In this document: positions 1 through 64,000 of the stretch, piece after piece
Position numbering within the stretch: the stretch's first letter is position 1
How the letters are laid out: every line of letters starts with the position of its first letter
DNA from: Alphaproteobacteria bacterium
Lineage (GTDB): Bacteria; Pseudomonadota; Alphaproteobacteria; SMXP01
DNA length: 64,000 bases
Direction of reading: 5' to 3'
Assembly (NCBI GenBank): GCA_965214255.1
Contig: OZ243948.1
Coordinates: 1,433,885-1,497,884 of the forward strand
The notes under the pieces: model-generated
Seen by the model: only the letters and a program-made list of their open reading frames with translations
Database searches by the model: none
What the model was told of the DNA's origin: nothing
Program-made: the position numbers and the translations under genes

Positions 1-608
1 AACGCGAACAGTTTTTCCCGAGGGTCGCGGTCGCGCTTGTACTGCTCGACGGCGTCGTCGGCGGTCTGCTTGGTGAGGCTGTTCTTCAGTTCGAAGGTGA
101 GGACGGGAAGGCCGTTGATGAACAGCGCGATGTCCAGCTCGCGCGAAGTCTCGTTCGCGCTGTAGCGCAGTTGCCGGGTGACGGTGAAGCGGTTCTGCTG
201 AAAACGCTCTTGCGCCGTCTCGTTGCCCGGGGACGGGGTGCCGTAGAACAGGTCGATCCGGTGGGCGCCGTGTTTGACGCCATCTCGGAGTACGTCAACG
301 GTCCCGCGCTTGGAGACTTCGCCGCGCAACCGGTCCAGGAACTTGCGGCGGGTGGGGCCGTCTTCCGAAAGGCTCAGAGACTCGGCGACACGAGGTTGCG
401 TCTCCCGGAGGAAGGCGGAGAGTTGGTGCAGGTCGACGCAGTGCTCCCGGTCGTAGTGGCGGTGACTGCCGGGTCTCCACCCGACGCCGCCAGGGGCCGC
501 GGACGTATCGAAGTCCGCCGCAGTGGCCGTCGGCTCGCACGGGTCGCCGGCCAGCGCCGTGCAGATCAGGCGTTCGAGGCCGCGTTCGGTGGTGTCTGTG
601 GTCGTCAT
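1..608 (-). CDS. hsdR: Type I restriction enzyme R subunit (HsdR), N-terminal part; gene runs off the window edge
   Basis: Minus-strand frame is open to position 1 with ATG at 608..606. Hand translation gives MTTTDTTERGLERLICTALAGDP... then ...RELDIALFINGLPVLTFELKNSLTKQTADDAVEQYKRDRDPREKLF, which is the conserved HsdR N-terminal region (D-x-x-L-F-x-N-G-x-P-x-x-x-x-E-x-K). It lies 5 bp downstream of orf256 in the same operon as hsdS and hsdM. Confidence 0.8.
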   Translation of the reverse strand, partial: MTTTDTTERGLERLICTALAGDPCEPTATAADFDTSAAPGGVGWRPGSHRHYDREHCVDLHQLSAFLRETQPRVAESLSLSEDGPTRRKFLDRLRGEVSKRGTVDVLRDGVKHGAHRIDLFYGTPSPGNETAQERFQQNRFTVTRQLRYSANETSRELDIALFINGLPVLTFELKNSLTKQTADDAVEQYKRDRDPREKLFA

Positions 609-613
609 GTCGC

Positions 614-1384
614 CTAGTTCAAGACGGCGACGAATTCGTCCGGTCGCGACCAGCACGAAACGGTGGATAAAGGCTCGATCATCTTGAAATCTTCATCGGA
701 CCAGACGTCGGACGTGTCGTCGAACAACGAAACGAACTCGTGGGCCTTCGGTCCTGCGGCGAGGTGATTCAGATCGTGCCAGACTGCCACCGCGTGCTCG
801 GAGACCCTGCGGGCCGCCGCACGGTTTCCGGTAGTCAAGACCAGAACAAGAGAACTTCGCCGCTCGGCGCGAACGTGAAAATCGATCGTCCAGCGATGCC
901 CCGAACGCCCGACCAGCTTCTCACCGGGTTCGAACTCAAACTCCCTCTCGGTAAGGAAGTCGGCGACGTCACCGGTAATAGACTGAACCGCCTGCGTTCG
1001 GAACGTGAACCACAGGTCGGATACGCGCAGGGCCGCCTGCGCGACCCGGGTGACGACCTCCGCAAGGTCGTCGCCGGGCCGACACTTCGCCTGAAGCATG
1101 CCCCGGCGGAACTCGATTCCATGCGTCACGCATGTATCTTCGATAAGCCGCGTCTGCTTCGGTGAGCGGCGCAACGACATGGACTGCATCCGAAGCCAGC
1201 CCGTGGTTTCGGCAAGGTCGCTCACCGTCACCCCGTTGTCATGGACTTGGCAGAAGAGATCGATGTTGTCGCCGTCCGGGTAGAGATAGGGCGTCCGAAT
1301 CCGTTGATGGTCTCCCTGCTCCGAGCAGGTGAACAAGGCGCCCAAGCGTTCCTGAAGATCACGGCAGATTTGGCTGGAGTCCAT
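614..1384 (-). CDS. Hypothetical protein (256 aa) encoded between hsdS and hsdR; no motif recognised
   Basis: ORF with ATG at 1384..1382 and stop 5 bp before the hsdR start. It is co-oriented and tightly packed inside the hsd operon. No signal peptide and no Walker, HEPN or Fic motifs were seen. Confidence 0.55.
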   Translation of the reverse strand: MDSSQICRDLQERLGALFTCSEQGDHQRIRTPYLYPDGDNIDLFCQVHDNGVTVSDLAETTGWLRMQSMSLRRSPKQTRLIEDTCVTHGIEFRRGMLQAKCRPGDDLAEVVTRVAQAALRVSDLWFTFRTQAVQSITGDVADFLTEREFEFEPGEKLVGRSGHRWTIDFHVRAERRSSLVLVLTTGNRAAARRVSEHAVAVWHDLNHLAAGPKAHEFVSLFDDTSDVWSDEDFKMIEPLSTVSCWSRPDEFVAVLN

Positions 1385-1423
1385 CAGAACATCTCACTTG
1401 GTTATCTTCTCGGCCAATGGAGT

Positions 1424-2875
1424 TCACACCGCCGCCGTTTCACGAGAGGCGTCGATATTGTCGGCTTCCGTCGGAGTCTCGTCAAGTCCGGGGTCGTCGG
1501 TCTCGTCTTCGGCGGCGAGGGGGTCGACCTGCGGCAGGGCCGCCGCCGCTTCGCGCACGTCTAGCTTGCCGGTGACGACATCGGCGACGAGGCGGGCGCG
1601 GTATTCGTCGAGCAGTTCGACTTCGCGGTCGGCGCGGGCGATGGCAGCGTCGATGTCGGCGGCAGCCTTGTCGAGATATGCGACGATGGCGGTTTGTTCG
1701 GGGAGGGGTGGTAAAATCACAGAGACTTTTTTCAACTCAGGCCAGTAAAGATTACGCTGTATTGTTCCTACCCCCTTGGAAAAAATCAGATATTGCGAAA
1801 CCATCAATTTTGTGCGTAGCAAGTAATTTGCATATACCGGATTCCAGCAATCGTTGAGACTTAAGACAATGTATGCTGGGCTTACTATTCCTTTGTATTG
1901 GGATACGCCTACCGATCCACGCCAAGCCTGTTGGTTGTTAAGAACAAAATCTCCCGGATCGACAGCTTGATAGTTAATCAAATCAACGCTTGTGGCATTT
2001 GCGCGCTTTTCTTCGACATCAGAAAACCTAACAACAGATTTATCCAGGTAGACGGAAAGAAGCTCTCGTTCCGGACAGTTACGCACGGACTTTAGATTGG
2101 AAACTGCACAGATCGGTAACACCTCCCAATGCGCCGGTACTTCCCCCAGCCATTCGACGCCGGAGTCCTTCATGGGCGCGTCGGGGTCGAGGCCGCGGGT
2201 GACGGCGCGGTGGACGAGGGCCTGCTTTTGCTCTTTGAGCAGAGCCACCAGCTTGCGCTTCGCCTTCGTGAGCCACCGCACCCGCCGGTCTATGTAGTCC
2301 AGATACCGCACGATGGCAGTTTGTTCATCCGGCGCCGTTGGAACCGCGACCGATATTTCTCGCATCCGAGCCTTCGACAAGTCCCACTGTCCAATACGAA
2401 CCCCATCTGAAGCCTTGTTGAAGCTAGGAACATACGCCTTTGATCTTATGGCCGTGTGAAAGAAGTCGCCATCGACTCCATGAAGGGCAAACACGAAGTA
2501 CGCGGGACTCACCAGCCCATTAAATTTCGACACACCATACGAGCCCTGCCACGCCTTCATCTTGTTCATGGCAAATTGACCTTGTTGAACGACCTTGTAA
2601 TTGCTTAGGTCGTCGGGAACGTAATTGTGGTTTTCGTCCCTATTGGAGAGGTCTCTAAGAATCACACCCTGTTCCCGCACCACTGATAGCAGAGGCAAAT
2701 CAGGCTGATTTCTAGTGACAACAGATCGGAGAAGGTGCCTTAGTTTCTTGATTTCCCAATGCGCCGGTACTTCGCCCAGCCACGCGACGCCGGAGTCCTT
2801 CATTTCGGGATAGGGTTCGAGTGTCTTGGCAACGGCTGCGGCCGTCGCTTCCACAGGTCGATCGGTCCCGGTCAT
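1424..2875 (-). CDS. hsdS: Type I R-M specificity subunit HsdS with two target-recognition domains
   Basis: The duplicated conserved segments KDSGVAWLGEVPAHWE and KDSGVEWLGEVPAHWE and the PEQTAIV motifs fit the two-TRD HsdS architecture. Preferred start is the ATG at 2875, which forms an ATGA overlap with the orf126 stop; the ORF track extends to 2902. Confidence 0.9.
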   Translation of the reverse strand: MTGTDRPVEATAAAVAKTLEPYPEMKDSGVAWLGEVPAHWEIKKLRHLLRSVVTRNQPDLPLLSVVREQGVILRDLSNRDENHNYVPDDLSNYKVVQQGQFAMNKMKAWQGSYGVSKFNGLVSPAYFVFALHGVDGDFFHTAIRSKAYVPSFNKASDGVRIGQWDLSKARMREISVAVPTAPDEQTAIVRYLDYIDRRVRWLTKAKRKLVALLKEQKQALVHRAVTRGLDPDAPMKDSGVEWLGEVPAHWEVLPICAVSNLKSVRNCPERELLSVYLDKSVVRFSDVEEKRANATSVDLINYQAVDPGDFVLNNQQAWRGSVGVSQYKGIVSPAYIVLSLNDCWNPVYANYLLRTKLMVSQYLIFSKGVGTIQRNLYWPELKKVSVILPPLPEQTAIVAYLDKAAADIDAAIARADREVELLDEYRARLVADVVTGKLDVREAAAALPQVDPLAAEDETDDPGLDETPTEADNIDASRETAAV

Positions 2876-3252
2876 GGAGCGGCATCCGCCTTGTACCGCC
2901 AACCGCGCTCCGTAGCGGCTACGGTGAGCCGTTTCGCCTTCTTTTCGACTTGCGTGTTGGAGCAGGCGGTGAAATCGATCAGCGCATGAGCGGGATGAGG
3001 CTCAGGATCGGGCTCAACCGGCAAGTCCTGCGCGGCACAGTCGCCACGGGAGACGGCGAGGACGCCGACCGAGGCGAACCCGAGATCTCCCGTGTAATAC
3101 GCCCAGGCGTCTTCAGCCGTAATCAGATCGCCGTCATAAACCGACAGACGCTTGCCGTCCTTGGGGAAAGGTTTGAACGCCTGGCTGGTCACGCGGCCTT
3201 TCTGTACCCAGGACGGGCTAACCTGACGATACAGCAAGGCGTCGTCGTTCAT
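2872..3252 (-). CDS. Hypothetical protein (126 aa), translationally coupled to orf375 upstream and hsdS downstream
   Basis: ATGA overlaps occur at both ends (3249-3252 and 2872-2875). Sequence: MNDDALLYRQVSPSWVQKGRVTSQAFKPFPKDGKRLSVYDGD...HALIDF. No recognisable family. Confidence 0.5.
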   Translation of the reverse strand: MNDDALLYRQVSPSWVQKGRVTSQAFKPFPKDGKRLSVYDGDLITAEDAWAYYTGDLGFASVGVLAVSRGDCAAQDLPVEPDPEPHPAHALIDFTACSNTQVEKKAKRLTVAATERGWRYKADAAP

Positions 3253-4376
3253 GACGCCTTGCCCAGGGTTTTCTCAAGTTTCTCAACGAGCCATGCCCAG
3301 GAATCGTCATCCTCGAGACCGAGCTCGCGGGTCTCTTCGTCGTCGGTCTCCAGGTCGAGTCCGTGCCATGTGCCGCGCTTATCGGCCAAGTGAATATCCA
3401 GCGACAAGTTCCACCGGTCGTTCGACCACTCGGCGCGAATGTCGCCTTCGGGAGTGGGATAGAGGTGCGGCAACACGGTTTCATCGGGATAATGAAGATC
3501 GCAGGCTCTTTCCAGCCAATCGACCCCGTCCGCCGGAGGAGCTTTGCCTTCCCCTTCCAGCCAGCCGTCCTTCAGCAGGCGTATCTCGTCGAGCCGCGCG
3601 CCGATGTCCAGAGGATCGAGGGCGTTGATGTGCTCGATGGAATCGAATCGGACCAATTTTCCGCCGCGATTCACGACGCCTACTCCTTGAATCAGAACCT
3701 TTTGCCCGGCCTGATAGCCGTTGAACACTTCCAATATGGTGTCTCGGTGTTGCGGAGCAATGGGCGCCGCCACCTTCTTGCCGTCAGGCAACTGCAACTC
3801 GAACCGCATATTGTCCTGATCCGCCTCCGGGACCAGGCCGCGAATGGCGGTCTCCTCGGCGATCTCCCGCGCCGAGGCGGATGCGTAGACCAGTCGTCGC
3901 CTGATTTCGCGGTCGAGTCTTGCGGGAGCAGGCCCGCTCCGCGTTCCGAATTCCATGGCTTCCCCTTCCCGAAGGCTTCGCCCCATCCGGTCGAAGTAGC
4001 TGAGCCATTTCTCGGGCAGGTAATCCGTAATTCCCTCTCCTTTTTCAGCGGCGGCAATGGCCGAAACGATCAAATTACGGGCCTTCTCGAAGTACTTCTG
4101 ATTCACCGGCGGAAACAGCGTCGGAGAGGCCGTAACCAGCGAGATCACGGGAACCGCGCTGCCGTCCTCGATGCCCGTCAGCTTCAATTCGATGCCGTTG
4201 GTAAATCCGCGCGGCGATCTTTTTCGGTCAGGATGGTCTTTGAGAAACTCGGTTTTCGCCACCTCGACGATCATCTCCTCAAGGACGGCCAGGTCCTTCA
4301 AAAACTCCAAGGGGATCGCCTTCCCTTCGAAGCGACTTCCGGTCAGCCTGGGTCGCATGAACTCATGTGCGCTCAT
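3249..4376 (-). CDS. Hypothetical protein (375 aa) within the hsd operon
   Basis: Long ORF with good codon periodicity that overlaps the fic stop by 14 bp and orf126 by ATGA. No catalytic motif recognised; the C-terminus is acidic (…LETDDEETRELGLEDDDSWAWLVEKLEK). Confidence 0.55.
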   Translation of the reverse strand: MSAHEFMRPRLTGSRFEGKAIPLEFLKDLAVLEEMIVEVAKTEFLKDHPDRKRSPRGFTNGIELKLTGIEDGSAVPVISLVTASPTLFPPVNQKYFEKARNLIVSAIAAAEKGEGITDYLPEKWLSYFDRMGRSLREGEAMEFGTRSGPAPARLDREIRRRLVYASASAREIAEETAIRGLVPEADQDNMRFELQLPDGKKVAAPIAPQHRDTILEVFNGYQAGQKVLIQGVGVVNRGGKLVRFDSIEHINALDPLDIGARLDEIRLLKDGWLEGEGKAPPADGVDWLERACDLHYPDETVLPHLYPTPEGDIRAEWSNDRWNLSLDIHLADKRGTWHGLDLETDDEETRELGLEDDDSWAWLVEKLEKTLGKAS

Positions 4377-5607
4377 CGTTCACCTCGACGGTTTCCCCGC
4401 CCGGACTCTCGCCCGCCAATCCCTCGCTCTCACGTTCCGGCGCGGCATCCAGTTCGGTTCCTTCATTGAGGATGGCCAAGTACCGGCCATAAGCGAACAG
4501 GCGCCCGTAGTGCCTTCCCGTAACTTCACGGACAATCCCGTAGTCGACAAGCCGGTCCATCGCCGATGAAACGGCGGGAAAGGAGAGCACCTTGCGCTTG
4601 CAAATCTCGGAAATGGAGAGGATCGGTCGTTCCGTCAGGGCCTGATGCACGAGCAAGGCCGAACCGGTGCGGCGGCCCCGCCTTTCTATGGCTTCCCTGT
4701 CTTTCATAAACATCTCGGACAGGCGGCGAGAGGTGGCGACCGCGTCTTCGGCGCCCACCCGCACGCTTTCGAGAAAGAAAGCCAGCCACGCTTCCCAGTC
4801 ACCGGTGCGGCGCACATGGTCCAACAAATCATAATACGTGCTTTGGCGGCGCTTGAAGTAAAGGCTCAAATACAGCAGCGGTTCCCGCAATACGCCGGAC
4901 CGACAAAGCAGAAGAACGATCAACAGCCGCCCGATGCGCCCGTTGCCGTCGAGGAAGGGATGGACGGTCTCGAACTGTACATGGGCGAGCCCCGCGCGGA
5001 TCAATACCGGCAGCCCGTCGTCCTCCGCGTTCAGAAAGCGCTCCAGGTCGGACATGCAGTCCTGCACGGCGGTATACGGCGGGGGCACGAATACCGCGTT
5101 GCCGGGCCGGGTGCCGCCAATCCAGTTCTGCGAACGGCGGAATTCGCCGGGCGCCTTGTTGCTTCCCCGCCCTCTCCGCAACAACACGCCGTGAATCTCG
5201 CGGATCAGACGATTGGACATCGGGAAGCCTTCCCGCAGGCGGCTCAGGCCGTGCTCCAGGGCGGCCACATGGTTCGAGACTTCGACGACATCGTCCAGCG
5301 GCACGCCGGACCTCTCCTGCGACTCATAAAGCAGGAGATCGGAAAAGGACGATTGCGTTCCCTCTATCTGCGAGGACAGGACGGCTTCCTTGCGTACATA
5401 GGCGTAAAGAAAGAGCGTCGAGTCGGGTAAAAACGCCGAGATGTTATCGAGCCGGCCGAGGGCGAGGGCCGCCGATTCGAAGGACTGTTGCAGAGCGCCG
5501 TCCAGGACGGGCGGGGGATCGGGCGGCAGCGGCGCAGGCAGAAAGGCGCGGACCCGTTCGCCCCCCGCGCTCGTGATTTCGTATCCGCCTATTTCTCCGC
5601 GCTCCAT
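4363..5607 (-). CDS. fic: Fic-family protein (adenylyltransferase/AMPylator fold) with an N-terminal inhibitory helix motif
   Basis: Canonical Fic motif HPFLDGNGRIGRLL (HxFx[DE]GNGRxxR). An upstream [ST]xxxE[GN] inhibitory motif (SSQIEG) is consistent with a class II arrangement. C-terminal region is wHTH-like. ATG at 5607..5605. Confidence 0.85.
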   Translation of the reverse strand: MERGEIGGYEITSAGGERVRAFLPAPLPPDPPPVLDGALQQSFESAALALGRLDNISAFLPDSTLFLYAYVRKEAVLSSQIEGTQSSFSDLLLYESQERSGVPLDDVVEVSNHVAALEHGLSRLREGFPMSNRLIREIHGVLLRRGRGSNKAPGEFRRSQNWIGGTRPGNAVFVPPPYTAVQDCMSDLERFLNAEDDGLPVLIRAGLAHVQFETVHPFLDGNGRIGRLLIVLLLCRSGVLREPLLYLSLYFKRRQSTYYDLLDHVRRTGDWEAWLAFFLESVRVGAEDAVATSRRLSEMFMKDREAIERRGRRTGSALLVHQALTERPILSISEICKRKVLSFPAVSSAMDRLVDYGIVREVTGRHYGRLFAYGRYLAILNEGTELDAAPERESEGLAGESPGGETVEVNDERT

Positions 5608-5686
5608 ATCGGATGAGTACCGAGTGATTTAAAGGAAATTGAATTTACCACTGTGAAATTAAAATTTCACGCAAAAAATTTAATTT
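5563..5686. repeat. Direct repeat copy A (~124 bp): AT-rich segment plus the first ~15 codons of fic
   Basis: About 92% identical to 5947..6069, including the stretch gagtaccgagtgatttaaaggaaattgaatttaccactgtgaaattaaaatttcacgcaaaaaatttaatt. Confidence 0.8.
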
Positions 5687-5743
5687 GCTGTAACCGGCAG
5701 TCCTTCGGGTTCCCGCTCCAAAGCCGGAATGCGGCTCCATATG

Positions 5744-5903
5744 TAACGCAGCCTTTCATACGGCAAGAATATGGTTCTATATGTTCGGCAGCCGTTCATA
5801 TAGCGGGCATTTGGGCCCATATGTAACGCAGCCGTTCATATAGCGGGAATGTGGACCCATATGTAACGCAGCCTTGAATATGGCGTTCTGTTGAGGCGGC
5901 CTT
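5744..5903. repeat. 4 x 40-bp tandem repeat, each unit containing CATATG/CATATA palindromic elements
   Basis: The units ggctccatatgtaacgcagcctttcatacggcaagaatat, ggttctatatgttcggcagccgttcatatagcgggcattt, gggcccatatgtaacgcagccgttcatatagcgggaatgt and ggacccatatgtaacgcagccttgaatatggcgttctgtt are directly adjacent. GC is about 45%. Confidence 0.8.
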
Positions 5904-5946
5904 GAACATTCATGCGGGACACTCCCCGACGATCTCGCCCGGCAGT

Positions 5947-6069
5947 CCCCGCGCTCGTGGTTTCGTATCCGCCTGTTTCTCCGCGCCGCATATCGGATGA
6001 GTACCGAGTGATTTAAAGGAAATTGAATTTACCACTGTGAAATTAAATTTTCACGCAAAAAACTTAATT
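5947..6069. repeat. Direct repeat copy B with a degenerate fic start (MRRGETGGYETTSAG) fused to an hsdM-3'-end-like tail
   Basis: Reverse-complement reads atg cgg cgc gga gaa aca ggc gga tac gaa acc acg agc gcg ggg, then act gcc ggg cga gat cgt cgg. This tail resembles the hsdM terminus gct gct ggg cga gat cgt cgg caa gta g. Copy B lies 40 bp downstream of the true hsdM stop. Confidence 0.7.
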
Positions 6070-6109
6070 CTCTACAAGTAAAACCTTACATCAAGACAGG
6101 TTCAGGTTC

Positions 6110-8083
6110 CTACTTGCCGACGATCTCGCCCAGCAGCCCCCCGCTCTCCCGTCCCAGCGCGAGGATGTCGCCTCGAATCTCCTCAAGGGAGCGCATCGGC
6201 TCCGGCTTGTAGAAGTGGCGCGTGAAGCTGATCTCGTAGCCGATCTTGACAGCTTCCGGGCGATACCAGGCGTCGGGCGCGTAGGGCAAGACCTCGCGCT
6301 TCAGGAACGCCTCTATGCCGCCCTTCTCGGTGAGCGGGACCTGCTCCGTGTCGCGCAGGTCCGGGTCCGGCTCGTACTCGACCACGGCGGGTTCGCCCTC
6401 GACGGTCGCCTCGAACAAGCCATGCAGAGGGTCCGCCCCCCCCCGCCTGTGGATCTTGCGGATGACGGGCGGCGCGTCCTCGGAGCGCGCGCCGGTCTCT
6501 TTGAGCGTCTTGATCTCCGCCGCCTTGCAGGCGCGGTTCGGGTCGGCGCCCTCGATGCGGAGCGGGCGCTCCACGACCACTTTCCAATACCCGAAAGCCT
6601 CGTTGTCGAAGATCCTGCTCCGCTCGGTTTCCTCGAAATCGAGGAACGCCTCGCAGATGCGCCGGATGTCGTCCTCGCCCAACTCGCAGTTCTTCTTGCC
6701 CAGATTCTTACGCAGGGGCCGGTACCACTCGGTCGCGTCGATGAGTTGCACTTTGCCCCGGCGGTGCTCCGGCTTGCGGTTGGTCAGCACCCAGACGTAG
6801 GTGGCGATGCCGGTGTTGTAGAACAGGTTCAGCGGCAGCGCGACGATCGCTTCCAGCCAGTCGTTCTCGATGATCCAGCGGCGGATGTTGCTCTCGCCCT
6901 GGCCGGCGTCGCCGGTGAACAGCGAACTGCCGTTGTGGACCTCGGCGATGCGGCTGCCGAGGGGCGTGTCCCGCTTCATCTTGGAGAGCAGGTTGACGAG
7001 GAACAGCATCTGCCCGTCGCTCGACCGCGTCACCAGGGAATATTCCGGGTCGTCGCCGTGTTGGATCATAAAGCGCGGATCGTGCATGTCCTTCTTGCCG
7101 CCCATGCGCTCCAGGTCCGTCTTCCAGCTTTTGCCGTAGGGCGGATTGGAGAGCATGAAGTCGAACGCGCGCGGGTGGGGGTAGGCATCGTTGGCCAGGG
7201 TGGAGTGTTGCGGGCCGCCCTCGATTTTATCCGCGTCATCGCCCTCGCCCTTGAGCATCAGGTCGGCCTTGCAGATCGCCGCGGTCTCCGCGTTGATCTC
7301 CTGGCCGTAGAGGTGCGTCGAGACCTGTTTCCCGCGTTCCGCGGCCAGTTCCTGCAGCGTCTGTTCCGCCAGGGTCAGCATGCCGCCGGTCCCGCACGCG
7401 CCGTCATAGAGAAGGTACGTGCCGGATTCGATCCGGTCGGAGATCGGCTGGAACACCAGCTTCGCCATCAGCCGCACCGCGTCGCGGGGCGTCCAGTGCT
7501 CACCGGCCTCCTCGTTGTTCTCCTCGTTGAAGCGGCGCACCAGTTCTTCGAAGATCGTACCGATGGCGTGGTTGTCGAGGCCCGGGAGCTTGATATCGCC
7601 TTTGGCGTCCTTGACGGGTTCCGGGCTCAGGTTCACCTTGGGGGAGGTGAATTTCTCGATCAAGACCCCGAGCGCGTCGGCGCGGCTCAGGCGGGGGATC
7701 TGGTTGCGGAACTCGAAGTTGTCGAGTATCTCCTGCACGTTCGGCGAGAATCCGTCGAGATAGGCCAAGAAGTCCGCTTCAAGTTGGTGCTGGTTGCCTC
7801 GCGCCCGCAGATCGTTGAGCGTGAATTGGGAGGTGTTGTAGAACGCCTGCCCCGACGCCTGGCGCAAGGCGGCGCTCTGGTCGACCAGACCGGCCCGGTC
7901 GAGACTGGCCTTCATGTCGAGGACCGCCCGTTTGGTGTCTTCGAGGACCGCGTCGAGACGACGCAGGACGGTCATCGGGAGGATCACGTCGCGGTACTTG
8001 CCCCGCGTGTAGAGGTCCCGGAGCACGTCATCGGCGATTCCCCAAATGTAGTTCGCAATCCACGTTACATCGCCGTTGGTCAT
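6110..8083 (-). CDS. hsdM: Type I R-M N6-adenine DNA methyltransferase subunit HsdM (long form, 657 aa)
   Basis: NPPYG catalytic motif (LSNPPYGKSW) and a SAM-binding region (LYDGACGTGGML). Neighbours hsdS and hsdR lie on the same strand. Confidence 0.9.
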   Translation of the reverse strand: MTNGDVTWIANYIWGIADDVLRDLYTRGKYRDVILPMTVLRRLDAVLEDTKRAVLDMKASLDRAGLVDQSAALRQASGQAFYNTSQFTLNDLRARGNQHQLEADFLAYLDGFSPNVQEILDNFEFRNQIPRLSRADALGVLIEKFTSPKVNLSPEPVKDAKGDIKLPGLDNHAIGTIFEELVRRFNEENNEEAGEHWTPRDAVRLMAKLVFQPISDRIESGTYLLYDGACGTGGMLTLAEQTLQELAAERGKQVSTHLYGQEINAETAAICKADLMLKGEGDDADKIEGGPQHSTLANDAYPHPRAFDFMLSNPPYGKSWKTDLERMGGKKDMHDPRFMIQHGDDPEYSLVTRSSDGQMLFLVNLLSKMKRDTPLGSRIAEVHNGSSLFTGDAGQGESNIRRWIIENDWLEAIVALPLNLFYNTGIATYVWVLTNRKPEHRRGKVQLIDATEWYRPLRKNLGKKNCELGEDDIRRICEAFLDFEETERSRIFDNEAFGYWKVVVERPLRIEGADPNRACKAAEIKTLKETGARSEDAPPVIRKIHRRGGADPLHGLFEATVEGEPAVVEYEPDPDLRDTEQVPLTEKGGIEAFLKREVLPYAPDAWYRPEAVKIGYEISFTRHFYKPEPMRSLEEIRGDILALGRESGGLLGEIVGK

Positions 8084-8128
8084 GGGCCGGGGTCTCGGAA
8101 GGGTGAAGGGCGCGGCGATCTTACCCGA

Positions 8129-8157
8129 CGGGCGCGGGGAAAACAGCCCCCCGCCCG
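8129..8157 (-). terminator. GC-rich hairpin downstream of the phosphatase gene (possible terminator, no U-tract)
   Basis: cgggcgcgggg-aaaacag-ccccccgcccg forms an 11-bp stem with one mismatch. It lies 20 bp past the stop at 8177. Confidence 0.25.
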
Positions 8158-8176
8158 ATACGATTCGACAGGGCGT

Positions 8177-8881
8177 TCAGCGCCGCCGGGCATGACGATA
8201 ACGCGCCGCCGGCGCGCCGTGGGCCTGGAGAAATCGAGGGTCGCCGCCGTCGAGAACGACGGCCGTCATGGCGCCGGAAAAATAGGCGCCGGTATCGATG
8301 CCGATTCGATTGGGCTTGAGTTCCGGGTCCGCACGGGGCGAATGGCCGTGCACCACCTTCACCGGAGCGCCCTTATAGGTGTAGGCGCGCTCGCTGTTCA
8401 AAAACCGATCCCTGATCCAGTAGAGATCGCGCGTTTTCTGATGCTCCAGATCGGTCTCCGGGTCGACCCCCGCATGGGCGAAATAGAAACCGTCCCGCAC
8501 ATGATGGGAGGCAAGGCCGGCGATCCAGTCGCGGTGAGCTTTCGGCACCTCCCCGCCGTAGCTTGTCAAAGTCTGCGCGCCGCCGTTGAGGAGCCACACA
8601 TGGCCGTGTTTTCCGGCGTAATAGTCCTCCATCAACGCTTCGTGGTTGCCTTTGAGGCATATTTCGTCGAACCCGTGCTTGGCGAGGGGTTTTTCCATCA
8701 GCAACCCGACGACGCCTGCGGAATTTTCGCCGCGGTCGATATAGTCGCCCAGATAGACGACGGTGCGCGCCCGCTCCCGATAATGCTCGGCCGCGTCTTT
8801 CGCTATCAGGTCCACGAGCCGGGCGAACTGGTCGAGCATGCCGTGAACGTCGCCCACGGCGTAGGTCACGCGCCGCGTCAT
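8177..8881 (-). CDS. Metallophosphoesterase, Ser/Thr protein phosphatase 1 / ApaH-like family
   Basis: Phosphoesterase motifs GDVHG, GDYIDRG and GNHE. Confidence 0.85.
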   Translation of the reverse strand: MTRRVTYAVGDVHGMLDQFARLVDLIAKDAAEHYRERARTVVYLGDYIDRGENSAGVVGLLMEKPLAKHGFDEICLKGNHEALMEDYYAGKHGHVWLLNGGAQTLTSYGGEVPKAHRDWIAGLASHHVRDGFYFAHAGVDPETDLEHQKTRDLYWIRDRFLNSERAYTYKGAPVKVVHGHSPRADPELKPNRIGIDTGAYFSGAMTAVVLDGGDPRFLQAHGAPAARYRHARRR

Positions 8882-8924
8882 GGGACTCTCCCGGTTCGGA
8901 CGATTTGTCGACTGCGCGCCATTC

Positions 8925-10637
8925 TCAGCGAATGAAACCGAGACTTTCGAGTTTGACGATCAGGCGGTGGGCCGCCAGATCGGGAGACAGTTGTTCCGTA
9001 TCTATGGAGATTTCGGGATTTTCGGGAACGTCGTAGGGGTCGCTGATACCCGTGAACTCCTTGATCAGGCCGGCGCGCGCCTTGGCGTAAAGCCCCTTTC
9101 GGTCCCGCCGTTCGCACACCTGCAAGGACGTCGCGACATAGGACTCCACGAAACCGCCGACGGGCTCGATCATCTCGCGCACCGCCCGCCGCGTCGCGGC
9201 ATAGGGCGCTATAGGCGCGCAAATGGCGATGCCTCCGTTCTTGGTGATCTCGCTCGCCACATATCCTATGCGCAGGATGTTGAGATCGCGGTGTTCTTTC
9301 GAAAAGCCCAGTTCGCTCGACAGGTTCTTGCGGACGATATCGCCGTCCAAAAGCGTGATCCGCCGCCCGCCGATTTCCATGAGCTTTATCATCAGAGCGT
9401 TGGCGACGGTCGACTTGCCCGACCCGGAAAGACCCGTAAAGAACACGGTGAAGCCCTGCTCGTGCCGCGGCGGATGGGTCTTGCGCAGTTCGCTGATGAC
9501 GGCGGGGAACGAAAACCAGTCGGGAACGTCGAGACCCTCGCGCAGCCGTCGGCGCATTTCGGTGCCCGAAATCTCGAGGACCGTCTCGTCGGACCCGGTC
9601 CGGTCCACCGGCACGTACTGGTTCCGCTCCCGGACATAGACCATCGCGCGGAACGGCACCATGGCGATGCCCAACTCGTCTTCGAACTTCACCATGAGGT
9701 CCTGAGCGTCGTAAGGACCGTAAAAATCCTTGCCGTTCCTGTCCTTCCCCGGGCCCGCATGGTCGCGCCCCACGATGAAATGCGTGCAGCCGTAATTTTT
9801 TCGGATAAGGGCGTGCCAAAGCGCTTCGCGCGGGCCCGCCATGCGCATCGCCAGAGGCAGCAGGCTCAGCGCCGTCGTTTGATCCGGGTATTGATGCAGC
9901 ACATGCTCGTAGCAGCGCACGCGAGTGAAATGGTCGACGTCGCCCGGCTTGGTCATGCCGACGACCGGATGAATGAGCAGATTGGCCTCCGCCTCGCGCG
10001 CGGCCCTGAAGGTCAGTTCCTGGTGCGCGCGGTGCATGGGATTGCGCGTTTGAAAGGCGACGACCCTGCGCCAGCCCAGCTTCTCGAAGCGGTCGCGCAG
10101 CTCCCGGGGGCTGTATCTCAAATGTTTGAAATCGTAATGGATCGGGGCCTGGACCCCGGCGAGGGCGCCGCCCAGGTAAACCGGATGGGCGCGATTGAAA
10201 AGATAGTTGACGCCGGGATGCGTGTCGTCGACGGTGCCGAACACCGCCCGGGCTTCGGATTCCTTGTCGGGCGTCCATTTCTCTTCGACTTCGAGGCTTG
10301 CGATATGGACCCCTTCACGGTCTCGAAGCACGAGGGTCTCGTCGATGTCGACCGTAGCGGCGAACTCCTCGGACACGTCCAGCGTGACGGGCATGGGCCA
10401 CAGCACGCCGCTGTCAAGCCGCATGTCTTTCAAGACGCTCTCGTAGTCGGCTTGTTTCAAAAAACCGTCGAGCGGCGAGAACGCCCCGTTGAGCAACAAT
10501 TCCACATCGCAGATCTGGCGCTCGGTCAAATCCCAGGACTTGAAATCAAGCGCCCGTTTCTTTTCGCGCTCCGCCTGCTCGGACGACAGATAAAGAATCT
10601 TGAGTTCGCCGCCGTGCGGCTCTTTGAAAGCCCCCAT
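8925..10637 (-). CDS. sat: Bifunctional sulfate adenylyltransferase (ATP sulfurylase) / adenylylsulfate kinase
   Basis: N-terminal ATP-sulfurylase region (FQTRNPMHRAHQEL) and C-terminal APS-kinase P-loop (GLSGSGKST). Confidence 0.9.
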   Translation of the reverse strand: MGAFKEPHGGELKILYLSSEQAEREKKRALDFKSWDLTERQICDVELLLNGAFSPLDGFLKQADYESVLKDMRLDSGVLWPMPVTLDVSEEFAATVDIDETLVLRDREGVHIASLEVEEKWTPDKESEARAVFGTVDDTHPGVNYLFNRAHPVYLGGALAGVQAPIHYDFKHLRYSPRELRDRFEKLGWRRVVAFQTRNPMHRAHQELTFRAAREAEANLLIHPVVGMTKPGDVDHFTRVRCYEHVLHQYPDQTTALSLLPLAMRMAGPREALWHALIRKNYGCTHFIVGRDHAGPGKDRNGKDFYGPYDAQDLMVKFEDELGIAMVPFRAMVYVRERNQYVPVDRTGSDETVLEISGTEMRRRLREGLDVPDWFSFPAVISELRKTHPPRHEQGFTVFFTGLSGSGKSTVANALMIKLMEIGGRRITLLDGDIVRKNLSSELGFSKEHRDLNILRIGYVASEITKNGGIAICAPIAPYAATRRAVREMIEPVGGFVESYVATSLQVCERRDRKGLYAKARAGLIKEFTGISDPYDVPENPEISIDTEQLSPDLAAHRLIVKLESLGFIR

Positions 10638-10830
10638 CGATCAGTTCTCCAAACGCACCAGGATCCGCCGCCGAATCGCTGCGCGAAGCGATAGTTTAGT
10701 TCCGGGGACAAGGCAAGCCGTTTTCCACAATTACTTGAGGAAACCCCGGCGCGCGGAGCGAAGATCGGCGATGGGCGCGCGCGGTCGAGACGGCTCCCGC
10801 CGTGACGTCAACGGCGGATGATATTGTCCG

Positions 10831-11307
10831 TCACGGCCTGTCGCCGGGGCCGTCCGCGGCCCGGTCGTCTTCACCGTCGTTCGACCGCCGTATCGGCGAC
10901 GCGGCGCGCCGCCAAGAGCCCCGCTCCACTCGATAGCGCCCGCGGGCGGAAAACGACTCGCCCGGCGGCTTCACGACCTCGACGAGCGCGCCGGCCAGCG
11001 AAATACAACTGCGGTGATTGAGCATATGGACGGATGTCTCGCCTCCCGTCGTCGCCCGGACAAGGACGGCCTGAGCGTCGTCGTCGCCGCGGCGGAAGCC
11101 TCGATTGCACACGGTCACGCCGCGGGCGCGGGCGCCCGTATCGACAATCACGGCGTCGTTCAGTTCGGTGACCGCCCAGGAATTCCAACCGCCGGTTGCA
11201 ATCCTGCTCAAGGCGACGGAGCGAAACGAGAGCGAAAACGAAAGCGCGACCGCGCCGAGCGCGATCACGACGGCGAAAACCGCCAAACACAGATTCACGA
11301 TCTTCAT
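10831..11307 (-). CDS. Hypothetical exported protein (158 aa) with an N-terminal hydrophobic signal-like segment
   Basis: MKIVNLCLAVFAVVIALGAVALS... is signal-like. The alternative overlapping frame 10871..11464 is arginine-rich and low-complexity, so it was rejected. Confidence 0.4.
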   Translation of the reverse strand: MKIVNLCLAVFAVVIALGAVALSFSLSFRSVALSRIATGGWNSWAVTELNDAVIVDTGARARGVTVCNRGFRRGDDDAQAVLVRATTGGETSVHMLNHRSCISLAGALVEVVKPPGESFSARGRYRVERGSWRRAASPIRRSNDGEDDRAADGPGDRP

Positions 11308-11478
11308 GAAAATGCCCTTCCCTGATAATGAACGGCTGTCGACTGCGGCGCCGGAAGCGGTCTCGAACCCGGTCGTGCAACCGGCCCCGAACGAGGACCG
11401 GATGGTGTTTCGGGGACATTAAATCATGCTTAAACATCCGCGAGCGACGGCGAGAGGCGCTCACGCCGAAGCGGCGTA

Positions 11479-12411
11479 TCAGGCGGCGGGGCGAAAGCCG
11501 AGCGGGAGCCCGGCGTCGGGGACGAAACCGTACATGTCTTCATCGGGCACCGCTGCGGCCACCACCTTGCGCACCTCCAGCAATTGGTGCAGGTCGATGC
11601 CCGTCTTGAGACCCATCGCTTCGAGCATGAAGACCAGATCTTCGGTGACGATGTTGCCGCTGGCGCCCGGCGCGAACGGACAGCCGCCGATGCCGCCGAG
11701 GGAACTGTCGATCGTGGTGACGTCTTCCTCGATCGCCGCCAGGACATTGGCGAGGCCCAGGCCGCGGGTGTTGTGCAAATGAATGCCCGTGACCGCGTCC
11801 GCGCCGACGGCGGCGCGCACCGCGCGGATCATGTCTTTGACCTGCTTCGGGTTGGCGTAGCCGGTCGTATCCGACAGTCCGACTTCGTCGCAGCCCGCCG
11901 CCATCAACTGCTCCGCAAGGGAAACCACCTTCGACTGCGGGATCTCGCCTTCCAGGGTGCATCCGAACGCCGTCGACAAGCCGCCTTCGAACTTGGGCCT
12001 CTCGTCGGCAGGTAGACCCCTCAGAAGCGCCGCGATGCCGCGCACCTCGTCCAACATCCGGGCGTGGTCGCGGTTGACGTTTTTGAGACTGTGGGTCTCG
12101 CTCACGGACAAGGGAATGGTGATCTTGTGGACGCCGGTTTTGACGGCGTTTTCGGCCCCCTTCAGATTCGGCACCAGCGCCGCGACGGTGAGGCCCTCGA
12201 TGGTGAGCGCATGTTCGACGACGGCCGCCGTATCGGCCAGTTGCGGCAAGATCCTGGGCGGCACGAAAGAGCCGACCTCGATTTCCGGAACGCCGGCCGC
12301 CGCTTCCGCCGCGATCCATGCCTTCTTGGCCTCGGTCGGCATGATGGAGTCGATGCTTTGGAGGCCGTCTCGCGGGCCGACTTCGCTGATCTCGATATCA
12401 ATGGCGCTCAT
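11479..12411 (-). CDS. Hydroxymethylglutaryl-CoA lyase
   Basis: Motifs EVGPRDGLQ, GGCPFAPGASGN and the HxH-type metal ligands typical of the HMGL-like TIM barrel. Confidence 0.85.
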   Translation of the reverse strand: MSAIDIEISEVGPRDGLQSIDSIMPTEAKKAWIAAEAAAGVPEIEVGSFVPPRILPQLADTAAVVEHALTIEGLTVAALVPNLKGAENAVKTGVHKITIPLSVSETHSLKNVNRDHARMLDEVRGIAALLRGLPADERPKFEGGLSTAFGCTLEGEIPQSKVVSLAEQLMAAGCDEVGLSDTTGYANPKQVKDMIRAVRAAVGADAVTGIHLHNTRGLGLANVLAAIEEDVTTIDSSLGGIGGCPFAPGASGNIVTEDLVFMLEAMGLKTGIDLHQLLEVRKVVAAAVPDEDMYGFVPDAGLPLGFRPAA

Positions 12412-12538
12412 GAACCTTTACCATGTCTCGTGAATGGATTAAGTGAAACTCCGCAAACGCGTTTTACCCCATGACGCCGCGCGACGGAAGCATATGTCAC
12501 TGATCCTTTGACCTGTTTTACCAAGGAACGAAGCCCCG

Positions 12539-13729
12539 ATGTCAACCGGTTCTGACCTGCCTTTGTCAGGAATTAAAGTCGTCGAATTCACCCACATGGT
12601 GATGGGTCCGACCGTCGGCGTCATACTTGCCGACCTGGGCGCCGACGTGATCAAAGTGGAGCCCCTGAAGGGCGACAATACGCGCCGCCTCATCGGGTCC
12701 GGGTCCGGCTATTTCCCGATGTACAACCGCAACAAAATGAGCGTTTGCCTCGACCTCAAAGCCCCGGAGGGCAACGAGGTCGCGCGCAAGCTCATCGAGC
12801 GGGCGGACATCATGATCGAAAATTTCCGTCCGGGCGCCATGGAAAAACTGGGATACGGATACGCCGACCTCGCGGCGGACAACCCCCGCCTGATCTATTG
12901 CTCGGCCAAGGGGTTCCTCGCCGGGCCTTACGAAAAGCGCACGGCGCTCGACGAGGTTTGCCAAATGATGGGAGGGCTCGCCTACATGACCGGGCCGCCG
13001 GGGCGGCCCCTGCGCGCGGGCGCGTCCGTGATCGACGTCACCGGCGGCATGTTCTCCGTGATCGGAATATTGGCGGCCCTTGAAGAGCGCCATCGCACGG
13101 GCAAGGGACAGGAAGTCAAAAGTTCGCTCTTCGAAACCACGGTCTATCTGGTCGGCCAGCACATGGCTCAATACGCCGTCACCGGCGCGCCGGCGAAACC
13201 CATGCCCGTGCGGGTCTCCGCATGGGCCGTTTACGACGTGTTCGAAACCAGGGACGAAGGCCAGGTGTTCGTCGGCGTGGTGAGCGACACCCAATGGAAA
13301 AAGTTTTGCGAATTTTTCGATCTCTCCGAATTCGGCAACGACCGGACCATGGCGGCCAACAACGACCGCGTCAAAAAACGCGACGTCATACTCCCGAAAA
13401 TCCGGGAGATGTTCAAAAAGTTCACGCGCGACGAACTGCTCGCCAAGCTCGAAGACATCGGTTTGCCGTTCGCGCCGATCATGCGGCCCGAAGACATGTT
13501 CGAAGATCCTCACCTGACGGCGTCGGGAGGGTTGTTGGACTTGACGATTCCGGGCGGCGATAAAACCAGATTGCCCGCCCTTCCTCTCGAAATGGGCGGC
13601 CAGCGTTTCGGCGTGCGCCGAGACTTGCCGAGGGAAGCGGAGCACAGCCGAGAAACCTTGAGCGCGCTGGGCTATTCGGAGGCGGAGATCGACAGGCTTG
13701 TCGCCGACGGCATCGTTCGGGTCGAGTAG
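12539..13729 (+). CDS. CoA-transferase family III (CaiB/BaiF-like)
   Basis: N-terminal LSGIKVVEFTHMVMGPTVGVILADLGADVIKVEP is the hallmark of family III CoA-transferases. Confidence 0.85.
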   Translation: MSTGSDLPLSGIKVVEFTHMVMGPTVGVILADLGADVIKVEPLKGDNTRRLIGSGSGYFPMYNRNKMSVCLDLKAPEGNEVARKLIERADIMIENFRPGAMEKLGYGYADLAADNPRLIYCSAKGFLAGPYEKRTALDEVCQMMGGLAYMTGPPGRPLRAGASVIDVTGGMFSVIGILAALEERHRTGKGQEVKSSLFETTVYLVGQHMAQYAVTGAPAKPMPVRVSAWAVYDVFETRDEGQVFVGVVSDTQWKKFCEFFDLSEFGNDRTMAANNDRVKKRDVILPKIREMFKKFTRDELLAKLEDIGLPFAPIMRPEDMFEDPHLTASGGLLDLTIPGGDKTRLPALPLEMGGQRFGVRRDLPREAEHSRETLSALGYSEAEIDRLVADGIVRVE

Positions 13730-13736
13730 GCCGCGG

Positions 13737-14369
13737 CTACCCTTGCGGGCCGATATAGACCCAGGGGCGGTCGGCCCGGTCTTTGCGCTGAAATTCCGAA
13801 ATCTCGTCCTTGTGCCGCAGGGTCGCGTCGATCATGTCGAGCCCTTCGAGCAGCATCCGTTTGTTGGCGGGCTCAATGTCGAACTCATAACTGCCGCCGT
13901 TGGGCGCGGTCACCCTGCCGTTGGGCAAATCGACGTGAATTCTGTTCGCTTGCGGGTCGGCGTCCACCTGGGCGGACAGGTCCTTGACCGCATCGTCGCC
14001 GAGCGCGATGGGCGCGATACCGTTTCTTACGCAATTGTTATAGAATATGGCGCCGAAGCTCGGCGCGATGATGGCGCGGATGCCGTATTCGGCAAGCGCC
14101 CAAACGGCGTGCTCGCGCGACGAACCGCAGCCGAAATTGGCGCCCGACAATATGATGCTGGCGCCGTCATAGGCCGGCCGGTTCAAGACGAACTGCGGAT
14201 CCGGTTCGCGGCCGCCGGGCTCGGTGTAGCGCCAATCCGCGAAAAGCCCTTCGCTCAAACCCGTCTTCGACACACGCTTCATCTCGCGCGAGGGGATGAT
14301 CGCGTCCGTGTTGACGTTGATGCGCAGGAGCGGCGCGGCGACGCCCGTATGTTCGACAAATTTCTCCAT
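13737..14369 (-). CDS. leuD: 3-isopropylmalate dehydratase small subunit
   Basis: LeuD-like sequence (…SGANFGCGSSREHAVWAL…), adjacent to leuC. Confidence 0.85.
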   Translation of the reverse strand: MEKFVEHTGVAAPLLRINVNTDAIIPSREMKRVSKTGLSEGLFADWRYTEPGGREPDPQFVLNRPAYDGASIILSGANFGCGSSREHAVWALAEYGIRAIIAPSFGAIFYNNCVRNGIAPIALGDDAVKDLSAQVDADPQANRIHVDLPNGRVTAPNGGSYEFDIEPANKRMLLEGLDMIDATLRHKDEISEFQRKDRADRPWVYIGPQG

Positions 14370-14373
14370 GTGA

Positions 14374-15780
14374 TCACAAGTACTTTCGAGGATCGGCGAT
14401 CCTGCCCTCGACGGCCGACGCCGCGACCATGGCGGGGCTCGCCAAATGCGAACGCGTCTTCGGCCCCTGGCGGCTTTCGAAGTTCCGGTTGGTGCTGCTC
14501 ACCACGCGCTCCTGAAAGCCCATCGCTTCGCCGCCCGCATAAAAACACATGGAACAGCCCGACTCGCGCCACTCGAACCCTGCGTCCTTGAAGATCCGGT
14601 CGATCCCCTCTTTTTCCGCTTCCGCCTTCACGAACGACGAGCCCGGCACGATGATCGCCTTGACGCCGTCGGCCACCTTGCGCCCTTTCAAGATCTCGGC
14701 GGCGATGCGCATGTCGCTGATCCGGCTGTTGGTACAGGAACCGATGAACGCGGCATCGATGGATAGAGTCTGCATGGGTGTGCCGGGTTGCAAACCCATA
14801 TATTCGAGCGCGCGCTCCATCGACGGGCGCGCGTTCTCATCGACGGCGTCTTCGGCGGGGTCCGGGACCGCGCCGTCGACAGGCACCGCATGCTGCGGGC
14901 TCGTGCCCCATGTGATCATCGGGCTTATGTCGGCGGCGTCGACCGCGAGTTCGTTGTCGAAGACCGCGTCCGAATCGGATTTCAGGCTGTTCCAATAGGC
15001 AACCGCCTTGTCCCAATTCTCGCCCTCGGGCGCAAAAGGACGCCCGCGAACATAATCGATGGTCTTGCCGTCGGGGGCGATGATGCCGCTGAAAGCGGAG
15101 AATTCGACCGCCATGTTGCACAAGGTAAAGCGCGCCTCGATCGCGAGCGCCTCGATGGCCGGGCCGGCGAACTCGACGGCATGGCCGCTTGCCCCCGCCA
15201 CGCCGTACTTGGCGATCAGATGCAAAATCATGTCCTTGGCGTAGGTCGCGGGGCCCGGTTGTCCGTCGAACGTCACGCGCATGGTCTTGGGTTTTTTGAG
15301 CTTCAGCGTTTTCGTCGCCAGCGCGTGCTCGGCTTCCGTCGAGCCGATGCCCCAAGCCAGGGCGCCCAACCCGCCCAACGTGGAGGTATGGCTGTCGGGA
15401 CAAATGAGCGTCACGCCCGGAAGAGCGATTCCCTGTTCGGCCGAGACCACGTGAACGATCCCCTGGCGCGGATCGCCCAAATCGAAGAAATGAATGCCCG
15501 CCGCTTGCGCCGCTTCGCGGGTGGTGCGAATAAAGGCGGTGCCGCCGGGCATGATCGTGTTGTCGTTTCGTCCGGGCAAAGTGTCGACGATGTGATCGAG
15601 CGTGCAAAACACATGCTCCGGATTCAGGATGTCTCTCCCCTCCGACTCGATGCTTTTCAGCGCGATGCTGCCGGTGCGCTCATGCAAGAAAATGCGATCG
15701 ATGTAGACGAGGTCGGTCCCATCATCGAGACGCGCCACCGTGTGCGCGTCCCAGAGCTTTTCAAACAGGGTTCGTCCCAT
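14374..15780 (-). CDS. leuC: 3-isopropylmalate dehydratase large subunit
   Basis: Aconitase-family motifs (DSHTSTLGGLGALAWGIGSTE, GSCTNSRISD). Start is taken at the internal ATG 15780 (MGRTLFEKLWDAH); the track ORF extends to 15798. Confidence 0.85.
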   Translation of the reverse strand: MGRTLFEKLWDAHTVARLDDGTDLVYIDRIFLHERTGSIALKSIESEGRDILNPEHVFCTLDHIVDTLPGRNDNTIMPGGTAFIRTTREAAQAAGIHFFDLGDPRQGIVHVVSAEQGIALPGVTLICPDSHTSTLGGLGALAWGIGSTEAEHALATKTLKLKKPKTMRVTFDGQPGPATYAKDMILHLIAKYGVAGASGHAVEFAGPAIEALAIEARFTLCNMAVEFSAFSGIIAPDGKTIDYVRGRPFAPEGENWDKAVAYWNSLKSDSDAVFDNELAVDAADISPMITWGTSPQHAVPVDGAVPDPAEDAVDENARPSMERALEYMGLQPGTPMQTLSIDAAFIGSCTNSRISDMRIAAEILKGRKVADGVKAIIVPGSSFVKAEAEKEGIDRIFKDAGFEWRESGCSMCFYAGGEAMGFQERVVSSTNRNFESRQGPKTRSHLASPAMVAASAVEGRIADPRKYL

Positions 15781-16110
15781 GCGGTTTCCCGGATCCATCT
15801 GACCTGCACGACCATATTCGGCTTGCCGAACGCGAGTAAGGCGATATTAGGCGCGAATGCCCGTCCTTCCAAGACCGCAAGCCAAGCGCAGCACGGATCG
15901 CGGCGCCGTGCTGCGCGGCGACCCCCGCGACAAATCATCTTATTGGCAGAGGGCTGTTGAGATTCCTAAGTATGAGGACGGCCAAGGCGTTCAAACCGCG
16001 CTCATCGGTTCCGATTTGACGACGAGGCGGGGGTGTCGTCCTTGAAGTTTGTCAAGGGACATGTTTTCTTGGCGACTCTTGAAATCGGACGGGAGCGAAG
16101 GATTTTAGCG

Positions 16111-17946
16111 GTGTCGGTGTCAGAGCCAAAAACGAACAACAAGACGCTGATCGATTGGGTCGATGACGTGGCCGCGCTCTGCAAGCCCGACGACATCCAC
16201 TGGTGCGACGGCTCGGAGCGGGAATACGAAGCTCTGTGCGAGCAATTGGTTCAAGCCGGAACCTTCACCAGACTGAATCAAGACAAGCGGCCGGATTCGT
16301 TTCTGGCGCGCTCCGACCCGCGTGACGTGGCGCGGGTCGAGGACCGCACGTTCATCTGTTGCCCGGCAAAAGACGACGCCGGGCCGACCAACAACTGGTG
16401 CGACCCGGAAGAGATGAAATCCAGGCTCAAATCGCTGTTCGACGGAGCGATGCGCGGGCGCACCATGTACGTCATTCCCTTCAGCATGGGGCCGCTCGGG
16501 TCCGACATCGCGCAAATCGGGGTCCAGATCAGCGACTCGCCGTACGTGGCCGTCAGTATGCGGGTCATGACGCGCATGGGCGACGGGGCGCTCGAAGCTC
16601 TGGGCAACGGGGATTTCGTGCCTTGTCTCCATTCGGTCGGCGCGCCCCTCAAGCCCGGTGAGAAGGACAGCCCCTGGCCGTGCAATCCCGACAACCGCTA
16701 CATCGCGCACTTCCCGGAAGAGCGCTCCATCTGGTCGTTCGGCAGCGGCTACGGCGGCAACGCGCTCTTGGGCAAAAAGTGTTTTGCCCTTCGTATCGCG
16801 TCGACCATGGCGCGCAAAGAAGGCTGGCTCGCGGAACACATGTTGATTTTGGGGGTCGAGTCTCCCGAGGGCGAGCGAACCTACGTGGCCGCGGCCTTCC
16901 CCAGCGCCTGCGGCAAAACGAACCTCGCCATGATCATTCCGCCCAAGGGCTTCGACGGGTGGAAGACGTGGACCGTGGGCGACGACATCGCGTGGATCAA
17001 ACCCGGGAAGGAAGGACGGCTCTATGCGATCAACCCGGAAGCGGGTTTTTTCGGTGTAGCTCCCGGCACGTCCATGAAATCGAACCCCGCCGCCATGCGT
17101 TCCGTGTCGCACAACAGCATCTTTGTCAACGCCGCCATGACCGAGGACGGCGACGTATGGTGGGAAGGCATGTCCGACGCGCCGCCCGCGCGGCTCATCG
17201 ACTGGCGGGGCCAGCCGTGGTCGCCCGACAGCGGCGGGACGGCGGCGCACCCCAATGCGCGGTTCAGCACGCCCATACGGCAATGTCCCAGCATCGATCC
17301 GGGCTGGGACGATCCTGAAGGAGTCCCCATCAGCGCCTTCATCTTCGGGGGGCGTCTGAGCAAGACATTTCCGCTGGTCCTCGAGTCCTTCGATTGGCGC
17401 CACGGCGTCTACCTTGCAGCGACCATGGGATCGGAAGCGACGGCGGCGGCGGAAAACCAGGCGGCCATCCGACGCGACCCCATGGCGATGCTGCCCTTCT
17501 GCGGTTACAACATGGGCGACTACTGGGCCCACTGGCTCACGTTCGGAGAGCAAATCACGAACCCGCCGAAAATCTATCGCGTCAACTGGTTCCGCAAGGA
17601 CCCGTCGGGCGCGTTTTTATGGCCGGGCTTCGGTCAGAACATGAGAGTGATACAGTGGGTGATCGACCGCGTTCACGGCCGGGCCGAGGCATCCGAATGC
17701 CCATTCGGGATGATGCCCAAATATGGCGACATCAACTGGCGGGGACTCGAGTACGGGTCGGACGCTTTCCAGGCTTTGATGTCGATCGACCGCGAGGAAG
17801 CCACGGCGGAAGCGGAGAATCAGCGGTCATTTTTCGACCGCCTCGAAACCAGACTGCCCCGGGAAATGGAACGGCAGCGCCATGCTCTGCTCGCCCGATT
17901 GGCAAGCGCTCCGCCCGTATGGCAGCCGCCGTTCGTCGAGTCATAA
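16111..17946 (+). CDS. pckG: Phosphoenolpyruvate carboxykinase (GTP-dependent)
   Basis: GTP-PEPCK signatures (…[11 protein letters not shown]…, [14 protein letters not shown]). The track ORF begins at GTG 16033. A GTG at 16111 with an upstream aagga gives an N-terminus of typical length, so the start is uncertain. Confidence 0.85.
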
Positions 17947-18090
17947 ACGGGACATTGAAACAAGCGACCCTTGAGGGCGCATTGATATCTCCCGCGGCAA
18001 ACATAAAGCGCCCCTCGAAGCGGGCTTCACAATCGCTTAACAATAAGTGATTAGATCGAGGGTGAACCGATATAAGGAGACGTCAGACCC

Positions 18091-19518
18091 TTGCCTCGAA
18101 TGCGAGCACGCAATTGCAAGATCGTCGCCACGCTCGGACCCGCGAGTGATCCGCCGGAGCGTCTCCAGGCTCTCTTTGAAGCGGGCGCCGACGCGTTCCG
18201 CATCAATTTCGGTTACGGCGGCCAGGACGATCACAAACGCCGCATCGACACCATTCGCGATGTCGAGCGCGAGGTGGGCCATCCCATACCCGTTATCGCC
18301 GACCTGCAAGGCCCCAAGATACGGGTGGGTACGTTCCAAGGCGGCGGTATCACACTCAAACGCGGCCAATCCGTCGCGCTGCAGGCGGCGGACGAAACGA
18401 CGTCGGAGGCATGCATCCCCCTTCCGCACCCGGAGCTTTTGGAAGCGATACGGCCGGGCGACGCCGTCAAACTCGACGATGGACGCCTCGAACTTTCGGT
18501 CACGGAAACCGGCGGCGGCAGTGTGACCGCAAAAGTGATCGTGGGCGGCACCCTGACGGACAACAAAGGAGTCAACGTCCCCTCGCGCATTTTGCCGATA
18601 TCGGCCTTGACACAAAAGGACCGCGATCATCTCGAGTTCGCGCTGGACACGCATGTCGATTTCGTGGCGCTCAGCTTCGTGCAAGATCCCGAAGACGTCA
18701 TCGAGGCGCAAAAGCTGATACAAGGGAACGCCAACATTCTCGTAAAAATCGAAAAACCGTCCGCAATCGACTCGCTCGACAAGATCATCTCGCTCGCGGA
18801 TGCGGTCATTATCGCGCGCGGCGATTTGGGCGTGGAGTTGCCGCCGGAGCGGGTTCCCACCGTCCAGCGCCAGGTCATCAGAAAGTGCCGCTCAGCCGGC
18901 AAGCCGGTTGTCGTGGCCACCCACATGCTCGAATCCATGATCGAGGCCCCGACGCCCACGCGCGCGGAAGCCTCCGACGTGGCGACCGCGGTTTATCAAG
19001 GCACGGATGCGGTGATGTTGAGCGCCGAATCGGCGGTCGGGCGTCATCCCGCAACGGCGGTCGCCATCATGGACCGGATCATCCAGGCGGTCGAAGCCGA
19101 CCCCGATCACTGGTCGTTTCTGGCCCGCCACGATCATCTGCCCAAGCCGACCTCCGAAGACGCGATCAGCTTGTCGTCACGCCAAGTGGTCAACCTGTTG
19201 AAGTGCAAAGCCATCCTGGCCTTTACAAATACCGGGTCGACGGCTTTGCGCATGTCGCGCGAGCGGCCTCAAACAAAAGTCTTCGGTCTCACTCCCAATC
19301 GAAAAATCGCGCGGCAACTGGCGCTGGCCTGGGGTATTCACAGCGTCATTACGGAAGACATTACGAACTTCGGCGAAATGGTGACGCGGGCCGAGGACGT
19401 GGCAACCGAGCACGGCGACGTGCAGGCCGGCCAGCTTATTGTCGTCACCGCCGGTATTCCGTTCGGGCGACCGGGAACCACCAACACGATGAAAATCATC
19501 CGTGTCGGCGACGAATAA
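18091..19518 (+). CDS. pyk: Pyruvate kinase
   Basis: CKIVATLGPAS N-terminus. The start is TTG 18091, 10 nt after aaggaga, or alternatively ATG 18100. Confidence 0.9.
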   Translation: MPRMRARNCKIVATLGPASDPPERLQALFEAGADAFRINFGYGGQDDHKRRIDTIRDVEREVGHPIPVIADLQGPKIRVGTFQGGGITLKRGQSVALQAADETTSEACIPLPHPELLEAIRPGDAVKLDDGRLELSVTETGGGSVTAKVIVGGTLTDNKGVNVPSRILPISALTQKDRDHLEFALDTHVDFVALSFVQDPEDVIEAQKLIQGNANILVKIEKPSAIDSLDKIISLADAVIIARGDLGVELPPERVPTVQRQVIRKCRSAGKPVVVATHMLESMIEAPTPTRAEASDVATAVYQGTDAVMLSAESAVGRHPATAVAIMDRIIQAVEADPDHWSFLARHDHLPKPTSEDAISLSSRQVVNLLKCKAILAFTNTGSTALRMSRERPQTKVFGLTPNRKIARQLALAWGIHSVITEDITNFGEMVTRAEDVATEHGDVQAGQLIVVTAGIPFGRPGTTNTMKIIRVGDE

Positions 19519-19560
19519 CCCGAGATAAGGCCGCCGTTTCCCGCGGGCCGTCAGACCGGA

Positions 19561-20439
19561 CTATTGCGGGCGTTCGGTGTCGGCAATGGCGACACGATGC
19601 ATCAGCCGATGGGCCGGATAGAAATCGTTGATGCCTTTGTGCACCGTGCAGCGATTGTCCCAAAATGCGATCGAGTGCTTTCGCCATTTGAAGCGCACGT
19701 GGAATTCGGGCTGCTTGATGTGGTCATAAATGTAATCGAGCACGGCCTTGCTTTCCGCCCCGGTGACATCCTTGATGTGAGAGGTCATGAGGGGATTGAC
19801 GAAAAGCGACTTCTTTCCGGTTTCCGGATGGGTGCGCACGAGAGGATGCTCGACCGGCGGCGTGCGCTTGTAAAAACTGGTATAGGCTTCCGGGCCGCGC
19901 TCGCTCAAGACGCCCGGACCCATGATGGCGACAAGATCGTGCACCGCCGTGAGGCCCGAGAGAAACCCTTTCATCGGCTCGGACAGCGCGTCATAAGCCG
20001 CCTGCATATTGCCCCAAACCGTGTCGCCGCCCTTTTCCGGGACGTCGAGCGCATACAACACGGAACACCTTGACGGAATCTCGACAAACGTATCGTCCGC
20101 ATGCCAGGTCACGTCGCTGCCGATCTGCGAATATTCGTCATATTCCTGAACTTTGACGTGGGGGTCGTTTTCGAGCGTCGGCACGAACCCCGCCTTTTGA
20201 AACTCTCCGAAGTGACGGGCGAACGCCTTGTGCTGATCGGGCGTGATGTCCTGGTCCCGAAAGAAAAGTACGAGATGCTCAAGCCAGGCCGACCGAATCT
20301 CTTTGACCGTTGCTTCATCGAGGGGCGCGGTCATGTCAACGCCGCTCACCTCGGCTCCCAATGTCCCGCCGACCGGCTGAACTTCAATATGTCGGTAGGA
20401 AGTCACAAGGATGGCCCCTCGACTCGGAATCCTCCGCAA
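19561..20439 (-). CDS. TauD/TfdA-family alpha-ketoglutarate-dependent dioxygenase
   Basis: HxD...H facial-triad context (WHADDTF … TVH). Confidence 0.75.
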   Translation of the reverse strand: MRRIPSRGAILVTSYRHIEVQPVGGTLGAEVSGVDMTAPLDEATVKEIRSAWLEHLVLFFRDQDITPDQHKAFARHFGEFQKAGFVPTLENDPHVKVQEYDEYSQIGSDVTWHADDTFVEIPSRCSVLYALDVPEKGGDTVWGNMQAAYDALSEPMKGFLSGLTAVHDLVAIMGPGVLSERGPEAYTSFYKRTPPVEHPLVRTHPETGKKSLFVNPLMTSHIKDVTGAESKAVLDYIYDHIKQPEFHVRFKWRKHSIAFWDNRCTVHKGINDFYPAHRLMHRVAIADTERPQ

Positions 20440-20466
20440 TCGTGATTGTCACACGTGTACAAGCCG

Positions 20467-21255
20467 TCACTCGTCTGCGGCGAGAGACGCAAACGCGGCG
20501 CCCTGCCAATTGTTCGCAGGGGCGTCGCCGTCCTGATAGAGTTCGAACGTCTTCTTGTTGGCATCGGCATCGCTGAGCGCGGCAACGAGCACGGCCGCGA
20601 CGTCCTTGCGAGGAATGGCGCCTCTGCTGTCGTCACCCTGATCGAACCTGAGACCGACCGTGCCGGCATCGTGTTGATAGCCTTCGAGCCCGCCGGGGCG
20701 AACGACGGTGTAGTTCAATCCGCTGGCGCGCAAATGATTTTCGCCTTTCAGCTTCCAGATCAAGACGTTGCTGAACATTTTGTTCAAGGGATTGTCGGGG
20801 CTGTCGTCGGTGGCGCCTTGGGACGATACGAGAACGAAGTGTTTCACGTTCGCCGCGACCGCCGCATCGATCAGGTTTTTGACACCGCCATAATCCACGA
20901 ATTCCGGCGAGTTCGGTCCCCGGGGTTCCTGTGACCCGATGGTGCAGATGACGTAGTCGGCGCCCTCGACGGCGGCGGTGAGAGTCGCCGGATCGGTGGC
21001 ATCGGCCCGGACCCAGTCATAGCCCGCGCCGACGCTTTGGGCCGCCCGTTCCGGGTTGCGCGTCATGCCGCGCGGGGTATAGCCGTCTTCGCTGAGGATC
21101 TCCATAACGTGGCGGCCGGTTTTTCCCGAGGCGCCCGCGACCAAAACCGTTCCCTTGTCTCTCTCGACGGACGCATCACCCATTCCAACGGCACCCTCCG
21201 TCAAAAGCAGGGAGGCCGCATAAGACAAAGCCAGCAGCTTGAAAGCTCTTTTCAT
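20467..21255 (-). CDS. NAD(P)-binding NmrA-like/atypical SDR protein with N-terminal signal peptide
   Basis: Internal ATG 21255 preceded by agggga. Signal MKRAFKLLALSYAASLLL, then the Rossmann motif VLVAGASGKTG. Paralog of the gene at 49790..50557. Confidence 0.7.
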   Translation of the reverse strand: MKRAFKLLALSYAASLLLTEGAVGMGDASVERDKGTVLVAGASGKTGRHVMEILSEDGYTPRGMTRNPERAAQSVGAGYDWVRADATDPATLTAAVEGADYVICTIGSQEPRGPNSPEFVDYGGVKNLIDAAVAANVKHFVLVSSQGATDDSPDNPLNKMFSNVLIWKLKGENHLRASGLNYTVVRPGGLEGYQHDAGTVGLRFDQGDDSRGAIPRKDVAAVLVAALSDADANKKTFELYQDGDAPANNWQGAAFASLAADE

Positions 21256-21445
21256 GTGAAGTCCCCTGGTCGTTTTTCGTTTCAACTGCTTCATGTCATA
21301 AATGAGCTTGGAGCGATCTGCAACCGGCCCGCTATCGTGATCGGCGGCGGAGTCACGATCGAGGCGGGAGCGCCCGAATGCGGAGGCGGAGACAGACTTG
21401 CGATCCGAGTCTAGTATGGGCTGAAATCCCGCAAAGGAGAGTCCC

Positions 21446-22507
21446 ATGATCATACCCTGGCAAGCGACTTGCATGCAGACCATCACATATATCGTCAACA
21501 AGACGTCGACGCGCGATGACGCGATGGCGATCGTCAACAAAAGCCTCGACCGGTGGATCGAACTCATCGGCGCGGCGGCGCGCGGCGATTCCAAGGGCGT
21601 CCTTCTGTTTCCCGAATTTGCGCTCACCGGCTTCCCTCTTTGGGAATCGGCCGACGAGTGGATCGAAAAGGCCTGCATCGAAATCCCGGGGCCCATAACG
21701 GAGCGCTTGCAGGAGCAGGCGCAGAAGTTCCGTATCCATATCGGCGCCAACTCCTACGAGCGGGATCCCGAATGGCCGGGCCGGTATTTCAATTGCTCTT
21801 ATCTTATCGACACGTCCGGCGACGTCATTTTGAAATACAGACGCATCAACACGGTTCATACGAACTCGCCTCACGATTTCATGGACAAATATCTGGACAG
21901 ATACGGCATCGAGGGCACCTTCCCCGTCGCCGACACGGACCTCGGCAAGATCGCCATGATGCCTTGCGGCGAGATCATGTACCCGGAGGCCGCCCGCATG
22001 TTCATGTTCCGCGGCGCCGAAGTGCTGCTGCACCCGACGAGCGACCACGGCGCAAGCGACCGCAATGCGTGGGAGTCGGCCAAGAAGGTGCGCGCGTCCG
22101 AAAACATGATGTACCTGGTATCGACCAATACGGGCGGCACCATGGACGCGCCCTACGGCGAGGGCACGACGGCCGGCCATTCCAAAATCATCGACTACAA
22201 CGGACAGGTGACGGCGACGACGGGCGCGCCCGGCGAGTCGACGGTGGCCGCGGCGGTCATCGATGTGGAGGGCTTGCGGCGCGCGCGTCAAAGCCCCGGG
22301 GCGCTCAACCGCCTGCTGCGGCAACGGGTCGACATCTACCGGCCGCTTTACAATTCGACGACCTTCTATCCGCCCAATCAATTCGCCGACGCGCCCATGG
22401 ACTCCAAAGAACGCATCATGGAAATCCAGCGCCAGGCGCTCGACAATATGGCGAGACGCGGAATCATCTCGCTGCCCGAGGACGCCAAACCCGAAGCGGC
22501 GGAGTGA
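21446..22507 (+). CDS. Carbon-nitrogen hydrolase (nitrilase/amidase superfamily)
   Basis: E-K-C triad context (LLFPEF…, …KYRRIN…, IAMMPCGEIMYPE). Confidence 0.8.
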   Translation: MIIPWQATCMQTITYIVNKTSTRDDAMAIVNKSLDRWIELIGAAARGDSKGVLLFPEFALTGFPLWESADEWIEKACIEIPGPITERLQEQAQKFRIHIGANSYERDPEWPGRYFNCSYLIDTSGDVILKYRRINTVHTNSPHDFMDKYLDRYGIEGTFPVADTDLGKIAMMPCGEIMYPEAARMFMFRGAEVLLHPTSDHGASDRNAWESAKKVRASENMMYLVSTNTGGTMDAPYGEGTTAGHSKIIDYNGQVTATTGAPGESTVAAAVIDVEGLRRARQSPGALNRLLRQRVDIYRPLYNSTTFYPPNQFADAPMDSKERIMEIQRQALDNMARRGIISLPEDAKPEAAE

Positions 22508-22633
22508 TGACCGGCTTCGGCCCGTTTTTCGAGGCCGCCGGTTGATCGAGCGTGCGGATCGGGCCTGAAGTCCGGTTGAATTTCATCGCGCATTGACGGT
22601 TGTTCAAGAGGAACGGTCACGGGAGAGGCGAAC

Positions 22634-23740
22634 ATGATCGTCGGAGTTCCGAAAGAGATCAAGGCGCACGAATATCGTGTCGGGCTGACGCCCGAGAGCG
22701 TGCGCGCGCTTGCGGACCGCGGTCACGACGTTGTGGTCGAAACAGGGGCCGGGGCCGGCATCGGCGCGGGCGACGCGGACTACGAAACCGCAGGCGCGAC
22801 AATCGCGGAAGACGCCGAACATGTTTTTGCCGCCGCCGGTCTCGTCGTCAAAGTCAAGGAACCGCAGCCTGCCGAATACGCGCTCTTGCAGCCTCGTCAA
22901 ACGCTCTTCACCTATTTGCATTTGGCCGCGGATCCCGTTCAAGCCGAAGCGCTCATGGCCTCGGGACTCACCGCCATCGCTTATGAAACGGTCACCGATG
23001 CGGACGGACGCTTGCCGTTGCTCACCCCCATGAGCGAAGTGGCGGGACGCCTGTCGGTTCAAGCCGGCGCGCATTTCCTGGAGAAAGCGCAAGGAGGCGC
23101 CGGGGTCTTGATCGGCGGCGTGCCGGGCGTGGCCCCCGCCGATGTCGTCATCATCGGCGGCGGAACGGCGGGAACGGAAGCGGCCAGAATGGCGTTGGGC
23201 CTGGGCGGCGAAGTCACCGTTCTCGACATTTCCCGCGCGCGGCTGGCTGAACTCGACGACCTCTTTTCAGGACGTGTGCAGACCGTCTTTTCGACCGCGG
23301 ATGCGCTCGAACGCCGGGTGACCGAAGCGGACCTCGTCATCGGCGCGGTTCTGGTTCCGGGCGCCGCGGCGCCCAAGCTGGTCAGCGGAAACATGATCAA
23401 AGCCATGCGCGAAGGGTCCGTGGTCGTCGACATCGCCATCGATCAAGGCGGATGCTTCAAGACGAGCAGGCCCACGACCCACGACAACCCGACATTCGTC
23501 GTCGACGGCGTCATTCATTATTGCGTGACGAACATGCCGGGCGCGGTCGCCAAAACCTCGACCTACGCCCTCAACAACGCCACGCTGCCGTTCGTCCTCA
23601 AGCTCGCCGATCTGGGCACGGAGCAAGCCCTCGCCCATGATCCTCACTTGGCGCACGGCCTCAACGTGCGCAACGGAGAGCTCGCGCATGAGGCCGTGGC
23701 GACGGCGCTCGGCAAAAAACTGGGGGTCGCGCCCAACTAG
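22634..23740 (+). CDS. ald: Alanine dehydrogenase
   Basis: MIVGVPKEIKAHEYRVGLTP N-terminus and NAD-binding VVIIGGGTAGTEAA. Confidence 0.9.
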   Translation: MIVGVPKEIKAHEYRVGLTPESVRALADRGHDVVVETGAGAGIGAGDADYETAGATIAEDAEHVFAAAGLVVKVKEPQPAEYALLQPRQTLFTYLHLAADPVQAEALMASGLTAIAYETVTDADGRLPLLTPMSEVAGRLSVQAGAHFLEKAQGGAGVLIGGVPGVAPADVVIIGGGTAGTEAARMALGLGGEVTVLDISRARLAELDDLFSGRVQTVFSTADALERRVTEADLVIGAVLVPGAAAPKLVSGNMIKAMREGSVVVDIAIDQGGCFKTSRPTTHDNPTFVVDGVIHYCVTNMPGAVAKTSTYALNNATLPFVLKLADLGTEQALAHDPHLAHGLNVRNGELAHEAVATALGKKLGVAPN

Positions 23741-23852
23741 CCATTTCCGTTGACTCCGCCCCGCTTCGCGGCTAGTACGGCGCCGTAAATCGGATGTGAA
23801 ACATATGGATAGCGGCCCGGAACGGACCGCACTGACAACAAGGTGATCTTCC

Positions 23853-24083
23853 ATGCGAAAAAGTAAGCGCGGCGGAAAGACCGTCTACCTTGATGACGTG
23901 AGCATCTGGTGGAACGAAGACACGGGCCAAATCCATATTAGCTTCGAAGGCAAAATCTCCACGGTAAGCCCCGATCCAAGCAGCGAGCGCGGGAACCAAC
24001 ACCTATTCCGGAAGTTGGCGGAGTGCCTTCGCGATGCCGGTGCGCCGCACCCGACGCCAGATAACGGTTGGTCAGGCGTATAA
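23853..24083 (+). CDS. Small hypothetical protein (76 aa)
   Basis: ATG preceded by aaggtga, located in an otherwise non-coding gap. No homology recognised. Confidence 0.3.
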   Translation: MRKSKRGGKTVYLDDVSIWWNEDTGQIHISFEGKISTVSPDPSSERGNQHLFRKLAECLRDAGAPHPTPDNGWSGV

Positions 24084-24099
24084 TTCGCTCTCGTTTCCG

Positions 24100-24888
24100 T
24101 TATTCGAGAAGTGTGCTTGAGGCCAATCCTGCGGCTGCAAACGCGCGGACAGCATCGCCAAACGACACCAGAATCGCTCGATAGTCCGGGTTGCGCTCCG
24201 GCTTCCATTCCGGGTGCCACTGTACGCCCAAAACGTAAGATTTCGCCGAAGACAGGGAAACGGCCTCTATGGTGCCGTCTTCCGCCATGGCTTCGACGTT
24301 CAGGCCGTCGGCCAACCGGTCGATTCCCTGTCCATGCAGAGAGTTCACGCGAAGGGTGGATTTACCCTCGAGAATGTCTTGCAAGACACCGCCGGGCGTC
24401 ACGTCGACCGTATGGGCGGGAGCGTATTGCACGTCGAGGGGGTCCGTGCGCTTTTCGCGGTGGTCGAATCGTCCGTCCTCTTCCTGCACATGTTGATGCA
24501 ATGTGCCGCCGAGGGCGACATTGAGTTCCTGAATGCCTCGGCAAATGCAAAGTATCGGAACGCCCTTATCAATCGCCGCCTTGATCAGCGGCAGCGTGAT
24601 CATGTCCCGTTGCCGGTCGAACACCATGTCGAGCCGCCAGGCATTCACGCCGTAATGCTTCGGATAAACATTCGTTGCGGCGCCGGTGAACAAGACGCCG
24701 TCGGCCCACGACAGGATATCGTCCGTGTCCAGAGGATTACGCGCGGCGGGCACGAGCACCGGCACGACGCCCGCGTGATCGCGAACGGCCTCGACATATG
24801 TCTCTCCCGCCGCATGATAGACGTGTTTGCCAACCTGTTTGGTATCGCACGGCACTGCGACCAGGGGTGTCCTCGTCTTGCGGCTCAT
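24100..24888 (-). CDS. Gamma-glutamyl-GABA hydrolase-like class I glutamine amidotransferase (peptidase C26, PuuD-like)
   Basis: GATase1 catalytic Cys context (ILCICRGIQELN) and a His near the C-terminus (WHPEW). Confidence 0.8.
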   Translation of the reverse strand: MSRKTRTPLVAVPCDTKQVGKHVYHAAGETYVEAVRDHAGVVPVLVPAARNPLDTDDILSWADGVLFTGAATNVYPKHYGVNAWRLDMVFDRQRDMITLPLIKAAIDKGVPILCICRGIQELNVALGGTLHQHVQEEDGRFDHREKRTDPLDVQYAPAHTVDVTPGGVLQDILEGKSTLRVNSLHGQGIDRLADGLNVEAMAEDGTIEAVSLSSAKSYVLGVQWHPEWKPERNPDYRAILVSFGDAVRAFAAAGLASSTLLE

Positions 24889-24929
24889 CGCCGGGCCCTC
24901 TCGACTGCAATTCGAAACGCGAACATATC

Positions 24930-26243
24930 TCAGTCGACGGATTTTAAAGCATCCGCGACGGATTCGAAAATGGCATCGATCTGATCGCGCTCAACGACCA
25001 AGGCCGGCGCGACGCAAACCGTGTCGCCGACCGTCCGCACCAAAGCGCCGTTGTCGAAACAATGTTGAAAAACGTCGGAGGCGCGCCGCGTCGGCGCGCC
25101 GGGCCGCGGTTCGAGTTCGATGGCGGCCGCCAATCCCAAATTGCGGACGTCGATAACATGGGGCGCGCCTTTGAGGGAATGGGCGGCCTCTTCGAAATAG
25201 GCGCTCATGTCGCGGGCGCGGTCGAACAAGCCTTCTTCACGATAGACTTCGAGCGTGGCGATGCCGGCCGCCGCCGCCAGGGGATGGCCGGAATAGGTGT
25301 AACCGTGAAACAATTCGATGCCCGGTTCGGGGCCGCTCATGAAAGCGTCGTAAATCTCTTTGCTGACGAAACAACCGCCGCACGGCACCGCCGCGTTGGT
25401 CATGCCTTTGGCGCAAGCGATCATGTCGGGCTGAACGCCGAACCGCTCGGCCGCAAACGAGGCGCCGAGGCGGCCGAAGCCGGTGATCACTTCGTCAAAA
25501 ACAAGCAGGATACCGTGGCGGGTGCAAATCTCGCGCAGCCTTTGGAGGTACCCCTTGGGCGGAACCAAAACGCCGGTGGAGCCCGCGACGGGTTCCACGA
25601 TCACCGCGGCAATGGTCGAGGCATCGTGGAGCGCCACGAGCCGTTCCAAATCGTCGGCGAGGTGCGCGCCCCATTCGGGCTGCCCTCTGGAGAAGGCGTT
25701 TTTTTCCGGATCGTGCGTATGAGCAAGATGATCGACCCCGGACAGGAGCGCGCCGTAATACATGCGGTTCTTGACCATGCCGCCGACGGAAATGCCGCCG
25801 AAGCCGACACCGTGATAGCCGCGCTCGCGGCCAATGAGACGGGTCCGTGCGCCGTCGCCGCGTATGCGGTGATAGGCGAGCGCAAGTTTGAGCGCCGTGT
25901 CTACGGCTTCCGAGCCCGAGGTGGTGAGAAAAATATGGTCGAGACCGGCGGGCGCCATCGCGACGAGTTGGGCGGCAAACTCGAAGGACCGGGGATGACC
26001 GAAGTTGAACGGGCTCGCATAGTCGAGCCGGTCCGCTTGCCGTTTGATCGCTTCGACGATCTTGGGATGGCAATGGCCCGCGTTGGTACACCACAAACCC
26101 GCGATGCCGTCGAGAATTCGGCGCCCGTCGGCGGACGTGTAATACATGCCTTCCGACGCGACCACCATGTTGGGGCGGGCCTTGTACTCCCGGTTGGCCG
26201 TAAACGGCATCCAGAGTTCTTCCAAGCTGTTGGGTAGACTCAT
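24930..26243 (-). CDS. Class III (omega) aminotransferase, PLP-dependent
   Basis: DEVITGFGRLG, with the PLP-lysine region typical of AT-III. Confidence 0.85.
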   Translation of the reverse strand: MSLPNSLEELWMPFTANREYKARPNMVVASEGMYYTSADGRRILDGIAGLWCTNAGHCHPKIVEAIKRQADRLDYASPFNFGHPRSFEFAAQLVAMAPAGLDHIFLTTSGSEAVDTALKLALAYHRIRGDGARTRLIGRERGYHGVGFGGISVGGMVKNRMYYGALLSGVDHLAHTHDPEKNAFSRGQPEWGAHLADDLERLVALHDASTIAAVIVEPVAGSTGVLVPPKGYLQRLREICTRHGILLVFDEVITGFGRLGASFAAERFGVQPDMIACAKGMTNAAVPCGGCFVSKEIYDAFMSGPEPGIELFHGYTYSGHPLAAAAGIATLEVYREEGLFDRARDMSAYFEEAAHSLKGAPHVIDVRNLGLAAAIELEPRPGAPTRRASDVFQHCFDNGALVRTVGDTVCVAPALVVERDQIDAIFESVADALKSVD

Positions 26244-26418
26244 CGTCGCTTCCCGTCCGACCGTTCAATCGGATCTCTCATCCCCCGGGCCGTTATATTG
26301 CACGTGACCTGAAAAGGCCGTTCGGAAACGCGCGGCACCGTGCCGGTCCCGAGCGCGACGATACCGGTCTCGGCGCGCAACCCGGCGGGCGGCGCGTCGA
26401 ACGAAGCCGCCGTCTCGT

Positions 26419-27858
26419 TCATGCCGCGTCCGGGCCGCTCCAGACCCAGCCATATTGAGTGTTGCTCGGGTCCGCGCCTTCGTGAATGTACTCCGCTTTG
26501 AGTTTGCTCAATCCGTCATCGGGAAAAGCGTTGCGCACCGCGTCGACGTCAACATCGAAAATCGCGGCGGCATTGAGACCCAAAATCCTTTCCTTGTCTT
26601 TGTCGGTAATCGGCGCATAACCGAACTCGGCTTGCATGTCTTCGGTAATTTGAAAGCGTCTGAACGCTTCGATCTGCCATTGGGGCGAGCCCCACCATAT
26701 CGAGTCGGTGCCCCAAATCACATGATCGACGCCGTAGGCTTTGATGACCTGACCCAAAAGATGGGCGCAAATCTTGGGATGCGTGATGACCGTGTGACCG
26801 AACGTCGTGCCCAATTCCATATAGACATTGGTCATGGAAGGATTGGCCTCCCGGTCGCGCACGAGATCCGTCGTCCATTCGAGATAGCCGTTCTCGCCGA
26901 TATAGTCGTCCGGGTCCTCCGGCAGTTCGTAGTTGGCCGCCTTGAATCCCGAGTGATAGACGATGAAATTGAGGTCCGGGTTGTCGAGCGCGGCCTTTTT
27001 GATGTCGCGCGGATGGGTGTAATCGACATTGGAGCCCGGCAGCGGCAGACCTTTGTGAACGCAATGATTCTTGATCCCGAGTTGGCGTGATTTGTCGTAA
27101 AGCGGATAGACCTTTTCTTCGTCATCCATGGTCCAAGGGTATTCGCCCTTGATTTGCATCACGCCGGTATAGCTTTTCCACGCGTCGATCTTGAGCTCCT
27201 TGACTTGGCGCTCCATCTCTTCCTCGACGTTGGCGATGTACGGCGCGAAGAAGCCGTGACTCATCATGCGTTGCGAGCCGGCGAGCGCATTGAGCGCATC
27301 GCGCGCGGCGACCATTTCATCGGCGCTCAAGACCCCCATGACTTCCGACGGCACGCCGCTGATGAGGGCGACGGACGTATCGCTGTCGAAAAAGACCTCC
27401 TTCGTATAGTTCTGAAATTGAAGGTCGCCCTTTTGCGGCTCGACCCCTTCCAAGTCCTTATTGAAGGCCGCCGAAAGCCTGCGGAAGAACAAAGGCTCCT
27501 GCGCATTGACGCCGACATGATGTGTTTGCACGTCGAACACGAACTGGTTTTTGGGCCAGAGTTCCCTGTAGGCGTCGAAATCGACCGCCTCGGCGGCATT
27601 CACTTTGAAATAACCGCCGAAAACGTCGTTCATCGCCATGAACGCGGCCGCCATGCCGCCGCTCGTGGCGAGGAATTGGCGGCGCGAAAGCCCCAGTTTT
27701 TTCGAATAGAGGTCAGCCAGTGTCGTAATGCGGTGCTCGACCCGCTTTTGGCGATTCGTTTGCGGCATCGGAAAATATTCTTCGTTGGATATCACTTGTG
27801 TGGGCAAAGGCGTCGCCCGCCCGGCGCGCCTGTCTTCCAAGTATTTCGGTATCCACAT
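26419..27858 (-). CDS. Amidohydrolase-2 family metal-dependent hydrolase with Tat signal
   Basis: Twin-arginine motif LSRRQFLATSGGMAAAFMA and amidohydrolase TIM-barrel His residues (…HCVHKG…, IVYHSGF…). ATG 27858 has a strong gaggaggg RBS, which leaves an unusually long ~55-aa region before the RR motif. Confidence 0.75.
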   Translation of the reverse strand: MWIPKYLEDRRAGRATPLPTQVISNEEYFPMPQTNRQKRVEHRITTLADLYSKKLGLSRRQFLATSGGMAAAFMAMNDVFGGYFKVNAAEAVDFDAYRELWPKNQFVFDVQTHHVGVNAQEPLFFRRLSAAFNKDLEGVEPQKGDLQFQNYTKEVFFDSDTSVALISGVPSEVMGVLSADEMVAARDALNALAGSQRMMSHGFFAPYIANVEEEMERQVKELKIDAWKSYTGVMQIKGEYPWTMDDEEKVYPLYDKSRQLGIKNHCVHKGLPLPGSNVDYTHPRDIKKAALDNPDLNFIVYHSGFKAANYELPEDPDDYIGENGYLEWTTDLVRDREANPSMTNVYMELGTTFGHTVITHPKICAHLLGQVIKAYGVDHVIWGTDSIWWGSPQWQIEAFRRFQITEDMQAEFGYAPITDKDKERILGLNAAAIFDVDVDAVRNAFPDDGLSKLKAEYIHEGADPSNTQYGWVWSGPDAA

Positions 27859-27957
27859 GGGTTCCCTCCTCGACCGTCTCTCCGGGCCGCCGACTCACGG
27901 AAAAGCATAACGCGCCGCACGCCGGTTACAAATCTCCGACGGCCGCCCATCGACGCG

Positions 27958-29475
27958 CTAGGCGCCCCATTTGGGCAGCGGGAAGTCCGCCACCGGGATG
28001 GTCGTGGTCTTTGCTTCCGTAAAGAAATGCAGACAGTCCTCGCCGCTGTCGCGGCCCACGCCGGAGTTCTTGTAACCGCCGAAGGGCGCGCGCAGTTCAC
28101 GGGTGATGGGCGTATTCACCCAGACCGTACCGGCGCGCAAGTCCCGAGACGCTTTCATGATCGTCGCGACGTCCTTCGACCAAATATATGCGACAAGCCC
28201 GTACTCCGTGGCGTTGGCGATAGCGATCGCCTCGTCCAGGTCGTCGAATTTCAAAAACGTCGCAAAAGGACCGAAGATCTCTTCCTGACAGACGCGGGTG
28301 TCGTTGCTGCGCGCAAGCACGGCGGTGGGTTCGACATAATAGCCGCGCCCGTGGGCGGCGGCGCGTTTGCCGCCGGTCAGCAGTTCCGCGCCTTCGCCCG
28401 TCGCGATGTCCACATAGGACAGAACCTTTTTCATATGACCCTCGAAACACAAGGGGCCGATCTGGGTGGCCGGGTCCATCGGGTCGCCCACGACGATGTT
28501 GGAACAGCGCTTGGTGAATTTGTCGATGAACTCGTCGGCGACGGCCCGCTCGACAAGAATGCGCGACCCGGCCAGGCATTGCTGACCGTTGCCGCCGTAA
28601 ATGCTGAGCAGCGATCCGTCAAGCGCGCGGTCCAGATCGGCGTTGGCGCAGATGATGTTGGCCGACTTTCCCCCCAATTCCAGCGCCACGGGTTTGAGAC
28701 CCTCACCGGCGCGCGACATGATCGCGCGGCCCGTGCCCGTCCCGCCGGTAAAGGACACGACGTCGACGTCCGCGTGAGCGACGAGCGCATCGCCGGTGAC
28801 ATGGCCGCGGCCGTTGACAAGATTGACCACGCCTTCGGGCAAGTCGGTTTCGTGCATGAGTTCGACCAGCCGCCTGAGCGAGAGGGGCGTGTATTCCGAC
28901 GGCTTGATCACGCAGGTATTTCCGAACGCGATACAGGATGCGATTTTCATGGAACACAGGCCGAGCGGCACGTTCCACGGACCGATGAGCGCGCCCACGC
29001 CGACGGGCTCCCGCGTCACATATGACACGTAGGGCCTGGTCTGATCGTAAGCGTCGCCTTGGGCCTGGCTCGCCACCTCGGCGAAATACTCGAAATTCCA
29101 GCCCGTGCGCGGGATCATCATGCCCTCGACGCTGAGCATGGGAAGGCCGGAGTCGAGAACTTCGAGAAAGGCGAGTTCCTGCGCGTGATCCAAAACGATA
29201 TCGCGTATCTGCAAGAGAACCTTCTTGCGCGCCGCGACGTCCATTGCCGGCCAAGGTCCGCCGTCGAATGCGGCGCGCGCGGCAGCCGCGGCGGCCGCGG
29301 CTTCATCGGCGTCGGCCTCGGCAAGAACGGTCAGGACGTCTTCCGTCGCCGGATTGATCGAGGGAATCTCGTGCGCGGCGCCAGAGTCGACGGACTCGCC
29401 GCCGATAAAGCTGGTGACGCGGGGCGGCACCGCAAAGGGAAACTCACCGGATTCAACCGCCGTCATGGTCATCAA
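27958..29475 (-). CDS. NAD(P)+-dependent aldehyde dehydrogenase
   Basis: ALDH catalytic Cys region (GQQCLAGSRILV) and Glu region (LELGGKSA). Confidence 0.9.
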   Translation of the reverse strand: MMTMTAVESGEFPFAVPPRVTSFIGGESVDSGAAHEIPSINPATEDVLTVLAEADADEAAAAAAAARAAFDGGPWPAMDVAARKKVLLQIRDIVLDHAQELAFLEVLDSGLPMLSVEGMMIPRTGWNFEYFAEVASQAQGDAYDQTRPYVSYVTREPVGVGALIGPWNVPLGLCSMKIASCIAFGNTCVIKPSEYTPLSLRRLVELMHETDLPEGVVNLVNGRGHVTGDALVAHADVDVVSFTGGTGTGRAIMSRAGEGLKPVALELGGKSANIICANADLDRALDGSLLSIYGGNGQQCLAGSRILVERAVADEFIDKFTKRCSNIVVGDPMDPATQIGPLCFEGHMKKVLSYVDIATGEGAELLTGGKRAAAHGRGYYVEPTAVLARSNDTRVCQEEIFGPFATFLKFDDLDEAIAIANATEYGLVAYIWSKDVATIMKASRDLRAGTVWVNTPITRELRAPFGGYKNSGVGRDSGEDCLHFFTEAKTTTIPVADFPLPKWGA

Positions 29476-29512
29476 TAAGGCTCCTTGCGCCGCGCGTCGT
29501 TACAGGACGAGT

Positions 29513-30712
29513 CTAGCTCATGACGTGAACGTTCGGAAGCCGTGAACCCGCCCATTGGGCTGTGGCGCGAGAGCCGCTCGATCGAGGGCGCGCCGGGGCC
29601 GGACCCGCCCGGCCCCAGTCTTCGGCTCCTTCCTCGATACGGCGGAAAAGTTCGGCGCTGAGGTTCTGCGCCTGTGCGAGTTGAGCGTCGGTCATGATCT
29701 TTCGCAGCGAGTCTCTGGCTTCCGCCGCTTTTTGATCTGGACCTTCGAAGACTCTATTGACTTCACCTTCCCGCGCAGCGGCAATGTTGAACCAGGCATA
29801 CGCCTGAACATAATCCTGCGGCACGCCCCAGCCCTCACGGTACATGACGCCGAGGTTGTATTGGGCCTGGGCCCCCAAAAACGCCCCATGCTCGGCGGAC
29901 TTGCGGAACCACTCCACGGCTTGAGCATAGCTCTGCGGCACACCCCGGCCTTGGGCGTACATGGTACCGAGTGTGTTTTGGGCGTGGGCCCCCAAAAACC
30001 CCCGCCCATGCTCGGCGGTCTTGCGGAACCACTCAAAGGCTTGGGCATCGCTCTGCGGCACGCCCCGGCCTTCGGCGTACATCCGGCCGAGTTCGCTTTG
30101 GGCACCGACATCCCCCTGCTCGGCGGCTTTGCGAAACCACTCAAAGGCTTGGGCGTCGCTCTGCGGCACGTCACTGCCGATGATGTACTTGAGGCCGAGC
30201 ATATATTGGGCGACGGCATAGCCCTGCTCGGCGGACTTGCGGTACCACGCCACGGCTTGGGCGTCGCTCCGCGGTACGCCCCAGCCATTGGAGTACATAC
30301 GGCCGAGGTTGTATTGGGCGGCGGCATCCCCCTGCTCGGCACCCTTTAGAGACCGCTCGGCGGCCTTGAGAAACCACTCAACAGCTTGGGCGTCGCTCTC
30401 AGGTACACCCTCGCCATATTCATACATTCTGCCGAGTTCAAGTGCGGCGCCCGCATGCTCCTGCTCGGCGGCCTTGCGGTACCACTCCACGGCTTGGGCG
30501 TCGCTCTCAGGCACGCCCTGACCTTGATAATACATGAGGCCGAGGTTGTACTGGGCTTCGGCATCTCCCTGCTCGGCCAAAGGCAGAAATTCCCTGTACG
30601 CGGCGTCGTAATCGCGTCGGTCGTAAGCGGCCAAACCGGCCTCAAGATCCGCCGCCGGGGCGACGGTCGTCCAGAGCAGCCACACCGACAGCGCGGCAAC
30701 GAATCGCCTCAT
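29513..30712 (-). CDS. Sel1-like repeat (TPR-like) protein with signal peptide
   Basis: At least 9 repeats of AQYNLGxMYxxGxGVPxSDAQAVEWYRKAAEQG, with matching internally repetitive DNA. Confidence 0.85.
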   Translation of the reverse strand: MRRFVAALSVWLLWTTVAPAADLEAGLAAYDRRDYDAAYREFLPLAEQGDAEAQYNLGLMYYQGQGVPESDAQAVEWYRKAAEQEHAGAALELGRMYEYGEGVPESDAQAVEWFLKAAERSLKGAEQGDAAAQYNLGRMYSNGWGVPRSDAQAVAWYRKSAEQGYAVAQYMLGLKYIIGSDVPQSDAQAFEWFRKAAEQGDVGAQSELGRMYAEGRGVPQSDAQAFEWFRKTAEHGRGFLGAHAQNTLGTMYAQGRGVPQSYAQAVEWFRKSAEHGAFLGAQAQYNLGVMYREGWGVPQDYVQAYAWFNIAAAREGEVNRVFEGPDQKAAEARDSLRKIMTDAQLAQAQNLSAELFRRIEEGAEDWGRAGPAPARPRSSGSRATAQWAGSRLPNVHVMS

Positions 30713-30745
30713 CTCACCCCATCTCTCTTCGCCGGCGCCATAGAG

Positions 30746-32662
30746 CTAAACCTTCCTGGTGCGCATCTCCGCAATTGAAATATCGGGATGCCAGGTCAGT
30801 TCGCCGCCCGGGCCCCAACGCTCGGTCCGGATGTCGAGAATATAGGGCTTGCCGTCCCGCGTGGCGTCGATGCCGCGGCGGATGGCGTTGCGCAAGTCGG
30901 ACGGGTCTTCCGCCACCTCGCCGTCGATGCCGAAGGCTTTGGCCATGTGGACGAAATCGACGTCCGGGTCGCCAAGATAGGTGACCAGGTCTTTTTTGGC
31001 CTTGCCCTGGTTGCCGCCCCATCCGAACGCGCGGTTCATATTGTAGCCGTGGTTGTTGTAAATGACCTGGAGAACCGGCGCGTCATACCGCGCCAAGCTC
31101 CAGAGCGCGTTCTGGAACATGAACGCGCCGTCGCCGCACATGGAAACGACCTGCCGGTCCGGCTGCGCAAGCTTGGCGCCCAGCGCGACGCCCGACCCCC
31201 AACCCAGAACTTCGCCGGGCGTGGGGCCCAGCATCATTTTTTTGTCGTCGGCAAAATCGAACCAGTCGGGCGCGCCCAACAACGGCTCGCCCACGACGAT
31301 GGCGTCGTCGTCGAGCAACTCGTTCAAATCGCTCGACACACGGGCCGTCGTCATGGGGGCCTTGTTCCATGTACGACGCGACCTCGCGACGCGCCTTTCG
31401 TGGGTTTGATCGGTGAAAGCCTTGATGCGCGCGAACCGCTCGGTTCGGATCAAGGCGATCCGCTCGGCGGTCGCGACCGATTTGACGGCGTCGATCAGAT
31501 CCTCGATGGCCGCGCGCGCCTCGGAGACGATGCTCACTTCGGTCGGATGATGGAGCGCCAGCTTCCTGGGCTCTATGGACACCTGAACATATTTGGCGTT
31601 CTTCGGCAGCGGCCCGGTCAATATGTAGTTGCTCCTCTCGGGAAACTGCGAGCCCAAGGCAATGAAAAGGTCGCAATCGCGCATATAACCGATGAACGGC
31701 GTATGCCGGCCCAGGAACAACGGATGCCGGCTCGGAAAGTCCGCAAAAGGACTCCAGCCCTGGGTGACGGGTACGGCCAACAGATCCGCAAGCTCGATCA
31801 TTTGCGGCGTCCCCTTGGACTTGGTCACCTCAAGGCCCACCATGATCAACGGATTTTCCGCTTCGACAAGCAGCCTGGCGAGTTCCGTTATCGCTTCGGG
31901 GTGGGCTCTGATGCCGGAGGCCACTTCGAATTTGTCCTGGGGTAAAATCCTTCCCGTCGCCTCCTGCTTGTAGAGATCTTCGTTGAGTTGCAGGAACGTG
32001 GGTCCGCCCGGCGCGGTGTGCGCAATCTGAATGGCGCGGCGGGTGAACTCGGGAACCCGCTCCGCGTCATACATCCGATAGCTCCACTTCATGAACGGGT
32101 CCATGACCTCTTGCCAGTCGACGAGTTCGATATTGCCGCGCCGCTCGGACGTCTCGCCGCTTTCGCGCGCCGTCATCACCAGCAGAGACGAGCGGTCGGC
32201 CATCGCGTTGTGGATGTTGCCGGCGGCATTGCCGAGACCGGGCTTGGGAATGATCACCGCCCCCACCTCGCCGCCGGAGGCCATGTGATACCCCTCGGCC
32301 ATGGCGACGCACTGTCCTTCGTTGGTGGCCAGGAAGTTCTTGATCTGCGGCCGGGTCACCACGGAATCGAAAAACTTGCCGATGCCGGCGCCGCAGCCGT
32401 GGAACAAATGGGTGATATCGGCTTCCAAAAGCGCTTCGCACAGAAGGTCCGCGCCGTTGCCCGTCACTTCGCGCGCGCCCCGGGCGTCGCGCTCGGGCGC
32501 GGAGGAGGGAGCGCCGGAGGGCATCTCCTGCGCCTTGAGTTGGGACATATTGCTCATGAGCGCTTCGGCGGAGGCCGCGGTCACGCCGAGGGCCGCCAAC
32601 TCTCCCATGAAACCGCGGCGAGAAATCTTGTCGTCGAGATATCGTTTGACGAGAGCTCTCAT
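30746..32662 (-). CDS. Thiamine-pyrophosphate-dependent enzyme (acetolactate-synthase/benzoylformate-decarboxylase-like) with an N-terminal twin-arginine signal
   Basis: TPP-binding motif GDGAFMFQNALWSLARYDAPVLQVIYNNHGYNM (GDG-x24-NN). Tat motif ISRRGFMGELAALGVTAASAEA. Confidence 0.8.
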   Translation of the reverse strand: MRALVKRYLDDKISRRGFMGELAALGVTAASAEALMSNMSQLKAQEMPSGAPSSAPERDARGAREVTGNGADLLCEALLEADITHLFHGCGAGIGKFFDSVVTRPQIKNFLATNEGQCVAMAEGYHMASGGEVGAVIIPKPGLGNAAGNIHNAMADRSSLLVMTARESGETSERRGNIELVDWQEVMDPFMKWSYRMYDAERVPEFTRRAIQIAHTAPGGPTFLQLNEDLYKQEATGRILPQDKFEVASGIRAHPEAITELARLLVEAENPLIMVGLEVTKSKGTPQMIELADLLAVPVTQGWSPFADFPSRHPLFLGRHTPFIGYMRDCDLFIALGSQFPERSNYILTGPLPKNAKYVQVSIEPRKLALHHPTEVSIVSEARAAIEDLIDAVKSVATAERIALIRTERFARIKAFTDQTHERRVARSRRTWNKAPMTTARVSSDLNELLDDDAIVVGEPLLGAPDWFDFADDKKMMLGPTPGEVLGWGSGVALGAKLAQPDRQVVSMCGDGAFMFQNALWSLARYDAPVLQVIYNNHGYNMNRAFGWGGNQGKAKKDLVTYLGDPDVDFVHMAKAFGIDGEVAEDPSDLRNAIRRGIDATRDGKPYILDIRTERWGPGGELTWHPDISIAEMRTRKV

Positions 32663-32801
32663 TTTTCTCTCCTTTGCTGCTTCCGGAACCGTCTCGCAAC
32701 TCCGGGCGGCGCGGTCACCGCAGAGAGCGGGCGTATACCAAGCGGATCAGACACGTCCAATGGATACTATGCATGGGTTTCGTAAAGGACAACCGTCGAA
32801 C

Positions 32802-33128
32802 CTAGTTCACGTCATCGGAAGCCGTCAAATAGGCGTAAATGTCGCCCACTTCGCCGTCGGTGAAGAGACCCGTGAAATCGGGCATGTAGGGGCTGCCGCC
32901 GGTGAGCAGCACCTCAAGATCGGCCAACTCTCCTTCGAAGACCTCAAGCCCCGACTTTTGGGCCCCGTGGCAGCGCTCGCAAAACTCGCCGTACAGGCCG
33001 GCGCCGTTGGCGGACTCGGCGGCGGCAGCCTTCGAGACGCCCAATCCCCGTTTCACGGACGGGGCCGACAGCCAAAGGCTCCACGCCAGGACCGAAGCCA
33101 AAACGACAAAGCCGACAGCCTTGCTCAT
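32802..33128 (-). CDS. Monoheme c-type cytochrome (periplasmic)
   Basis: CERCHG heme-binding site. Internal ATG 33128 gives the signal peptide MSKAVGFVVLASVLAWSLWLSA. Confidence 0.75.
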   Translation of the reverse strand: MSKAVGFVVLASVLAWSLWLSAPSVKRGLGVSKAAAAESANGAGLYGEFCERCHGAQKSGLEVFEGELADLEVLLTGGSPYMPDFTGLFTDGEVGDIYAYLTASDDVN

Positions 33129-33343
33129 GCTCGAATCCTCGACGCGAACCCCAAAACCCGGAAACCGGCCTTTTTCAATCTCACAAAGGCGTTTATACCT
33201 TCTTCGCGCGCCGCGCCGCAACGGCAGTTTCCGGATAGGCAACGCCAACCGGCCGGAGCGCAGCCGTGTCGGCACCCTCGCCGTGCGGGCGATGGATGAC
33301 AGTCATGGCGCCGAGAAGCCGTGCAAGAGGAAGGAACATCCCG

Positions 33344-33928
33344 ATGGATACGCAAGCCGTGTTTCATTATCTCTGCGAGAACCGCCGCAGCGCGGATGAC
33401 ATTCCCGATCACAAGGGACCGGGCGTATACGCCATCTTCGCCCGCTCAACCGGATGCTTGCCCGGCATCAAGCTGGAGAAAAGCAGACTCGTCTACGTGG
33501 GTCACGGCAAGGACCTCGCCGAGCGCACCGGCGACCATTTCACGGAGCAGAAGAGCGGCCGATCTACCCTAAGGCGGAGCCTCGGGGCGCTGCTCAAATC
33601 GGAGTTGGGCCTGAAGGCCGAACCCTGGTCGGGGGGCCGCTCGGAGAGTAACTATACAAATTATCGTTTCGCAGACAACGGCGAAGCGGACTTGAGCGCA
33701 TGGATGCGACGCGACCTCACATGTGCAATCTATCCCTTCAACGGCGACACGGAAACCCTTAAAAAACGGCTGAAAACCCTTGAGAAACAACTGATCGAGG
33801 AAAACGAACCGCCCCTCAACCTGAAAAGTTGGCCTAATCGTTATCCTAATCCTTATAAAGAGGAAATTGAGGAATTGAGGAAACAGTGCAGGGAAGAGGC
33901 GAAACGCACCCTTAGCGGCTCCGCGTAG
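33344..33928 (+). CDS. Stand-alone GIY-YIG nuclease-domain protein
   Basis: GPGVYAIFA…LVYVGHGKDLAERTGDHF resembles the GIY-(10-17)-YIG-(x)-R block (compare UvrC VIYVGKAKDLKKRLSSYF). ATG 33344 is preceded by aggaagga. The 3' third is low-GC. Confidence 0.6.
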   Translation: MDTQAVFHYLCENRRSADDIPDHKGPGVYAIFARSTGCLPGIKLEKSRLVYVGHGKDLAERTGDHFTEQKSGRSTLRRSLGALLKSELGLKAEPWSGGRSESNYTNYRFADNGEADLSAWMRRDLTCAIYPFNGDTETLKKRLKTLEKQLIEENEPPLNLKSWPNRYPNPYKEEIEELRKQCREEAKRTLSGSA

Positions 33929-34004
33929 GGCGGCCGTGGAAGCGGATTGAGGACGCCCTCCGGCATTCGGTTTTCAAACCCGGCGCGATTCGGCGGCGGC
34001 GGAT

Positions 34005-35153
34005 CTATTCCGCGGCTTGGGCGACATCCCTGGCAGGCACGCGGGGCACCACATCATGCACCCAGCCGTCGGGCGCGGCGCGGCGCGCGGGCGACGGAAC
34101 GACGCGGTAGTGATCGTCCGCCGCAAGCTCGGCCATGCGCCGCTTGTCGATTTGCCAGCCCCTGTCGCGCATACCGCGCATCACGCGCCAATAAGCCTGC
34201 CACAGGCGATCCTCGCGGTCGACGTGAATGGCCCGTTCGCTGGGCATGCTCGGCGCGCGCTTCGGCAAGACCGCTTCGGCAATGGCGCGGTCTTCGCGAA
34301 TATTCTTCAGATTGCGCTTCAGGTGCTCCTCATCCATGGACTCGTCGGTCATGAAATTCCGCGTGAACACCCAGCGCATATGCGTGGTCTCGTCGTCAAT
34401 CGGCGTCGACGTCTCGTAAAACACCATGCGCATGCCGGACCCCGCGCCGCCGATTTCGACATCGCCGCGCAGCGTCCAACCGGGAACGAAGAACGTAAAC
34501 CTGGAAACGACGGTGGGACGCTCCTTTTCGCGCACTTTGCCCCACTCGCCTTTCGGGCCGGGCGTCGATACTTCTATGAATGTCTTGAAGCCGTTTTCAA
34601 AAAACTCGACCTTGTGATCCGGCGGGCGATTGGGATTGTCGCCGCCGAACGGCGTGCCGTGGACGATCGGCAAATGAACGTGGTCGAAGTTGGACATTTT
34701 GGCGTAGTGATAGTTGCAATCCCAAATCTCTTCGTAGTGAAAATGACGAAATGCGGGATCGTCATATTGCGGCATGTCATAGATCGGCATGGCCGCGTCC
34801 GGGTCTTCGCCCAAAAAGGTCCAAATGAGACCGTATTTTTCCTGGGTCGGATAGGAATCGACGCGCGCCCGGTCGGGAATGTCCTTTTCCGGTCGTTCTT
34901 GCGACGGCACCATGACGCAGGCGCCGCTCGCATCGAAGCGCCAACCGTGAAACGGACACGCCACCGCGCCGTCGCCATGGCATGCGCCGTCGCCCAAATT
35001 GGCGCCTCGATGGGGACAAACGCCGCTCAAGCAAACGGCGCGGCCGTTCTTGTCGCGAAACAGCACGAAATCACGGCCGAGCATGCGCACATGCCGCGGT
35101 TCGTCCTTCAGGTTTTCGCCGGTCTCGGCAACATACCAGACGTTGGTGTACAT
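34005..35153 (-). CDS. Rieske [2Fe-2S] non-heme-iron oxygenase, alpha-subunit-like
   Basis: Rieske motif CPHRG…(16)…CPFHGW. The start is the internal ATG 35153. Confidence 0.8.
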   Translation of the reverse strand: MYTNVWYVAETGENLKDEPRHVRMLGRDFVLFRDKNGRAVCLSGVCPHRGANLGDGACHGDGAVACPFHGWRFDASGACVMVPSQERPEKDIPDRARVDSYPTQEKYGLIWTFLGEDPDAAMPIYDMPQYDDPAFRHFHYEEIWDCNYHYAKMSNFDHVHLPIVHGTPFGGDNPNRPPDHKVEFFENGFKTFIEVSTPGPKGEWGKVREKERPTVVSRFTFFVPGWTLRGDVEIGGAGSGMRMVFYETSTPIDDETTHMRWVFTRNFMTDESMDEEHLKRNLKNIREDRAIAEAVLPKRAPSMPSERAIHVDREDRLWQAYWRVMRGMRDRGWQIDKRRMAELAADDHYRVVPSPARRAAPDGWVHDVVPRVPARDVAQAAE

Positions 35154-35259
35154 GGGTCCGTCTCCTAAGTGATGGCCTGTTCCCCTGCCGCCTTTCGTTC
35201 TCGGGCCGCCGGTGAGCGGAACGGAACCCCACACCCCGCCGCTGGACGGCCAGACGGAC

Positions 35260-36174
35260 TTAGAAATGGTACTTCAGTCCCCCGGTTACGGTCCAGTTGC
35301 TTATCGCGTCCAGGTCCAAATCGGTCGTAAACGGCGTGGTGCCGTCCGCGCGGACCGGCGCGTGACTGCGGATCGATTCCCACAACTTGTCCTTTTCCTC
35401 AAAACCGCGAAAGCGGGTCCAGCGTATTTTCGTACCGATGGAAACATCGTCGCTGAGCGCGTAGTCGACACCACCCGCGACCTGAAAGCCGAAAGCGGTC
35501 CCCTCCAGATTCGTGTCTATAATGCTGACCGTACCGGCGGCGGCCCGCTGCCATTCCTCCGGGCCAAGATCCGCCTTGCGCGAAAAGCGGGCCTTGTAGC
35601 GCATTTCTATCAGGCCCAGCCCCACGCCGCCGCCGAGATAGGGCGTCCAACGAGACTCATTGCGAAAATCGTAGTAGACGTTGAAAAAGAAATGCTGGGC
35701 GCCGAAATCGTTAATGCCTTCCGAGGGCGGATCGTCCTCCCTCCATTCGCTCTGTTTGGTCGCGAGAGGGTCGTTCGTTCGCGACCCCAGGCTGACGGGC
35801 TTTTCTTCCGAACCCTGGCGACGGTTAAGATACTCCGCTTCGAAACGGAAACTGCCGAGCGCGTAACCGAAGGTCGCGGCGCCCGCAAAACCCGCACCCG
35901 GGCCGAAGCTGTTCGAGAAAAGCGCCGCGGGGTCGTTGTTCGTGCAAACGTCGTCGGTCGGGGCGTCGCCGGGGTCGGCGTAGAGAAGGGTATCGCAGCG
36001 CGTGGGGTGATTGACTCCCGACTGCGAAATACCGACATCCCCGGAGATCGAGACTCCCGCTTCAACGCCCACGTAAAATCCGTCTTCCGCGGCGCGCCCG
36101 TCCGCGGCCCGGAAAATCAGCAGCAAAAATCCGAGACAAACCCCGGGGAGATTTTCAAGATTGCGTTTGCTCAT
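35260..36174 (-). CDS. Outer-membrane beta-barrel protein (OmpA/OmpW-like porin family)
   Basis: Signal peptide, alternating amphipathic strands, and a C-terminal …GGLKYHF with terminal Phe. ATG 36174 is preceded by aaggaga. Confidence 0.7.
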   Translation of the reverse strand: MSKRNLENLPGVCLGFLLLIFRAADGRAAEDGFYVGVEAGVSISGDVGISQSGVNHPTRCDTLLYADPGDAPTDDVCTNNDPAALFSNSFGPGAGFAGAATFGYALGSFRFEAEYLNRRQGSEEKPVSLGSRTNDPLATKQSEWREDDPPSEGINDFGAQHFFFNVYYDFRNESRWTPYLGGGVGLGLIEMRYKARFSRKADLGPEEWQRAAAGTVSIIDTNLEGTAFGFQVAGGVDYALSDDVSIGTKIRWTRFRGFEEKDKLWESIRSHAPVRADGTTPFTTDLDLDAISNWTVTGGLKYHF

Positions 36175-36211
36175 CCCAAATATCTCCTTTTCGGAAATCA
36201 TCCCCGTTTCA

Positions 36212-37714
36212 TCACCTGCCGCCGAAAAACTCCGACCACTTTCCGTCGATGCGTTCGAAGGACTCGGGCGCATTCTCCTCCAGGAGCGTGCGCGAGTAAG
36301 GCGGCCAACCGGCGGGGCCGCCTTCATCCGGCAATTGCCGCGTGGCGTCGATCACCATTTTACTCGACAATCCGCGATGGGGAAGGCTCGGGTCCGGCGC
36401 GCGTTGCAGGGTTTGCGGAATGAACAGGTGCGCGCTCGGCTGCCAGCGCGCGCCGATCGCATGCAAAATCGAATGAGGGTCCAAAATATTGATGTCCTTG
36501 TCGACGACGATGACGGTTTTGCTGCCGAACGGCGTCGCCGCGATCGTCTGCCCGGTCTGAATGCCCTCGCCCGGCGCACGCTTGTCGATGGAGACGACGG
36601 CAAAGCCGAATGCGCCCGGCATCAAATAGTAGCCCGTCAAGTTGGGCAGCATGGCTTTGTAGCGAAAATACTCCGCCGCCAGTTGCGGACTCATGGGCAT
36701 GTCGTTGGTCACGCCGGTGAACGAGTTCATCACCCACGGCTGATGCCTGTGGGTGATCGCCGTAATATTCATGAAGAACACGCGGCTCTCCTCGGGGCCC
36801 ATATAGCCGTACATTTCCGCATACGGACCTTCCGGCTCCGACTCGTCGAGGGGGATTTCCCCTTCGATAATCATCTCCGCGGTCGCGGGTACGAGATAGT
36901 CGACGGTCTCGCATTTGACGACCTCGACCGGCTTGCCGCGCAAGCCCCCGGCGATGGCGAGTTCACTTTCGCCCAAGCCGGCCATCCGGTTGCTGGAAAC
37001 CGCAAACGTAATGGGGTCGGACCCGAAGGCGATGGCGCACGGCGCGACCTTCTCGCCGCGCCGCTTTTTGGCGTTCAGAATAAGCCAGCCGTGCTGTCCC
37101 GGCTGGGGGTTAACGGCGATCTTGTTTTTGCCTTTGAGCTGACAGCGGTAGGTGCCGACGTTGGGACCTATCTCTTCGTCATACAAAAACACCGACCCCA
37201 TATTGAGATAGCGGCCCGCGTCGGCCGGATTGTTCTTCAAAAACGCATATTGAAGAATGTCGATGTCATCGCCCGTATGAATCACCTCTTTACAGGGCGC
37301 CATGGAAGCGTCGATTTCGACGGGGTCTTCCGTCAGCCATTTGGCCGCCGCGTCCCGGCGTTTGCCGATCGCCTCGATAACGATTTTGTAAAGCTCCTGC
37401 TCGTCTTCCGTCTCCGTATCGAGACCGAAAGTCATGGCCTCGTCGACAAAACTGCCGTACGGGTTGCAGATAACGGGGCCTTCGCGCCACTCGCCGTCGA
37501 TTTTCAGGCGCTCGATCAGCAGAGCGGGCGCCCGGTCTTTGCCCAACCGGTCGATCATGCGATAGGCGAGCGCGGTCGCTTCATAAAAGTCCTGATCGAT
37601 TTCCGGGATGCGGACAAGCCGCCCTTCGGTCTCCAGCGCGTATATGTAATCGCGCATGGAGTCGTAGGGCCCGAGGTGAGGCTGATTGCCGGGGGAATGA
37701 GTACGAGAGGACAC
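36212..37714 (-). CDS. UbiD-family (prFMN-dependent) reversible decarboxylase
   Basis: Overall UbiD-like sequence (…ICNPYGSF…, …IIEGEIPLDE…). Confidence 0.8.
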   Translation of the reverse strand: MSSRTHSPGNQPHLGPYDSMRDYIYALETEGRLVRIPEIDQDFYEATALAYRMIDRLGKDRAPALLIERLKIDGEWREGPVICNPYGSFVDEAMTFGLDTETEDEQELYKIVIEAIGKRRDAAAKWLTEDPVEIDASMAPCKEVIHTGDDIDILQYAFLKNNPADAGRYLNMGSVFLYDEEIGPNVGTYRCQLKGKNKIAVNPQPGQHGWLILNAKKRRGEKVAPCAIAFGSDPITFAVSSNRMAGLGESELAIAGGLRGKPVEVVKCETVDYLVPATAEMIIEGEIPLDESEPEGPYAEMYGYMGPEESRVFFMNITAITHRHQPWVMNSFTGVTNDMPMSPQLAAEYFRYKAMLPNLTGYYLMPGAFGFAVVSIDKRAPGEGIQTGQTIAATPFGSKTVIVVDKDINILDPHSILHAIGARWQPSAHLFIPQTLQRAPDPSLPHRGLSSKMVIDATRQLPDEGGPAGWPPYSRTLLEENAPESFERIDGKWSEFFGGR

Positions 37715-38027
37715 AGATGACTCCCTGACGTCGTTGTCGGCCTTGGTCGCCGCCCTTTATATACGGCAGACCGCCCCAAGGAACCAAATATTGTGCCGTC
37801 GCCGCGCGGCGGACGCACGTTATGCGAAGCTGACGAATCGCAAGATGTCACGGACACAAGGCAAATCTCTCCGGCGGTTCACCGGCCGTGCCTCGCATCG
37901 TTTTCAGTCATCGGTCTTCACCGCTCGACCCGGCTTTCGACATTTGACAAGGTCGAATCAAGTGTGCGCTATTGATCGCTCAAGCGCCGCATCCAACCGG
38001 AAACTCATAAAGCCTAAGGAGACCGTC

Positions 38028-38879
38028 ATGACCGCATCTTCATCCGTCGTCAATCGCAGAACGGCGCTGGCGGCCGTCGCCGGCGCGGCGAGCGCAAGCC
38101 TCGTCACCGGCGCGCGGGCGGGGAACACGCTCGACTTGAACGACCCCGACGATCTCCTGACGGCCATCGCCAAAATGCGCGGCAGCACCGACGGGCGGGT
38201 GACCATGGGTTGGGTGATCGGCACACGCTACGCGGTGGTCGAAAGTCTGGCGACGCCCATGTGGAATATCCTGGCGGGTACGTTCAGCCGCTGCCAAAAA
38301 ATTTCCGAAGACACGTACGAAGTCAAAAGCATCGAAGTCGCCTATTTTACCGACCTCGAAACCGGCAAGTTGAAAGAGACGTGGAACAATCCCTTTACCG
38401 ATACCACGGTGGAACTCGAACGCACGCGCATGGGGCCGTCGACCTTCACCATGACCGCGAAGAGACTCACCGTTCCAAATCCGTCCGGCGAAGCCGCCGG
38501 AATGGTGATCGACCATGAATTCAAGCCTCCCGTCATCGTCGGCGACGACGTGTGGATCACGGAAGAGATTCAAGTTGACGGGCCGCCGTTCGGACCGGGC
38601 ATGCGCAAGTTCGCCTACAACGAAATGACCACTTATCACAGTACGCTGGACGAACTTTCCGATCCGGATTCGGGGGCCGTGTCGGCTTCGATTCAGTATC
38701 AGAGTCTGGTAAGCTTCAGGCCCTGGATGGCGTTCGGCGATATTACCGGCCATACCACGGGCCGCGGCAGCGGACGCCATATCGACAGCGTCGACAAGTT
38801 TCCCCGCTACTATTTGGAACTCACGGAAAAATACAACGCGGACGTGTTGAACGATCCGGTCGCCGTTCTGGAGGGTTGA
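38028..38879 (+). CDS. Tat-signal periplasmic hypothetical protein (DUF1838-like)
   Basis: ATG 38028 follows aggag. Tat signal VVNRRTALAAVAGAASASLVTGARA. Confidence 0.6.
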   Translation: MTASSSVVNRRTALAAVAGAASASLVTGARAGNTLDLNDPDDLLTAIAKMRGSTDGRVTMGWVIGTRYAVVESLATPMWNILAGTFSRCQKISEDTYEVKSIEVAYFTDLETGKLKETWNNPFTDTTVELERTRMGPSTFTMTAKRLTVPNPSGEAAGMVIDHEFKPPVIVGDDVWITEEIQVDGPPFGPGMRKFAYNEMTTYHSTLDELSDPDSGAVSASIQYQSLVSFRPWMAFGDITGHTTGRGSGRHIDSVDKFPRYYLELTEKYNADVLNDPVAVLEG

Positions 38880-38978
38880 TCCTCGACGGCAACCGGATCT
38901 CCGAAAACAACCCTATGGTCTTCAAGGCGTCACATTCGCTAAACTGCGGACCTGACCGTTAGCGAAAGAGAGCTTTAT

Positions 38979-39701
38979 ATGACCATCCGTTTCGCTGAGA
39001 CGATCACGAAAACGGGAGCATGGCTGATCGCCTTGACCGCCCTCGGCTTGGCGGCTTCGTGCGGAGAGCCGCAGGAGGAAGCATCGGCGGAAAGCACGGG
39101 CCGGGTCGCGGATGCGTCAAACCCTCTCGATGATTTCTGCGCCGACGCACAACGGCATCTCGCGGGCACATCGCTTGAGACCACAAATATCATCCACGAT
39201 AAATGGCCGGACTATACGGCCTCCAAGCCGGAAGTGGATGAAACCGAACTCGTGTCGCATCAATTCCTGTACCAAGAGGCCCTGCCAAACTCGGGCGCGC
39301 CTTACGTTAAAATCATTTCCTGCAAAACGAAATCGTCCGACCGCATCAAAACATTTCGCGGCGAGGACGCCGCAGGGGCGCAATCGTCATGCGGCGCCGT
39401 CAACCGACGCACCGTCGAGCGCGTCATCGACAGGCTCAAGTTGGATGACCCGCCAGAAATCATCTATGACGAGGACGACTCCGTGCTGATGGGGCCGCAA
39501 TGGCTTGAGCCCTGGCCCTACAAAGTCGCTTACGAGGATGAATCCGGCGCTCTTCACTTCAGAGGCAAGGGCATGCTGATCCCCTACAGCAAGCTCATCC
39601 CCATGCCCGACCGCTTCAAGGGCGTACACTATTGCCACTTGGTCGCCCCCGATTATGCGGAAGCCCTGCTAACGGGCAAAATCGAAGCGCCCGAACTCTA
39701 G
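38979..39701 (+). CDS. Putative lipoprotein
   Basis: Signal plus lipobox LGLAASCG. Confidence 0.6.
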   Translation: MTIRFAETITKTGAWLIALTALGLAASCGEPQEEASAESTGRVADASNPLDDFCADAQRHLAGTSLETTNIIHDKWPDYTASKPEVDETELVSHQFLYQEALPNSGAPYVKIISCKTKSSDRIKTFRGEDAAGAQSSCGAVNRRTVERVIDRLKLDDPPEIIYDEDDSVLMGPQWLEPWPYKVAYEDESGALHFRGKGMLIPYSKLIPMPDRFKGVHYCHLVAPDYAEALLTGKIEAPEL

Positions 39702-39770
39702 CTGCCGCGCCGAGTCCGGCGGCGGCTTGACGGACATGACGGAGCCTCAAACGAGTTCAAAAATCGAGTG

Positions 39771-40847
39771 TTACCGGCGCGGCTGTTTGCCGAAGAAGGG
39801 GGCAACGTCCCGGTTGGAAACCATATAGCAATTGACCAACATGGATAACATGTTGATACCGATCCGCTCGGCTCGCGGCTCCGTCCAGCTATAGGTCAAC
39901 TCCTTGATCCCGTCTTCGGTTCGTTCGAGAAGGTAAAGCACCAGCGAATTGCGCGTAAATGCGCCGACTTCGTTGTTGATGGGCCATTCCACGTTGCGCA
40001 GGATCACGCCGATCTCCCGCCCGTCCTCGGCTTCGAACCACTTGATGCCGCCCATATCGTGGAGATCACGGATTTCATAGCGGTCGAAAGGCTCGTCCCG
40101 GCCGCCGGAAACACCCGGAATATCCGCGTAACAGTTGAACGTCCGGGCGCGGCTCAATTGATACATGTCGCCGGCGGTATTTCCGTAAATCTGATTGCCG
40201 TCATCGTCGAAACCCCGCTGCAGCACCCACAGCGCGTCCGGGCTTAGAAACATGTGAAAATCGACATTCGCCTCACCGACGCCGGCCAGGTCGCGCCGGC
40301 AGGTCTTCAGGTCCGTGCGGCCGTTGAATTGACCGGGCTCGCGCCGCCACAACACGTCACAACCCTCTTCATAAAGGGCCGTCTCGGGCGTCAGACCGTC
40401 GAGTTTCGACAAATCCGAATGGGCGTCGGTGAGCGCCGCGTGTTCGGGGCCGTCATAAATGTACATTTTCATGCGCACGGCGTTCGCCCGATTGTCGACT
40501 TCAAGAGCGTAGATCCGGCGCAGATAGGGCTCGCCGTCTCTGCCGCGCGTCGCCTGAACCCAAAAGACATATGCGCCGAATGCGGGCAAGTCGATCCGGT
40601 CCACGGTCGCGTAAACGCGCGGGTGGCGAAGATCTTCGGTCAAATTGCGGCGCACATCGAAATAGTTTTGATTGGCGTTGTCATAGCGCCCCGGAAACAT
40701 CTCGGCGATGACCATAATATCCCGCTCGGCGGGCGTCCCGTCCTGTCCTTGTCCCCAAGCCGTTTGCGCTCCGGCGAGAATAAAAGCCGCCGCCGCCGCA
40801 ATCGCCGTTCCGATCATGTCGTCTCTCCCGATTTGGCGCCGAAACAC
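39771..40847 (-). CDS. Secreted hypothetical protein (358 aa)
   Basis: N-terminal signal (IGTAIAAAAAFILAGAQTAWG). No motif recognised. Confidence 0.55.
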   Translation of the reverse strand: MFRRQIGRDDMIGTAIAAAAAFILAGAQTAWGQGQDGTPAERDIMVIAEMFPGRYDNANQNYFDVRRNLTEDLRHPRVYATVDRIDLPAFGAYVFWVQATRGRDGEPYLRRIYALEVDNRANAVRMKMYIYDGPEHAALTDAHSDLSKLDGLTPETALYEEGCDVLWRREPGQFNGRTDLKTCRRDLAGVGEANVDFHMFLSPDALWVLQRGFDDDGNQIYGNTAGDMYQLSRARTFNCYADIPGVSGGRDEPFDRYEIRDLHDMGGIKWFEAEDGREIGVILRNVEWPINNEVGAFTRNSLVLYLLERTEDGIKELTYSWTEPRAERIGINMLSMLVNCYMVSNRDVAPFFGKQPRR

Positions 40848-41039
40848 GCCGATCTTTCCCGCCGCGAACGGGCCCGCGCGTCAAAGGTCGATTTCCAGCA
40901 AGACCTCATCGAGGGCGAATTGTCAACAATCGTTGCCATTCCCGCCGGTGCCGTGCTTAACTCCGGCCATCGCGGGGATATACTCCCCGCGTCGATCGAA
41001 TCGTTTGAAGCATTGACAGACTCAGGAGAGACGGCGGAA

Positions 41040-41228
41040 ATGACCGACATAACAGTCACCATCACCAAAGAGGAGTTGAGGCGGACCATTTCGGCCTTGC
41101 AACTCATGTTCGCGACGGACACGGAAGAAGCGGAACGCGAAAACCCGTCGCGGCCGGCCGAAGACCTCATCGCGGACGCGGAAACAACGCGTGCGCTGAT
41201 TAAAAAAATCAGAACGACTGCGAAATAA
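41040..41228 (+). CDS. Small hypothetical protein (62 aa)
   Basis: ATG 41040 lies 9 nt after aggagag and is the only non-overlapping part of the longer track ORF 40254..41228. Confidence 0.3.
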   Translation: MTDITVTITKEELRRTISALQLMFATDTEEAERENPSRPAEDLIADAETTRALIKKIRTTAK

Positions 41229-41252
41229 CACCGGATAAAGGAGTTTGGTATT

Positions 41253-42158
41253 GTGAGACCTCATGTAGAGATAGTTCAACAGACTGATTTATGTTGGCAC
41301 GCTGCGGAGTTGCCCCAGGGCTCTGGTCGGGTTGCGCAGCGCAATTTGTGTTACGACGAGGAGAACGGTGCGGCGTCGACCAAGCTTCGTTTTGATACGG
41401 ATTGGAACCGTGAGGGCGGGTATCACGAGGCTGACACGGAGTGGTATGTTTTGGACGGCGAGGTTCGTCTTGGCAATCATGTTCTGCGTCAGGGGTGTTA
41501 TTGGCGTGCTCCTGCGGGGTTTCGGATACCGGACATGTTTGTGAGGGAAGGCACCGAGGTGTTGCTGTTTCGGGAGTATGGGGACTGGGGGTTTTCGGTA
41601 TCCGACGATCACCGTGACAGGTTCATATCCCAGGGCGGGAACACTGCGTCCCGGAAGCCGGGCAAGCTTACGGTGATGGATTCGAACAAGATGACGTGGA
41701 TGCCCAACATTTTCGAAGGCGACACCCAGTGGGAGTTGATGCTCAAGATGCTCTACCGGGACCCGCCCAACGGAGAGGACATCACCAAGGGCTTCGTCAC
41801 GATCCTGTGTTGGGCCCCGCCCGGCTGGTCCGACAACCGCCTCATTCATCATCCCGTGTTCGAGGAGGCCTATACCATCGACGGGCACATGGAATACAAC
41901 TTCGGACGCATGGATCCGGGAACCTATTTCTTCCGGCCCGCCAAGGTCAAACACGGCCATTTCATGGCCGGTGAGGAAAAGGGCGCCACATGGATCTTCC
42001 GTCTCGACGGACATCTGGTCAACTGGGTTACCATCGAAGAGCAGATCAAGGTCATCGGAAAAGCCCTCAACTACGACCCCGCTACACAGGGACCCGTCAT
42101 CGCCGGACTCCCCGTCCGATCAAACTCAACCGGAACATGGAACCGCGATGGACAATAG
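41253..42158 (+). CDS. Bicupin-like hypothetical protein (paralog 1 of 3)
   Basis: Two cupin-like halves. Paralogous to 50661..51527 and 63400..64000 (MRPHVEIVQQTDLCW… / MPRPHIEFIQSQALPW… / MSNRVIEYLDLTKTSHEPL…). Confidence 0.55.
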   Translation: MRPHVEIVQQTDLCWHAAELPQGSGRVAQRNLCYDEENGAASTKLRFDTDWNREGGYHEADTEWYVLDGEVRLGNHVLRQGCYWRAPAGFRIPDMFVREGTEVLLFREYGDWGFSVSDDHRDRFISQGGNTASRKPGKLTVMDSNKMTWMPNIFEGDTQWELMLKMLYRDPPNGEDITKGFVTILCWAPPGWSDNRLIHHPVFEEAYTIDGHMEYNFGRMDPGTYFFRPAKVKHGHFMAGEEKGATWIFRLDGHLVNWVTIEEQIKVIGKALNYDPATQGPVIAGLPVRSNSTGTWNRDGQ

Positions 42159-42237
42159 TTGAGACTCGCTCAGGGCGCACGAACAAGAATGGAGGCAAAC
42201 GAGTTTTGCCTCCATTTCGCTCAGGCCTAAAAGCCGA

Positions 42238-42894
42238 TCAGTTCGACAGCACCGCCTCTTCACCACGAACCTGTTCCTGCGTCCATTCCCATGGATACTG
42301 CTTTTTGGGCGCCTGTCTCAAAATCAGGAACGGGGCCGGCGTCGATGTCGCCGTCATGAATTTCCAAAGCTTTTCCGTAAAGTCCTCGTCCTGCAAACTC
42401 AGCGCGTCTTCAGGCAAGTCGATATAAGGATCGTCGCCCTCCTCGCAGACATTGATGCTGCGGAAGAAAAGAATCTTGCCGGGCTCGTCCGGCATGAGCG
42501 CCCGCATACGGAACGACTCGTACATGTTGTCGGGCATGGCTTTCTTGGGACTGGTCCAGACGATCTCGTCGACCACCTCCGTGATGGTGATGCCGCCCTC
42601 TCCGGTTATCGGCGCCGCCAACGGACGCATCTTGGTTCGAATTTCCCAATCGTGATCGTGATGCGGGCGAACGCTGTTGATCTCCTCGGGGATCTTGACC
42701 CGCACTTCCTTGACCGGCGCGCCTCTGCACCCGTGCGTAACGAGAAGTTCGATATCGACCCTGTGTCCGGCGTAAGCCTCGGTTTTGGTCAGAAAATTAT
42801 GGCTCCAGGCGGAACCGGAAAGCAAAAGCCCGGCCCCTAAAACCGCAGCCGCGATGCTCAAAGACGCTCTCATTCTCCCTCTCCTCGCTTGCAT
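42238..42894 (-). CDS. YcnI-like (DUF1775) periplasmic protein, putative copper-binding
   Basis: Signal peptide cleaved just before His (…SGSAWS|HNFL…), giving an N-terminal His typical of the family. Confidence 0.45.
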   Translation of the reverse strand: MQARRGRMRASLSIAAAVLGAGLLLSGSAWSHNFLTKTEAYAGHRVDIELLVTHGCRGAPVKEVRVKIPEEINSVRPHHDHDWEIRTKMRPLAAPITGEGGITITEVVDEIVWTSPKKAMPDNMYESFRMRALMPDEPGKILFFRSINVCEEGDDPYIDLPEDALSLQDEDFTEKLWKFMTATSTPAPFLILRQAPKKQYPWEWTQEQVRGEEAVLSN

Positions 42895-42979
42895 CCCGTG
42901 TGGGCGTATTTTACCACACGGTCAGGCGCAATGCGACTATTACGGGTCTTGAGCGAACCCGAATCGGGAGCGAAGTATC

Positions 42980-44494
42980 ATGAGGACGCATCTTTCTTCA
43001 GCAAGACTGTCTTTTTTCCTTTTTGCGCTAGCCCTGAGCCTGCGGCCAAGCCAAGCCCGGGCCGCCGATCCCTTGGACGAGATCGACAGCGACTTGTTGC
43101 CGACAGTGGAGGAAATACACGCATGGCACGCCAGCAAAGACGAACGGGGGCCCACATTCGCCGGCAGCCCATCCTGGCTCAATTTCATGTCCATTGTCGA
43201 AACGGAATTGGCGTCGCGCGGCGTCGTGGACGTCATCAAGGACGCCTATTCTTATCCGCGGCAAACGACCTCGTTTTACTACGACGAGGGACAGTGGTCT
43301 CTCAAAATCGACGATGACGACATACCCGTCGCGTCCTACTGGGCCTATTCGGGCTCGACCGGACCCGAGGGTATAACCGCTCCCCTCGTTCTCTATGAGA
43401 CGGGGACGGCGCTCAATGAACTCGAAGGAAAAATCGCGATCTTTGAAGTGCCGGCGCTTCCCGATGAGCGACCGTCGATGTTTCAAGAGCCCGGTTACGA
43501 ATTCGCGACGGACGCCGACACGGTGACGAGCAATGCGGCGCTGAGTTCCGACCAATGGTACCAAACCAACTACGTCACGCGCTTCGGCCGGTTCGACGTC
43601 ATCGTCAAGGAAAGCCGCGCGGCGGGCGCGCTCGTCGTCTTTTCAATGGGTCCGGGACGCGCGGCCGGTCTCTATACGTTCCCCTTGCTGAACCCCGTTT
43701 TTATCGGCGCACCCGGTCTTTACCTGGACGCCGCCGCCGGGGCGCGCGTCAAGCGGGCGGCGCGGGACGGCAAGAGCGCAACGATGACCCTGCGGGACGA
43801 AATCGAACAAACCGAGGCTTACCTCTATACGGGCTTTTTGCCCGGCAAAGACTACGGTACCGATGATGACGAATACGTCTTCGTCATCACACACGCGGAC
43901 GGCCCCAATCTCACCCAGGACAACGGCGCCTTCGGCGTCATGTCCGTTGTCCGCTACATGTCGAACATCCCGCGAAGCGAGCGGCGGCGAACGCTGGCGG
44001 TCATGATCGATTCACAGCATTTCATGCCGCACCGGCACATGACCGACTGGTATGGGATTCATCCGGACATCGTCGAAAAGATCGTCGCGACGATAGGCAT
44101 CGAACATCTGGGCCAGCGGGAATATGTCGAGCGCGGCGGCGACTTCGTTCAGTCTGGTCTTCCGGAGCCCACCCTCGTCTTCGTTCAGGACAACGACTTT
44201 TTGATCGACGAAGCGATCGAAGCGGTCAAACGATTCGACTTGAGGCGCACCATGGTTCAGTCGCCGCCGCGCGGGGGTCAGGGGAACTGGTCCGGCATGA
44301 GCGACATAGCGGTCAAACGGAATTATCCCGGATACGGCATGAGCACGCTGATGAGCGCCTACTGGTCGACCCACGCGCGCCTCGACTCATTCGACGCCAG
44401 ACAATTCCGCAAACAACTGGGAGTCGCCGCTCACCTCACGGCGGTGCTCATGCAAGCGGACCTCGAAGACATGGCCATTGAAGCGAAAGACTGA
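42980..44494 (+). CDS. Secreted hypothetical protein (504 aa)
   Basis: Signal peptide LSFFLFALALSLRPSQARA. No motif recognised. Confidence 0.55.
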   Translation: MRTHLSSARLSFFLFALALSLRPSQARAADPLDEIDSDLLPTVEEIHAWHASKDERGPTFAGSPSWLNFMSIVETELASRGVVDVIKDAYSYPRQTTSFYYDEGQWSLKIDDDDIPVASYWAYSGSTGPEGITAPLVLYETGTALNELEGKIAIFEVPALPDERPSMFQEPGYEFATDADTVTSNAALSSDQWYQTNYVTRFGRFDVIVKESRAAGALVVFSMGPGRAAGLYTFPLLNPVFIGAPGLYLDAAAGARVKRAARDGKSATMTLRDEIEQTEAYLYTGFLPGKDYGTDDDEYVFVITHADGPNLTQDNGAFGVMSVVRYMSNIPRSERRRTLAVMIDSQHFMPHRHMTDWYGIHPDIVEKIVATIGIEHLGQREYVERGGDFVQSGLPEPTLVFVQDNDFLIDEAIEAVKRFDLRRTMVQSPPRGGQGNWSGMSDIAVKRNYPGYGMSTLMSAYWSTHARLDSFDARQFRKQLGVAAHLTAVLMQADLEDMAIEAKD

Positions 44495-44630
44495 ACGCAG
44501 ACCGCCGAGGCAAGACGCGCTCCGATATTTGCCCCCCTGCCGGCCAATTTGTGGCACACTCCGTCCGCCCGGTTCATAATGCTCCCGCGCATCCCGGCGC
44601 ACTCTCGCGAAACTCGGATGGAAACGACCA

Positions 44631-46301
44631 ATGTCCGCTTTGATTTCACGCCATATCGCCACGGTCGGCAGCCGCCAAGTTCATTACCGCCGCGCCGGAG
44701 ACGGCCCGCCCGTCATGCTGTTGCACCAGTCGCCTACATCGTCGCGGGAATACGTGCCGTTGATTACGGAACTGGCAAAGGACTTCACCGTCTTTTCGCC
44801 CGACACGCCGGGCAACGGGCTGTCGGACCCCCTGCCGATCGAAACCGTCACCATGAGCGATCTGGCAGACGCGGTCGCGGGTCTCCTCGACGAACTGGGC
44901 ATTGAAAAAATTCCCGTCTACGGCTTTCACACGGGCGCGCTCTGCGCTCTTGAACTGGCCCGCCGTCATCCGGACCGCATCGCGCTGTCCATTGTCAACG
45001 GCTACATTCAGATGGACGACGCCACGCTTCAAGATTTTCTCGATCATTATTTTGCGGAACTCCATGTGGATTGGAGCGGCAGTCATCTCGCCTGGATCTG
45101 GGCGCGCATGCGCGAACAATATATTTTCTTCCCGTGGTACAAGAAGGGCCTCGAACACCGCGGAAATTTCGATCTTCCGTCCAAAGAGCATATTCACGAC
45201 GCCGTCATGGAAATTTTGAGGGCGGGCGATCACTATCGCGGGCCGTACCGCTCGGCGTTCATGTTCGACGCGGCGGAAGCCGTGCAACAGGTCACGGCAC
45301 CGACCGTCATGATGTGCGCGCGCAGCGACGTGTTGTTCGCCTTTTTCGAGGTGATGCCGAAACCGGCGGACTGCGTGACCAAGCTCGCGACGGACTCCCA
45401 CGAGCACAGCGAGCGGGAACTCGTTCGGCTGTTCAAGGAAAACCCCTCTTCGGCTGCCGCGCCCGAGGTCGCCCCGACCAGGGCGATGGAAGGCAAAGTG
45501 TGGCGTGAATGTTTCGCCGTAAACGGCGGCACGCTCTACGGGCGGCGCAACACCGACGGTCAGGGACGCCCCGTCGTCATTCAGCATGCCTCCGCCGGGT
45601 CGAGCGCGGGTCAGGTGGATCTGATGCAGGCGTTCATCGGCAAGCGTCCGGTGATCGCCTTCGATTTGCCGGGCAACGGCGAAAGCGACAGATTGCTGGA
45701 CGCCGACGACATCACCGTCGCCCGACAGGCGGATTTCCTGGCTCAAGGCATTCGCGCCGCGGGCTACGACGAAATCGATATCATCGGCGACTGGGGCGGC
45801 GGAACCGTAGCGGTCGAACTCGCGGCGCAGAACCCCGATCTCGTCAAACACGTCGCCGCGCCTCACCTGATCGTGCTCGACGACGCCACCCGCGAGAGGT
45901 ACCTTGAGCACTATACGCCGCCCCTCGACATCGACGAATATGGCGGGCATATGCTCAAGGCGTGGGTCATCATCCGCGATCAGGAACTTTTCGCCCCCTA
46001 TTTCGAGCGCAAGCGCGAGAACATCATTCGCTCGCACGAGCCGCGCATAGATCCGCAACACGTTCATCTGCGCACGCTCGATCTTTTGAAATGCGCCGAT
46101 CTTTACGGCAAGTTCTACGCCGCACACTTCACCTACCCGGTCCTGGATCGACTGAAGCGGCTTGCCTGCCCGATTCTGATCGGCGATCCGGACGGTCCGG
46201 CCGCCGCGCTCGACTTGCCCAACGTCACGGCGCGAAAACTGCCCTATGGACCCGGCCCCGAACTCGCCGACGCCCTGCTCACATTCTTCGAAACCGCGTA
46301 A
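44631..46301 (+). CDS. Tandem-duplicated alpha/beta-hydrolase-fold protein (epoxide-hydrolase/dehalogenase-like) with variant nucleophile elbow
   Basis: Domain 1 has HQSPTSS…PGNGLSDP…YGFHTGAL, with His at the nucleophile position. Domain 2 has QHASAGSS…PGNGESD…IGDWGGG, which is GHDWGG-like. Confidence 0.7.
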   Translation: MSALISRHIATVGSRQVHYRRAGDGPPVMLLHQSPTSSREYVPLITELAKDFTVFSPDTPGNGLSDPLPIETVTMSDLADAVAGLLDELGIEKIPVYGFHTGALCALELARRHPDRIALSIVNGYIQMDDATLQDFLDHYFAELHVDWSGSHLAWIWARMREQYIFFPWYKKGLEHRGNFDLPSKEHIHDAVMEILRAGDHYRGPYRSAFMFDAAEAVQQVTAPTVMMCARSDVLFAFFEVMPKPADCVTKLATDSHEHSERELVRLFKENPSSAAAPEVAPTRAMEGKVWRECFAVNGGTLYGRRNTDGQGRPVVIQHASAGSSAGQVDLMQAFIGKRPVIAFDLPGNGESDRLLDADDITVARQADFLAQGIRAAGYDEIDIIGDWGGGTVAVELAAQNPDLVKHVAAPHLIVLDDATRERYLEHYTPPLDIDEYGGHMLKAWVIIRDQELFAPYFERKRENIIRSHEPRIDPQHVHLRTLDLLKCADLYGKFYAAHFTYPVLDRLKRLACPILIGDPDGPAAALDLPNVTARKLPYGPGPELADALLTFFETA

Positions 46302-46314
46302 GGGAGTATCCTAC

Positions 46315-47154
46315 ATGCAGATCGACCGTGGATTCGTTCGCATCGACGAAGGTCTCGTACATTACCGCCATTGCGGCGAGCCGAGCGATGCGCCGCCGCT
46401 TTACATGATTCACGCCTCTCCGGCGTCGTCCATTGCCGTCGCCGGTCTCATGGGACACCTGGGCGCGACGCGCAAAGTCTACGCTCCCGATACGCTGGGC
46501 AACGGCGATTCGGCGCCGCCCGCCCTCGACAAGCCGCAAATGGACTACTACGCGGAAACCGTGACGCGGGTGCTCGATGGATTGGGACTCGATCAGGTGG
46601 ACATGTTCGGCAGCCACACCGGCGCGCACATCTCTTCGGAAGTCGCCATTCGTTATCCAGACCGCGTGCGCAGACTCGTCTTCGACGGCGTCGCCATGTT
46701 CACCGAAGACGAGCGCCGCGAATGTTTGGAGAATTACGCGCCCGAGATGGCGCCCGACATTTACGGCAATCATCTCAACTGGGCGTGGCACTTCGTACGC
46801 GACCAGGGCGCGTATTTCCCTTATTTCAAACGGGACCCCGAGCATGTCCGCAGCGTACCCATGCCGTCCGCGGACGTGCTTCACGCCATAACCGTAGAAG
46901 TGATGAAGGCGATCCGCACCTATCACAAAGGCTACCGCGCGGCTTTCAGTCACAACATTCGCGAGCGGCTGCCGCTCATCGAGCAGACGACGTTTTGCAT
47001 GGCGTCGGACTCCGATCCTCTGAACCCGGGCGTCGATGAAACGGCGCGTCTCGTCAAAAACTCCCGCAAAGCGATCCTGCCGGGCGAAGAGACGCCCGAA
47101 GGCTTGGAAGCCAAGGCCGAAGCCATTCAACGGTTTCTTGATGACCATGACTAA
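46315..47154 (+). CDS. Alpha/beta-hydrolase-fold protein, single domain (paralog)
   Basis: IHASPASS…LGNGDSAP…FGSHTGAH. ATG 46315 follows agggag. Confidence 0.7.
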   Translation: MQIDRGFVRIDEGLVHYRHCGEPSDAPPLYMIHASPASSIAVAGLMGHLGATRKVYAPDTLGNGDSAPPALDKPQMDYYAETVTRVLDGLGLDQVDMFGSHTGAHISSEVAIRYPDRVRRLVFDGVAMFTEDERRECLENYAPEMAPDIYGNHLNWAWHFVRDQGAYFPYFKRDPEHVRSVPMPSADVLHAITVEVMKAIRTYHKGYRAAFSHNIRERLPLIEQTTFCMASDSDPLNPGVDETARLVKNSRKAILPGEETPEGLEAKAEAIQRFLDDHD

Positions 47155-47983
47155 CCCCGCTCCATTCGGCCCCGCGAACATCGTGCGGGACTACGGCGCT
47201 TACGAGCACGGACAGATCCATTTCCGGATCTCCAGGCCGGACGACCCGGCGCGCACGCCGCTCATGTGCTTTCACATGAGTCCGAGTTCGGGCCGCATTT
47301 ACGCGCGGCTTTTGAGTTATCTGGGGACGGACCGGATAGCGCTCGCTCCGGACACGCCGGGCTTCGGCGAAACGGACGTGCCGCCCCGCCCCTTGGAGAT
47401 CGAAGATTTCGCCGAAGCGAATTTCGGATTGCTCGATCAATTGGGTTTGACCGGTGAAGTCGATGTCATGGGGTATCATACGGGCTCTTTGACCGCTTCC
47501 GAGATGGCGCGCCAACAGCCGGGGCGCATCCGCCGCGTGATCCTGATCTCCGCTCCGATCTTCACGGAAACGGAACTCGAAGAATTTCGCAACGAGTACG
47601 CGCACCGCGAAGTCAAGGAAGACGGCAGCCATCTGGTCGACTTGTGGAAGGCCGTGCGCTTCTGGGGCGACAAAACGCAAACCCTCGAAAACGCCATGGA
47701 GCACTATGCCGAACATTTGCGCGGCGGCAAGAATTCCTGGTGGGGCCACCGCGCGGCCTTCAACTACAAACTGCAGGACACGCTGCCGCGGCTCGGTCAG
47801 CCCATTCTGGTCCTCAATACGGAAGACGATCTGCACGAGCACTCCTTGCGCGCCGCGACGCTCATGCAGAACGGACGCATCCGGGAACTTCCCGGCTGGA
47901 GCCACGGGTTTCTGGATATCCATACGCAAGAGGTCGACGCCCTTGTCCGCGCGTTTCTCGACACGGACGAGGTCTCTTCTTGA
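47141..47983 (+). CDS. Alpha/beta-hydrolase-fold protein, single domain (paralog)
   Basis: FHMSPSSG…PGFGETD…MGYHTGSL. The start overlaps the previous gene by 14 bp, or by 8 bp if ATG 47147 is used. Confidence 0.7.
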   Translation: MTMTNPAPFGPANIVRDYGAYEHGQIHFRISRPDDPARTPLMCFHMSPSSGRIYARLLSYLGTDRIALAPDTPGFGETDVPPRPLEIEDFAEANFGLLDQLGLTGEVDVMGYHTGSLTASEMARQQPGRIRRVILISAPIFTETELEEFRNEYAHREVKEDGSHLVDLWKAVRFWGDKTQTLENAMEHYAEHLRGGKNSWWGHRAAFNYKLQDTLPRLGQPILVLNTEDDLHEHSLRAATLMQNGRIRELPGWSHGFLDIHTQEVDALVRAFLDTDEVSS

Positions 47984-48010
47984 TAACGGCGGTTCGTCGT
48001 TCCGGGGCCC

Positions 48011-49613
48011 TTGCATATTGCGGTGTGTTCGACAATAAAAGCGTTTATGACGGACACGAGACCGACGGCGGCGACGGACCGCTTCACCCTTTTGACGGTC
48101 GCCATCGCCGCACTCGGCGCGGGACTCGTGCTGGGACGCGAGTTCACCTTCGGAGTGGTATTATTCTCGGATTCGGCGTCTCATATAGGCGCCGCCCGGA
48201 GTCTGCTGGCCGGGGAAGGACTTCTCAGATGGGACGGCAACCCTTATATTTCGTGGCCTCCTCTCTACCCCCTGCTTCTGGCCGCGGCCAGTTTGGGGAT
48301 ATTCGATCCCATCGCCGTCGCCGGCCCTCTCAACGCCGTCATTTTCGGACTGACTATTTTCATCGTGGGGCGGTATCTGCGGCAACGCCTGGCGTCCCGA
48401 TTCCTGGCGGCATGGGGCTGTCTGGCAACGGCCCTGGCGATCCCGCTGGTGACAATTTCGTCATGGGCGCTCGCCGATACCCTGTTGATCCTGCTGACGA
48501 CCCTGGCGCTCATTCAGACCGACAGGTTCCTGACCGAGGGCAAGACCCGGACGCTGGTCTGGGCGGCGGTGTTCAGCGCCCTGGCCTTGCAGTCCCGGTA
48601 CATCGGGGTTGTCGTGCCGGTTTTTATAGGGCTGCTGCTCCTCTTCCAGCGGGGGGGGGGCCATGGCCCGGAGAGCGGGGCGCGTCGCCGCTTGCTCTCT
48701 GATCGTGGCGGCGCCGACGGTCCTGTGGTTTCTGCGCAATCTCTTGACCGTCGGAGTGATCAAGAGGTACCGCCCGCCCGGCGGCGATCCTCTGATGCTG
48801 CTGCGGGATGTTTTCGACATCCTGTGGAGTTGGGCGCAAATCAATAGTGCTGCGGTGGTCCTGGCGTCGCTCGCCTGTATTTTCGTTGTCGTGCAATGGA
48901 GGCGTTTGACCGTTGCCGACTGGCGGCCTTTCTGGCTGTTCGCGGGTTTCGCGCTGACGTACCTCGTCCTGCTCATCGCGGTCTTATCGTTTCTGACCAA
49001 TGTCAACCCTCATCGTATAGGGGAGAGACAGATGATTCCGGTGTATATTCCACTCCTGATAGCCGTGGTGTTCGTGCTGGACCGTGTTCTCGACCATGAA
49101 CGAGAGAGGAAGCTGTTGGGAAGCGTCGGCGGCCTGCCGATCGTTCGAACGATGATGCCGGGAAAGAAGGGAAGCGCGCTGGCCGCCATTGTCATGATCG
49201 TTCTTTCTCTGGGAGCGGCGAGTCAGATATTTCCGAACGTCTCCGGCATTATCAAAGCAAACCGCGGCGAGATTTTCCTGGGGTTAAGCGGGCCGCGCTG
49301 GGCCGGTTCCGAGACGATGCGATACCTCCGGGAAAACCCCGTTGCGGGGGAAATATTGAGCAATACGCCATATCCTTTGTCGCTTTACCTCGGTAGAAAC
49401 TATAAGTATCCATCCTACCATTATATGCCGAAAGTCTCCCGGGGCGGGCTGGAGCGGCTATTGATCCCGGACGGCGCGTACATAATCTGGTTCTACAGAC
49501 CAACGTGGAACCGGCGTGAATATGTCTATGGCGGATCCGACCTGGAATTAATTCCGGGCCTGCAACCGGTGGCGGAACTGGCGGACGGTATCGTCTTCAG
49601 GGTGGCAAGGTGA
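48011..49613 (+). pseudogene. Polytopic membrane protein (GT-C/ArnT/PMT-like) split into two frames at a G10 homopolymer
   Basis: ORF 48011..48847 (frame 2) and ORF 48663..49613 (frame 0) are both multi-transmembrane. They join in-frame if the G tract at 48651..48660 is G9. Confidence 0.55.
48651..48660. repeat. Poly-G (G10) homopolymer at the frameshift site
   Basis: Sequence is ctcttccagc + gggggggggg + ccatgg. Confidence 0.9.
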
Positions 49614-49789
49614 ACAGACGCGCGGAGGGCGCCCGCGACGACCGGGGCGGTTCATCGTTCCGGGACGGTTGCATACCGGGGCGTGTTCAGCGACAAGGGT
49701 GTTCATGGCGGACGCGAGACTGACGGCAGTGGGATTCGCGCCATCGGCAGGGTGCGGCGCGCGCGTATCGGCGAGCGAGCCGCGCTCGC

Positions 49790-50557
49790 CTATCGCTCTT
49801 CGGAATTTTCCAACCGCTCGCGGATCTGACGATTGATCTCCTCGGCGCCGGGGCGCGTGTCTTTCACCGTCGGATCCACCGCGTTGTAGATTCGACCGAT
49901 GGTGCCGTCGTCTTCAAGCGCTTGAACCACGAGGAGCGCTACATCCGATCTCATTATGGAACCTGCCGGAGAGTTCGTCGGGAGCAACTCTCCCTTGCCC
50001 GTGGGCAGGCCGTCGATCAGACCGCCCGGGCGGATGATGGTGTAATCGAGGCCGCTGGCAATCAAGTGGTCTTCGCCGCGCCGTTTTTCGTACATGACAT
50101 TTCCCATGTAATCCCCCGGATCGGGCTTTTCGGTCGGCGCGTCGTCGACGCCGATGGCGCTCACCTGGATGACGCGTTTGACGCCCGCCGCCAGCGCGGA
50201 CTCGTTGATATTCCTGTTGCCGACATAGTCGGGCCGCGGTTCTCCGGGGCGGCCGCCCAAAGAACTCACCACCGCGGTGAACGAGCCGGACGCAAAGGCA
50301 GCCGCCACGTCGCCGTCGTTCAAGGCGTCACCCACGACATACGAAACGCCAAGCGGCTCCAAACCTTCAAGATTGGATGTGGGCCTGACAAAGACGGTGA
50401 CGTCCCGGCCCTGGCCGCGCAGCAGCTTTACCGTTTCAAGTCCGCAGCCGCTCGTGCCGCCGAATACGAGAATGCGGTCATCCGCCCGCGCCGACGTGAG
50501 CGCGGCGCCGAGACCGAGCGCCAAGCCGAAAATACTCGATATCCACTTTTTCAACAT
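49790..50557 (-). CDS. NAD(P)-binding NmrA-like/atypical SDR protein with signal peptide (paralog of 20467..21255)
   Basis: ATG 50557 has a ggagga RBS. Signal MLKKWISSIFGLALGLGAALTSARA, then ILVFGGTSGCG. Confidence 0.7.
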   Translation of the reverse strand: MLKKWISSIFGLALGLGAALTSARADDRILVFGGTSGCGLETVKLLRGQGRDVTVFVRPTSNLEGLEPLGVSYVVGDALNDGDVAAAFASGSFTAVVSSLGGRPGEPRPDYVGNRNINESALAAGVKRVIQVSAIGVDDAPTEKPDPGDYMGNVMYEKRRGEDHLIASGLDYTIIRPGGLIDGLPTGKGELLPTNSPAGSIMRSDVALLVVQALEDDGTIGRIYNAVDPTVKDTRPGAEEINRQIRERLENSEER

Positions 50558-50660
50558 GATGGGCATCTCCTCCATTTCCGAACGGGCCGTATTGCAGGGG
50601 CCGCGCAGACCGCCGTGACGACTCGCCGTTCGCCGGCCTTCATGTATTTATGTAAAAACG

Positions 50661-51527
50661 TCAGTAGCACAGTGTTTCGCGGCCGGGCGCGCGGCCGTAT
50701 CGTTCGAGTCCGGGCGGCAATACGGGGCGGTGTTGCGGCGTCCATGTGAAGCTTTCGTCGCCCTCGGGAGTTTCCGTTTCCAGCGGGCCGCCTTCGGTAC
50801 GGAACAGCATGAGGTTGCCGGTCTTGGATCCGAAAGGCCCGTGGCGCATGTGGGGCGGGCGCCAAAAATACGCGCCGGGCATCATGATACCCGTATCGCC
50901 CGCCATCTCGCCGGTGAGCAAATACATCTCTTCGACAACGGGATGCACTTCAACGACGCTGTTCCGCCACAGGGGCGGCGCCGAAATGATCCACGTTTGA
51001 TTCCCCGTGTAAGGATCGACACGGAGCACCAGATTTCCGAAGTCCGCGACGCCTTCGCCGAGCGCGCTGTCCGGATCCACGTTGAGCCTGGTTTGATCAT
51101 GCGAAAAGGACGCCGTCAGCACGTCGACGCGCTCGATGAGCAGGTCCGGGTCATATAATCCCGACGGCGCGGGGCCGGCCGCGGAAACGGGCTCGCCGGA
51201 GTAAAACGTCAAAACGACGGCGCCGTCCGGCGATTCCACCTCGGTGCGCGCATAGCCGGCCGGCAGATGGGCGTAACACATTTCACCGTAATCAATGTCA
51301 TTGATCTTCAGAGCGCCGCCCAAAACGAAAAGTTCCTCGTGAACGGGCACGTGTTCGACCGCACGCCTTCGCCAACCGGGCGGATATTTGACGAGCGTGC
51401 TGCCGGCCCCGCTGTCGGCGTCCCGGCTCAGGACTTTTACCTCCGTGTCTTCCAGAAGGCCGCCCCAGGGACTTTTCGTCCAGGGCAAAGCCTGCGATTG
51501 AATGAACTCGATATGAGGCCGCGGCAT
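50661..51527 (-). CDS. Bicupin-like hypothetical protein (paralog 2 of 3)
   Basis: See the bicupin paralog at 41253..42158. Confidence 0.55.
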   Translation of the reverse strand: MPRPHIEFIQSQALPWTKSPWGGLLEDTEVKVLSRDADSGAGSTLVKYPPGWRRRAVEHVPVHEELFVLGGALKINDIDYGEMCYAHLPAGYARTEVESPDGAVVLTFYSGEPVSAAGPAPSGLYDPDLLIERVDVLTASFSHDQTRLNVDPDSALGEGVADFGNLVLRVDPYTGNQTWIISAPPLWRNSVVEVHPVVEEMYLLTGEMAGDTGIMMPGAYFWRPPHMRHGPFGSKTGNLMLFRTEGGPLETETPEGDESFTWTPQHRPVLPPGLERYGRAPGRETLCY

Positions 51528-51604
51528 CGTTTCCTCTCTTGATCGATTCCTGGTCCCCGCCCGAAAGGCAAGACGCGGATTTTAGCACGAGCGCGCGCCC
51601 GCTT

Positions 51605-52984
51605 CTACGGATTCGAGCCCGAGCGGGACAGTTCGAGGCTCGCGTCCCAATCGGCGCGGAACGTTTTGGCCGCCGCGAAATAGTGTACGGCGGACCAGAC
51701 GCCCGCCGCGCTCATGACCGCGAGAAGCGCATAGCGCAACGACTCGTCGCCGTAGTCCGCGGCCAGGACATCGCTCAGAATGCCCACAACCTGCGGACCG
51801 AAGCCGAGACCGATGAGATTGACGATACACAAGGAGACGGCCGTGACGCTCGCGCGCATGCGCACGCTGGCGAGCCCTTGAAGGGACGCGCCGAACGGGC
51901 CCAGGTGAAGCGAATAGAGAATGACCGGAACGGACAATATCAACAGCGCCGCTTCCCGCACCGGATACCACAAGACGAGGGCGGCGAACGGCACGGACGA
52001 CAGGACCGCGGCGCCGGGCAGCCACAAATACCAGCGTCGATCCGACCGACTCAAGTGATCGGACCAACGCCCGCCGACAAGAGTGCCCGCCCCTCCGGCA
52101 AAGCCCACAACCAGGGCAAGCCAAGTGCCGATTTCACCGGTGGTCATACCGTGCGAGCGAACGAGAAACGACGGTATCCAGGCGAGTACGCAGCCGTAAT
52201 TGAGACTGACGAGACAAACGGCGGCCATCAAATGGCGGTAGGACGGGCTGGTGTAAAGATGTCGGACGACGGCTGCGAAAGAGGGAACCGACCGAGCCGC
52301 CGTCAAGCCGTCGGCGAGACCGCGCGTCGGCTCGCGCAATGTGGAATAGACGATGAACGCCAAAAGAAGCCCAGGGACCCCCACCACGAAAAAGGCCGTG
52401 CGCCAACCGAAGAACTCGTTGATCCAGCCGCCCGCCAAAAACCCGATCAGAACGCCCACGGGAATACCCAGCGTATATATGGAAAGCGCCGTCGCGCGCC
52501 TTTCCGGAGGGAAATAGTCCGAGATCAGGGAATAAGCGGGAGGGCTGCCGCCCGCCTCGCCGAAACCCACACCGACGCGCGCGAGCGCCAACTGCGCAAA
52601 ACTCTGGGCAAACCCCGAAAGCGCGGTCATGGCGCTCCAAACCGCGATGGCGATCGAGATGACGTTTTTGCGGTTCCAATGATCGGCTATGCGCGCGATC
52701 GGGATCCCCGCAAGCGCATAAAGAACGGCGAAGGCGATGCCGGTGAGAAAGCCGAGCTGCGTGTCGGAAAGATCGAGCTCCGCCTTGATGGGAGGAAGCA
52801 GAATCGCCAGGATTTGGCGGTCGATGTAATTGACCACCGAAACAACGAACAAAATCGCGATGACATAGCGTCTGTAGCCGTCCGTCACGAGCGGCGAGGG
52901 GTGTCTCGGCATGTTCGGCGCTTCGCTTGTCATAAGGCGCATGACGTCCTCGATCGTGGGTGCAACGGGCGCGTCTGCCGACAA
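51605..52984 (-). CDS. MFS transporter
   Basis: 12 hydrophobic segments and the MFS loop motif (…GIPIARIADHWNRKNV…). Confidence 0.85.
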   Translation of the reverse strand: MSADAPVAPTIEDVMRLMTSEAPNMPRHPSPLVTDGYRRYVIAILFVVSVVNYIDRQILAILLPPIKAELDLSDTQLGFLTGIAFAVLYALAGIPIARIADHWNRKNVISIAIAVWSAMTALSGFAQSFAQLALARVGVGFGEAGGSPPAYSLISDYFPPERRATALSIYTLGIPVGVLIGFLAGGWINEFFGWRTAFFVVGVPGLLLAFIVYSTLREPTRGLADGLTAARSVPSFAAVVRHLYTSPSYRHLMAAVCLVSLNYGCVLAWIPSFLVRSHGMTTGEIGTWLALVVGFAGGAGTLVGGRWSDHLSRSDRRWYLWLPGAAVLSSVPFAALVLWYPVREAALLILSVPVILYSLHLGPFGASLQGLASVRMRASVTAVSLCIVNLIGLGFGPQVVGILSDVLAADYGDESLRYALLAVMSAAGVWSAVHYFAAAKTFRADWDASLELSRSGSNP

Positions 52985-53097
52985 TGGTATAGCAAGATCC
53001 CGCCCTGCACGGGTTTTTAGCGGCGCTTTCCCATTTTCCGAAAGCCGACTAGAATGCGGTCCGGGTCAATGCGGACATGCTGAAAGGAAGGCGATCC

Positions 53098-53937
53098 ATG
53101 GTCGAGGCAAAGCGAATTGCGATCATCGGCAGCGGATCCGCATATACGGGCCGAAAGGAACCGCCTCCCTTGATCGCGGACATCGTCGGCGACGGCATCG
53201 TCGCGGACGTCGTCGAACCGCGGCTTCAAGCGTTTCCTTCCACGCCTTACGACCGCGGCATTGTACAACTGGCATATGTCGACTGCGCCATAGAAGCGGA
53301 AAAGGCGGGCTGCGACGCCCTCTATATCAATACGGTGGGGGACTATGGAATCGACGAAATGCGCTCGGCCGTGGACGTTCCCGTCGTGGGGGCCGGCGAA
53401 GCCACCATGCATCTCGCCGGCACGTTGGGAAGACGTTTTTCCATCGTGACGATCTGGCCCGCACGGATGAATTTCATCTATGACGAGCGGCTGCGCAGTT
53501 GCAACATGTCAACCAAATGCGTATCGGTGCGCAACGTGCTTGCGAACGAGGACGTGCCCGACGCCGAAAGCGCCTTGACCACGACGGAAAAACTGGGCGC
53601 CGGCGACGCGACTCTCGTCGACCGGGTGCTTATGGAAATCGAGCGCGCAAAAAAAGAAGACCGGGCCGACACGATCATGCTGGGATGCACGTGTATGGCC
53701 CCGATCAAGGCCGCGCTTGCCGTGCGCACCGACGCGCCGGTTCTGGACGCGATGACCTGCGGCTACAAAATGACGGAAACGGTGCTCATGCTGGGTCTCG
53801 GCCACAGCAGCATCGCGTTCCCGAAACCGGCCGCCGCAAATATCGCCGCCGTGGACAAACTCGTTTCCGGCGGCGGCATCGCCGATCTCGACGAGGAATG
53901 CGACGTCTGCCTGGTCCCTCGAACGGCCGCCGAATAG
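53098..53937 (+). CDS. Asp/Glu/hydantoin racemase-family protein (arylmalonate decarboxylase/maleate isomerase-like)
   Basis: ATG 53098 follows aaaggaagg. Two catalytic Cys contexts (…NTVGDYG…, …LGCTCMAP…). Confidence 0.7.
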   Translation: MVEAKRIAIIGSGSAYTGRKEPPPLIADIVGDGIVADVVEPRLQAFPSTPYDRGIVQLAYVDCAIEAEKAGCDALYINTVGDYGIDEMRSAVDVPVVGAGEATMHLAGTLGRRFSIVTIWPARMNFIYDERLRSCNMSTKCVSVRNVLANEDVPDAESALTTTEKLGAGDATLVDRVLMEIERAKKEDRADTIMLGCTCMAPIKAALAVRTDAPVLDAMTCGYKMTETVLMLGLGHSSIAFPKPAAANIAAVDKLVSGGGIADLDEECDVCLVPRTAAE

Positions 53938-53951
53938 TCGGCGCGTCCCGC

Positions 53952-55937
53952 TTAGAGCCGGCGGCCCAATTCGAGACCTTCCGTCACGGCAGCCCAAATG
54001 GAGCGCGGCGTCACGCAATCCCCGATCGCTTCGACACCGTCGGGAACCTCCGTTACCGCGGCGCCGGTCGCGAGCACGATGGCGTCGAACGGGCCCAAAT
54101 CTCTTCCGTCGATTGTGCGCGCCATGCCGTTTTCCACCCGATCGACGAGCGTGCTCGTGTGAATCGTCACGCCCGCGTCCGACATGCGTTTGGTGACGCT
54201 CTCGATTTCTACCGTGAATTGAAGATCGGGAAGGCCCAGACTCATGCGGTCTGTGGTGACCGTGACCGAACTCACGTCCGGCATGGCATTGATGGATTCG
54301 ACCGTCGACACCGAGGCCCAGCCGCTTTCCTCATCTATGACCAGGACCTTGCCCGACACCCCGCGGCGGCCGGCCAGAACGTCGCGTCCGTGAGGCAGAG
54401 TCTCCGTACCGGGAATACCGTCGAACAATTGCGGCCGGTTGCGCCAGACGTGAGTGTTTGCGGGTCTGGCCCCCGTCGCCCAAACCACCTTGTCGGCGCC
54501 GAGGGCCGCAGGATCGCTCACGCGCGCGCTCAAATGAACATCGACATTCAGACGTTCGAGTTCGCCTTCCCACCAAGCCAGCGCGGGGCGCATTTCGCCC
54601 CGATGAGGCGCTTCCGCCGCGAGACGGAACGCGCCGCCCAGCCTGGGTTCCGCCTCATAAAGCGAGACGCGGTGTCCGCGGGCGGCCGCGACGCGCGCGG
54701 CTTCCATACCCGCCGGGCCGCCGCCGACAACGGCGATGTCTTTGGGCTTACCTGCGGGCTTGGCGTCGGGCAGTTCGTATTCACGGCCCGCGCGCGGATT
54801 GATGATGCAGCTTGACGGGACCGCGCGAAACGCGAAGCCCAGGCATGCCTGATTACACGACATGCAGGGGCGTATGCGCCGCCGCTCGCCGCGCTCCAGT
54901 TTGGCTGTCCAATCGGGTTCCGCGATGTGAGCCCGCGCCATGGCTACGCAGTCCGCCTGTCCTTTGGCGATGACCTCCTCGGCCTCTTCCGGCGACTTGA
55001 TGCGGCCTGCGACGACGACCGGCACGGACAACTCCCGTTTGAATTTCGCCGCCGCGGGCGCCACATCGGCCCGCGCCCAATGCATGGGCGAAATCATTTT
55101 TTCAAACGTCCAGTTGGTCGCCGTCATGACACTGACGTAGTCGACGAGCCCTTTGTCGGCCAGCAGTTTCATGGACGGGACGGATTCGTCCAGTCCGTAA
55201 CCGTCGGGGTCGTGTTCGAGCAGGTGCTCGGCCGACGTGCGTACGGTGACGGCCGTATCGGAATCCGCCTCTTCCCGCACCGCTTCCAGCACCTCGACCA
55301 GAAACCGGCAACGGTTTTCGAGCGAGCCGCCATATTCGTCCGTGCGGCGATTGAGACGGGGCGACAGGAAAGCGCCCATCAGATAATCCGATGCGGTTTG
55401 CACTTCGATAACGTCAAGACCCGCCCGGGCGCAGCGGCGCGCGGCCATGCGGTACGCCTGCCTGATTTCAGCCAAGTCGTCCTTCGTCATTTCCTTCGGG
55501 ATATCGCCGGTGACGAACGACGGAACCGGCGACGGAGCAAGGGGCACGACTCCGTCAAAATGCGAGACATTGTGCCCGCAATGCCAAAGGATGAGCGAGA
55601 GGCGCGAACCTTCCGCGTGGACCGCTTCAGCCGCCTTGGCCAGCCCGTCGACGCAGTCCTCCTCCCACAATTGCGGCGACATGATCCCCATGACGGACGA
55701 CGGGTGAATCGGCGCCGACCCCATGCCGACGACCGCCGCGCCGCCTCGCGCGCGCTCTCGCAAATAGCCGATATAGCGGTCGCCCACCTTTTTGTCTTCG
55801 GTGCCCAGGTTCATGCTGTGTCCCGGAATGACGACCCGATTTCGAAACGTCAAAGGCCCCATCCGAATGGGCGACAAAAGATTGGGATAGGCGTCGGACG
55901 GCGAAGATTCCGCTACCGTCATATTCGTTTCCTTCAT
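53952..55937 (-). CDS. 2,4-dienoyl-CoA-reductase-like oxidoreductase (OYE-like FMN domain, 4Fe-4S Cys cluster, FAD/NAD(P) domain)
   Basis: Old-Yellow-Enzyme-like N-terminus, a CMSCNQAC iron-sulfur motif, and a C-terminal Rossmann motif (IAVVGGGPAGMEAA). Confidence 0.8.
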   Translation of the reverse strand: MKETNMTVAESSPSDAYPNLLSPIRMGPLTFRNRVVIPGHSMNLGTEDKKVGDRYIGYLRERARGGAAVVGMGSAPIHPSSVMGIMSPQLWEEDCVDGLAKAAEAVHAEGSRLSLILWHCGHNVSHFDGVVPLAPSPVPSFVTGDIPKEMTKDDLAEIRQAYRMAARRCARAGLDVIEVQTASDYLMGAFLSPRLNRRTDEYGGSLENRCRFLVEVLEAVREEADSDTAVTVRTSAEHLLEHDPDGYGLDESVPSMKLLADKGLVDYVSVMTATNWTFEKMISPMHWARADVAPAAAKFKRELSVPVVVAGRIKSPEEAEEVIAKGQADCVAMARAHIAEPDWTAKLERGERRRIRPCMSCNQACLGFAFRAVPSSCIINPRAGREYELPDAKPAGKPKDIAVVGGGPAGMEAARVAAARGHRVSLYEAEPRLGGAFRLAAEAPHRGEMRPALAWWEGELERLNVDVHLSARVSDPAALGADKVVWATGARPANTHVWRNRPQLFDGIPGTETLPHGRDVLAGRRGVSGKVLVIDEESGWASVSTVESINAMPDVSSVTVTTDRMSLGLPDLQFTVEIESVTKRMSDAGVTIHTSTLVDRVENGMARTIDGRDLGPFDAIVLATGAAVTEVPDGVEAIGDCVTPRSIWAAVTEGLELGRRL

Positions 55938-56194
55938 GCAAAAAACGGAGCGGCGACAAGTCGCGGCTCTTCTCGCCCGAAGTCCGACGGGAGTTCCGGG
56001 TCCACATCGAGTGTATACCTGTTTTAGCCTCGTCGATCACTTGTCATCGAACGGCGAGCGGGCGGAAGGGGAATGTCATGAATCGAGATTCGCTTCCGGC
56101 GGCCGTCACCGCCGAAACCCGGGCGGGAACGGCAGGCAAACAAAAGCCCGGCGGAGTCCGACTCCGCCGGGCTTTGTCGACCTCGGATCTTCGC

Positions 56195-58348
56195 CTAATT
56201 CAGCCTTGCCGTAATCCGGCCGCCGAAGCGGAGCGGGTCGGTCGGATAGAAGCGTCCGAACAGGATGGCGTCATATGCTTTTTCATTCGTGCAATTGCTG
56301 CATTCCATCGCAATGCGCCACCGGCCGTCCGCCAACTCGATCCCCGCCTGGGCGTTGGTCAAGACCTTGTTCTGGATGACGTCGTTCGCATTGCCTTGAG
56401 CGGCATAGTAGTCCGCGTGATAGCTCGCGTCGGCGGAGAGGAAGGCGTCAAACAGATCGTTGACCGGACGGCGATAATTGAAGCCCCAGTGCGCCGTCCA
56501 TTGCGGAAACTGCTTGAGATTGGGATTGCCGATCGTAAGCTGCGGACGCAGTTCGGTAAAGCCGCCCTTCTGATAGCCGGCGCTGGCAAACAGGTCGAGA
56601 CCTTCGATCATGCTGACGAAGAGTTCCCCTTCGATGCCGCTGACCCTCGAATCACCGGCGTTGAACTGGCCGAAGACGCTGCCGCCGCCGGCAAGGCCCG
56701 CCTGCGTGGCGGTGGTGACCAGATCCTTGTACGTGGTCCGGAAGCCGGTCAGGTTCAAGCGCACCTGATTGTCGAACCATTCCGACCGCATGCCGGCTTC
56801 ATACGAATTCACGTTTTCCTGACGGAAATCGAAGAAGTCCGAGGCGATGTCGATACGGTTGTTCCAACCCGGCGATTTGTGTCCGTTGGTGTAGGTGACG
56901 TAGAAATTGATATCGTCCGTCGCCTGCCATTGAATGCCGACCTTCGGATCGAATTCCCACGTCTCCAACTCTACGGGCACGCCCATGGCAATGAGGTCGG
57001 CCGTAAGCAGCGGGCCGGTACCGATTTGATAATCGATCTCCGTTTGCTTCTGCTCGTAGGTTACGCGGCCGCCGAATATCAGATTCACGTCGGGAACGAC
57101 CTCGTAGTCCAACTGCGAATAGAAGGCCACACTGTTGATATCCCAGTCGAGCTTGCGGTCAGCGGTATTGACGGGCGGCATGGTGCTATCGACGAATCCA
57201 TTGAAGTCGAGGATGCGCTGGTTGTTGGACTCGTTGATATAGAAGATGCCGCCGACCCAACTCATGTTGCGGTCGACGATCTCGAAATCGGCCGTGCCCT
57301 TGACCTCTTGCGTGAACACGTTCACTTCGGACTCCTGGTCGATCAGGAATCCGCCCTCGGGGAAAAAACCGGCCGCCAGCAGAGCCCCCGGATCATAGAA
57401 TTCACCCAGAAGCTCCATCTTCGTGTGACGATACGAGGTGATCGATTCGACCGCGACGGGGCTGCCGTCCCAACGCGCCGTCAAATTGAACCCGTAATCT
57501 TTGCCCCACGTGCCGAAATCGGGATCTTCCTGGCCCGGAGTCGTGTAACTAAACAGATCCTCGGCTCCGCTTGATGAACCGATCGGGCCAATATTGTCAG
57601 ATTCCGTGAAGTCGAACGACAAATCAAGCGTCAAAGAGTCGCTGGCCAGCAAGCGCCCCTGAAGCATGAGGCCCTGTTTGCCCTTTTGGTGAGACACGGC
57701 TCCCGGCACCGAAATATTCTCCTGATGACCGTCATCGCGCTCGAAGAAACCGGTCGCTTTGAGAAAAAGGTTATCCCGAACCGGCGCGTTGGCGGTGGCA
57801 AACAGATTCACTTCATTTTTGTTGCCGTAGCGAACGCTCATTCTACCGTAGAACTCGTCGCTCGGCTTTTTCGTAAAGACCTTGACCGCGCCGGCCGTCG
57901 CATTGCGGCCGTACAGCGTGCCTTGGGGGCCGCGCAGCACTTCGACGCGCTCAATGTCCAGGAACGAGACATTGTTGTTCAACTGCCGCGGGAAAACGAC
58001 GTCGTCCACATAGGTTTGAATGGGCGGATCGAAGCTCAACAGACTTTCGTCGTTGCCGACGCCGCGCATGAAGTAGGTGATATTGTTGTTTTGACCGACA
58101 TTGCGGTTTCCGATCAGGTTGGGCACCTGGCGGATCAAATCATGGGTGTCGAGGATCATGCGCTGCTGGATCTGTAACTCGCCCAAGGCCGTTACGGCGA
58201 CGGGAACGTCTTGCAAATTCGCCTCGCGCCGTTCCGTCGTCACGGTAATGACGCTTACCTGAGCCGATGCGGACACGGCGGCCAGACAGCCGCCCGCCAA
58301 CAGCATCGCGGCCGCGGAATATTTGAGCTTCGAAGTTTCTTTAATCAT
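56195..58348 (-). CDS. TonB-dependent outer-membrane receptor
   Basis: Signal peptide, TonB-box-like ISVITVT and plug motifs (…VEVLRGPQGTLYGRNATAGAVKV…). The C-terminus ends …ARLN rather than the usual aromatic residue. The start is the internal ATG 58348. Confidence 0.85.
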   Translation of the reverse strand: MIKETSKLKYSAAAMLLAGGCLAAVSASAQVSVITVTTERREANLQDVPVAVTALGELQIQQRMILDTHDLIRQVPNLIGNRNVGQNNNITYFMRGVGNDESLLSFDPPIQTYVDDVVFPRQLNNNVSFLDIERVEVLRGPQGTLYGRNATAGAVKVFTKKPSDEFYGRMSVRYGNKNEVNLFATANAPVRDNLFLKATGFFERDDGHQENISVPGAVSHQKGKQGLMLQGRLLASDSLTLDLSFDFTESDNIGPIGSSSGAEDLFSYTTPGQEDPDFGTWGKDYGFNLTARWDGSPVAVESITSYRHTKMELLGEFYDPGALLAAGFFPEGGFLIDQESEVNVFTQEVKGTADFEIVDRNMSWVGGIFYINESNNQRILDFNGFVDSTMPPVNTADRKLDWDINSVAFYSQLDYEVVPDVNLIFGGRVTYEQKQTEIDYQIGTGPLLTADLIAMGVPVELETWEFDPKVGIQWQATDDINFYVTYTNGHKSPGWNNRIDIASDFFDFRQENVNSYEAGMRSEWFDNQVRLNLTGFRTTYKDLVTTATQAGLAGGGSVFGQFNAGDSRVSGIEGELFVSMIEGLDLFASAGYQKGGFTELRPQLTIGNPNLKQFPQWTAHWGFNYRRPVNDLFDAFLSADASYHADYYAAQGNANDVIQNKVLTNAQAGIELADGRWRIAMECSNCTNEKAYDAILFGRFYPTDPLRFGGRITARLN

Positions 58349-58750
58349 CGGTTCCCCCGATCTTGACGAAAAAACTGGCTGGAACACCCCCGCCCCAACA
58401 GCGGACCTTGGACCCAACCCTCTGTCACGAACAAAACATCACGAGGCATGTCACGACCCCGTGAAAATACTTGAACTTGGAAACTCCCCCTCTTCAGCGG
58501 TCGCCTCCGCACGCGCACGGATTACTAAAAGCCAATCTATTACTTTAAGGTTAAAGAAAGCAATATGCGACGAATTTTGGAGAGAATTCCCAAGTGAGAC
58601 AATTTTGCAACAAATTTGTTATTGAATTGAAGCACAAGAGCGCTCGAAAATAAAGGGGCTCTCGGCAGCCTTGAGGTTTTGCATTCGCCGAAGCGTTGGG
58701 CCATTGTTTGCCGCACGCGTCCGCATCAAAATCCGGGAGTTCATGCAAAC

Positions 58751-60427
58751 ATGGCCGTATCTCAAATCGAACGGCATTTCGTGACGTTCGATAACCGTCA
58801 AATTCATTACCGCCGCGCCGGGTCGGGGCCGCCCGTCCTGCTCCTGCACCCCTCGATGCGTTCATCGGCCATTTACATATCGTTGATCGAAAGGCTCGCC
58901 GAACATTTCACCGTCATCGCCATGGACTCGCCGGGTTACGGCCTGTCGGATCATGTCCACATGCTAAAGCCCGAGATTCCGGATTTCGCCGACGGCGTCA
59001 TTCAATTCCTGGACACGCTGGGCATCGACAAAGTTGGCCTTTACGGCCAGCTCACGTCGGCAAAAATTGCGCTCGACCTGGCATGCCGCTATCCGGAACG
59101 CTTTACCGTCGTCGTTCTCGATAAATACCTCATGCATACCGAAGATGAGCGCCGCGACGTGCTGTTGAATTTTGCGCCCGAATTCAAGCCCGTTTGGGAC
59201 GGTCGGCACATGCTGCATGCCTGGACGTTCGTGCGCGAGCACGCCCACTCCTATCCCTGGCACCGGCAAACCGCGACGACGCGCATCGACGTGGACATGC
59301 CGGACGCCGACGGTCTTTATTTCGGGGTCATGAACTTTTTCCGGACGGGCCTTTTTTATCATCTGGGGCCAAGGGCCGCCTTCCGCTATATCGGCCAGCC
59401 TCGCGTTCACCAGATCAAGGCGAGGACATTTTTTCTGGGCACGCGGCTCAAACCGTTTGATACCCACCTTGAGCGTCTGCCCGAACTGCCCGGTCACGTC
59501 ACGGCGGAAATGGTGGAAGACGAAGCGCAATTCGAGTCGCGCCTGATGGAAATTCTGTCGGCGTTTCCCTCAAACGCACAGGTGCCGCCGGCTCCCGCCC
59601 CCGCGCCCCTCAAAGACCGATGCGTCAGCACGTATCTCGAAGGCGACGGCGGTCTTGTCCATGTGCGCCACAACCCTCACGGGTCCGGACGGCCATTGCT
59701 TCTGGTACACGGCGCCGGGTCCGCCGCGCGCATCGGCGAACGTTTGGCCGACTCATTGACGGGAAAGAGACCGATTATCGGAATCGACCTTCCGGGCCAC
59801 GGAGAATCCGACCCCCTCGCGAACATCGAAGCCGATACGGTGGCGGCTTATGCCTCATCCCTCGCGCAATCCGTCGATCGCTTGAACTTGACCGAAGTCG
59901 ACATCCTGGCGCTCGAAGGCGGCGGCTGCGTCGCCCTTGAGTTGGCCAATTTGAAACCCGGCTTCATAAAACAACTCGTCCTTTGCGACGTACTTTGCCC
60001 CGGCACCGAAGAATACGATGAATTTCGAACGCGCTATGCGCCGACGATCATGCCGGACGAACACGGCGGCTATTTGCTGCAAGCCTGGCATTTCATTCGC
60101 GACCAATATCTGTTCTGGCCGTGGTTCGATAAACGAAAAGAAAACTTTTTGTGGGAACCACCCTATGCGGAACTCGAGTTCGTGCATTCCAAAGTCGTCG
60201 AGCTTTTGAAATCCTTGAAGTCATTTCAGAGTTTCTATCGCAGTCAATTCGATTACCCGTTCGAAGAGCGGTTGCGCGGCAGCGCGGCGCCCCTGTCCGT
60301 TTACACGTTCCCCCATGATCCGAAGCTCGCCCATGCCGAACGCGCGGGCAGGGCCGCAGGCGTCGAACTCCGGCGCCTGACTCGCGAAATGAACTCCTGG
60401 GCCGAGGAAATCCATGCCCAGGGGTAG
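58751..60427 (+). CDS. Tandem-duplicated alpha/beta-hydrolase-fold protein (paralog of 44631..46301)
   Basis: LLHPSMRSS…PGYGLSDH in domain 1 and LLVHGAGSA…PGHGESDP in domain 2. Nucleophile-elbow positions are GQLTS and LEGGG. Confidence 0.7.
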   Translation: MAVSQIERHFVTFDNRQIHYRRAGSGPPVLLLHPSMRSSAIYISLIERLAEHFTVIAMDSPGYGLSDHVHMLKPEIPDFADGVIQFLDTLGIDKVGLYGQLTSAKIALDLACRYPERFTVVVLDKYLMHTEDERRDVLLNFAPEFKPVWDGRHMLHAWTFVREHAHSYPWHRQTATTRIDVDMPDADGLYFGVMNFFRTGLFYHLGPRAAFRYIGQPRVHQIKARTFFLGTRLKPFDTHLERLPELPGHVTAEMVEDEAQFESRLMEILSAFPSNAQVPPAPAPAPLKDRCVSTYLEGDGGLVHVRHNPHGSGRPLLLVHGAGSAARIGERLADSLTGKRPIIGIDLPGHGESDPLANIEADTVAAYASSLAQSVDRLNLTEVDILALEGGGCVALELANLKPGFIKQLVLCDVLCPGTEEYDEFRTRYAPTIMPDEHGGYLLQAWHFIRDQYLFWPWFDKRKENFLWEPPYAELEFVHSKVVELLKSLKSFQSFYRSQFDYPFEERLRGSAAPLSVYTFPHDPKLAHAERAGRAAGVELRRLTREMNSWAEEIHAQG

Positions 60428-60504
60428 AAACGGATGGAATATCGGCCCGATCCGCGATATTATGAACTGACGACAACCCACACTTCCTGCGAGAGTATTA
60501 AGCC

Positions 60505-61668
60505 ATGGCCAGCCAGTTTCGACACGCGGTTCTCCCGGAGGCCACGAGTGAAGAAGAAGCCCGGCAGGACTTCGTCTTGAGCTTAAGTCAACATTGCATG
60601 AACAACGTCATGCCCGGGATCTCTCCCCTTTACGAAAAGAGAGTTTTGCCGGAGATCAAGCGTGAAAAAGGCCGCGAGCCGGAAACGCGTCATGAAATCC
60701 GCAAGGCCATGCAACGCCAGCCGTACTATCAAATGGCAAGCTCCTTCCAACGCACGACGCAGGAAATGCTATGGAACTCCGTCGACGAAAGCGTGTTGCG
60801 TCAATTGCCCCATTTGATCGACAAGATGAAAAAGGTGACCGGCAGCAAGACCAAAGGGTCGCTGACGCTCGACCCCGGCTTTGAAATTCCCCGCTATATC
60901 AAAAACAACGATCATCATGTCATGCCGGGAGGATTTTCGGCCGACTTGTGCGAAAACGACATCACCGGCGGCGCCATGTACGACCGGGGCGTCTTTCTGT
61001 TCACCGACGGCATGTTCGGCGAAAAGAACGACAGTGTCGGCAAGGCCGGAGTCCGTTTCATCAAGACGTATTATCCCGACCTCAAACCGAACAGAATCCT
61101 CGACGTGGGCTGCGGTGTCGGCATGACGACAGTCCCCCTCAAGGAAGAATGGCCGGACGCGGAAGTCCATGGCATCGATGTCGGACCCGCCTTTTTGCGT
61201 TACGCCCATGCCCGCGCGGAAGAATTCGGCGCCGAGATTCATTTCCATCAGATGAACGGTGAAGGCACGGGTTTCGAGGACAACTCATTCGACCTCGTCA
61301 TTTGCTCGACCGTGTTTCATGAAACCTCGGTGCGCGCCGCGCAAAACCTCATCAAAGAAGCCCAACGCATATTGCGGCCGGGCGGCGTCTACGTTGTCGG
61401 TGAACAGCCGCCCTATGAGGGCAAATCGGCGTTCGAGCAATTCGTCGGCGATTGGGACACGTTCAACAACAACGAGCCCTTTTGGGCCAAGTGCCATGAG
61501 ACGGATTTTGTCGGGATCTGCAAGGATGCCGGCTTCGCGGAGGCATGGTCTTCCCTTGAAGACAGTGTGGGATCAACCAACGAACTCGAAGGCAAAATCG
61601 ACCCGGGCGAAATCGTCGGCACGGACCGCGGCGGCGGGACCTTTTGGTTCTTTACCGCGACGAAGTGA
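60505..61668 (+). CDS. Class I SAM-dependent methyltransferase with ~180-aa N-terminal extension (paralog A)
   Basis: Motif I ILDVGCGVGMTT. Post-I acidic residue, plus FDLVICSTVFHE and LRPGG. Confidence 0.75.
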   Translation: MASQFRHAVLPEATSEEEARQDFVLSLSQHCMNNVMPGISPLYEKRVLPEIKREKGREPETRHEIRKAMQRQPYYQMASSFQRTTQEMLWNSVDESVLRQLPHLIDKMKKVTGSKTKGSLTLDPGFEIPRYIKNNDHHVMPGGFSADLCENDITGGAMYDRGVFLFTDGMFGEKNDSVGKAGVRFIKTYYPDLKPNRILDVGCGVGMTTVPLKEEWPDAEVHGIDVGPAFLRYAHARAEEFGAEIHFHQMNGEGTGFEDNSFDLVICSTVFHETSVRAAQNLIKEAQRILRPGGVYVVGEQPPYEGKSAFEQFVGDWDTFNNNEPFWAKCHETDFVGICKDAGFAEAWSSLEDSVGSTNELEGKIDPGEIVGTDRGGGTFWFFTATK

Positions 61669-61713
61669 GTTAACTGCGGTATAAGGGTTCGGCAATCAAC
61701 GAGGCATCATGCA

Positions 61714-62877
61714 ATGGACAAACAATTCCAACACGCTCTGCTCCCCGCAACCAACAGCGACGAACAGGCCCATCAGGAGTTCGTCCAAAGCCTGCAGCAT
61801 TATTGCATGAGCGACGTCATGCCGGGCGTGTTGGCGGCGTATGAAAAACAAGTGCATCCCAGACTTGTGCGCGAATACGGCCGCGAGCCGGAAACCCGCC
61901 AGGAAGTGCGCAGGGAAATGGAGCGCCATCCCTACTACCAGATGGCCAGTTCATTTCAGCGGACCTCAAAGGAACTCCTTTGGGAGTCCGTCGACCAAAG
62001 CATATTGAGACAGTTGCCTGAACTCGTTGACAAGGCAAACGAATTGACCGGCGGCAAGACCAAAGGGTCTTTGACGCTGGATCCCGATTTGGAAATCCCC
62101 CGCTATGTCTTGAAAAACGACCATCACGTCATGCCCGGCGGGTATTCCGCGGAACTGTGCGACGGCGACATTGCGGCCGGCGCTTTGTACGACCGCGGCG
62201 CCTATCTGTTTGCCGACGGCCTCTTCGGCGAAAAAATGGACAATCTCGGCAAACTGGCGGTTTGGTTCATCAAAAAACATTTCCCCGAGATGAGGCCGGA
62301 GCGGATTCTCAAAATCGGCTGCAATATAGGCGCGTCCACGCTGCCCCTTAAGGAAGCGTGGCCGGAGGCGGACGTCCATGGCATCGATGTCGCGCCCGTC
62401 CTGCTTCGCTACGGGCATGCCCGCGCGGAAGATCTGGGGGTCGCCGTGCATTTTCATCAAATGGACGCCGAAAACTTGAAATTCGAAGACAACAGCTTCG
62501 ACATCGTCTACAGCGTCGCCACCTTCCATGAACTCAATCGACGGGCGGTCTCGAACGTGATCGATGAAGCCCATCGGGTATTGAAACCGGGCGGCGCCTT
62601 CGTGAACGGCGAACAGCCGCCCTACGAAGGCAAGCCGGCTTTCGAACAGTTTTTGGGCGACTGGGATACGCTTAACAACAACGAGCCGTTTTGGGGCGCG
62701 TTTCATGACATGGACGTAGTCGAGATGTGCCGAAAGGCGGGTTTCAGGAAAGCATGGGACGGTTACGGTCCGACGCTCACCTCGCTTGAGAACATGGAAG
62801 CGACGTTTGACCCATCCGAAATCGTCGGCACGGACCGGGGCGGCAGTGAATTATGGTTTTTCGCCGCTATAAAATAA
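61714..62877 (+). CDS. Class I SAM-dependent methyltransferase with N-terminal extension (paralog B, tandem duplicate)
   Basis: ILKIGCNIGAST and LKPGG. The sequence is collinear with paralog A over the full 387 aa. Confidence 0.75.
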   Translation: MDKQFQHALLPATNSDEQAHQEFVQSLQHYCMSDVMPGVLAAYEKQVHPRLVREYGREPETRQEVRREMERHPYYQMASSFQRTSKELLWESVDQSILRQLPELVDKANELTGGKTKGSLTLDPDLEIPRYVLKNDHHVMPGGYSAELCDGDIAAGALYDRGAYLFADGLFGEKMDNLGKLAVWFIKKHFPEMRPERILKIGCNIGASTLPLKEAWPEADVHGIDVAPVLLRYGHARAEDLGVAVHFHQMDAENLKFEDNSFDIVYSVATFHELNRRAVSNVIDEAHRVLKPGGAFVNGEQPPYEGKPAFEQFLGDWDTLNNNEPFWGAFHDMDVVEMCRKAGFRKAWDGYGPTLTSLENMEATFDPSEIVGTDRGGSELWFFAAIK

Positions 62878-62957
62878 GTTTGTCCGTTTATTTGACGGCC
62901 GCAAAATAAAATCTCCGAAGAGCCAATCCGGCTCATGTGGGTAGCCGAGGGATCATC

Positions 62958-63314
62958 ATGCTGGACAAGATACAAACGCCGCGCCACGCTCAGGGCCGTC
63001 GGCCTCAATATTTCGATGAAGCGCCGCTTGACCAACTGCACGCCATGATCATCGCCCTCACGGGCGAGGTTTCCGTTCTTGCCGACCGTATCGACACCGT
63101 CGAAGTTTTGCTGGACCAAAAAGGAACGATCAGCCGGGATGACATCGAAACTTTCGCCCTCACCGATGACATCAGAGAGAGGCGGCGCGAGAAAAGATCC
63201 AAATACATCGCCCGGGTGTTCCGCAGTGTGAGCGACGCGCGCGCGGCCATCGAAAAAAGCGAGTCCGACAAATCCTACGCTCAAACGATTGACGAAGATT
63301 CCGTGACGGGATAG
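62958..63314 (+). CDS. Small hypothetical protein (~118 aa)
   Basis: ATG 62958 lies 6 nt after gaggga. Confidence 0.4.
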   Translation: MLDKIQTPRHAQGRRPQYFDEAPLDQLHAMIIALTGEVSVLADRIDTVEVLLDQKGTISRDDIETFALTDDIRERRREKRSKYIARVFRSVSDARAAIEKSESDKSYAQTIDEDSVTG

Positions 63315-63399
63315 CCCGGTCTCATTCGTTCCGCCCGTTTCAAGCACGTGCTCGGACTTGAAACGAATTCAGACCAAACAAACCGAAGTGAGGCAGGAC

Positions 63400-64000
63400 A
63401 TGTCCAACCGCGTTATCGAATATCTGGATCTCACGAAGACGTCCCATGAGCCCCTTTTGGATCATGGCCTTCCCCTGGGCATGCGAGGGCGGCAGCTCAT
63501 GGATATCCCCTCGGGCGAAACCAGTTTTCTGGTACGGGTCGGTCCTCAGTGGCGCCGCGTCGAGACCGGGTACTACGACAAGGGTCTTGAAATTCTGGTC
63601 CTGGACGGGGCGCTCACCATCGCAGACCAGGAGCTTACGCGGACGTGTTTCAGCTACTTGCCGGCGGGCGCGAAGACGGGGCCTTGGTCGTCGCGGGGCG
63701 GGTGTGACATGCTCTTGATGTTCAAAGGCCCGCCCAACTTCGTTCAGTCGGACAGCGACGGGCCGGGCGTGAAAGCGGACCAGCGCATCGACTGCCTGGA
63801 TGCCAAGGCAACCCCTTGGAATGCCATGCCCGGCTACGAAGGACGCAGCCGGGAGGAAGCGGGTGGGATGCTCTCTCACAAAACTCTGTGCGAGGACCCG
63901 GAGACCAAAGCCTATACGTATTTGGTACGTCAAGGAGCGGGCTGGAGCGAGCCCAAGCTTGAAGCCCATGCCACCTGGGAGGAATTGATCCTTCTCGAAG
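63400..64000 (+). CDS. Bicupin-like hypothetical protein (paralog 3 of 3), truncated by window end
   Basis: ATG 63400. The N-terminus MSNRVIEYLDLTKTSHEPLLDHGLPLG is collinear with the other two paralogs. Confidence 0.5.
   Translation, partial: MSNRVIEYLDLTKTSHEPLLDHGLPLGMRGRQLMDIPSGETSFLVRVGPQWRRVETGYYDKGLEILVLDGALTIADQELTRTCFSYLPAGAKTGPWSSRGGCDMLLMFKGPPNFVQSDSDGPGVKADQRIDCLDAKATPWNAMPGYEGRSREEAGGMLSHKTLCEDPETKAYTYLVRQGAGWSEPKLEAHATWEELILLE

What the first reader, a model, noticed from the sequence alone, without database searches (positions are those of the whole stretch)
48640..48670. G10 homopolymer frameshift splits a GT-C-like membrane protein: candidate phase-variable contingency gene or a homopolymer sequencing error
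ORF1 (48011-48847) and ORF2 (48663-49613) are both polytopic. They fuse into one ~530-aa protein if the tract is G9 or G12. Slipped-strand mispairing at poly-G is the classic ON/OFF switch for surface-glycan-modifying enzymes.
Basis: partly seen in the sequence, partly recalled or inferred. Interest (0 to 1): 0.55.

Follow-up and report, generated by a model that had tools for sequence, protein, structure and literature searches.

The report
Poly-G frameshift in duplicated GT-C glycosyltransferase
A run of ten G's really does cut a membrane sugar-transferase gene in two, and because two strains and three assemblies show it, it is not a sequencing error; it is most likely an ordinary slippage on/off switch caught in the off position, or else a dying spare copy of a gene that is intact elsewhere in the genome.

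Summary
G10 lies at 48651-48660. ORF1 (ATG 48047) and ORF2 (48663-49613) are the two halves of one protein, and G9 gives 521 aa. The fused protein folds confidently (pLDDT 81) and matches ArnT and other GT-C glycosyltransferases.

Sequencing error is rejected. A second strain (98.6% nt identity, two assemblies, one with SPAdes-style contig names) has the same G10 in the same wrong frame.

The split gene is a roughly 1.8-kb duplicate. An intact, 92%-identical paralog elsewhere in the genome has G5 at this loop.

Within the wider family, the same Arg-rich loop carries G9 (in frame, twice), T7C7 and C24 (both out of frame) in other genomes, and one member has C27 just upstream of its start. Every broken copy at this loop is one 1-nt slip from full length.

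The best reading (about 0.5) is a slipped-strand contingency locus seen OFF. The main rival (about 0.28) is a frameshifted redundant duplicate. No tract-length heterogeneity and no ON allele were found, and reads were not available.

This is a known kind of mechanism in an uncharacterised GT-C family. Interest is moderate.

The parts
48651..48660 (+). G10 homopolymer, the frameshift site and candidate slippage switch. It encodes part of the short Arg-rich loop (residues ~200-205) between two transmembrane helices.
   Evidence: Sequence read directly. G9, G12 or G6 restore a 520-522 aa ORF. The same G10 is in strain 2 (L017:5983-5992, L018:5851-5860). The intact paralog has G5 here. The loop lies between AF2 helices 185-199 and 206-235.
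48047..48847 (+). ORF1: the N-terminal ~204 native residues of the GT-C protein (TM1-TM6 and the first periplasmic loop with invariant D42), followed by ~62 out-of-frame residues and a stop. The mechanical ORF starts at TTG 48011.
   Evidence: The exact 266-aa product is on record on a 2,787,154-bp contig (P0126). The family HMM matches positions 9-212. D42 is invariant in the 28-sequence alignment.
48663..49613 (+). ORF2: the C-terminal 316 residues (remaining TM helices and a ~115-aa C-terminal beta-rich domain), in the +1 frame relative to ORF1. Its ATG lies 2 nt after the tract.
   Evidence: The family HMM matches positions 211-549. The product called from an internal Met (P0124, 272 aa) is on the same 2,787,154-bp contig.
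47988..48069 (+). Upstream copy of an 82-nt direct repeat: a conserved leader (CTTGCATATTGCGGTGTGTTCGACAATAAAAGCGTTT) plus the first ~8 codons of the gene. It marks the left end of the duplicated segment shared with the paralog locus.
   Evidence: the repeat finder family D1, 77% identity, spacing 1658 nt. In the 5-way alignment, similarity to the paralog locus begins ~60 nt upstream of the ATG.
49646..49727 (+). Downstream copy of the 82-nt repeat: the same leader plus ATGGCGGACGCGAGACTGACGGC. In the paralog locus this begins the next gene (a Type ISP restriction-modification enzyme). Here only the first few codons survive, so it is a relic showing that this copy is the derived duplicate.
   Evidence: In L019 the repeat leads into ORFs of 216 + 911 aa carrying N6_Mtase and Type_ISP_C domains. 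In the window, similarity ends after ~25 coding nt and the next gene is on the other strand (49790-50575, NAD_binding_10).

Best explanation
The locus is a real, duplicated copy of an uncharacterised GT-C-fold (ArnT/PMT-like) membrane glycosyltransferase. Its coding sequence contains a hypermutable G10 tract in a short cytoplasmic loop. As assembled, the tract is one base too long, so translation ends after ~204 native plus ~62 junk residues. That product lacks the C-terminal TM helices and the periplasmic domain, so this copy is OFF.

Slipped-strand mispairing during replication would delete one G (G9) at high frequency and regenerate a 521-aa enzyme with loop FQRGGAMARR. The locus would then behave as a stochastic ON/OFF contingency switch for a cell-envelope glycan modification, next to a constitutively intact paralog that has G5 at this site.

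Shown here: the tract, the frames, the fold, the persistence of G10 in two strains, the paralog, and the recurrence of long tracts at the same loop in other family members. Inferred: that switching actually occurs in the population, that the G9 product is active, and what it glycosylates.
For: (1) Real tract, not an error. G10 and the same frame occur in the window, L017 and L018. The strains are 98.5-98.6% identical over 7.9-11.3 kb, and the only gap is a 6-nt indel beside the tract.
(2) One -1 slip restores the ORF in both alleles: 521 aa in the window, 523 aa in L017/L018.
(3) The tract is an expansion, G5CCC in the paralog versus G10CC here. It is not a by-product of codon usage: GGG is 16.5% of Gly codons in this window's genes and GGC is 62%.
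(4) Recurrence at the same loop in independent family members. G9 in frame in two copies (L004:4741-4749, L006:12191-12199). G6 in two copies. T7C7 out of frame in L010, on a SPAdes-named contig. C24 out of frame in L011. Of the 5 disrupted copies among the family copies found in these loci, 3 break exactly at HMM positions 211-213, and each has no other lesion and is one 1-nt slip from full length.
(5) A family member has C27 about 55 nt upstream of its ATG (L013). 9 of 23 G/C runs >=9 in 427 kb of loci lie in or within 150 nt of family genes, which cover 11.6% of the sequence (binomial P = 7e-4, with ascertainment caveat).
(6) The loop is short, Arg-rich and varies in length across homologs, so it tolerates extra Gly or Pro.
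(7) The same genomes put G9 tracts in other classic phase-variable gene classes: hsdM in this window (in frame, G5 in a third strain), and the Type ISP enzyme next to the paralog (split at G9, G8 gives 1108 aa).
(8) The mechanism is well established for poly-G tracts in surface-glycan genes (PMC11868660, PMC8437040, PMC5953494).
Against: No tract-length heterogeneity was seen: G10 in all three assemblies and both strains. No ON (full-length) allele of this copy exists among the members of its 90% protein cluster, which holds only the paralog's products and ORF2 fragments. An intact 92% paralog makes this copy dispensable. dN/dS is ~0.6 in both halves against 0-0.3 in the flanking genes. ORF integrity is not statistically informative: 70 random substitutions leave the ORF free of stops in 14% of simulations. 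The neighbours are hydrolases, an oxidoreductase, an MFS transporter and a racemase, not a glycan locus. G>=9 runs are not enriched in the window as a whole. The length of C24 in L011 comes from a contig of unknown, possibly long-read, assembly and may be miscounted. Reads were not available.
Confidence: 0.5

Rival explanations
1. Frameshifted redundant duplicate (pseudogene). A ~1.8-kb segment carrying the GT-C gene was copied into this locus. A G5 seed expanded to G10 by mutation alone and killed the copy. It is dispensable because the parent copy is intact, and it merely has not yet collected further lesions. Any slippage at G10 is without consequence.
For: The copy is OFF in every assembly and in both strains, and no ON allele is on record. 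An intact paralog exists in the same genome or MAG. The copy carries a truncated relic of the parent locus's neighbouring gene, so it is the derived duplicate. dN/dS is ~0.6 and nucleotide divergence is 4.1-4.7% against 0.2-1.5% in the flanks. The window copy has 21 lineage-specific changes in the N-terminal half, against 4 in strain 2. Absence of stops is not significant. The same lineage also expanded G5 to G9 in hsdM without breaking that gene, which suggests a general mutational tendency.
Against: The intact paralog shows the same syn:nonsyn ratio (13:21) as the split copies (16:27 and 11:15), so the ratio does not single out the split copy. Elevated dS and elevated divergence of the duplicated non-coding flanks point to exchange between paralogs rather than decay. 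A neutral hypermutable tract should drift in length, yet both strains have G10. Three independent family members are broken at the same loop and nowhere else, each one slip from intact.
Confidence: 0.28
2. Recoding. The out-of-frame G10 is conserved because full-length protein is made without any DNA change. RNA polymerase slippage on the G run would yield a fraction of G9 transcripts, or a +1 ribosomal shift would occur on GGG GGG. Either gives constitutive low-level expression, as described for frameshifted poly(A) genes of insect endosymbionts.
For: The identical out-of-frame tract length occurs in two strains that differ by 70 substitutions within the gene, with both halves still open. The all-G run allows perfect re-pairing after a shift. 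Precedents for rescue at homopolymers: PMC5009743, PMC4256274, PMC3017870.
Against: Documented bacterial transcriptional slippage is mainly on A/T runs (own knowledge; review PMC5009743). There is no rare or stop codon at the site to stimulate a +1 shift. The 120 nt downstream show no structure beyond shuffles (z = -0.34). Other family members have in-frame tracts (G9) or other lengths, so there is no conserved recoding signal.
Confidence: 0.07
3. Two-piece enzyme. The N-terminal fragment and a C-terminal fragment started at ATG 48663 (with the G run acting as a Shine-Dalgarno-like element 2 nt upstream) are both made and assemble into an active GT-C.
For: An ATG follows the tract immediately and ORF2 is complete. 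The break falls in a loop between helices rather than inside a helix.
Against: The Met is also present in intact paralogs (QRGPMARR), so it did not evolve for restart. A 2-nt spacing from the end of the G run is short for an SD (inference). ORF1 would carry a 62-residue junk tail. No split GT-C is known to me (own knowledge). Nothing here tests it.
Confidence: 0.05
4. Homopolymer sequencing or assembly error: the true tract is G9 and the gene is intact.
For: Long G runs are error-prone on several platforms. The platform of the window's assembly is unknown.
Against: Three assemblies agree on G10: the window, L017, and L018 with SPAdes-style naming at coverage 18, which suggests short reads. In strain 2 the tract sits in a different local context (G10-TGGGGC-CC) that is also out of frame. 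Across 11.3 kb the two strains differ by no other indel, so neither assembly is indel-noisy. G9 runs elsewhere are assembled in frame.
Confidence: 0.03

Closest known systems
Simple-sequence-repeat contingency loci in surface-glycan genes (poly-G tracts in Campylobacter jejuni LOS/CPS genes; Neisseria lgt/pgl genes; Haemophilus LOS genes): PMC8437040, PMC5953494, PMC6479036, review PMC11868660
   Same: An intragenic G/C homopolymer of 8-13 nt. A 1-nt slip toggles the reading frame. The target is a glycan-modifying enzyme. The gene is otherwise intact. Restriction-modification genes in the same genomes also carry tracts.
   Different: The enzyme here has the GT-C fold, an integral membrane enzyme expected to use a lipid-linked donor, whereas most classic examples are soluble or peripheral enzymes (own knowledge). 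The tract lies mid-gene in a cytoplasmic inter-helix loop rather than near the 5' end. The organism is an uncultured bacterium known only from assemblies. No length heterogeneity has been observed. An intact paralog coexists.
ArnT / PMT_2 (GT83/GT39-type) GT-C glycosyltransferases, e.g. Cupriavidus metallidurans ArnT, PDB 5EZM/5F15
   Same: Best structural match (E 7.5e-8, TMq 0.60). Weak PMT_2 match across residues 71-227. An invariant Asp (D42) lies in the first extracytoplasmic loop.
   Different: The sequence match is below Pfam's threshold (25.8 vs 26.1 bits). A family profile finds no PDB sequence. The C-terminal domain and substrate are unknown. Many homologs add 1-3 copies of a ~110-aa C-terminal module absent from ArnT.
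Phase-variable O-antigen glucosylation (gtr operons, GtrC-type membrane transferases) of Salmonella and Shigella phages (own knowledge; not tested here)
   Same: ON/OFF control of a polytopic membrane glycosyltransferase that decorates an envelope glycan. Several paralogous copies occur per genome.
   Different: gtr switching is epigenetic (Dam/OxyR at the promoter), not a coding-sequence repeat. There is no gtrA/gtrB partner next to this gene.
Frameshifted homopolymer genes rescued by transcriptional slippage (insect endosymbionts; Citrobacter tssM): PMC5009743, PMC3017870, PMC4256274
   Same: An out-of-frame homopolymer conserved between strains, with both halves of the gene still open.
   Different: Those tracts are poly(A/T). 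Here the tract is poly(G), and there is no expression evidence.

Membership tests
GT-C fold glycosyltransferase superfamily (ArnT/PMT/STT3/Emb-like) | Multi-pass N-terminal membrane domain with the conserved GT-C core architecture | tested here: met
   AF2 model of the G9-fused protein: pLDDT 81, pTM 0.83, with blocks across the junction at 81-88. All 40 best Foldseek PDB hits are GT-C enzymes, with ArnT 5EZM at E 7.5e-8, TMq 0.60.
GT-C fold glycosyltransferase superfamily (ArnT/PMT/STT3/Emb-like) | Conserved acidic catalytic residue in the first extracytoplasmic loop | tested here: inconclusive
   D42 (motif DSAxxI) is invariant in 28 homologs and lies in the helix-loop after TM1. No residue-level superposition on the ArnT or PglB catalytic Asp was available.
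Pfam PF13231 PMT_2 | Score at or above the curated gathering threshold (26.1 bits) | tested here: not met
   25.8 bits, E 1.4e-5, residues 71-227. 10 of 28 family members match at E <= 0.01 and none matches better. So it is a remote relative and not a curated member.
NCBIfam LA_3751/LA_3752 putative glycosyltransferase; Agl23 | Score at or above the curated cut-off (200 and 126 bits) | tested here: not met
   19.8 and 16.3 bits.
SSR-mediated phase-variable (contingency) locus | Hypermutable repeat (G/C run of about 8 or more) within the ORF or promoter | tested here: met
   G10 at 48651-48660 inside the coding sequence.
SSR-mediated phase-variable (contingency) locus | Single repeat-unit changes switch between a full-length and a truncated product, and the gene is otherwise intact | tested here: met
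   G9 gives 521 aa and G10 gives 266 aa. There is no other stop or frameshift in either strain.
SSR-mediated phase-variable (contingency) locus | Observed tract-length variation within or between populations | tested here: not met
   G10 in the window, L017 and L018. The only difference is a 6-nt indel beside the run. Only consensus assemblies of two strains were available. JGI metagenome scans found no further alleles. Read-level heterogeneity is not testable with these tools.
SSR-mediated phase-variable (contingency) locus | Repeat maintained or recurrent beyond chance at the locus (evidence of selection for mutability) | tested here: inconclusive
   The same loop carries G9, G9, G10, T7C7 and C24 in independent family members, and one has C27 in its upstream region. 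Tracts are enriched in or near family genes, P = 7e-4. However, the loop is Pro/Gly-rich, the loci were ascertained through the family, and G>=9 runs are not enriched in the window.
Pseudogene (decaying duplicate) | Neutral evolution (dN/dS near 1) and accumulation of further lesions | tested here: inconclusive
   dN/dS is 0.60-0.63, higher than in the flanks but equal to the ratio on the intact paralog's lineage. There are no further lesions, but that has a 14% chance under neutrality.
Programmed frameshift / transcriptional slippage site | Conserved out-of-frame slippery run with a stimulatory element, and a product spanning the junction | tested here: inconclusive
   The run is conserved in two strains. 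No downstream structure was found (z = -0.34). Expression is not testable here.

The most novel reading that the evidence does not exclude
This sequence-orphan GT-C family, together with neighbouring genes that share its ~110-aa C-terminal module, may form a homopolymer-driven 'phasome' of envelope-glycan enzymes in uncultured bacteria. The family is multi-copy per genome and about 60% identical between MAGs labelled as different phyla. It would have a dedicated switch loop that has independently acquired G9-G10, T7C7 and C24 tracts, plus promoter-proximal tracts up to C27. On this reading, surface-glycan bet-hedging by simple repeats, known almost only from host-adapted pathogens, would be a general and horizontally shared strategy in these communities. 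A sub-variant is that the conserved out-of-frame G10 is decoded by poly-G transcriptional slippage.
Probability: 0.2. Interest if true: 0.65.

Novelty: new member of a known kind. Interest (0 to 1): 0.4.

Why it matters
For annotation, the two ORFs should be recorded as one frameshifted GT-C glycosyltransferase gene with a slippage-prone tract, not as two hypothetical membrane proteins and not as an assembly error.

Biologically, if switching is confirmed, it would extend simple-repeat contingency behaviour to an integral-membrane GT-C enzyme family in uncultured bacteria. It would also give a concrete, testable marker set: the loop tract here, the hsdM G9, and the Type ISP G9. These could be used to look for bet-hedging of envelope glycans and DNA methylation in natural communities from read data alone.

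If switching is not confirmed, the locus is an ordinary dying duplicate.

Tried and rejected
- **JGI metagenome scans.** A DNA pattern spanning the tract with a variable gap and a 28-sequence family alignment both returned nothing, so they added no alleles.
- **Exact look-ups.** P0001 and the ORF1 product P0126 are not on record as genes. The window genome's own paralog locus could therefore not be read. The other strain's paralog (L019/L020) was used instead.
- **Rfam.** No hits over the whole window.
- **Family profile against PDB sequences.** Only a spurious E = 0.85 hit. The GT-C assignment rests on fold and a sub-threshold PMT_2 match.
- **Promoter/terminator scan of 47800-49900.** Nothing above shuffles, and the conserved leader was not called.
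- **RNA structure downstream of the tract.** z = -0.34.
- **ORF integrity as a test of selection.** Not significant, 14% under neutrality.
- **Second paralog downstream.** I considered that the region after the gene (49650-51540) holds a broken second copy. tblastn shows only one copy in the window. The resemblance is limited to the 82-nt leader repeat.
- **P0001 as an ortholog.** I first treated P0001 as an ortholog from a related strain. It is a paralog: it sits on a contig of the same 2,787,154-bp length, and both loci occur in one MAG of strain 2.
- **ORF2-only protein search.** It found no split copies beyond L010 and L011.
- **C13 at the start of L019.** It lies at a contig end that does not align with L020, so it says nothing about length variation.
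- **Literature.** Searches for phase variation in sponge symbionts or in GT-C enzymes found nothing relevant.
Full report
**1. Observation**

The sequence at 48640-48670 reads CCTCTTCCAGC-GGGGGGGGGG-CCATGGCCCG, so the run is exactly G10 at 48651-48660. It is the only G/C run of 10 or more in the 64-kb window. The only other run of 9 or more is C9 at 6436-6444.

The likely ORF1 start is ATG 48047, which gives the same MTDTR N-terminus as the homologs. Editing the tract in silico gives 266 aa for G10, 521 aa for G9, 522 aa for G12 and 520 aa for G6. tblastn of the fused protein back onto the window shows residues 1-211 and 203-521 in adjacent frames, with no other interruption and no second copy in the window.

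By composition alone a G>=9 run is unremarkable: 3 overlapping matches against 1.25 +/- 1.64 in shuffles. The non-random aspect is where it sits.

**2. What the gene is**

The fused protein has 516 database relatives at E <= 1e-3. The best 120 are almost all full length and cover 94-100% of it as single proteins of about 500-835 aa. The two ORFs are therefore halves of one gene.

Sequence-level assignment is weak:
- Pfam gives only a sub-threshold PMT_2 match (25.8 vs 26.1 bits). Its span, residues 71-227, crosses the junction.
- 10 of 28 family members give similarly weak PMT_2 matches.
- NCBIfam hits are far below their cut-offs.
- A family profile finds no PDB sequence.

The fold is clear. 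An AlphaFold2 model built with 28 homologs has pLDDT 81 and pTM 0.83, and is confident across the junction. Its 40 best Foldseek matches in the PDB are all GT-C glycosyltransferases. ArnT comes first (5EZM, E 7.5e-8, TMq 0.60), followed by ALG9/ALG12, AftA, Pmt4, STT3, PglB and EmbA/B/C. An Asp at position 42, in the segment after the first helix, is invariant.

The tract encodes residues ~200-205, a six-residue loop between helices 185-199 and 206-235. The loop and the start of the next helix read FQRGGAMARRAGR. By the positive-inside rule this places it in the cytoplasm (topology is inferred). Homologs vary in length and sequence here, for example QPG.., HPRAG.., YPPPHRTG, SGKGG.

The neighbours are three alpha/beta-hydrolase genes, an NAD(P)-binding protein, a ChrR-type cupin, an MFS transporter and a racemase. 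This is not a polysaccharide locus.

**3. Not a sequencing error**

The exact ORF1 product, and the ORF2 product called from an internal Met, are on record on a 2,787,154-bp contig, which is evidently the source of the window.

The 90% protein cluster also contained ORF2-like fragments from other assemblies. Looking these up gave two syntenic loci:
- L017, from NCBI MAG GCA_964347375.1.
- L018, from ENA ERZ21849000, contig NODE_4033_length_8569_cov_17.99. This is a SPAdes-style name, which suggests a short-read assembly (inference).

L017 and L018 are 99.96% identical to each other. They are 98.5-98.6% identical to the window over 7.9-11.3 kb, with a single gap. That gap is at the tract:

| Copy | Loop sequence |
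|---|---|
| Window | CAGC-G10-CC-ATGG |
| Second strain (L017/L018) | CAGC-G10-TGGGGC-CC-ATGG |

Both are out of frame, and both are restored by G9, to 521 and 523 aa. Three assemblies and two strains agree on G10, and there is no other indel noise between them. An error is therefore very unlikely.

**4. The copy is a duplicate of an intact gene**

The best database hit, P0001 (520 aa, 92% identical, intact), sits on a contig of the same 2,787,154-bp length. In the second strain the equivalent intact gene lies on another contig of the same MAG and of the same metagenome assembly (L020, L019). It is therefore a paralog, not an ortholog. Its loop is CAGC-G5-CCC-ATGG, encoding QRGPMARR.

A five-way alignment shows where the two loci are similar. 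Similarity runs from about 60 nt upstream of the ATG to about 130 nt past the stop. The segment is bounded by an 82-nt direct repeat (47988-48069 and 49646-49727, 77% identical). The repeat consists of a conserved leader plus the first ~8 codons.

In the paralog locus the downstream repeat begins a Type ISP restriction-modification gene. In the window only its first few codons remain. The window's copy is therefore the derived duplicate.

**5. How the copy is evolving**

Between the two strains the duplicated segment is a divergence hot spot:
- The two coding halves differ at 4.1-4.7% of sites and the segment's non-coding flanks at 4.5-7.9%, against 0.2-1.5% in the surrounding genes.
- dS is raised: 0.058-0.070 against 0.008-0.044.
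- dN/dS is 0.60-0.63 in both halves, against 0-0.34 in the flanks.

Polarising the changes with the paralog gives syn:nonsyn counts of 16:27 (window copy), 11:15 (strain-2 copy) and 13:21 (intact paralog). The ratio is therefore a property of the family and not of the broken copy.

The raised dS, and the near-identity of the strain-2 N-terminal half to its own paralog, point to exchange between paralogs (inference).

The absence of further stops is not informative, because 70 random substitutions leave the ORF open in 14% of simulations.

**6. Family-level evidence for a slippage hot spot**

A genome scan returned 16 loci from MAGs labelled Gammaproteobacteria, Pseudomonadales, Alphaproteobacteria, Nitrospirales, Dehalococcoidia and Bryobacterales. 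They often hold several copies each, at 35-64% identity.

At the same loop these copies carry the following tracts:

| Tract | Locus | Frame |
|---|---|---|
| G9 | L004:4741-4749 | in frame |
| G9 | L006:12191-12199 | in frame |
| G6 | two copies | in frame |
| G5/C5 | several copies | in frame |
| T7C7 | L010, SPAdes-named contig | out of frame |
| C24 | L011:10573-10596 | out of frame |

Five of the family copies found in these loci are disrupted. Three of them (the window lineage, L010, L011) break exactly at HMM positions 211-213 and nowhere else. Each is one 1-nt slip from full length. The ORF2-only protein search found the same two extra fragments and no others.

Other supporting points:
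- One member has C27 about 55 nt upstream of its start codon (L013).
- Of 23 G/C runs >=9 in 427 kb of loci, 9 lie in or within 150 nt of family genes, which cover 11.6% of the sequence. The binomial P is 7e-4. The window and L017 are one locus counted twice, and the loci were ascertained through the family.
- GGG is a minor Gly codon in this window's genes (16.5%, against 62% for GGC). The run is therefore not a codon-usage by-product.

**7. Other tracts in these genomes**

The window's C9 is G9 on the coding strand of a Type I hsdM (6110-8083, minus strand). It is in frame in a 657-aa protein that matches 657-661-aa homologs end to end. A third strain (L021, 97% nt identity) has G5 and a 3-nt longer local sequence at this site.

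The Type ISP gene beside the intact paralog is split into 216 + 911 aa at a G9. G8 would give 1108 aa.

Restriction-modification and glycan-modifying genes are the classic classes of repeat-controlled genes (PMC11868660, PMC5953494, PMC8437040).

**8. Mechanism and rivals**

Best reading (about 0.5): a slipped-strand contingency locus seen OFF.
- Shown: a real G10; a frame that one deletion restores; a tolerant loop; persistence of the same tract in two strains; recurrence of tracts at this loop across the family.
- Inferred: that G9 cells arise and are selected, and that the enzyme modifies an envelope glycan from a lipid-linked donor, as GT-C enzymes do.

Main rival (about 0.28): a frameshifted redundant duplicate. 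Supporting it, every assembly is OFF, no ON allele is on record, the parent copy is intact, and constraint is relaxed.

Minor rivals:
- Recoding by poly-G transcriptional slippage or a +1 ribosomal shift (0.07). No stimulatory element was found and there is no downstream structure. Precedents are mainly poly(A/T) (PMC5009743, PMC4256274, PMC3017870).
- A two-piece enzyme restarted at ATG 48663 (0.05).
- Sequencing error (0.03).

**9. Comparison with what is known, and verdict**

The locus works like the poly-G contingency genes of Campylobacter, Neisseria and Haemophilus. It differs in four ways:
- The enzyme class is integral-membrane GT-C.
- The tract lies mid-gene in an inter-helix loop.
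- The organism is uncultured.
- An intact paralog coexists.

Membership of the contingency-locus class is incomplete. The defining observation, tract-length variation, was tested on the available assemblies and not seen. It cannot be tested at read level here.

The protein is a GT-C-fold enzyme by structure but not a curated member of PMT_2.

Overall this is a new member of a known kind and of moderate interest. The family-wide pattern of long tracts is the part most worth following up.

Noticed in passing
window 6436-6444 (minus-strand gene 6110-8083): The window's only other long run (C9, which is G9 on the coding strand) lies in frame in the C-terminal third of a Type I restriction-modification methylase, HsdM (657 aa, IHRRGGADPLH). 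A third strain (L021, ERZ25070786, 97% nt identity) has G5 and a 3-nt longer local sequence (IHRPGAEADPLH). This lineage has therefore expanded G5 seeds to G9-G10 at two or more sites.
   Followed up: yes
L019:10235-10243 and L020:10355-10363: The Type ISP restriction-modification gene next to the intact GT-C paralog is split into 216 + 911 aa at a G9 run. G8 or G11 would give a 1108-1109-aa protein. It is a second candidate slippage switch in the same species.
   Followed up: partly
window 47988-48069 and 49646-49727: An 82-nt direct repeat (77% identical) brackets the gene. It consists of a conserved leader with TTGCAT...17 nt...AATAAA/GACAAG just before the ATG, plus the first ~8 codons (MTDTRPTA / MADARLTA). 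The same module heads both the GT-C gene and the Type ISP gene in the paralog locus. It may be a shared promoter/5' cassette and the substrate for the duplication.
   Followed up: partly
window ~47990-49740 compared with L017: The duplicated segment is a sharp divergence hot spot between two strains: 4-8% against 0.2-1.5% in the flanks, with raised dS. The three sites at which L017 and L018 differ co-vary with their respective paralogs (L020, L019). This suggests gene conversion between paralogs or consensus cross-talk between repeats during assembly.
   Followed up: partly
L001:13412-13432, L003:2766-2785, L009:6175-6192, L011:8435-8450/11586-11601/13647-13667/17100-17121, L013:9844-9870: Very long G/C homopolymers (16-27 nt) lie next to or near family genes in several MAGs. 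L011 has five within 9 kb. Several sit inside large ORFs that have no Pfam match but are related to one another (L001~L011 at 82-85%, L003~L007 at 80%). These ORFs share only a ~110-aa C-terminal module (FFLH..DLP..GFDN.DF..C..LP.Y.I..IRTGQ) with the long members of the GT-C family. L009's C18 lies inside a different PMT_2-type GT-C gene. Tract lengths in these assemblies may be imprecise.
   Followed up: partly
loci L001-L016: The family is multi-copy, with 2-5 copies per genome, often in tandem. It is 55-64% identical between MAGs labelled Gammaproteobacteria, Alphaproteobacteria and Nitrospirales. It has no relatives in the JGI metagenome collection by the patterns used. This suggests horizontal sharing within one habitat. 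The habitat could not be established with these tools.
   Followed up: no
L016:10600-11000 and L012:~11365: Two Dehalococcoidia family copies are disrupted at other positions (HMM ~249 and ~480-490), with no long homopolymer at the break. These look like ordinary pseudogenes or assembly breaks and contrast with the loop-tract cases.
   Followed up: no
window 44631-47983: There are three consecutive alpha/beta-hydrolase genes upstream. The first (556 aa) has two Abhydrolase_1 stretches. The second and third mechanical ORFs overlap by ~118 nt (46246-47154 and 47036-47983). Gene calls in strain 2 are shorter (279 and 280 aa), so the true starts are probably internal.
   Followed up: no

What the first reader, a model, noticed from the sequence alone, without database searches (positions are those of the whole stretch)
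58751..62877. Second tandem-domain alpha/beta-hydrolase paralog followed by two tandemly duplicated SAM-methyltransferases carrying an unknown ~180-aa N-terminal domain
This is the same hydrolase family as 44631-47983. The two 387-aa MTases are collinear paralogs (MASQFRHAVLPEATSEE… and MDKQFQHALLPATNSDE…) with class I motifs. Together with three bicupin paralogs, a TonB-dependent receptor and an MFS transporter nearby, the cluster looks like a lineage-specific small-molecule uptake and modification pathway of unknown substrate.
Basis: inference. Interest (0 to 1): 0.55.

Follow-up and report, generated by a model that had tools for sequence, protein, structure and literature searches.

The report
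Methyltransferase, small partner, odd hydrolase-like module

Summary
58751-60427 encodes a two-domain alpha/beta-fold protein, 34% identical to 44631-46301. It is followed by two 387-aa class I SAM methyltransferases (60% identical, no gaps, sister copies).

Four things are new:
- The ~180-aa N-terminal region is not a separate domain. It is a family-specific extension (two ~40-residue helices plus a cap) seen only at the N-terminus of this ~390-aa family.
- A 118-aa gene (62958-63314) follows MTase B. Homologues lie next to 70 of 91 family MTase genes in 82 loci from Alpha- and Gammaproteobacteria, Binatia and cyanobacteria. It has no Pfam family and no fold match.
- The "hydrolases" carry His, or Leu in 58751-60427, where the nucleophile Ser should be. 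The second domain is degenerate.
- The MTase, partner, DUF4437 bicupin and two-domain protein recur together in marine alphaproteobacteria. MTase, partner, two-domain protein, TonB receptor and MFS recur on Sphingomonas plasmid pJE1. Elsewhere the MTase-partner pair sits beside hydantoinase A/B-type genes.

Most likely this is a two-subunit small-molecule methyltransferase working inside a TonB/MFS-fed catabolic operon. The substrate is unknown.

The parts
56195..58348 (-). TonB-dependent outer-membrane receptor, divergent from the operon. The longest ORF runs to 58417. The 717-aa start at 58348 matches the gene called on the near-identical contig.
   Evidence: Plug plus beta-barrel Pfam hits. 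A 717-aa gene is called on L084. It is 29% identical over 754 aa (E 6e-83) to the TonB receptor in the pJE1 cluster. The same receptor cluster (c20) lies near the MTase in about 10 other loci.
58751..60427 (+). Two-domain alpha/beta-fold protein (558 aa), first gene of the + strand run.
   Evidence: Two Abhydrolase_1 stretches. 34% identical to 44631-46301. Belongs to a family of ~555-570-aa two-domain proteins.
59042..59062 (+). Nucleophile-elbow segment of the N-terminal domain: Y-G-Q-L-T-S-A (aa 98-104). Leu sits where Ser should be. Most of the family has His here, and the following Thr is invariant.
   Evidence: Column counts over 56 family members: H 43, A 9, L 4 at the nucleophile position; T 56/56 at the next position. 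In the PDB alignment, the Ser of 3kxp (GHSLGA) aligns with this Leu.
60505..61668 (+). Class I SAM-dependent methyltransferase A (387 aa).
60547..60837 (+). Family-specific N-terminal helical hairpin of MTase A (helices aa 15-55 and 73-111). A cap region (aa ~119-166) follows.
   Evidence: AF2 secondary structure. No solved structure aligns beyond ~190-220 core residues. Residues 1-180 find 526 representatives, always at the N-terminus of ~370-410-aa proteins or fragments.
61714..62877 (+). Class I SAM-dependent methyltransferase B (387 aa), sister copy of A.
   Evidence: 60% identical to A with no gaps. A and B form a two-member clade. Motif I is G-C-N-I-G and is preceded by Lys instead of the family's usual Asp/Glu (sequence).
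62958..63314 (+). It has a disordered N-terminus carrying an invariant G-x-R-P-x-x-F motif, followed by a two-helix hairpin.
63400..64000 (+). DUF4437 bicupin, cut by the end of the window (284 aa on the near-identical contig).
   Evidence: PF14499 E 3.8e-08. A full 284-aa gene is on L084. The same family follows MTase-partner in L002, L004, L006, L007, L010, L012 and L043.
44631..46301 (+). Paralogous two-domain alpha/beta-fold protein (556 aa). N-domain elbow is G-F-H-T-G, C-domain elbow is G-D-W-G-G.
46315..47154 (+). Single-domain relative of the same alpha/beta family, elbow G-S-H-T-G.
47141..47983 (+). Single-domain relative of the same alpha/beta family, elbow G-Y-H-T-G.
41253..42158 (+). 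DUF4437 bicupin paralogue.
   Evidence: PF14499 E 1.4e-35. The only PDB relative is the uncharacterised protein 2qdr.
50661..51527 (-). DUF4437/Cupin_7 bicupin paralogue.
51605..52984 (-). MFS transporter, 28% identical to an MFS in the pJE1 cluster.
53952..55937 (-). OYE-type FMN domain plus FAD/NAD(P) domain flavoprotein. The same family lies beside MTase paralogues in other loci.
   Evidence: Pfam. Cluster c39 is in L011, L013, L014, L017 and L018.

Best explanation
The finding is the front half of a long + strand operon. That operon is one copy of a widely distributed, uncharacterised catabolic module.

**Core of the module.** A ~390-aa class I SAM methyltransferase, whose N-terminal ~110 residues form a helical hairpin unique to the family, plus a ~100-120-aa helical-hairpin protein encoded right beside it. 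I propose the two form a complex (hairpin against hairpin, with the partner's conserved N-terminal G-x-R-P-x-x-F tail docking on the enzyme). I propose this complex methylates a small organic molecule.

**In this organism.** The MTase gene has duplicated in tandem (A and B), and both copies presumably share the single partner.

**Proposed flow.**
1. The substrate enters through the divergently encoded TonB-dependent receptor and an MFS transporter.
2. The MTase-partner complex methylates it.
3. The DUF4437 bicupin and the alpha/beta-fold proteins process it further.

**The alpha/beta-fold proteins.** They are not ordinary serine hydrolases. They have His-Thr at the nucleophile elbow, or Leu-Thr in 58751-60427, and a degenerate second domain. 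They either use different chemistry or serve as non-catalytic binding or scaffold proteins.

**Shown versus inferred.**
- Shown: the genes, the folds, the motif replacements, the conserved adjacency and the co-occurrence.
- Inferred: the physical MTase-partner complex, a small-molecule substrate, a catabolic role and the order of steps.
- Unknown: the substrate. Neighbours in other genomes hint at a carboxylated compound or a lactam. These include hydantoinase A/B-type ATP-dependent enzymes, several decarboxylase families, PrpD, LeuCD-like dehydratases, CoA-transferase III and succinate-semialdehyde dehydrogenase.
For: **Genes and operon layout**
- Genes and domains are established.
- Gaps on the + strand are 77, 45, 80 and 85 nt. 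The 99.1%-identical contig L084 continues the run with bicupin, ADC-like, M24/creatinase-like, MFS, a 273-aa MTase and a 275-aa alpha/beta hydrolase.

**MTase structure**
- The AF2 model has pLDDT 91, with helices at 15-55 and 73-111.
- The N-terminal region occurs only in this architecture.
- Motif I Gly, the beta2 Asp225 and Asp263 are invariant in 55 sequences, including A and B.

**Partner protein**
- 70 of 91 MTase genes in 82 loci have it adjacent on the same strand.
- Gaps are typically 16-40 nt.
- Start and stop codons overlap in L087 and in pJE1.
- Lookups that started from the partner always found the MTase next to it.
- Its conserved N-terminal motif lies in a region predicted to be disordered.

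**Module co-occurrence**
- MTase-partner-bicupin-(MFS)-two-domain alpha/beta protein occurs in L002, L004-L007, L010, L012 and L043; L008 and L009 have the same order but no partner gene.
- pJE1 shares five families with the window.
- 14 further loci carry single-domain GxHTG proteins within 10 kb.
- TonB receptors, MFS transporters and GntR or MarR regulators recur.

**Non-canonical alpha/beta active site**
Against: - No experiment or literature exists for any of the four families.
- No complex was modelled, and adjacency alone does not prove binding.
- 21 of 91 MTase genes lack an adjacent partner, including L008 and L009, which still have the bicupin and the alpha/beta protein.
- SAM-dependent methylation is costly and unusual in catabolism.
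- The gene contexts differ (bicupin plus alpha/beta protein; hydantoinase A/B; trpB in Nostoc). The MTase-partner pair may therefore serve different pathways, or the neighbours may be only loosely linked.
- MTase B has Lys where the family has Asp/Glu before motif I, so its SAM binding is not certain.
Confidence: 0.5

Rival explanations
1. The small protein is the methyl acceptor, not a subunit. The MTase would be a dedicated protein methyltransferase that modifies the conserved, disordered N-terminal G-x-R-P tail of its neighbour (Lys or Arg nearby). The catabolic neighbours would be only loosely linked.
For: The invariant motif lies in a segment predicted to be disordered, as enzyme-recognised tails often do. 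Among the closer PDB matches of the core are peptide or protein MTases: LahSB, CypM, NRMT1 and a rickettsial lysine MTase.
Against: Those matches are no better than matches to small-molecule MTases (TmtA, UbiG, Coq5, PEAMT). The genes sit mid-operon between enzymes and transporters, with overlapping start and stop codons. One partner gene sits beside four MTase paralogues in this genome region. The MTase has a large conserved cap and lid typical of small-molecule enzymes.
Confidence: 0.12
2. The small protein is a regulator (DNA- or RNA-binding coiled coil) and the MTase-like protein is its ligand sensor, as in AmiC-AmiR or NasS-NasT pairs.
Confidence: 0.08
3. There is no joint pathway. The genes are neighbours only because this is a gene-dense island of independent catabolic enzymes, and each family is independently widespread.
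For: The window between about 30 and 64 kb is packed with unrelated oxidoreductases, decarboxylases and transporters. The MTase-partner pair occurs in several different contexts.
Against: The same order (MTase-partner-bicupin-two-domain protein) recurs in 8 loci, and in 2 more without the partner gene, at about 50% protein identity. Five families are shared with a Sphingomonas plasmid at 28-39% identity. The rare GxHTG alpha/beta subfamily lies within 10 kb in 24 of 82 loci.
Confidence: 0.1
4. The MTase fold is used for SAM chemistry other than methyl transfer (for example carboxy-SAM formation, amino or aminocarboxypropyl transfer, or SAM-assisted cyclisation or decarboxylation). This would avoid a stoichiometric methyl cost in catabolism.
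For: The family has many invariant polar residues outside the SAM motifs: H7, D136, H138, D160, H272-E273, D316-W317-D318 and N321-N322-E324. MTase B has a weak match to RquA, which uses SAM as an amino donor. The neighbours have a carboxylation/decarboxylation flavour.
Against: All detectable similarity is to true methyltransferases. The RquA score is far below its cut-off, 38 against 175 bits. There is no positive evidence for another reaction.
Confidence: 0.1

Closest known systems
BioC / BioH (malonyl-ACP O-methyltransferase plus pimeloyl-ACP methyl ester esterase)
   Same: A class I SAM MTase encoded together with an alpha/beta-fold protein. BioC is among the best NCBIfam matches of MTase A (E 1.7e-14) and BioH matches the alpha/beta protein weakly. 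JGI labels the alpha/beta family "pimeloyl-ACP methyl ester carboxylesterase". The methylate-then-demethylate logic is a possible analogy.
   Different: Scores are far below the family cut-offs: 54 against 185 bits for BioC, 60 against 207 for BioH. BioC has no N-terminal hairpin and no small partner. BioH has a Ser-His-Asp triad, whereas these proteins have His or Leu at the Ser position. The context here is transport and catabolism, not biotin synthesis.
Trm112-activated methyltransferases (Trm9, Trm11, Mtq2, Bud23; archaeal Hvo_0019-Trm112, PDB 6f5z)
   Different: Trm112 is a zinc-knuckle beta-sheet protein that extends the Rossmann sheet (own knowledge). This partner is all-helical, matches no known fold, and the presumed docking element is a family-specific N-terminal hairpin.
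Small-molecule class I MTases of the UbiE/UbiG/Coq5, TmtA and phosphoethanolamine N-MTase type
   Different: Only 17-21% identity. All NCBIfam scores are below cut-off. None has the two-helix N-terminal hairpin, the DWD...NNNEPFW lid motif or the partner gene.
AidH (AHL lactonase, PDB 4g5x) and E-2-(acetamidomethylene)succinate hydrolase (PDB 3kxp)
   Same: These are the best solved relatives of the alpha/beta-fold proteins, E 2.6e-24 and 8.4e-12. The N-terminal half of the fold, including the oxyanion-loop region and the elbow, aligns without gaps.
   Different: Their nucleophile Ser aligns with His (family) or Leu (58751-60427). The single-domain relatives also lack a His at the usual catalytic-His site, which reads G-A-N-F-E-P-D. 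Only the first ~125 residues align. No solved structure belongs to this subfamily.
Caprolactamase / acetophenone carboxylase / N-methylhydantoinase (HyuA/HyuB-type ATP-dependent enzymes)
   Same: In 29 of the related loci the MTase-partner pair is followed directly by HyuA and HyuB genes. Their best NCBIfam matches are caprolactamase CapA/CapB.
   Different: These genes are absent from the window. Scores are below the equivalog cut-offs, 542 against 1000 and 242 against 1000 bits. No described Hyu-type system includes a methyltransferase, to my knowledge.

Membership tests
Class I (Rossmann-fold) SAM-dependent methyltransferases | Seven-strand Rossmann-like fold with the glycine-rich motif I | tested here: met
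Class I (Rossmann-fold) SAM-dependent methyltransferases | Acidic residue at the end of beta2 that binds the SAM ribose, and an acidic residue in motif IV | tested here: met
   D225 and D263 are invariant, including in A and B.
Class I (Rossmann-fold) SAM-dependent methyltransferases | SAM binding and methyl transfer | not testable with these tools
   Needs biochemistry.
UbiE/MenG, BioC, Tam, ArsM, CpaM (named NCBIfam equivalogs) | Score at or above the curated family cut-off | tested here: not met
   Best scores against cut-offs: CpaM 65 vs 180, BioC 54 vs 185, MenG/UbiE 51 vs 158, Tam 35 vs 320 bits.
MddH thiol S-methyltransferases | UbiE-family (COG2226) protein similar to human TMT1A/B, as described in PMC11445057 | tested here: inconclusive
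   The paper describes a UbiE-like enzyme with 37% identity to E. coli UbiE. Our proteins score far below the UbiE cut-offs and have a 180-aa extension. No MddH sequence was available for a direct comparison.
Alpha/beta-hydrolase fold superfamily | Alpha/beta-hydrolase fold | tested here: met
   Abhydrolase_1 E 5e-21 with two stretches. Many PDB alpha/beta hydrolases match.
Catalytic alpha/beta hydrolases (Ser/Cys/Asp-His-acid triad) | Ser, Cys or Asp at the nucleophile elbow (Sm-X-Nu-X-Sm) | tested here: not met
   58751-60427 has Leu in the N-domain and no conserved residue in the C-domain. The family has His 43, Ala 9 and Leu 4 of 56 at this position. Single-domain relatives all have G-x-H-T-G. 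The Ser of AidH and of 3kxp aligns to this position.
Catalytic alpha/beta hydrolases (Ser/Cys/Asp-His-acid triad) | Catalytic His after the last core strand | tested here: inconclusive
   Single-domain relatives from other loci have G-A-N-F-E-P-D with no His there. 47141-47983 has G-W-S-H-G. The position was not mapped with confidence in the two-domain proteins.
BioH pimeloyl-ACP methyl ester esterase (the label JGI gives this family) | Family score cut-off and Ser nucleophile | tested here: not met
   TIGR01738 scores 60 bits against a 207 cut-off. There is no Ser at the elbow.
Trm112-type MTase activators | Zinc-knuckle / beta-sheet Trm112 fold | tested here: not met
ANTAR RNA-binding antiterminators | Match to the ANTAR domain | tested here: not met
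DUF4437 (PF14499) bicupins | Pfam gathering score | tested here: met
   63400-63999 scores 33 bits against a 24 cut-off even though truncated. 41253-42158 scores 123 bits.
TonB-dependent receptors | Plug domain plus 22-strand barrel domain | tested here: met
   PF07715 E 3e-16 and PF00593 E 1e-30.

The most novel reading that the evidence does not exclude
The MTase-partner pair and the His-elbow alpha/beta-fold proteins together form a previously unrecognised, widely distributed catabolic strategy.

- An imported acid or lactam would be transiently methylated by a two-subunit SAM enzyme, a BioC/BioH-like "mask and unmask" logic applied to breakdown.
- The methylated intermediate would then be handled by a new catalytic class of alpha/beta-fold enzyme. 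In that class an invariant His-Thr pair replaces the Ser nucleophile, acting as a His nucleophile, a general base or a metal ligand.
- The second domain, and the Leu variant at 58751-60427, would be non-catalytic partners.
Probability: 0.12. Interest if true: 0.8.

Novelty: new variant of a known kind. Interest (0 to 1): 0.58.

Why it matters
- Four uncharacterised protein families are tied into one recurring gene set. These are an MTase subfamily of about 500 representatives at 50% identity, a partner family of about 2000 clusters with no Pfam entry, DUF4437, and an alpha/beta-fold subfamily without a canonical nucleophile.
- The gene set is present in marine Alphaproteobacteria, Gammaproteobacteria, Binatia, sphingomonad catabolic plasmids and, as the MTase-partner pair only, Nostoc.
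- If the MTase truly needs its helical partner, this would be a bacterial analogue of Trm112-type activation, built from a different fold.
- If the His-Thr elbow is catalytic, it would extend the known chemistry of one of the largest enzyme superfamilies.
- The TonB/MFS association suggests an abundant environmental substrate whose breakdown route is not yet described.
- Culturable carriers make it directly testable: Sphingomonas sp. JE1, Sphingobium chungbukense DJ77, Croceicoccus and Methylonatrum kenyense.

Tried and rejected
2. **MddH-type thiol S-methyltransferase.** The paper describes a short UbiE-like enzyme. Our family scores far below the UbiE cut-offs and has a different architecture.
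3. **N-terminal region as an independent domain.** Rejected: 526 representatives, all at the N-terminus of the same ~390-aa architecture or fragments of it.
4. **Literature.** Searches for DUF4437, for MTase plus hydantoinase clusters, for pJE1 and for non-Ser nucleophile elbows gave nothing relevant.
5. **RNA elements and signals.** No Rfam family in the whole window. No promoter-like sites, and terminator-like sites at the shuffled background level.
6. **AFDB Foldseek search.** The library was not available.
7. **Nostoc context.** The upstream PLP enzyme is an ordinary TrpB, 628 bits against a 392 cut-off, so it gives no functional clue.
8. **Modelling the MTase-partner complex.** Not attempted.
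9. **Substrate assignment from neighbours.** The ideas considered were lactam, tricarboxylate or aconitate, guanidino or creatine-type compounds, pyridine-derived acids, and aromatic acids. None was supported beyond family-level hints, so none is claimed.

Full report
**1. The observation**

The three genes are present as described.

- 58751-60427 encodes a 558-aa protein with two Abhydrolase_1 stretches. It is 34% identical over 513 residues to 44631-46301, E 3e-103.
- 60505-61668 and 61714-62877 encode 387-aa proteins that are 60% identical without a single gap.
- Both match class I methyltransferase families only between residues ~185 and 300, E 1e-23. No NCBIfam equivalog cut-off is reached.
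- In a neighbour-joining tree of 70 family members the two copies are sisters, so this is a lineage-specific tandem duplication.
- 44631-47983 contains three genes, not one: a two-domain protein and two single-domain relatives.

**2. The N-terminal region of the methyltransferases**

- Residues 1-180 hit nothing in Pfam, NCBIfam or PDB sequences.
- An AlphaFold2 model built on 55 homologues is confident, pLDDT 91. It shows two ~40-residue helices (15-55 and 73-111) forming a hairpin, a cap (119-166), the Rossmann core (177-300) and a C-terminal lid.
- A full HMMER scan of 1.84 billion representatives with residues 1-180 found 526 proteins. In every case the match is at the N-terminus of a ~370-410-aa protein or a fragment of one.
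- The region is therefore a family-specific extension, not a mobile domain.
- The family alignment shows invariant SAM-motif residues (G202, G206, D225, D263). It also shows many invariant polar and aromatic residues in the cap and lid: D136, H138, Y159-D160, H272-E273, D316-W317-D318 and N321-N322-E324.

**3. A conserved small partner**

- The first three homologous loci examined each had a 104-130-aa gene with no Pfam family immediately after the MTase. These are 33-55% identical to the window's ORF.
- In 82 independent loci from a scan of one genome per species, 70 of 91 family MTase genes have this gene adjacent on the same strand.
- The gaps are usually 16-40 nt. It lies upstream in a few loci.
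- In L087 and on plasmid pJE1 the start and stop codons overlap those of the flanking genes.
- Two lookups that started from the small protein again found the MTase next to it.
- The family has about 2000 clusters at 90% identity. All are standalone proteins of 95-130 aa, all are named hypothetical, and none has a Pfam domain.
- Its model shows a disordered N-terminus that carries the invariant G-x-R-P-x-x-F motif, then a two-helix hairpin (22-55 and 70-104).
- A marginal ANTAR hit was not confirmed.
- Tight coupling, mid-operon position and matching hairpin architecture make a two-subunit enzyme the simplest reading. This is inferred, not shown.

**4. The "hydrolases"**

- Aligning all family members found near the MTases shows His at the position of the nucleophile Ser, followed by an invariant Thr. 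The motif is G-[FHSY]-H-T-[GS].
- In 56 two-domain proteins the N-domain elbow is Y-G-x-H-T-G. The nucleophile position holds His in 43, Ala in 9 and Leu in 4. The Thr is present in 56 of 56. The C-domain elbow is not conserved at all.
- The protein in the finding, 58751-60427, belongs to the Leu minority, together with its 92% and 75% identical relatives.
- Single-domain relatives from other loci (G-H-H-T-G) also lack a His at the usual catalytic-His site, which reads G-A-N-F-E-P-D.
- The best solved relatives are AidH (E 2.6e-24) and E-2-(acetamidomethylene)succinate hydrolase. Their catalytic Ser aligns with this His or Leu.
- To my knowledge only Ser, Cys and Asp serve as nucleophiles in this superfamily. 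A literature search found no description of a His-elbow family.
- These proteins are therefore either enzymes with altered chemistry or non-catalytic.

**5. Co-occurrence**

- *Marine alphaproteobacterial MAGs closest to the window.* The order MTase - partner - DUF4437 bicupin - (MFS) - two-domain alpha/beta protein recurs in L002, L004-L007, L010, L012 and L043. L008 and L009 have the same order but no partner gene.
- *Single-domain relatives.* Fourteen further loci have single-domain GxHTG proteins within 10 kb.
- *Plasmid pJE1 of Sphingomonas sp. JE1.* One cluster carries MFS, a two-domain alpha/beta protein (elbow T-H-T-S), MFS, TonB receptor, GntR, dehydrogenases, PrpD, MTase, partner, two flavoproteins, HyuA, HyuB and succinate-semialdehyde dehydrogenase.
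- *Families shared between pJE1 and the window.* TonB receptor 29%, MFS 28%, alpha/beta protein 32%, MTase 38%, partner 39%.
- *Binatia and Gammaproteobacteria.* The pair is followed by HyuA/HyuB (closest to caprolactamase, below cut-off) and an MFS transporter. LLM, SDR, GntR, CoA-transferase III and LeuCD-like genes lie nearby.
- *Other neighbours.* HMGL-like, Amidohydro_2, arylmalonate-decarboxylase-like and CMD genes.
- *Nostoc.* The neighbour is an ordinary trpB, which is uninformative.

The system is far from lineage-specific.

**6. The operon in this organism**

- A contig that is 99.1% identical in DNA extends the window.
- The + strand run is: two-domain protein, MTase A, MTase B, partner, bicupin, ADC/MppR-like, M24/creatinase-like, MFS, a 273-aa MTase and a 275-aa alpha/beta hydrolase.
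- Two more ~395-aa paralogues of the same MTase family follow on the other strand. They are 36-43% identical to A.
- The TonB receptor is divergent upstream.
- No Rfam element, promoter-like site or excess of terminator-like sites was found.

**7. Interpretation**

- The best-supported reading is a TonB/MFS-fed catabolic operon whose conserved core is a two-subunit SAM-dependent small-molecule methyltransferase. The bicupin and the non-canonical alpha/beta-fold proteins would act on the same substrate line.
- The substrate is unknown. The recurring neighbours are ATP-dependent Hyu-type enzymes, several decarboxylase families, PrpD, LeuCD-like, CoA-transferase and succinate-semialdehyde dehydrogenase. 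They hint at a carboxylated compound or a lactam, but this is only a family-level hint.
- The rivals cannot be excluded but have less support. They are: partner as methyl acceptor, partner as regulator, mere neighbourhood, and non-methyl SAM chemistry.

**8. Novelty**

- Each part belongs to a known superfamily.
- The partner protein has no described family.
- The MTase hairpin has no solved counterpart.
- The His-Thr elbow subfamily appears undescribed.
- The association of the four is new.
- I rate this a new variant of known kinds, of moderate to good interest, and directly testable in culturable sphingomonads.

Noticed in passing
window 48011-49613: Two overlapping + strand ORFs in different frames (48011-48847, weak PMT_2 glycosyltransferase match; 48663-49613, no family) overlap by 185 nt. 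This may be one membrane glycosyltransferase gene with a frameshift or a sequencing error.
   Followed up: no
window 53938-53951 versus L084 194-2236: A contig that is 99.1% identical to the window carries about 2 kb with three extra small ORFs (148, 215 and 225 aa, no Pfam family) between the Asp/Glu-racemase-family gene and the OYE-type flavoprotein gene. The window lacks them, so this is a strain-level indel.
   Followed up: partly
L084 18521-20967 (just beyond the window's 3' end in the same organism): Two further ~395-aa paralogues of the same MTase family lie on the opposite strand, 36-43% identical to MTase A, with no partner gene beside them. That makes at least four family members within about 12 kb but only one partner gene.
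   Followed up: partly
window 39771-40847: A CpeT/CpcT-family (DUF1001, phycobilin lyase-like) protein sits in what appears to be a non-photosynthetic proteobacterial catabolic region, next to DUF1838, UbiD-like decarboxylase and Rieske/VanA-type oxygenase genes.
   Followed up: no
window 42980-44494: A 504-aa protein with an apparent signal peptide and no Pfam family lies directly upstream of the first two-domain alpha/beta-fold gene.
   Followed up: no
L041, L046, L057, L058, L064, L067, L069-L071, L073, L078, L080, L082, L083: In Nostoc and relatives the MTase-partner pair lies in a fixed arrangement: trpB - MTase - partner - CAP-domain proteins - 3'-5' exonuclease - rhodanese. This is unlike the proteobacterial catabolic contexts. 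The trpB passes the TrpB equivalog cut-off in the one locus tested (L070).
   Followed up: partly
L011, L013, L014, L017, L018 and window 53952-55937: An OYE-type FMN plus FAD/NAD(P) two-domain flavoprotein (2,4-dienoyl-CoA reductase / amine dehydrogenase type) repeatedly lies beside MTase paralogues. In L011, L013 and L014 it alternates with them (MTase, flavoprotein, MTase, flavoprotein), and no partner gene is present.
   Followed up: no
window 61714-62877 (aa 198-206): MTase B has Lys where the family has Asp/Glu just before motif I, and Asn in place of the middle motif I residue (I-L-K-I-G-C-N-I-G). Its cofactor binding may differ from that of MTase A.
   Followed up: no
whole window: No Rfam family reaches its gathering score anywhere in the 64 kb. 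That means no tRNA, rRNA or riboswitch.
   Followed up: yes
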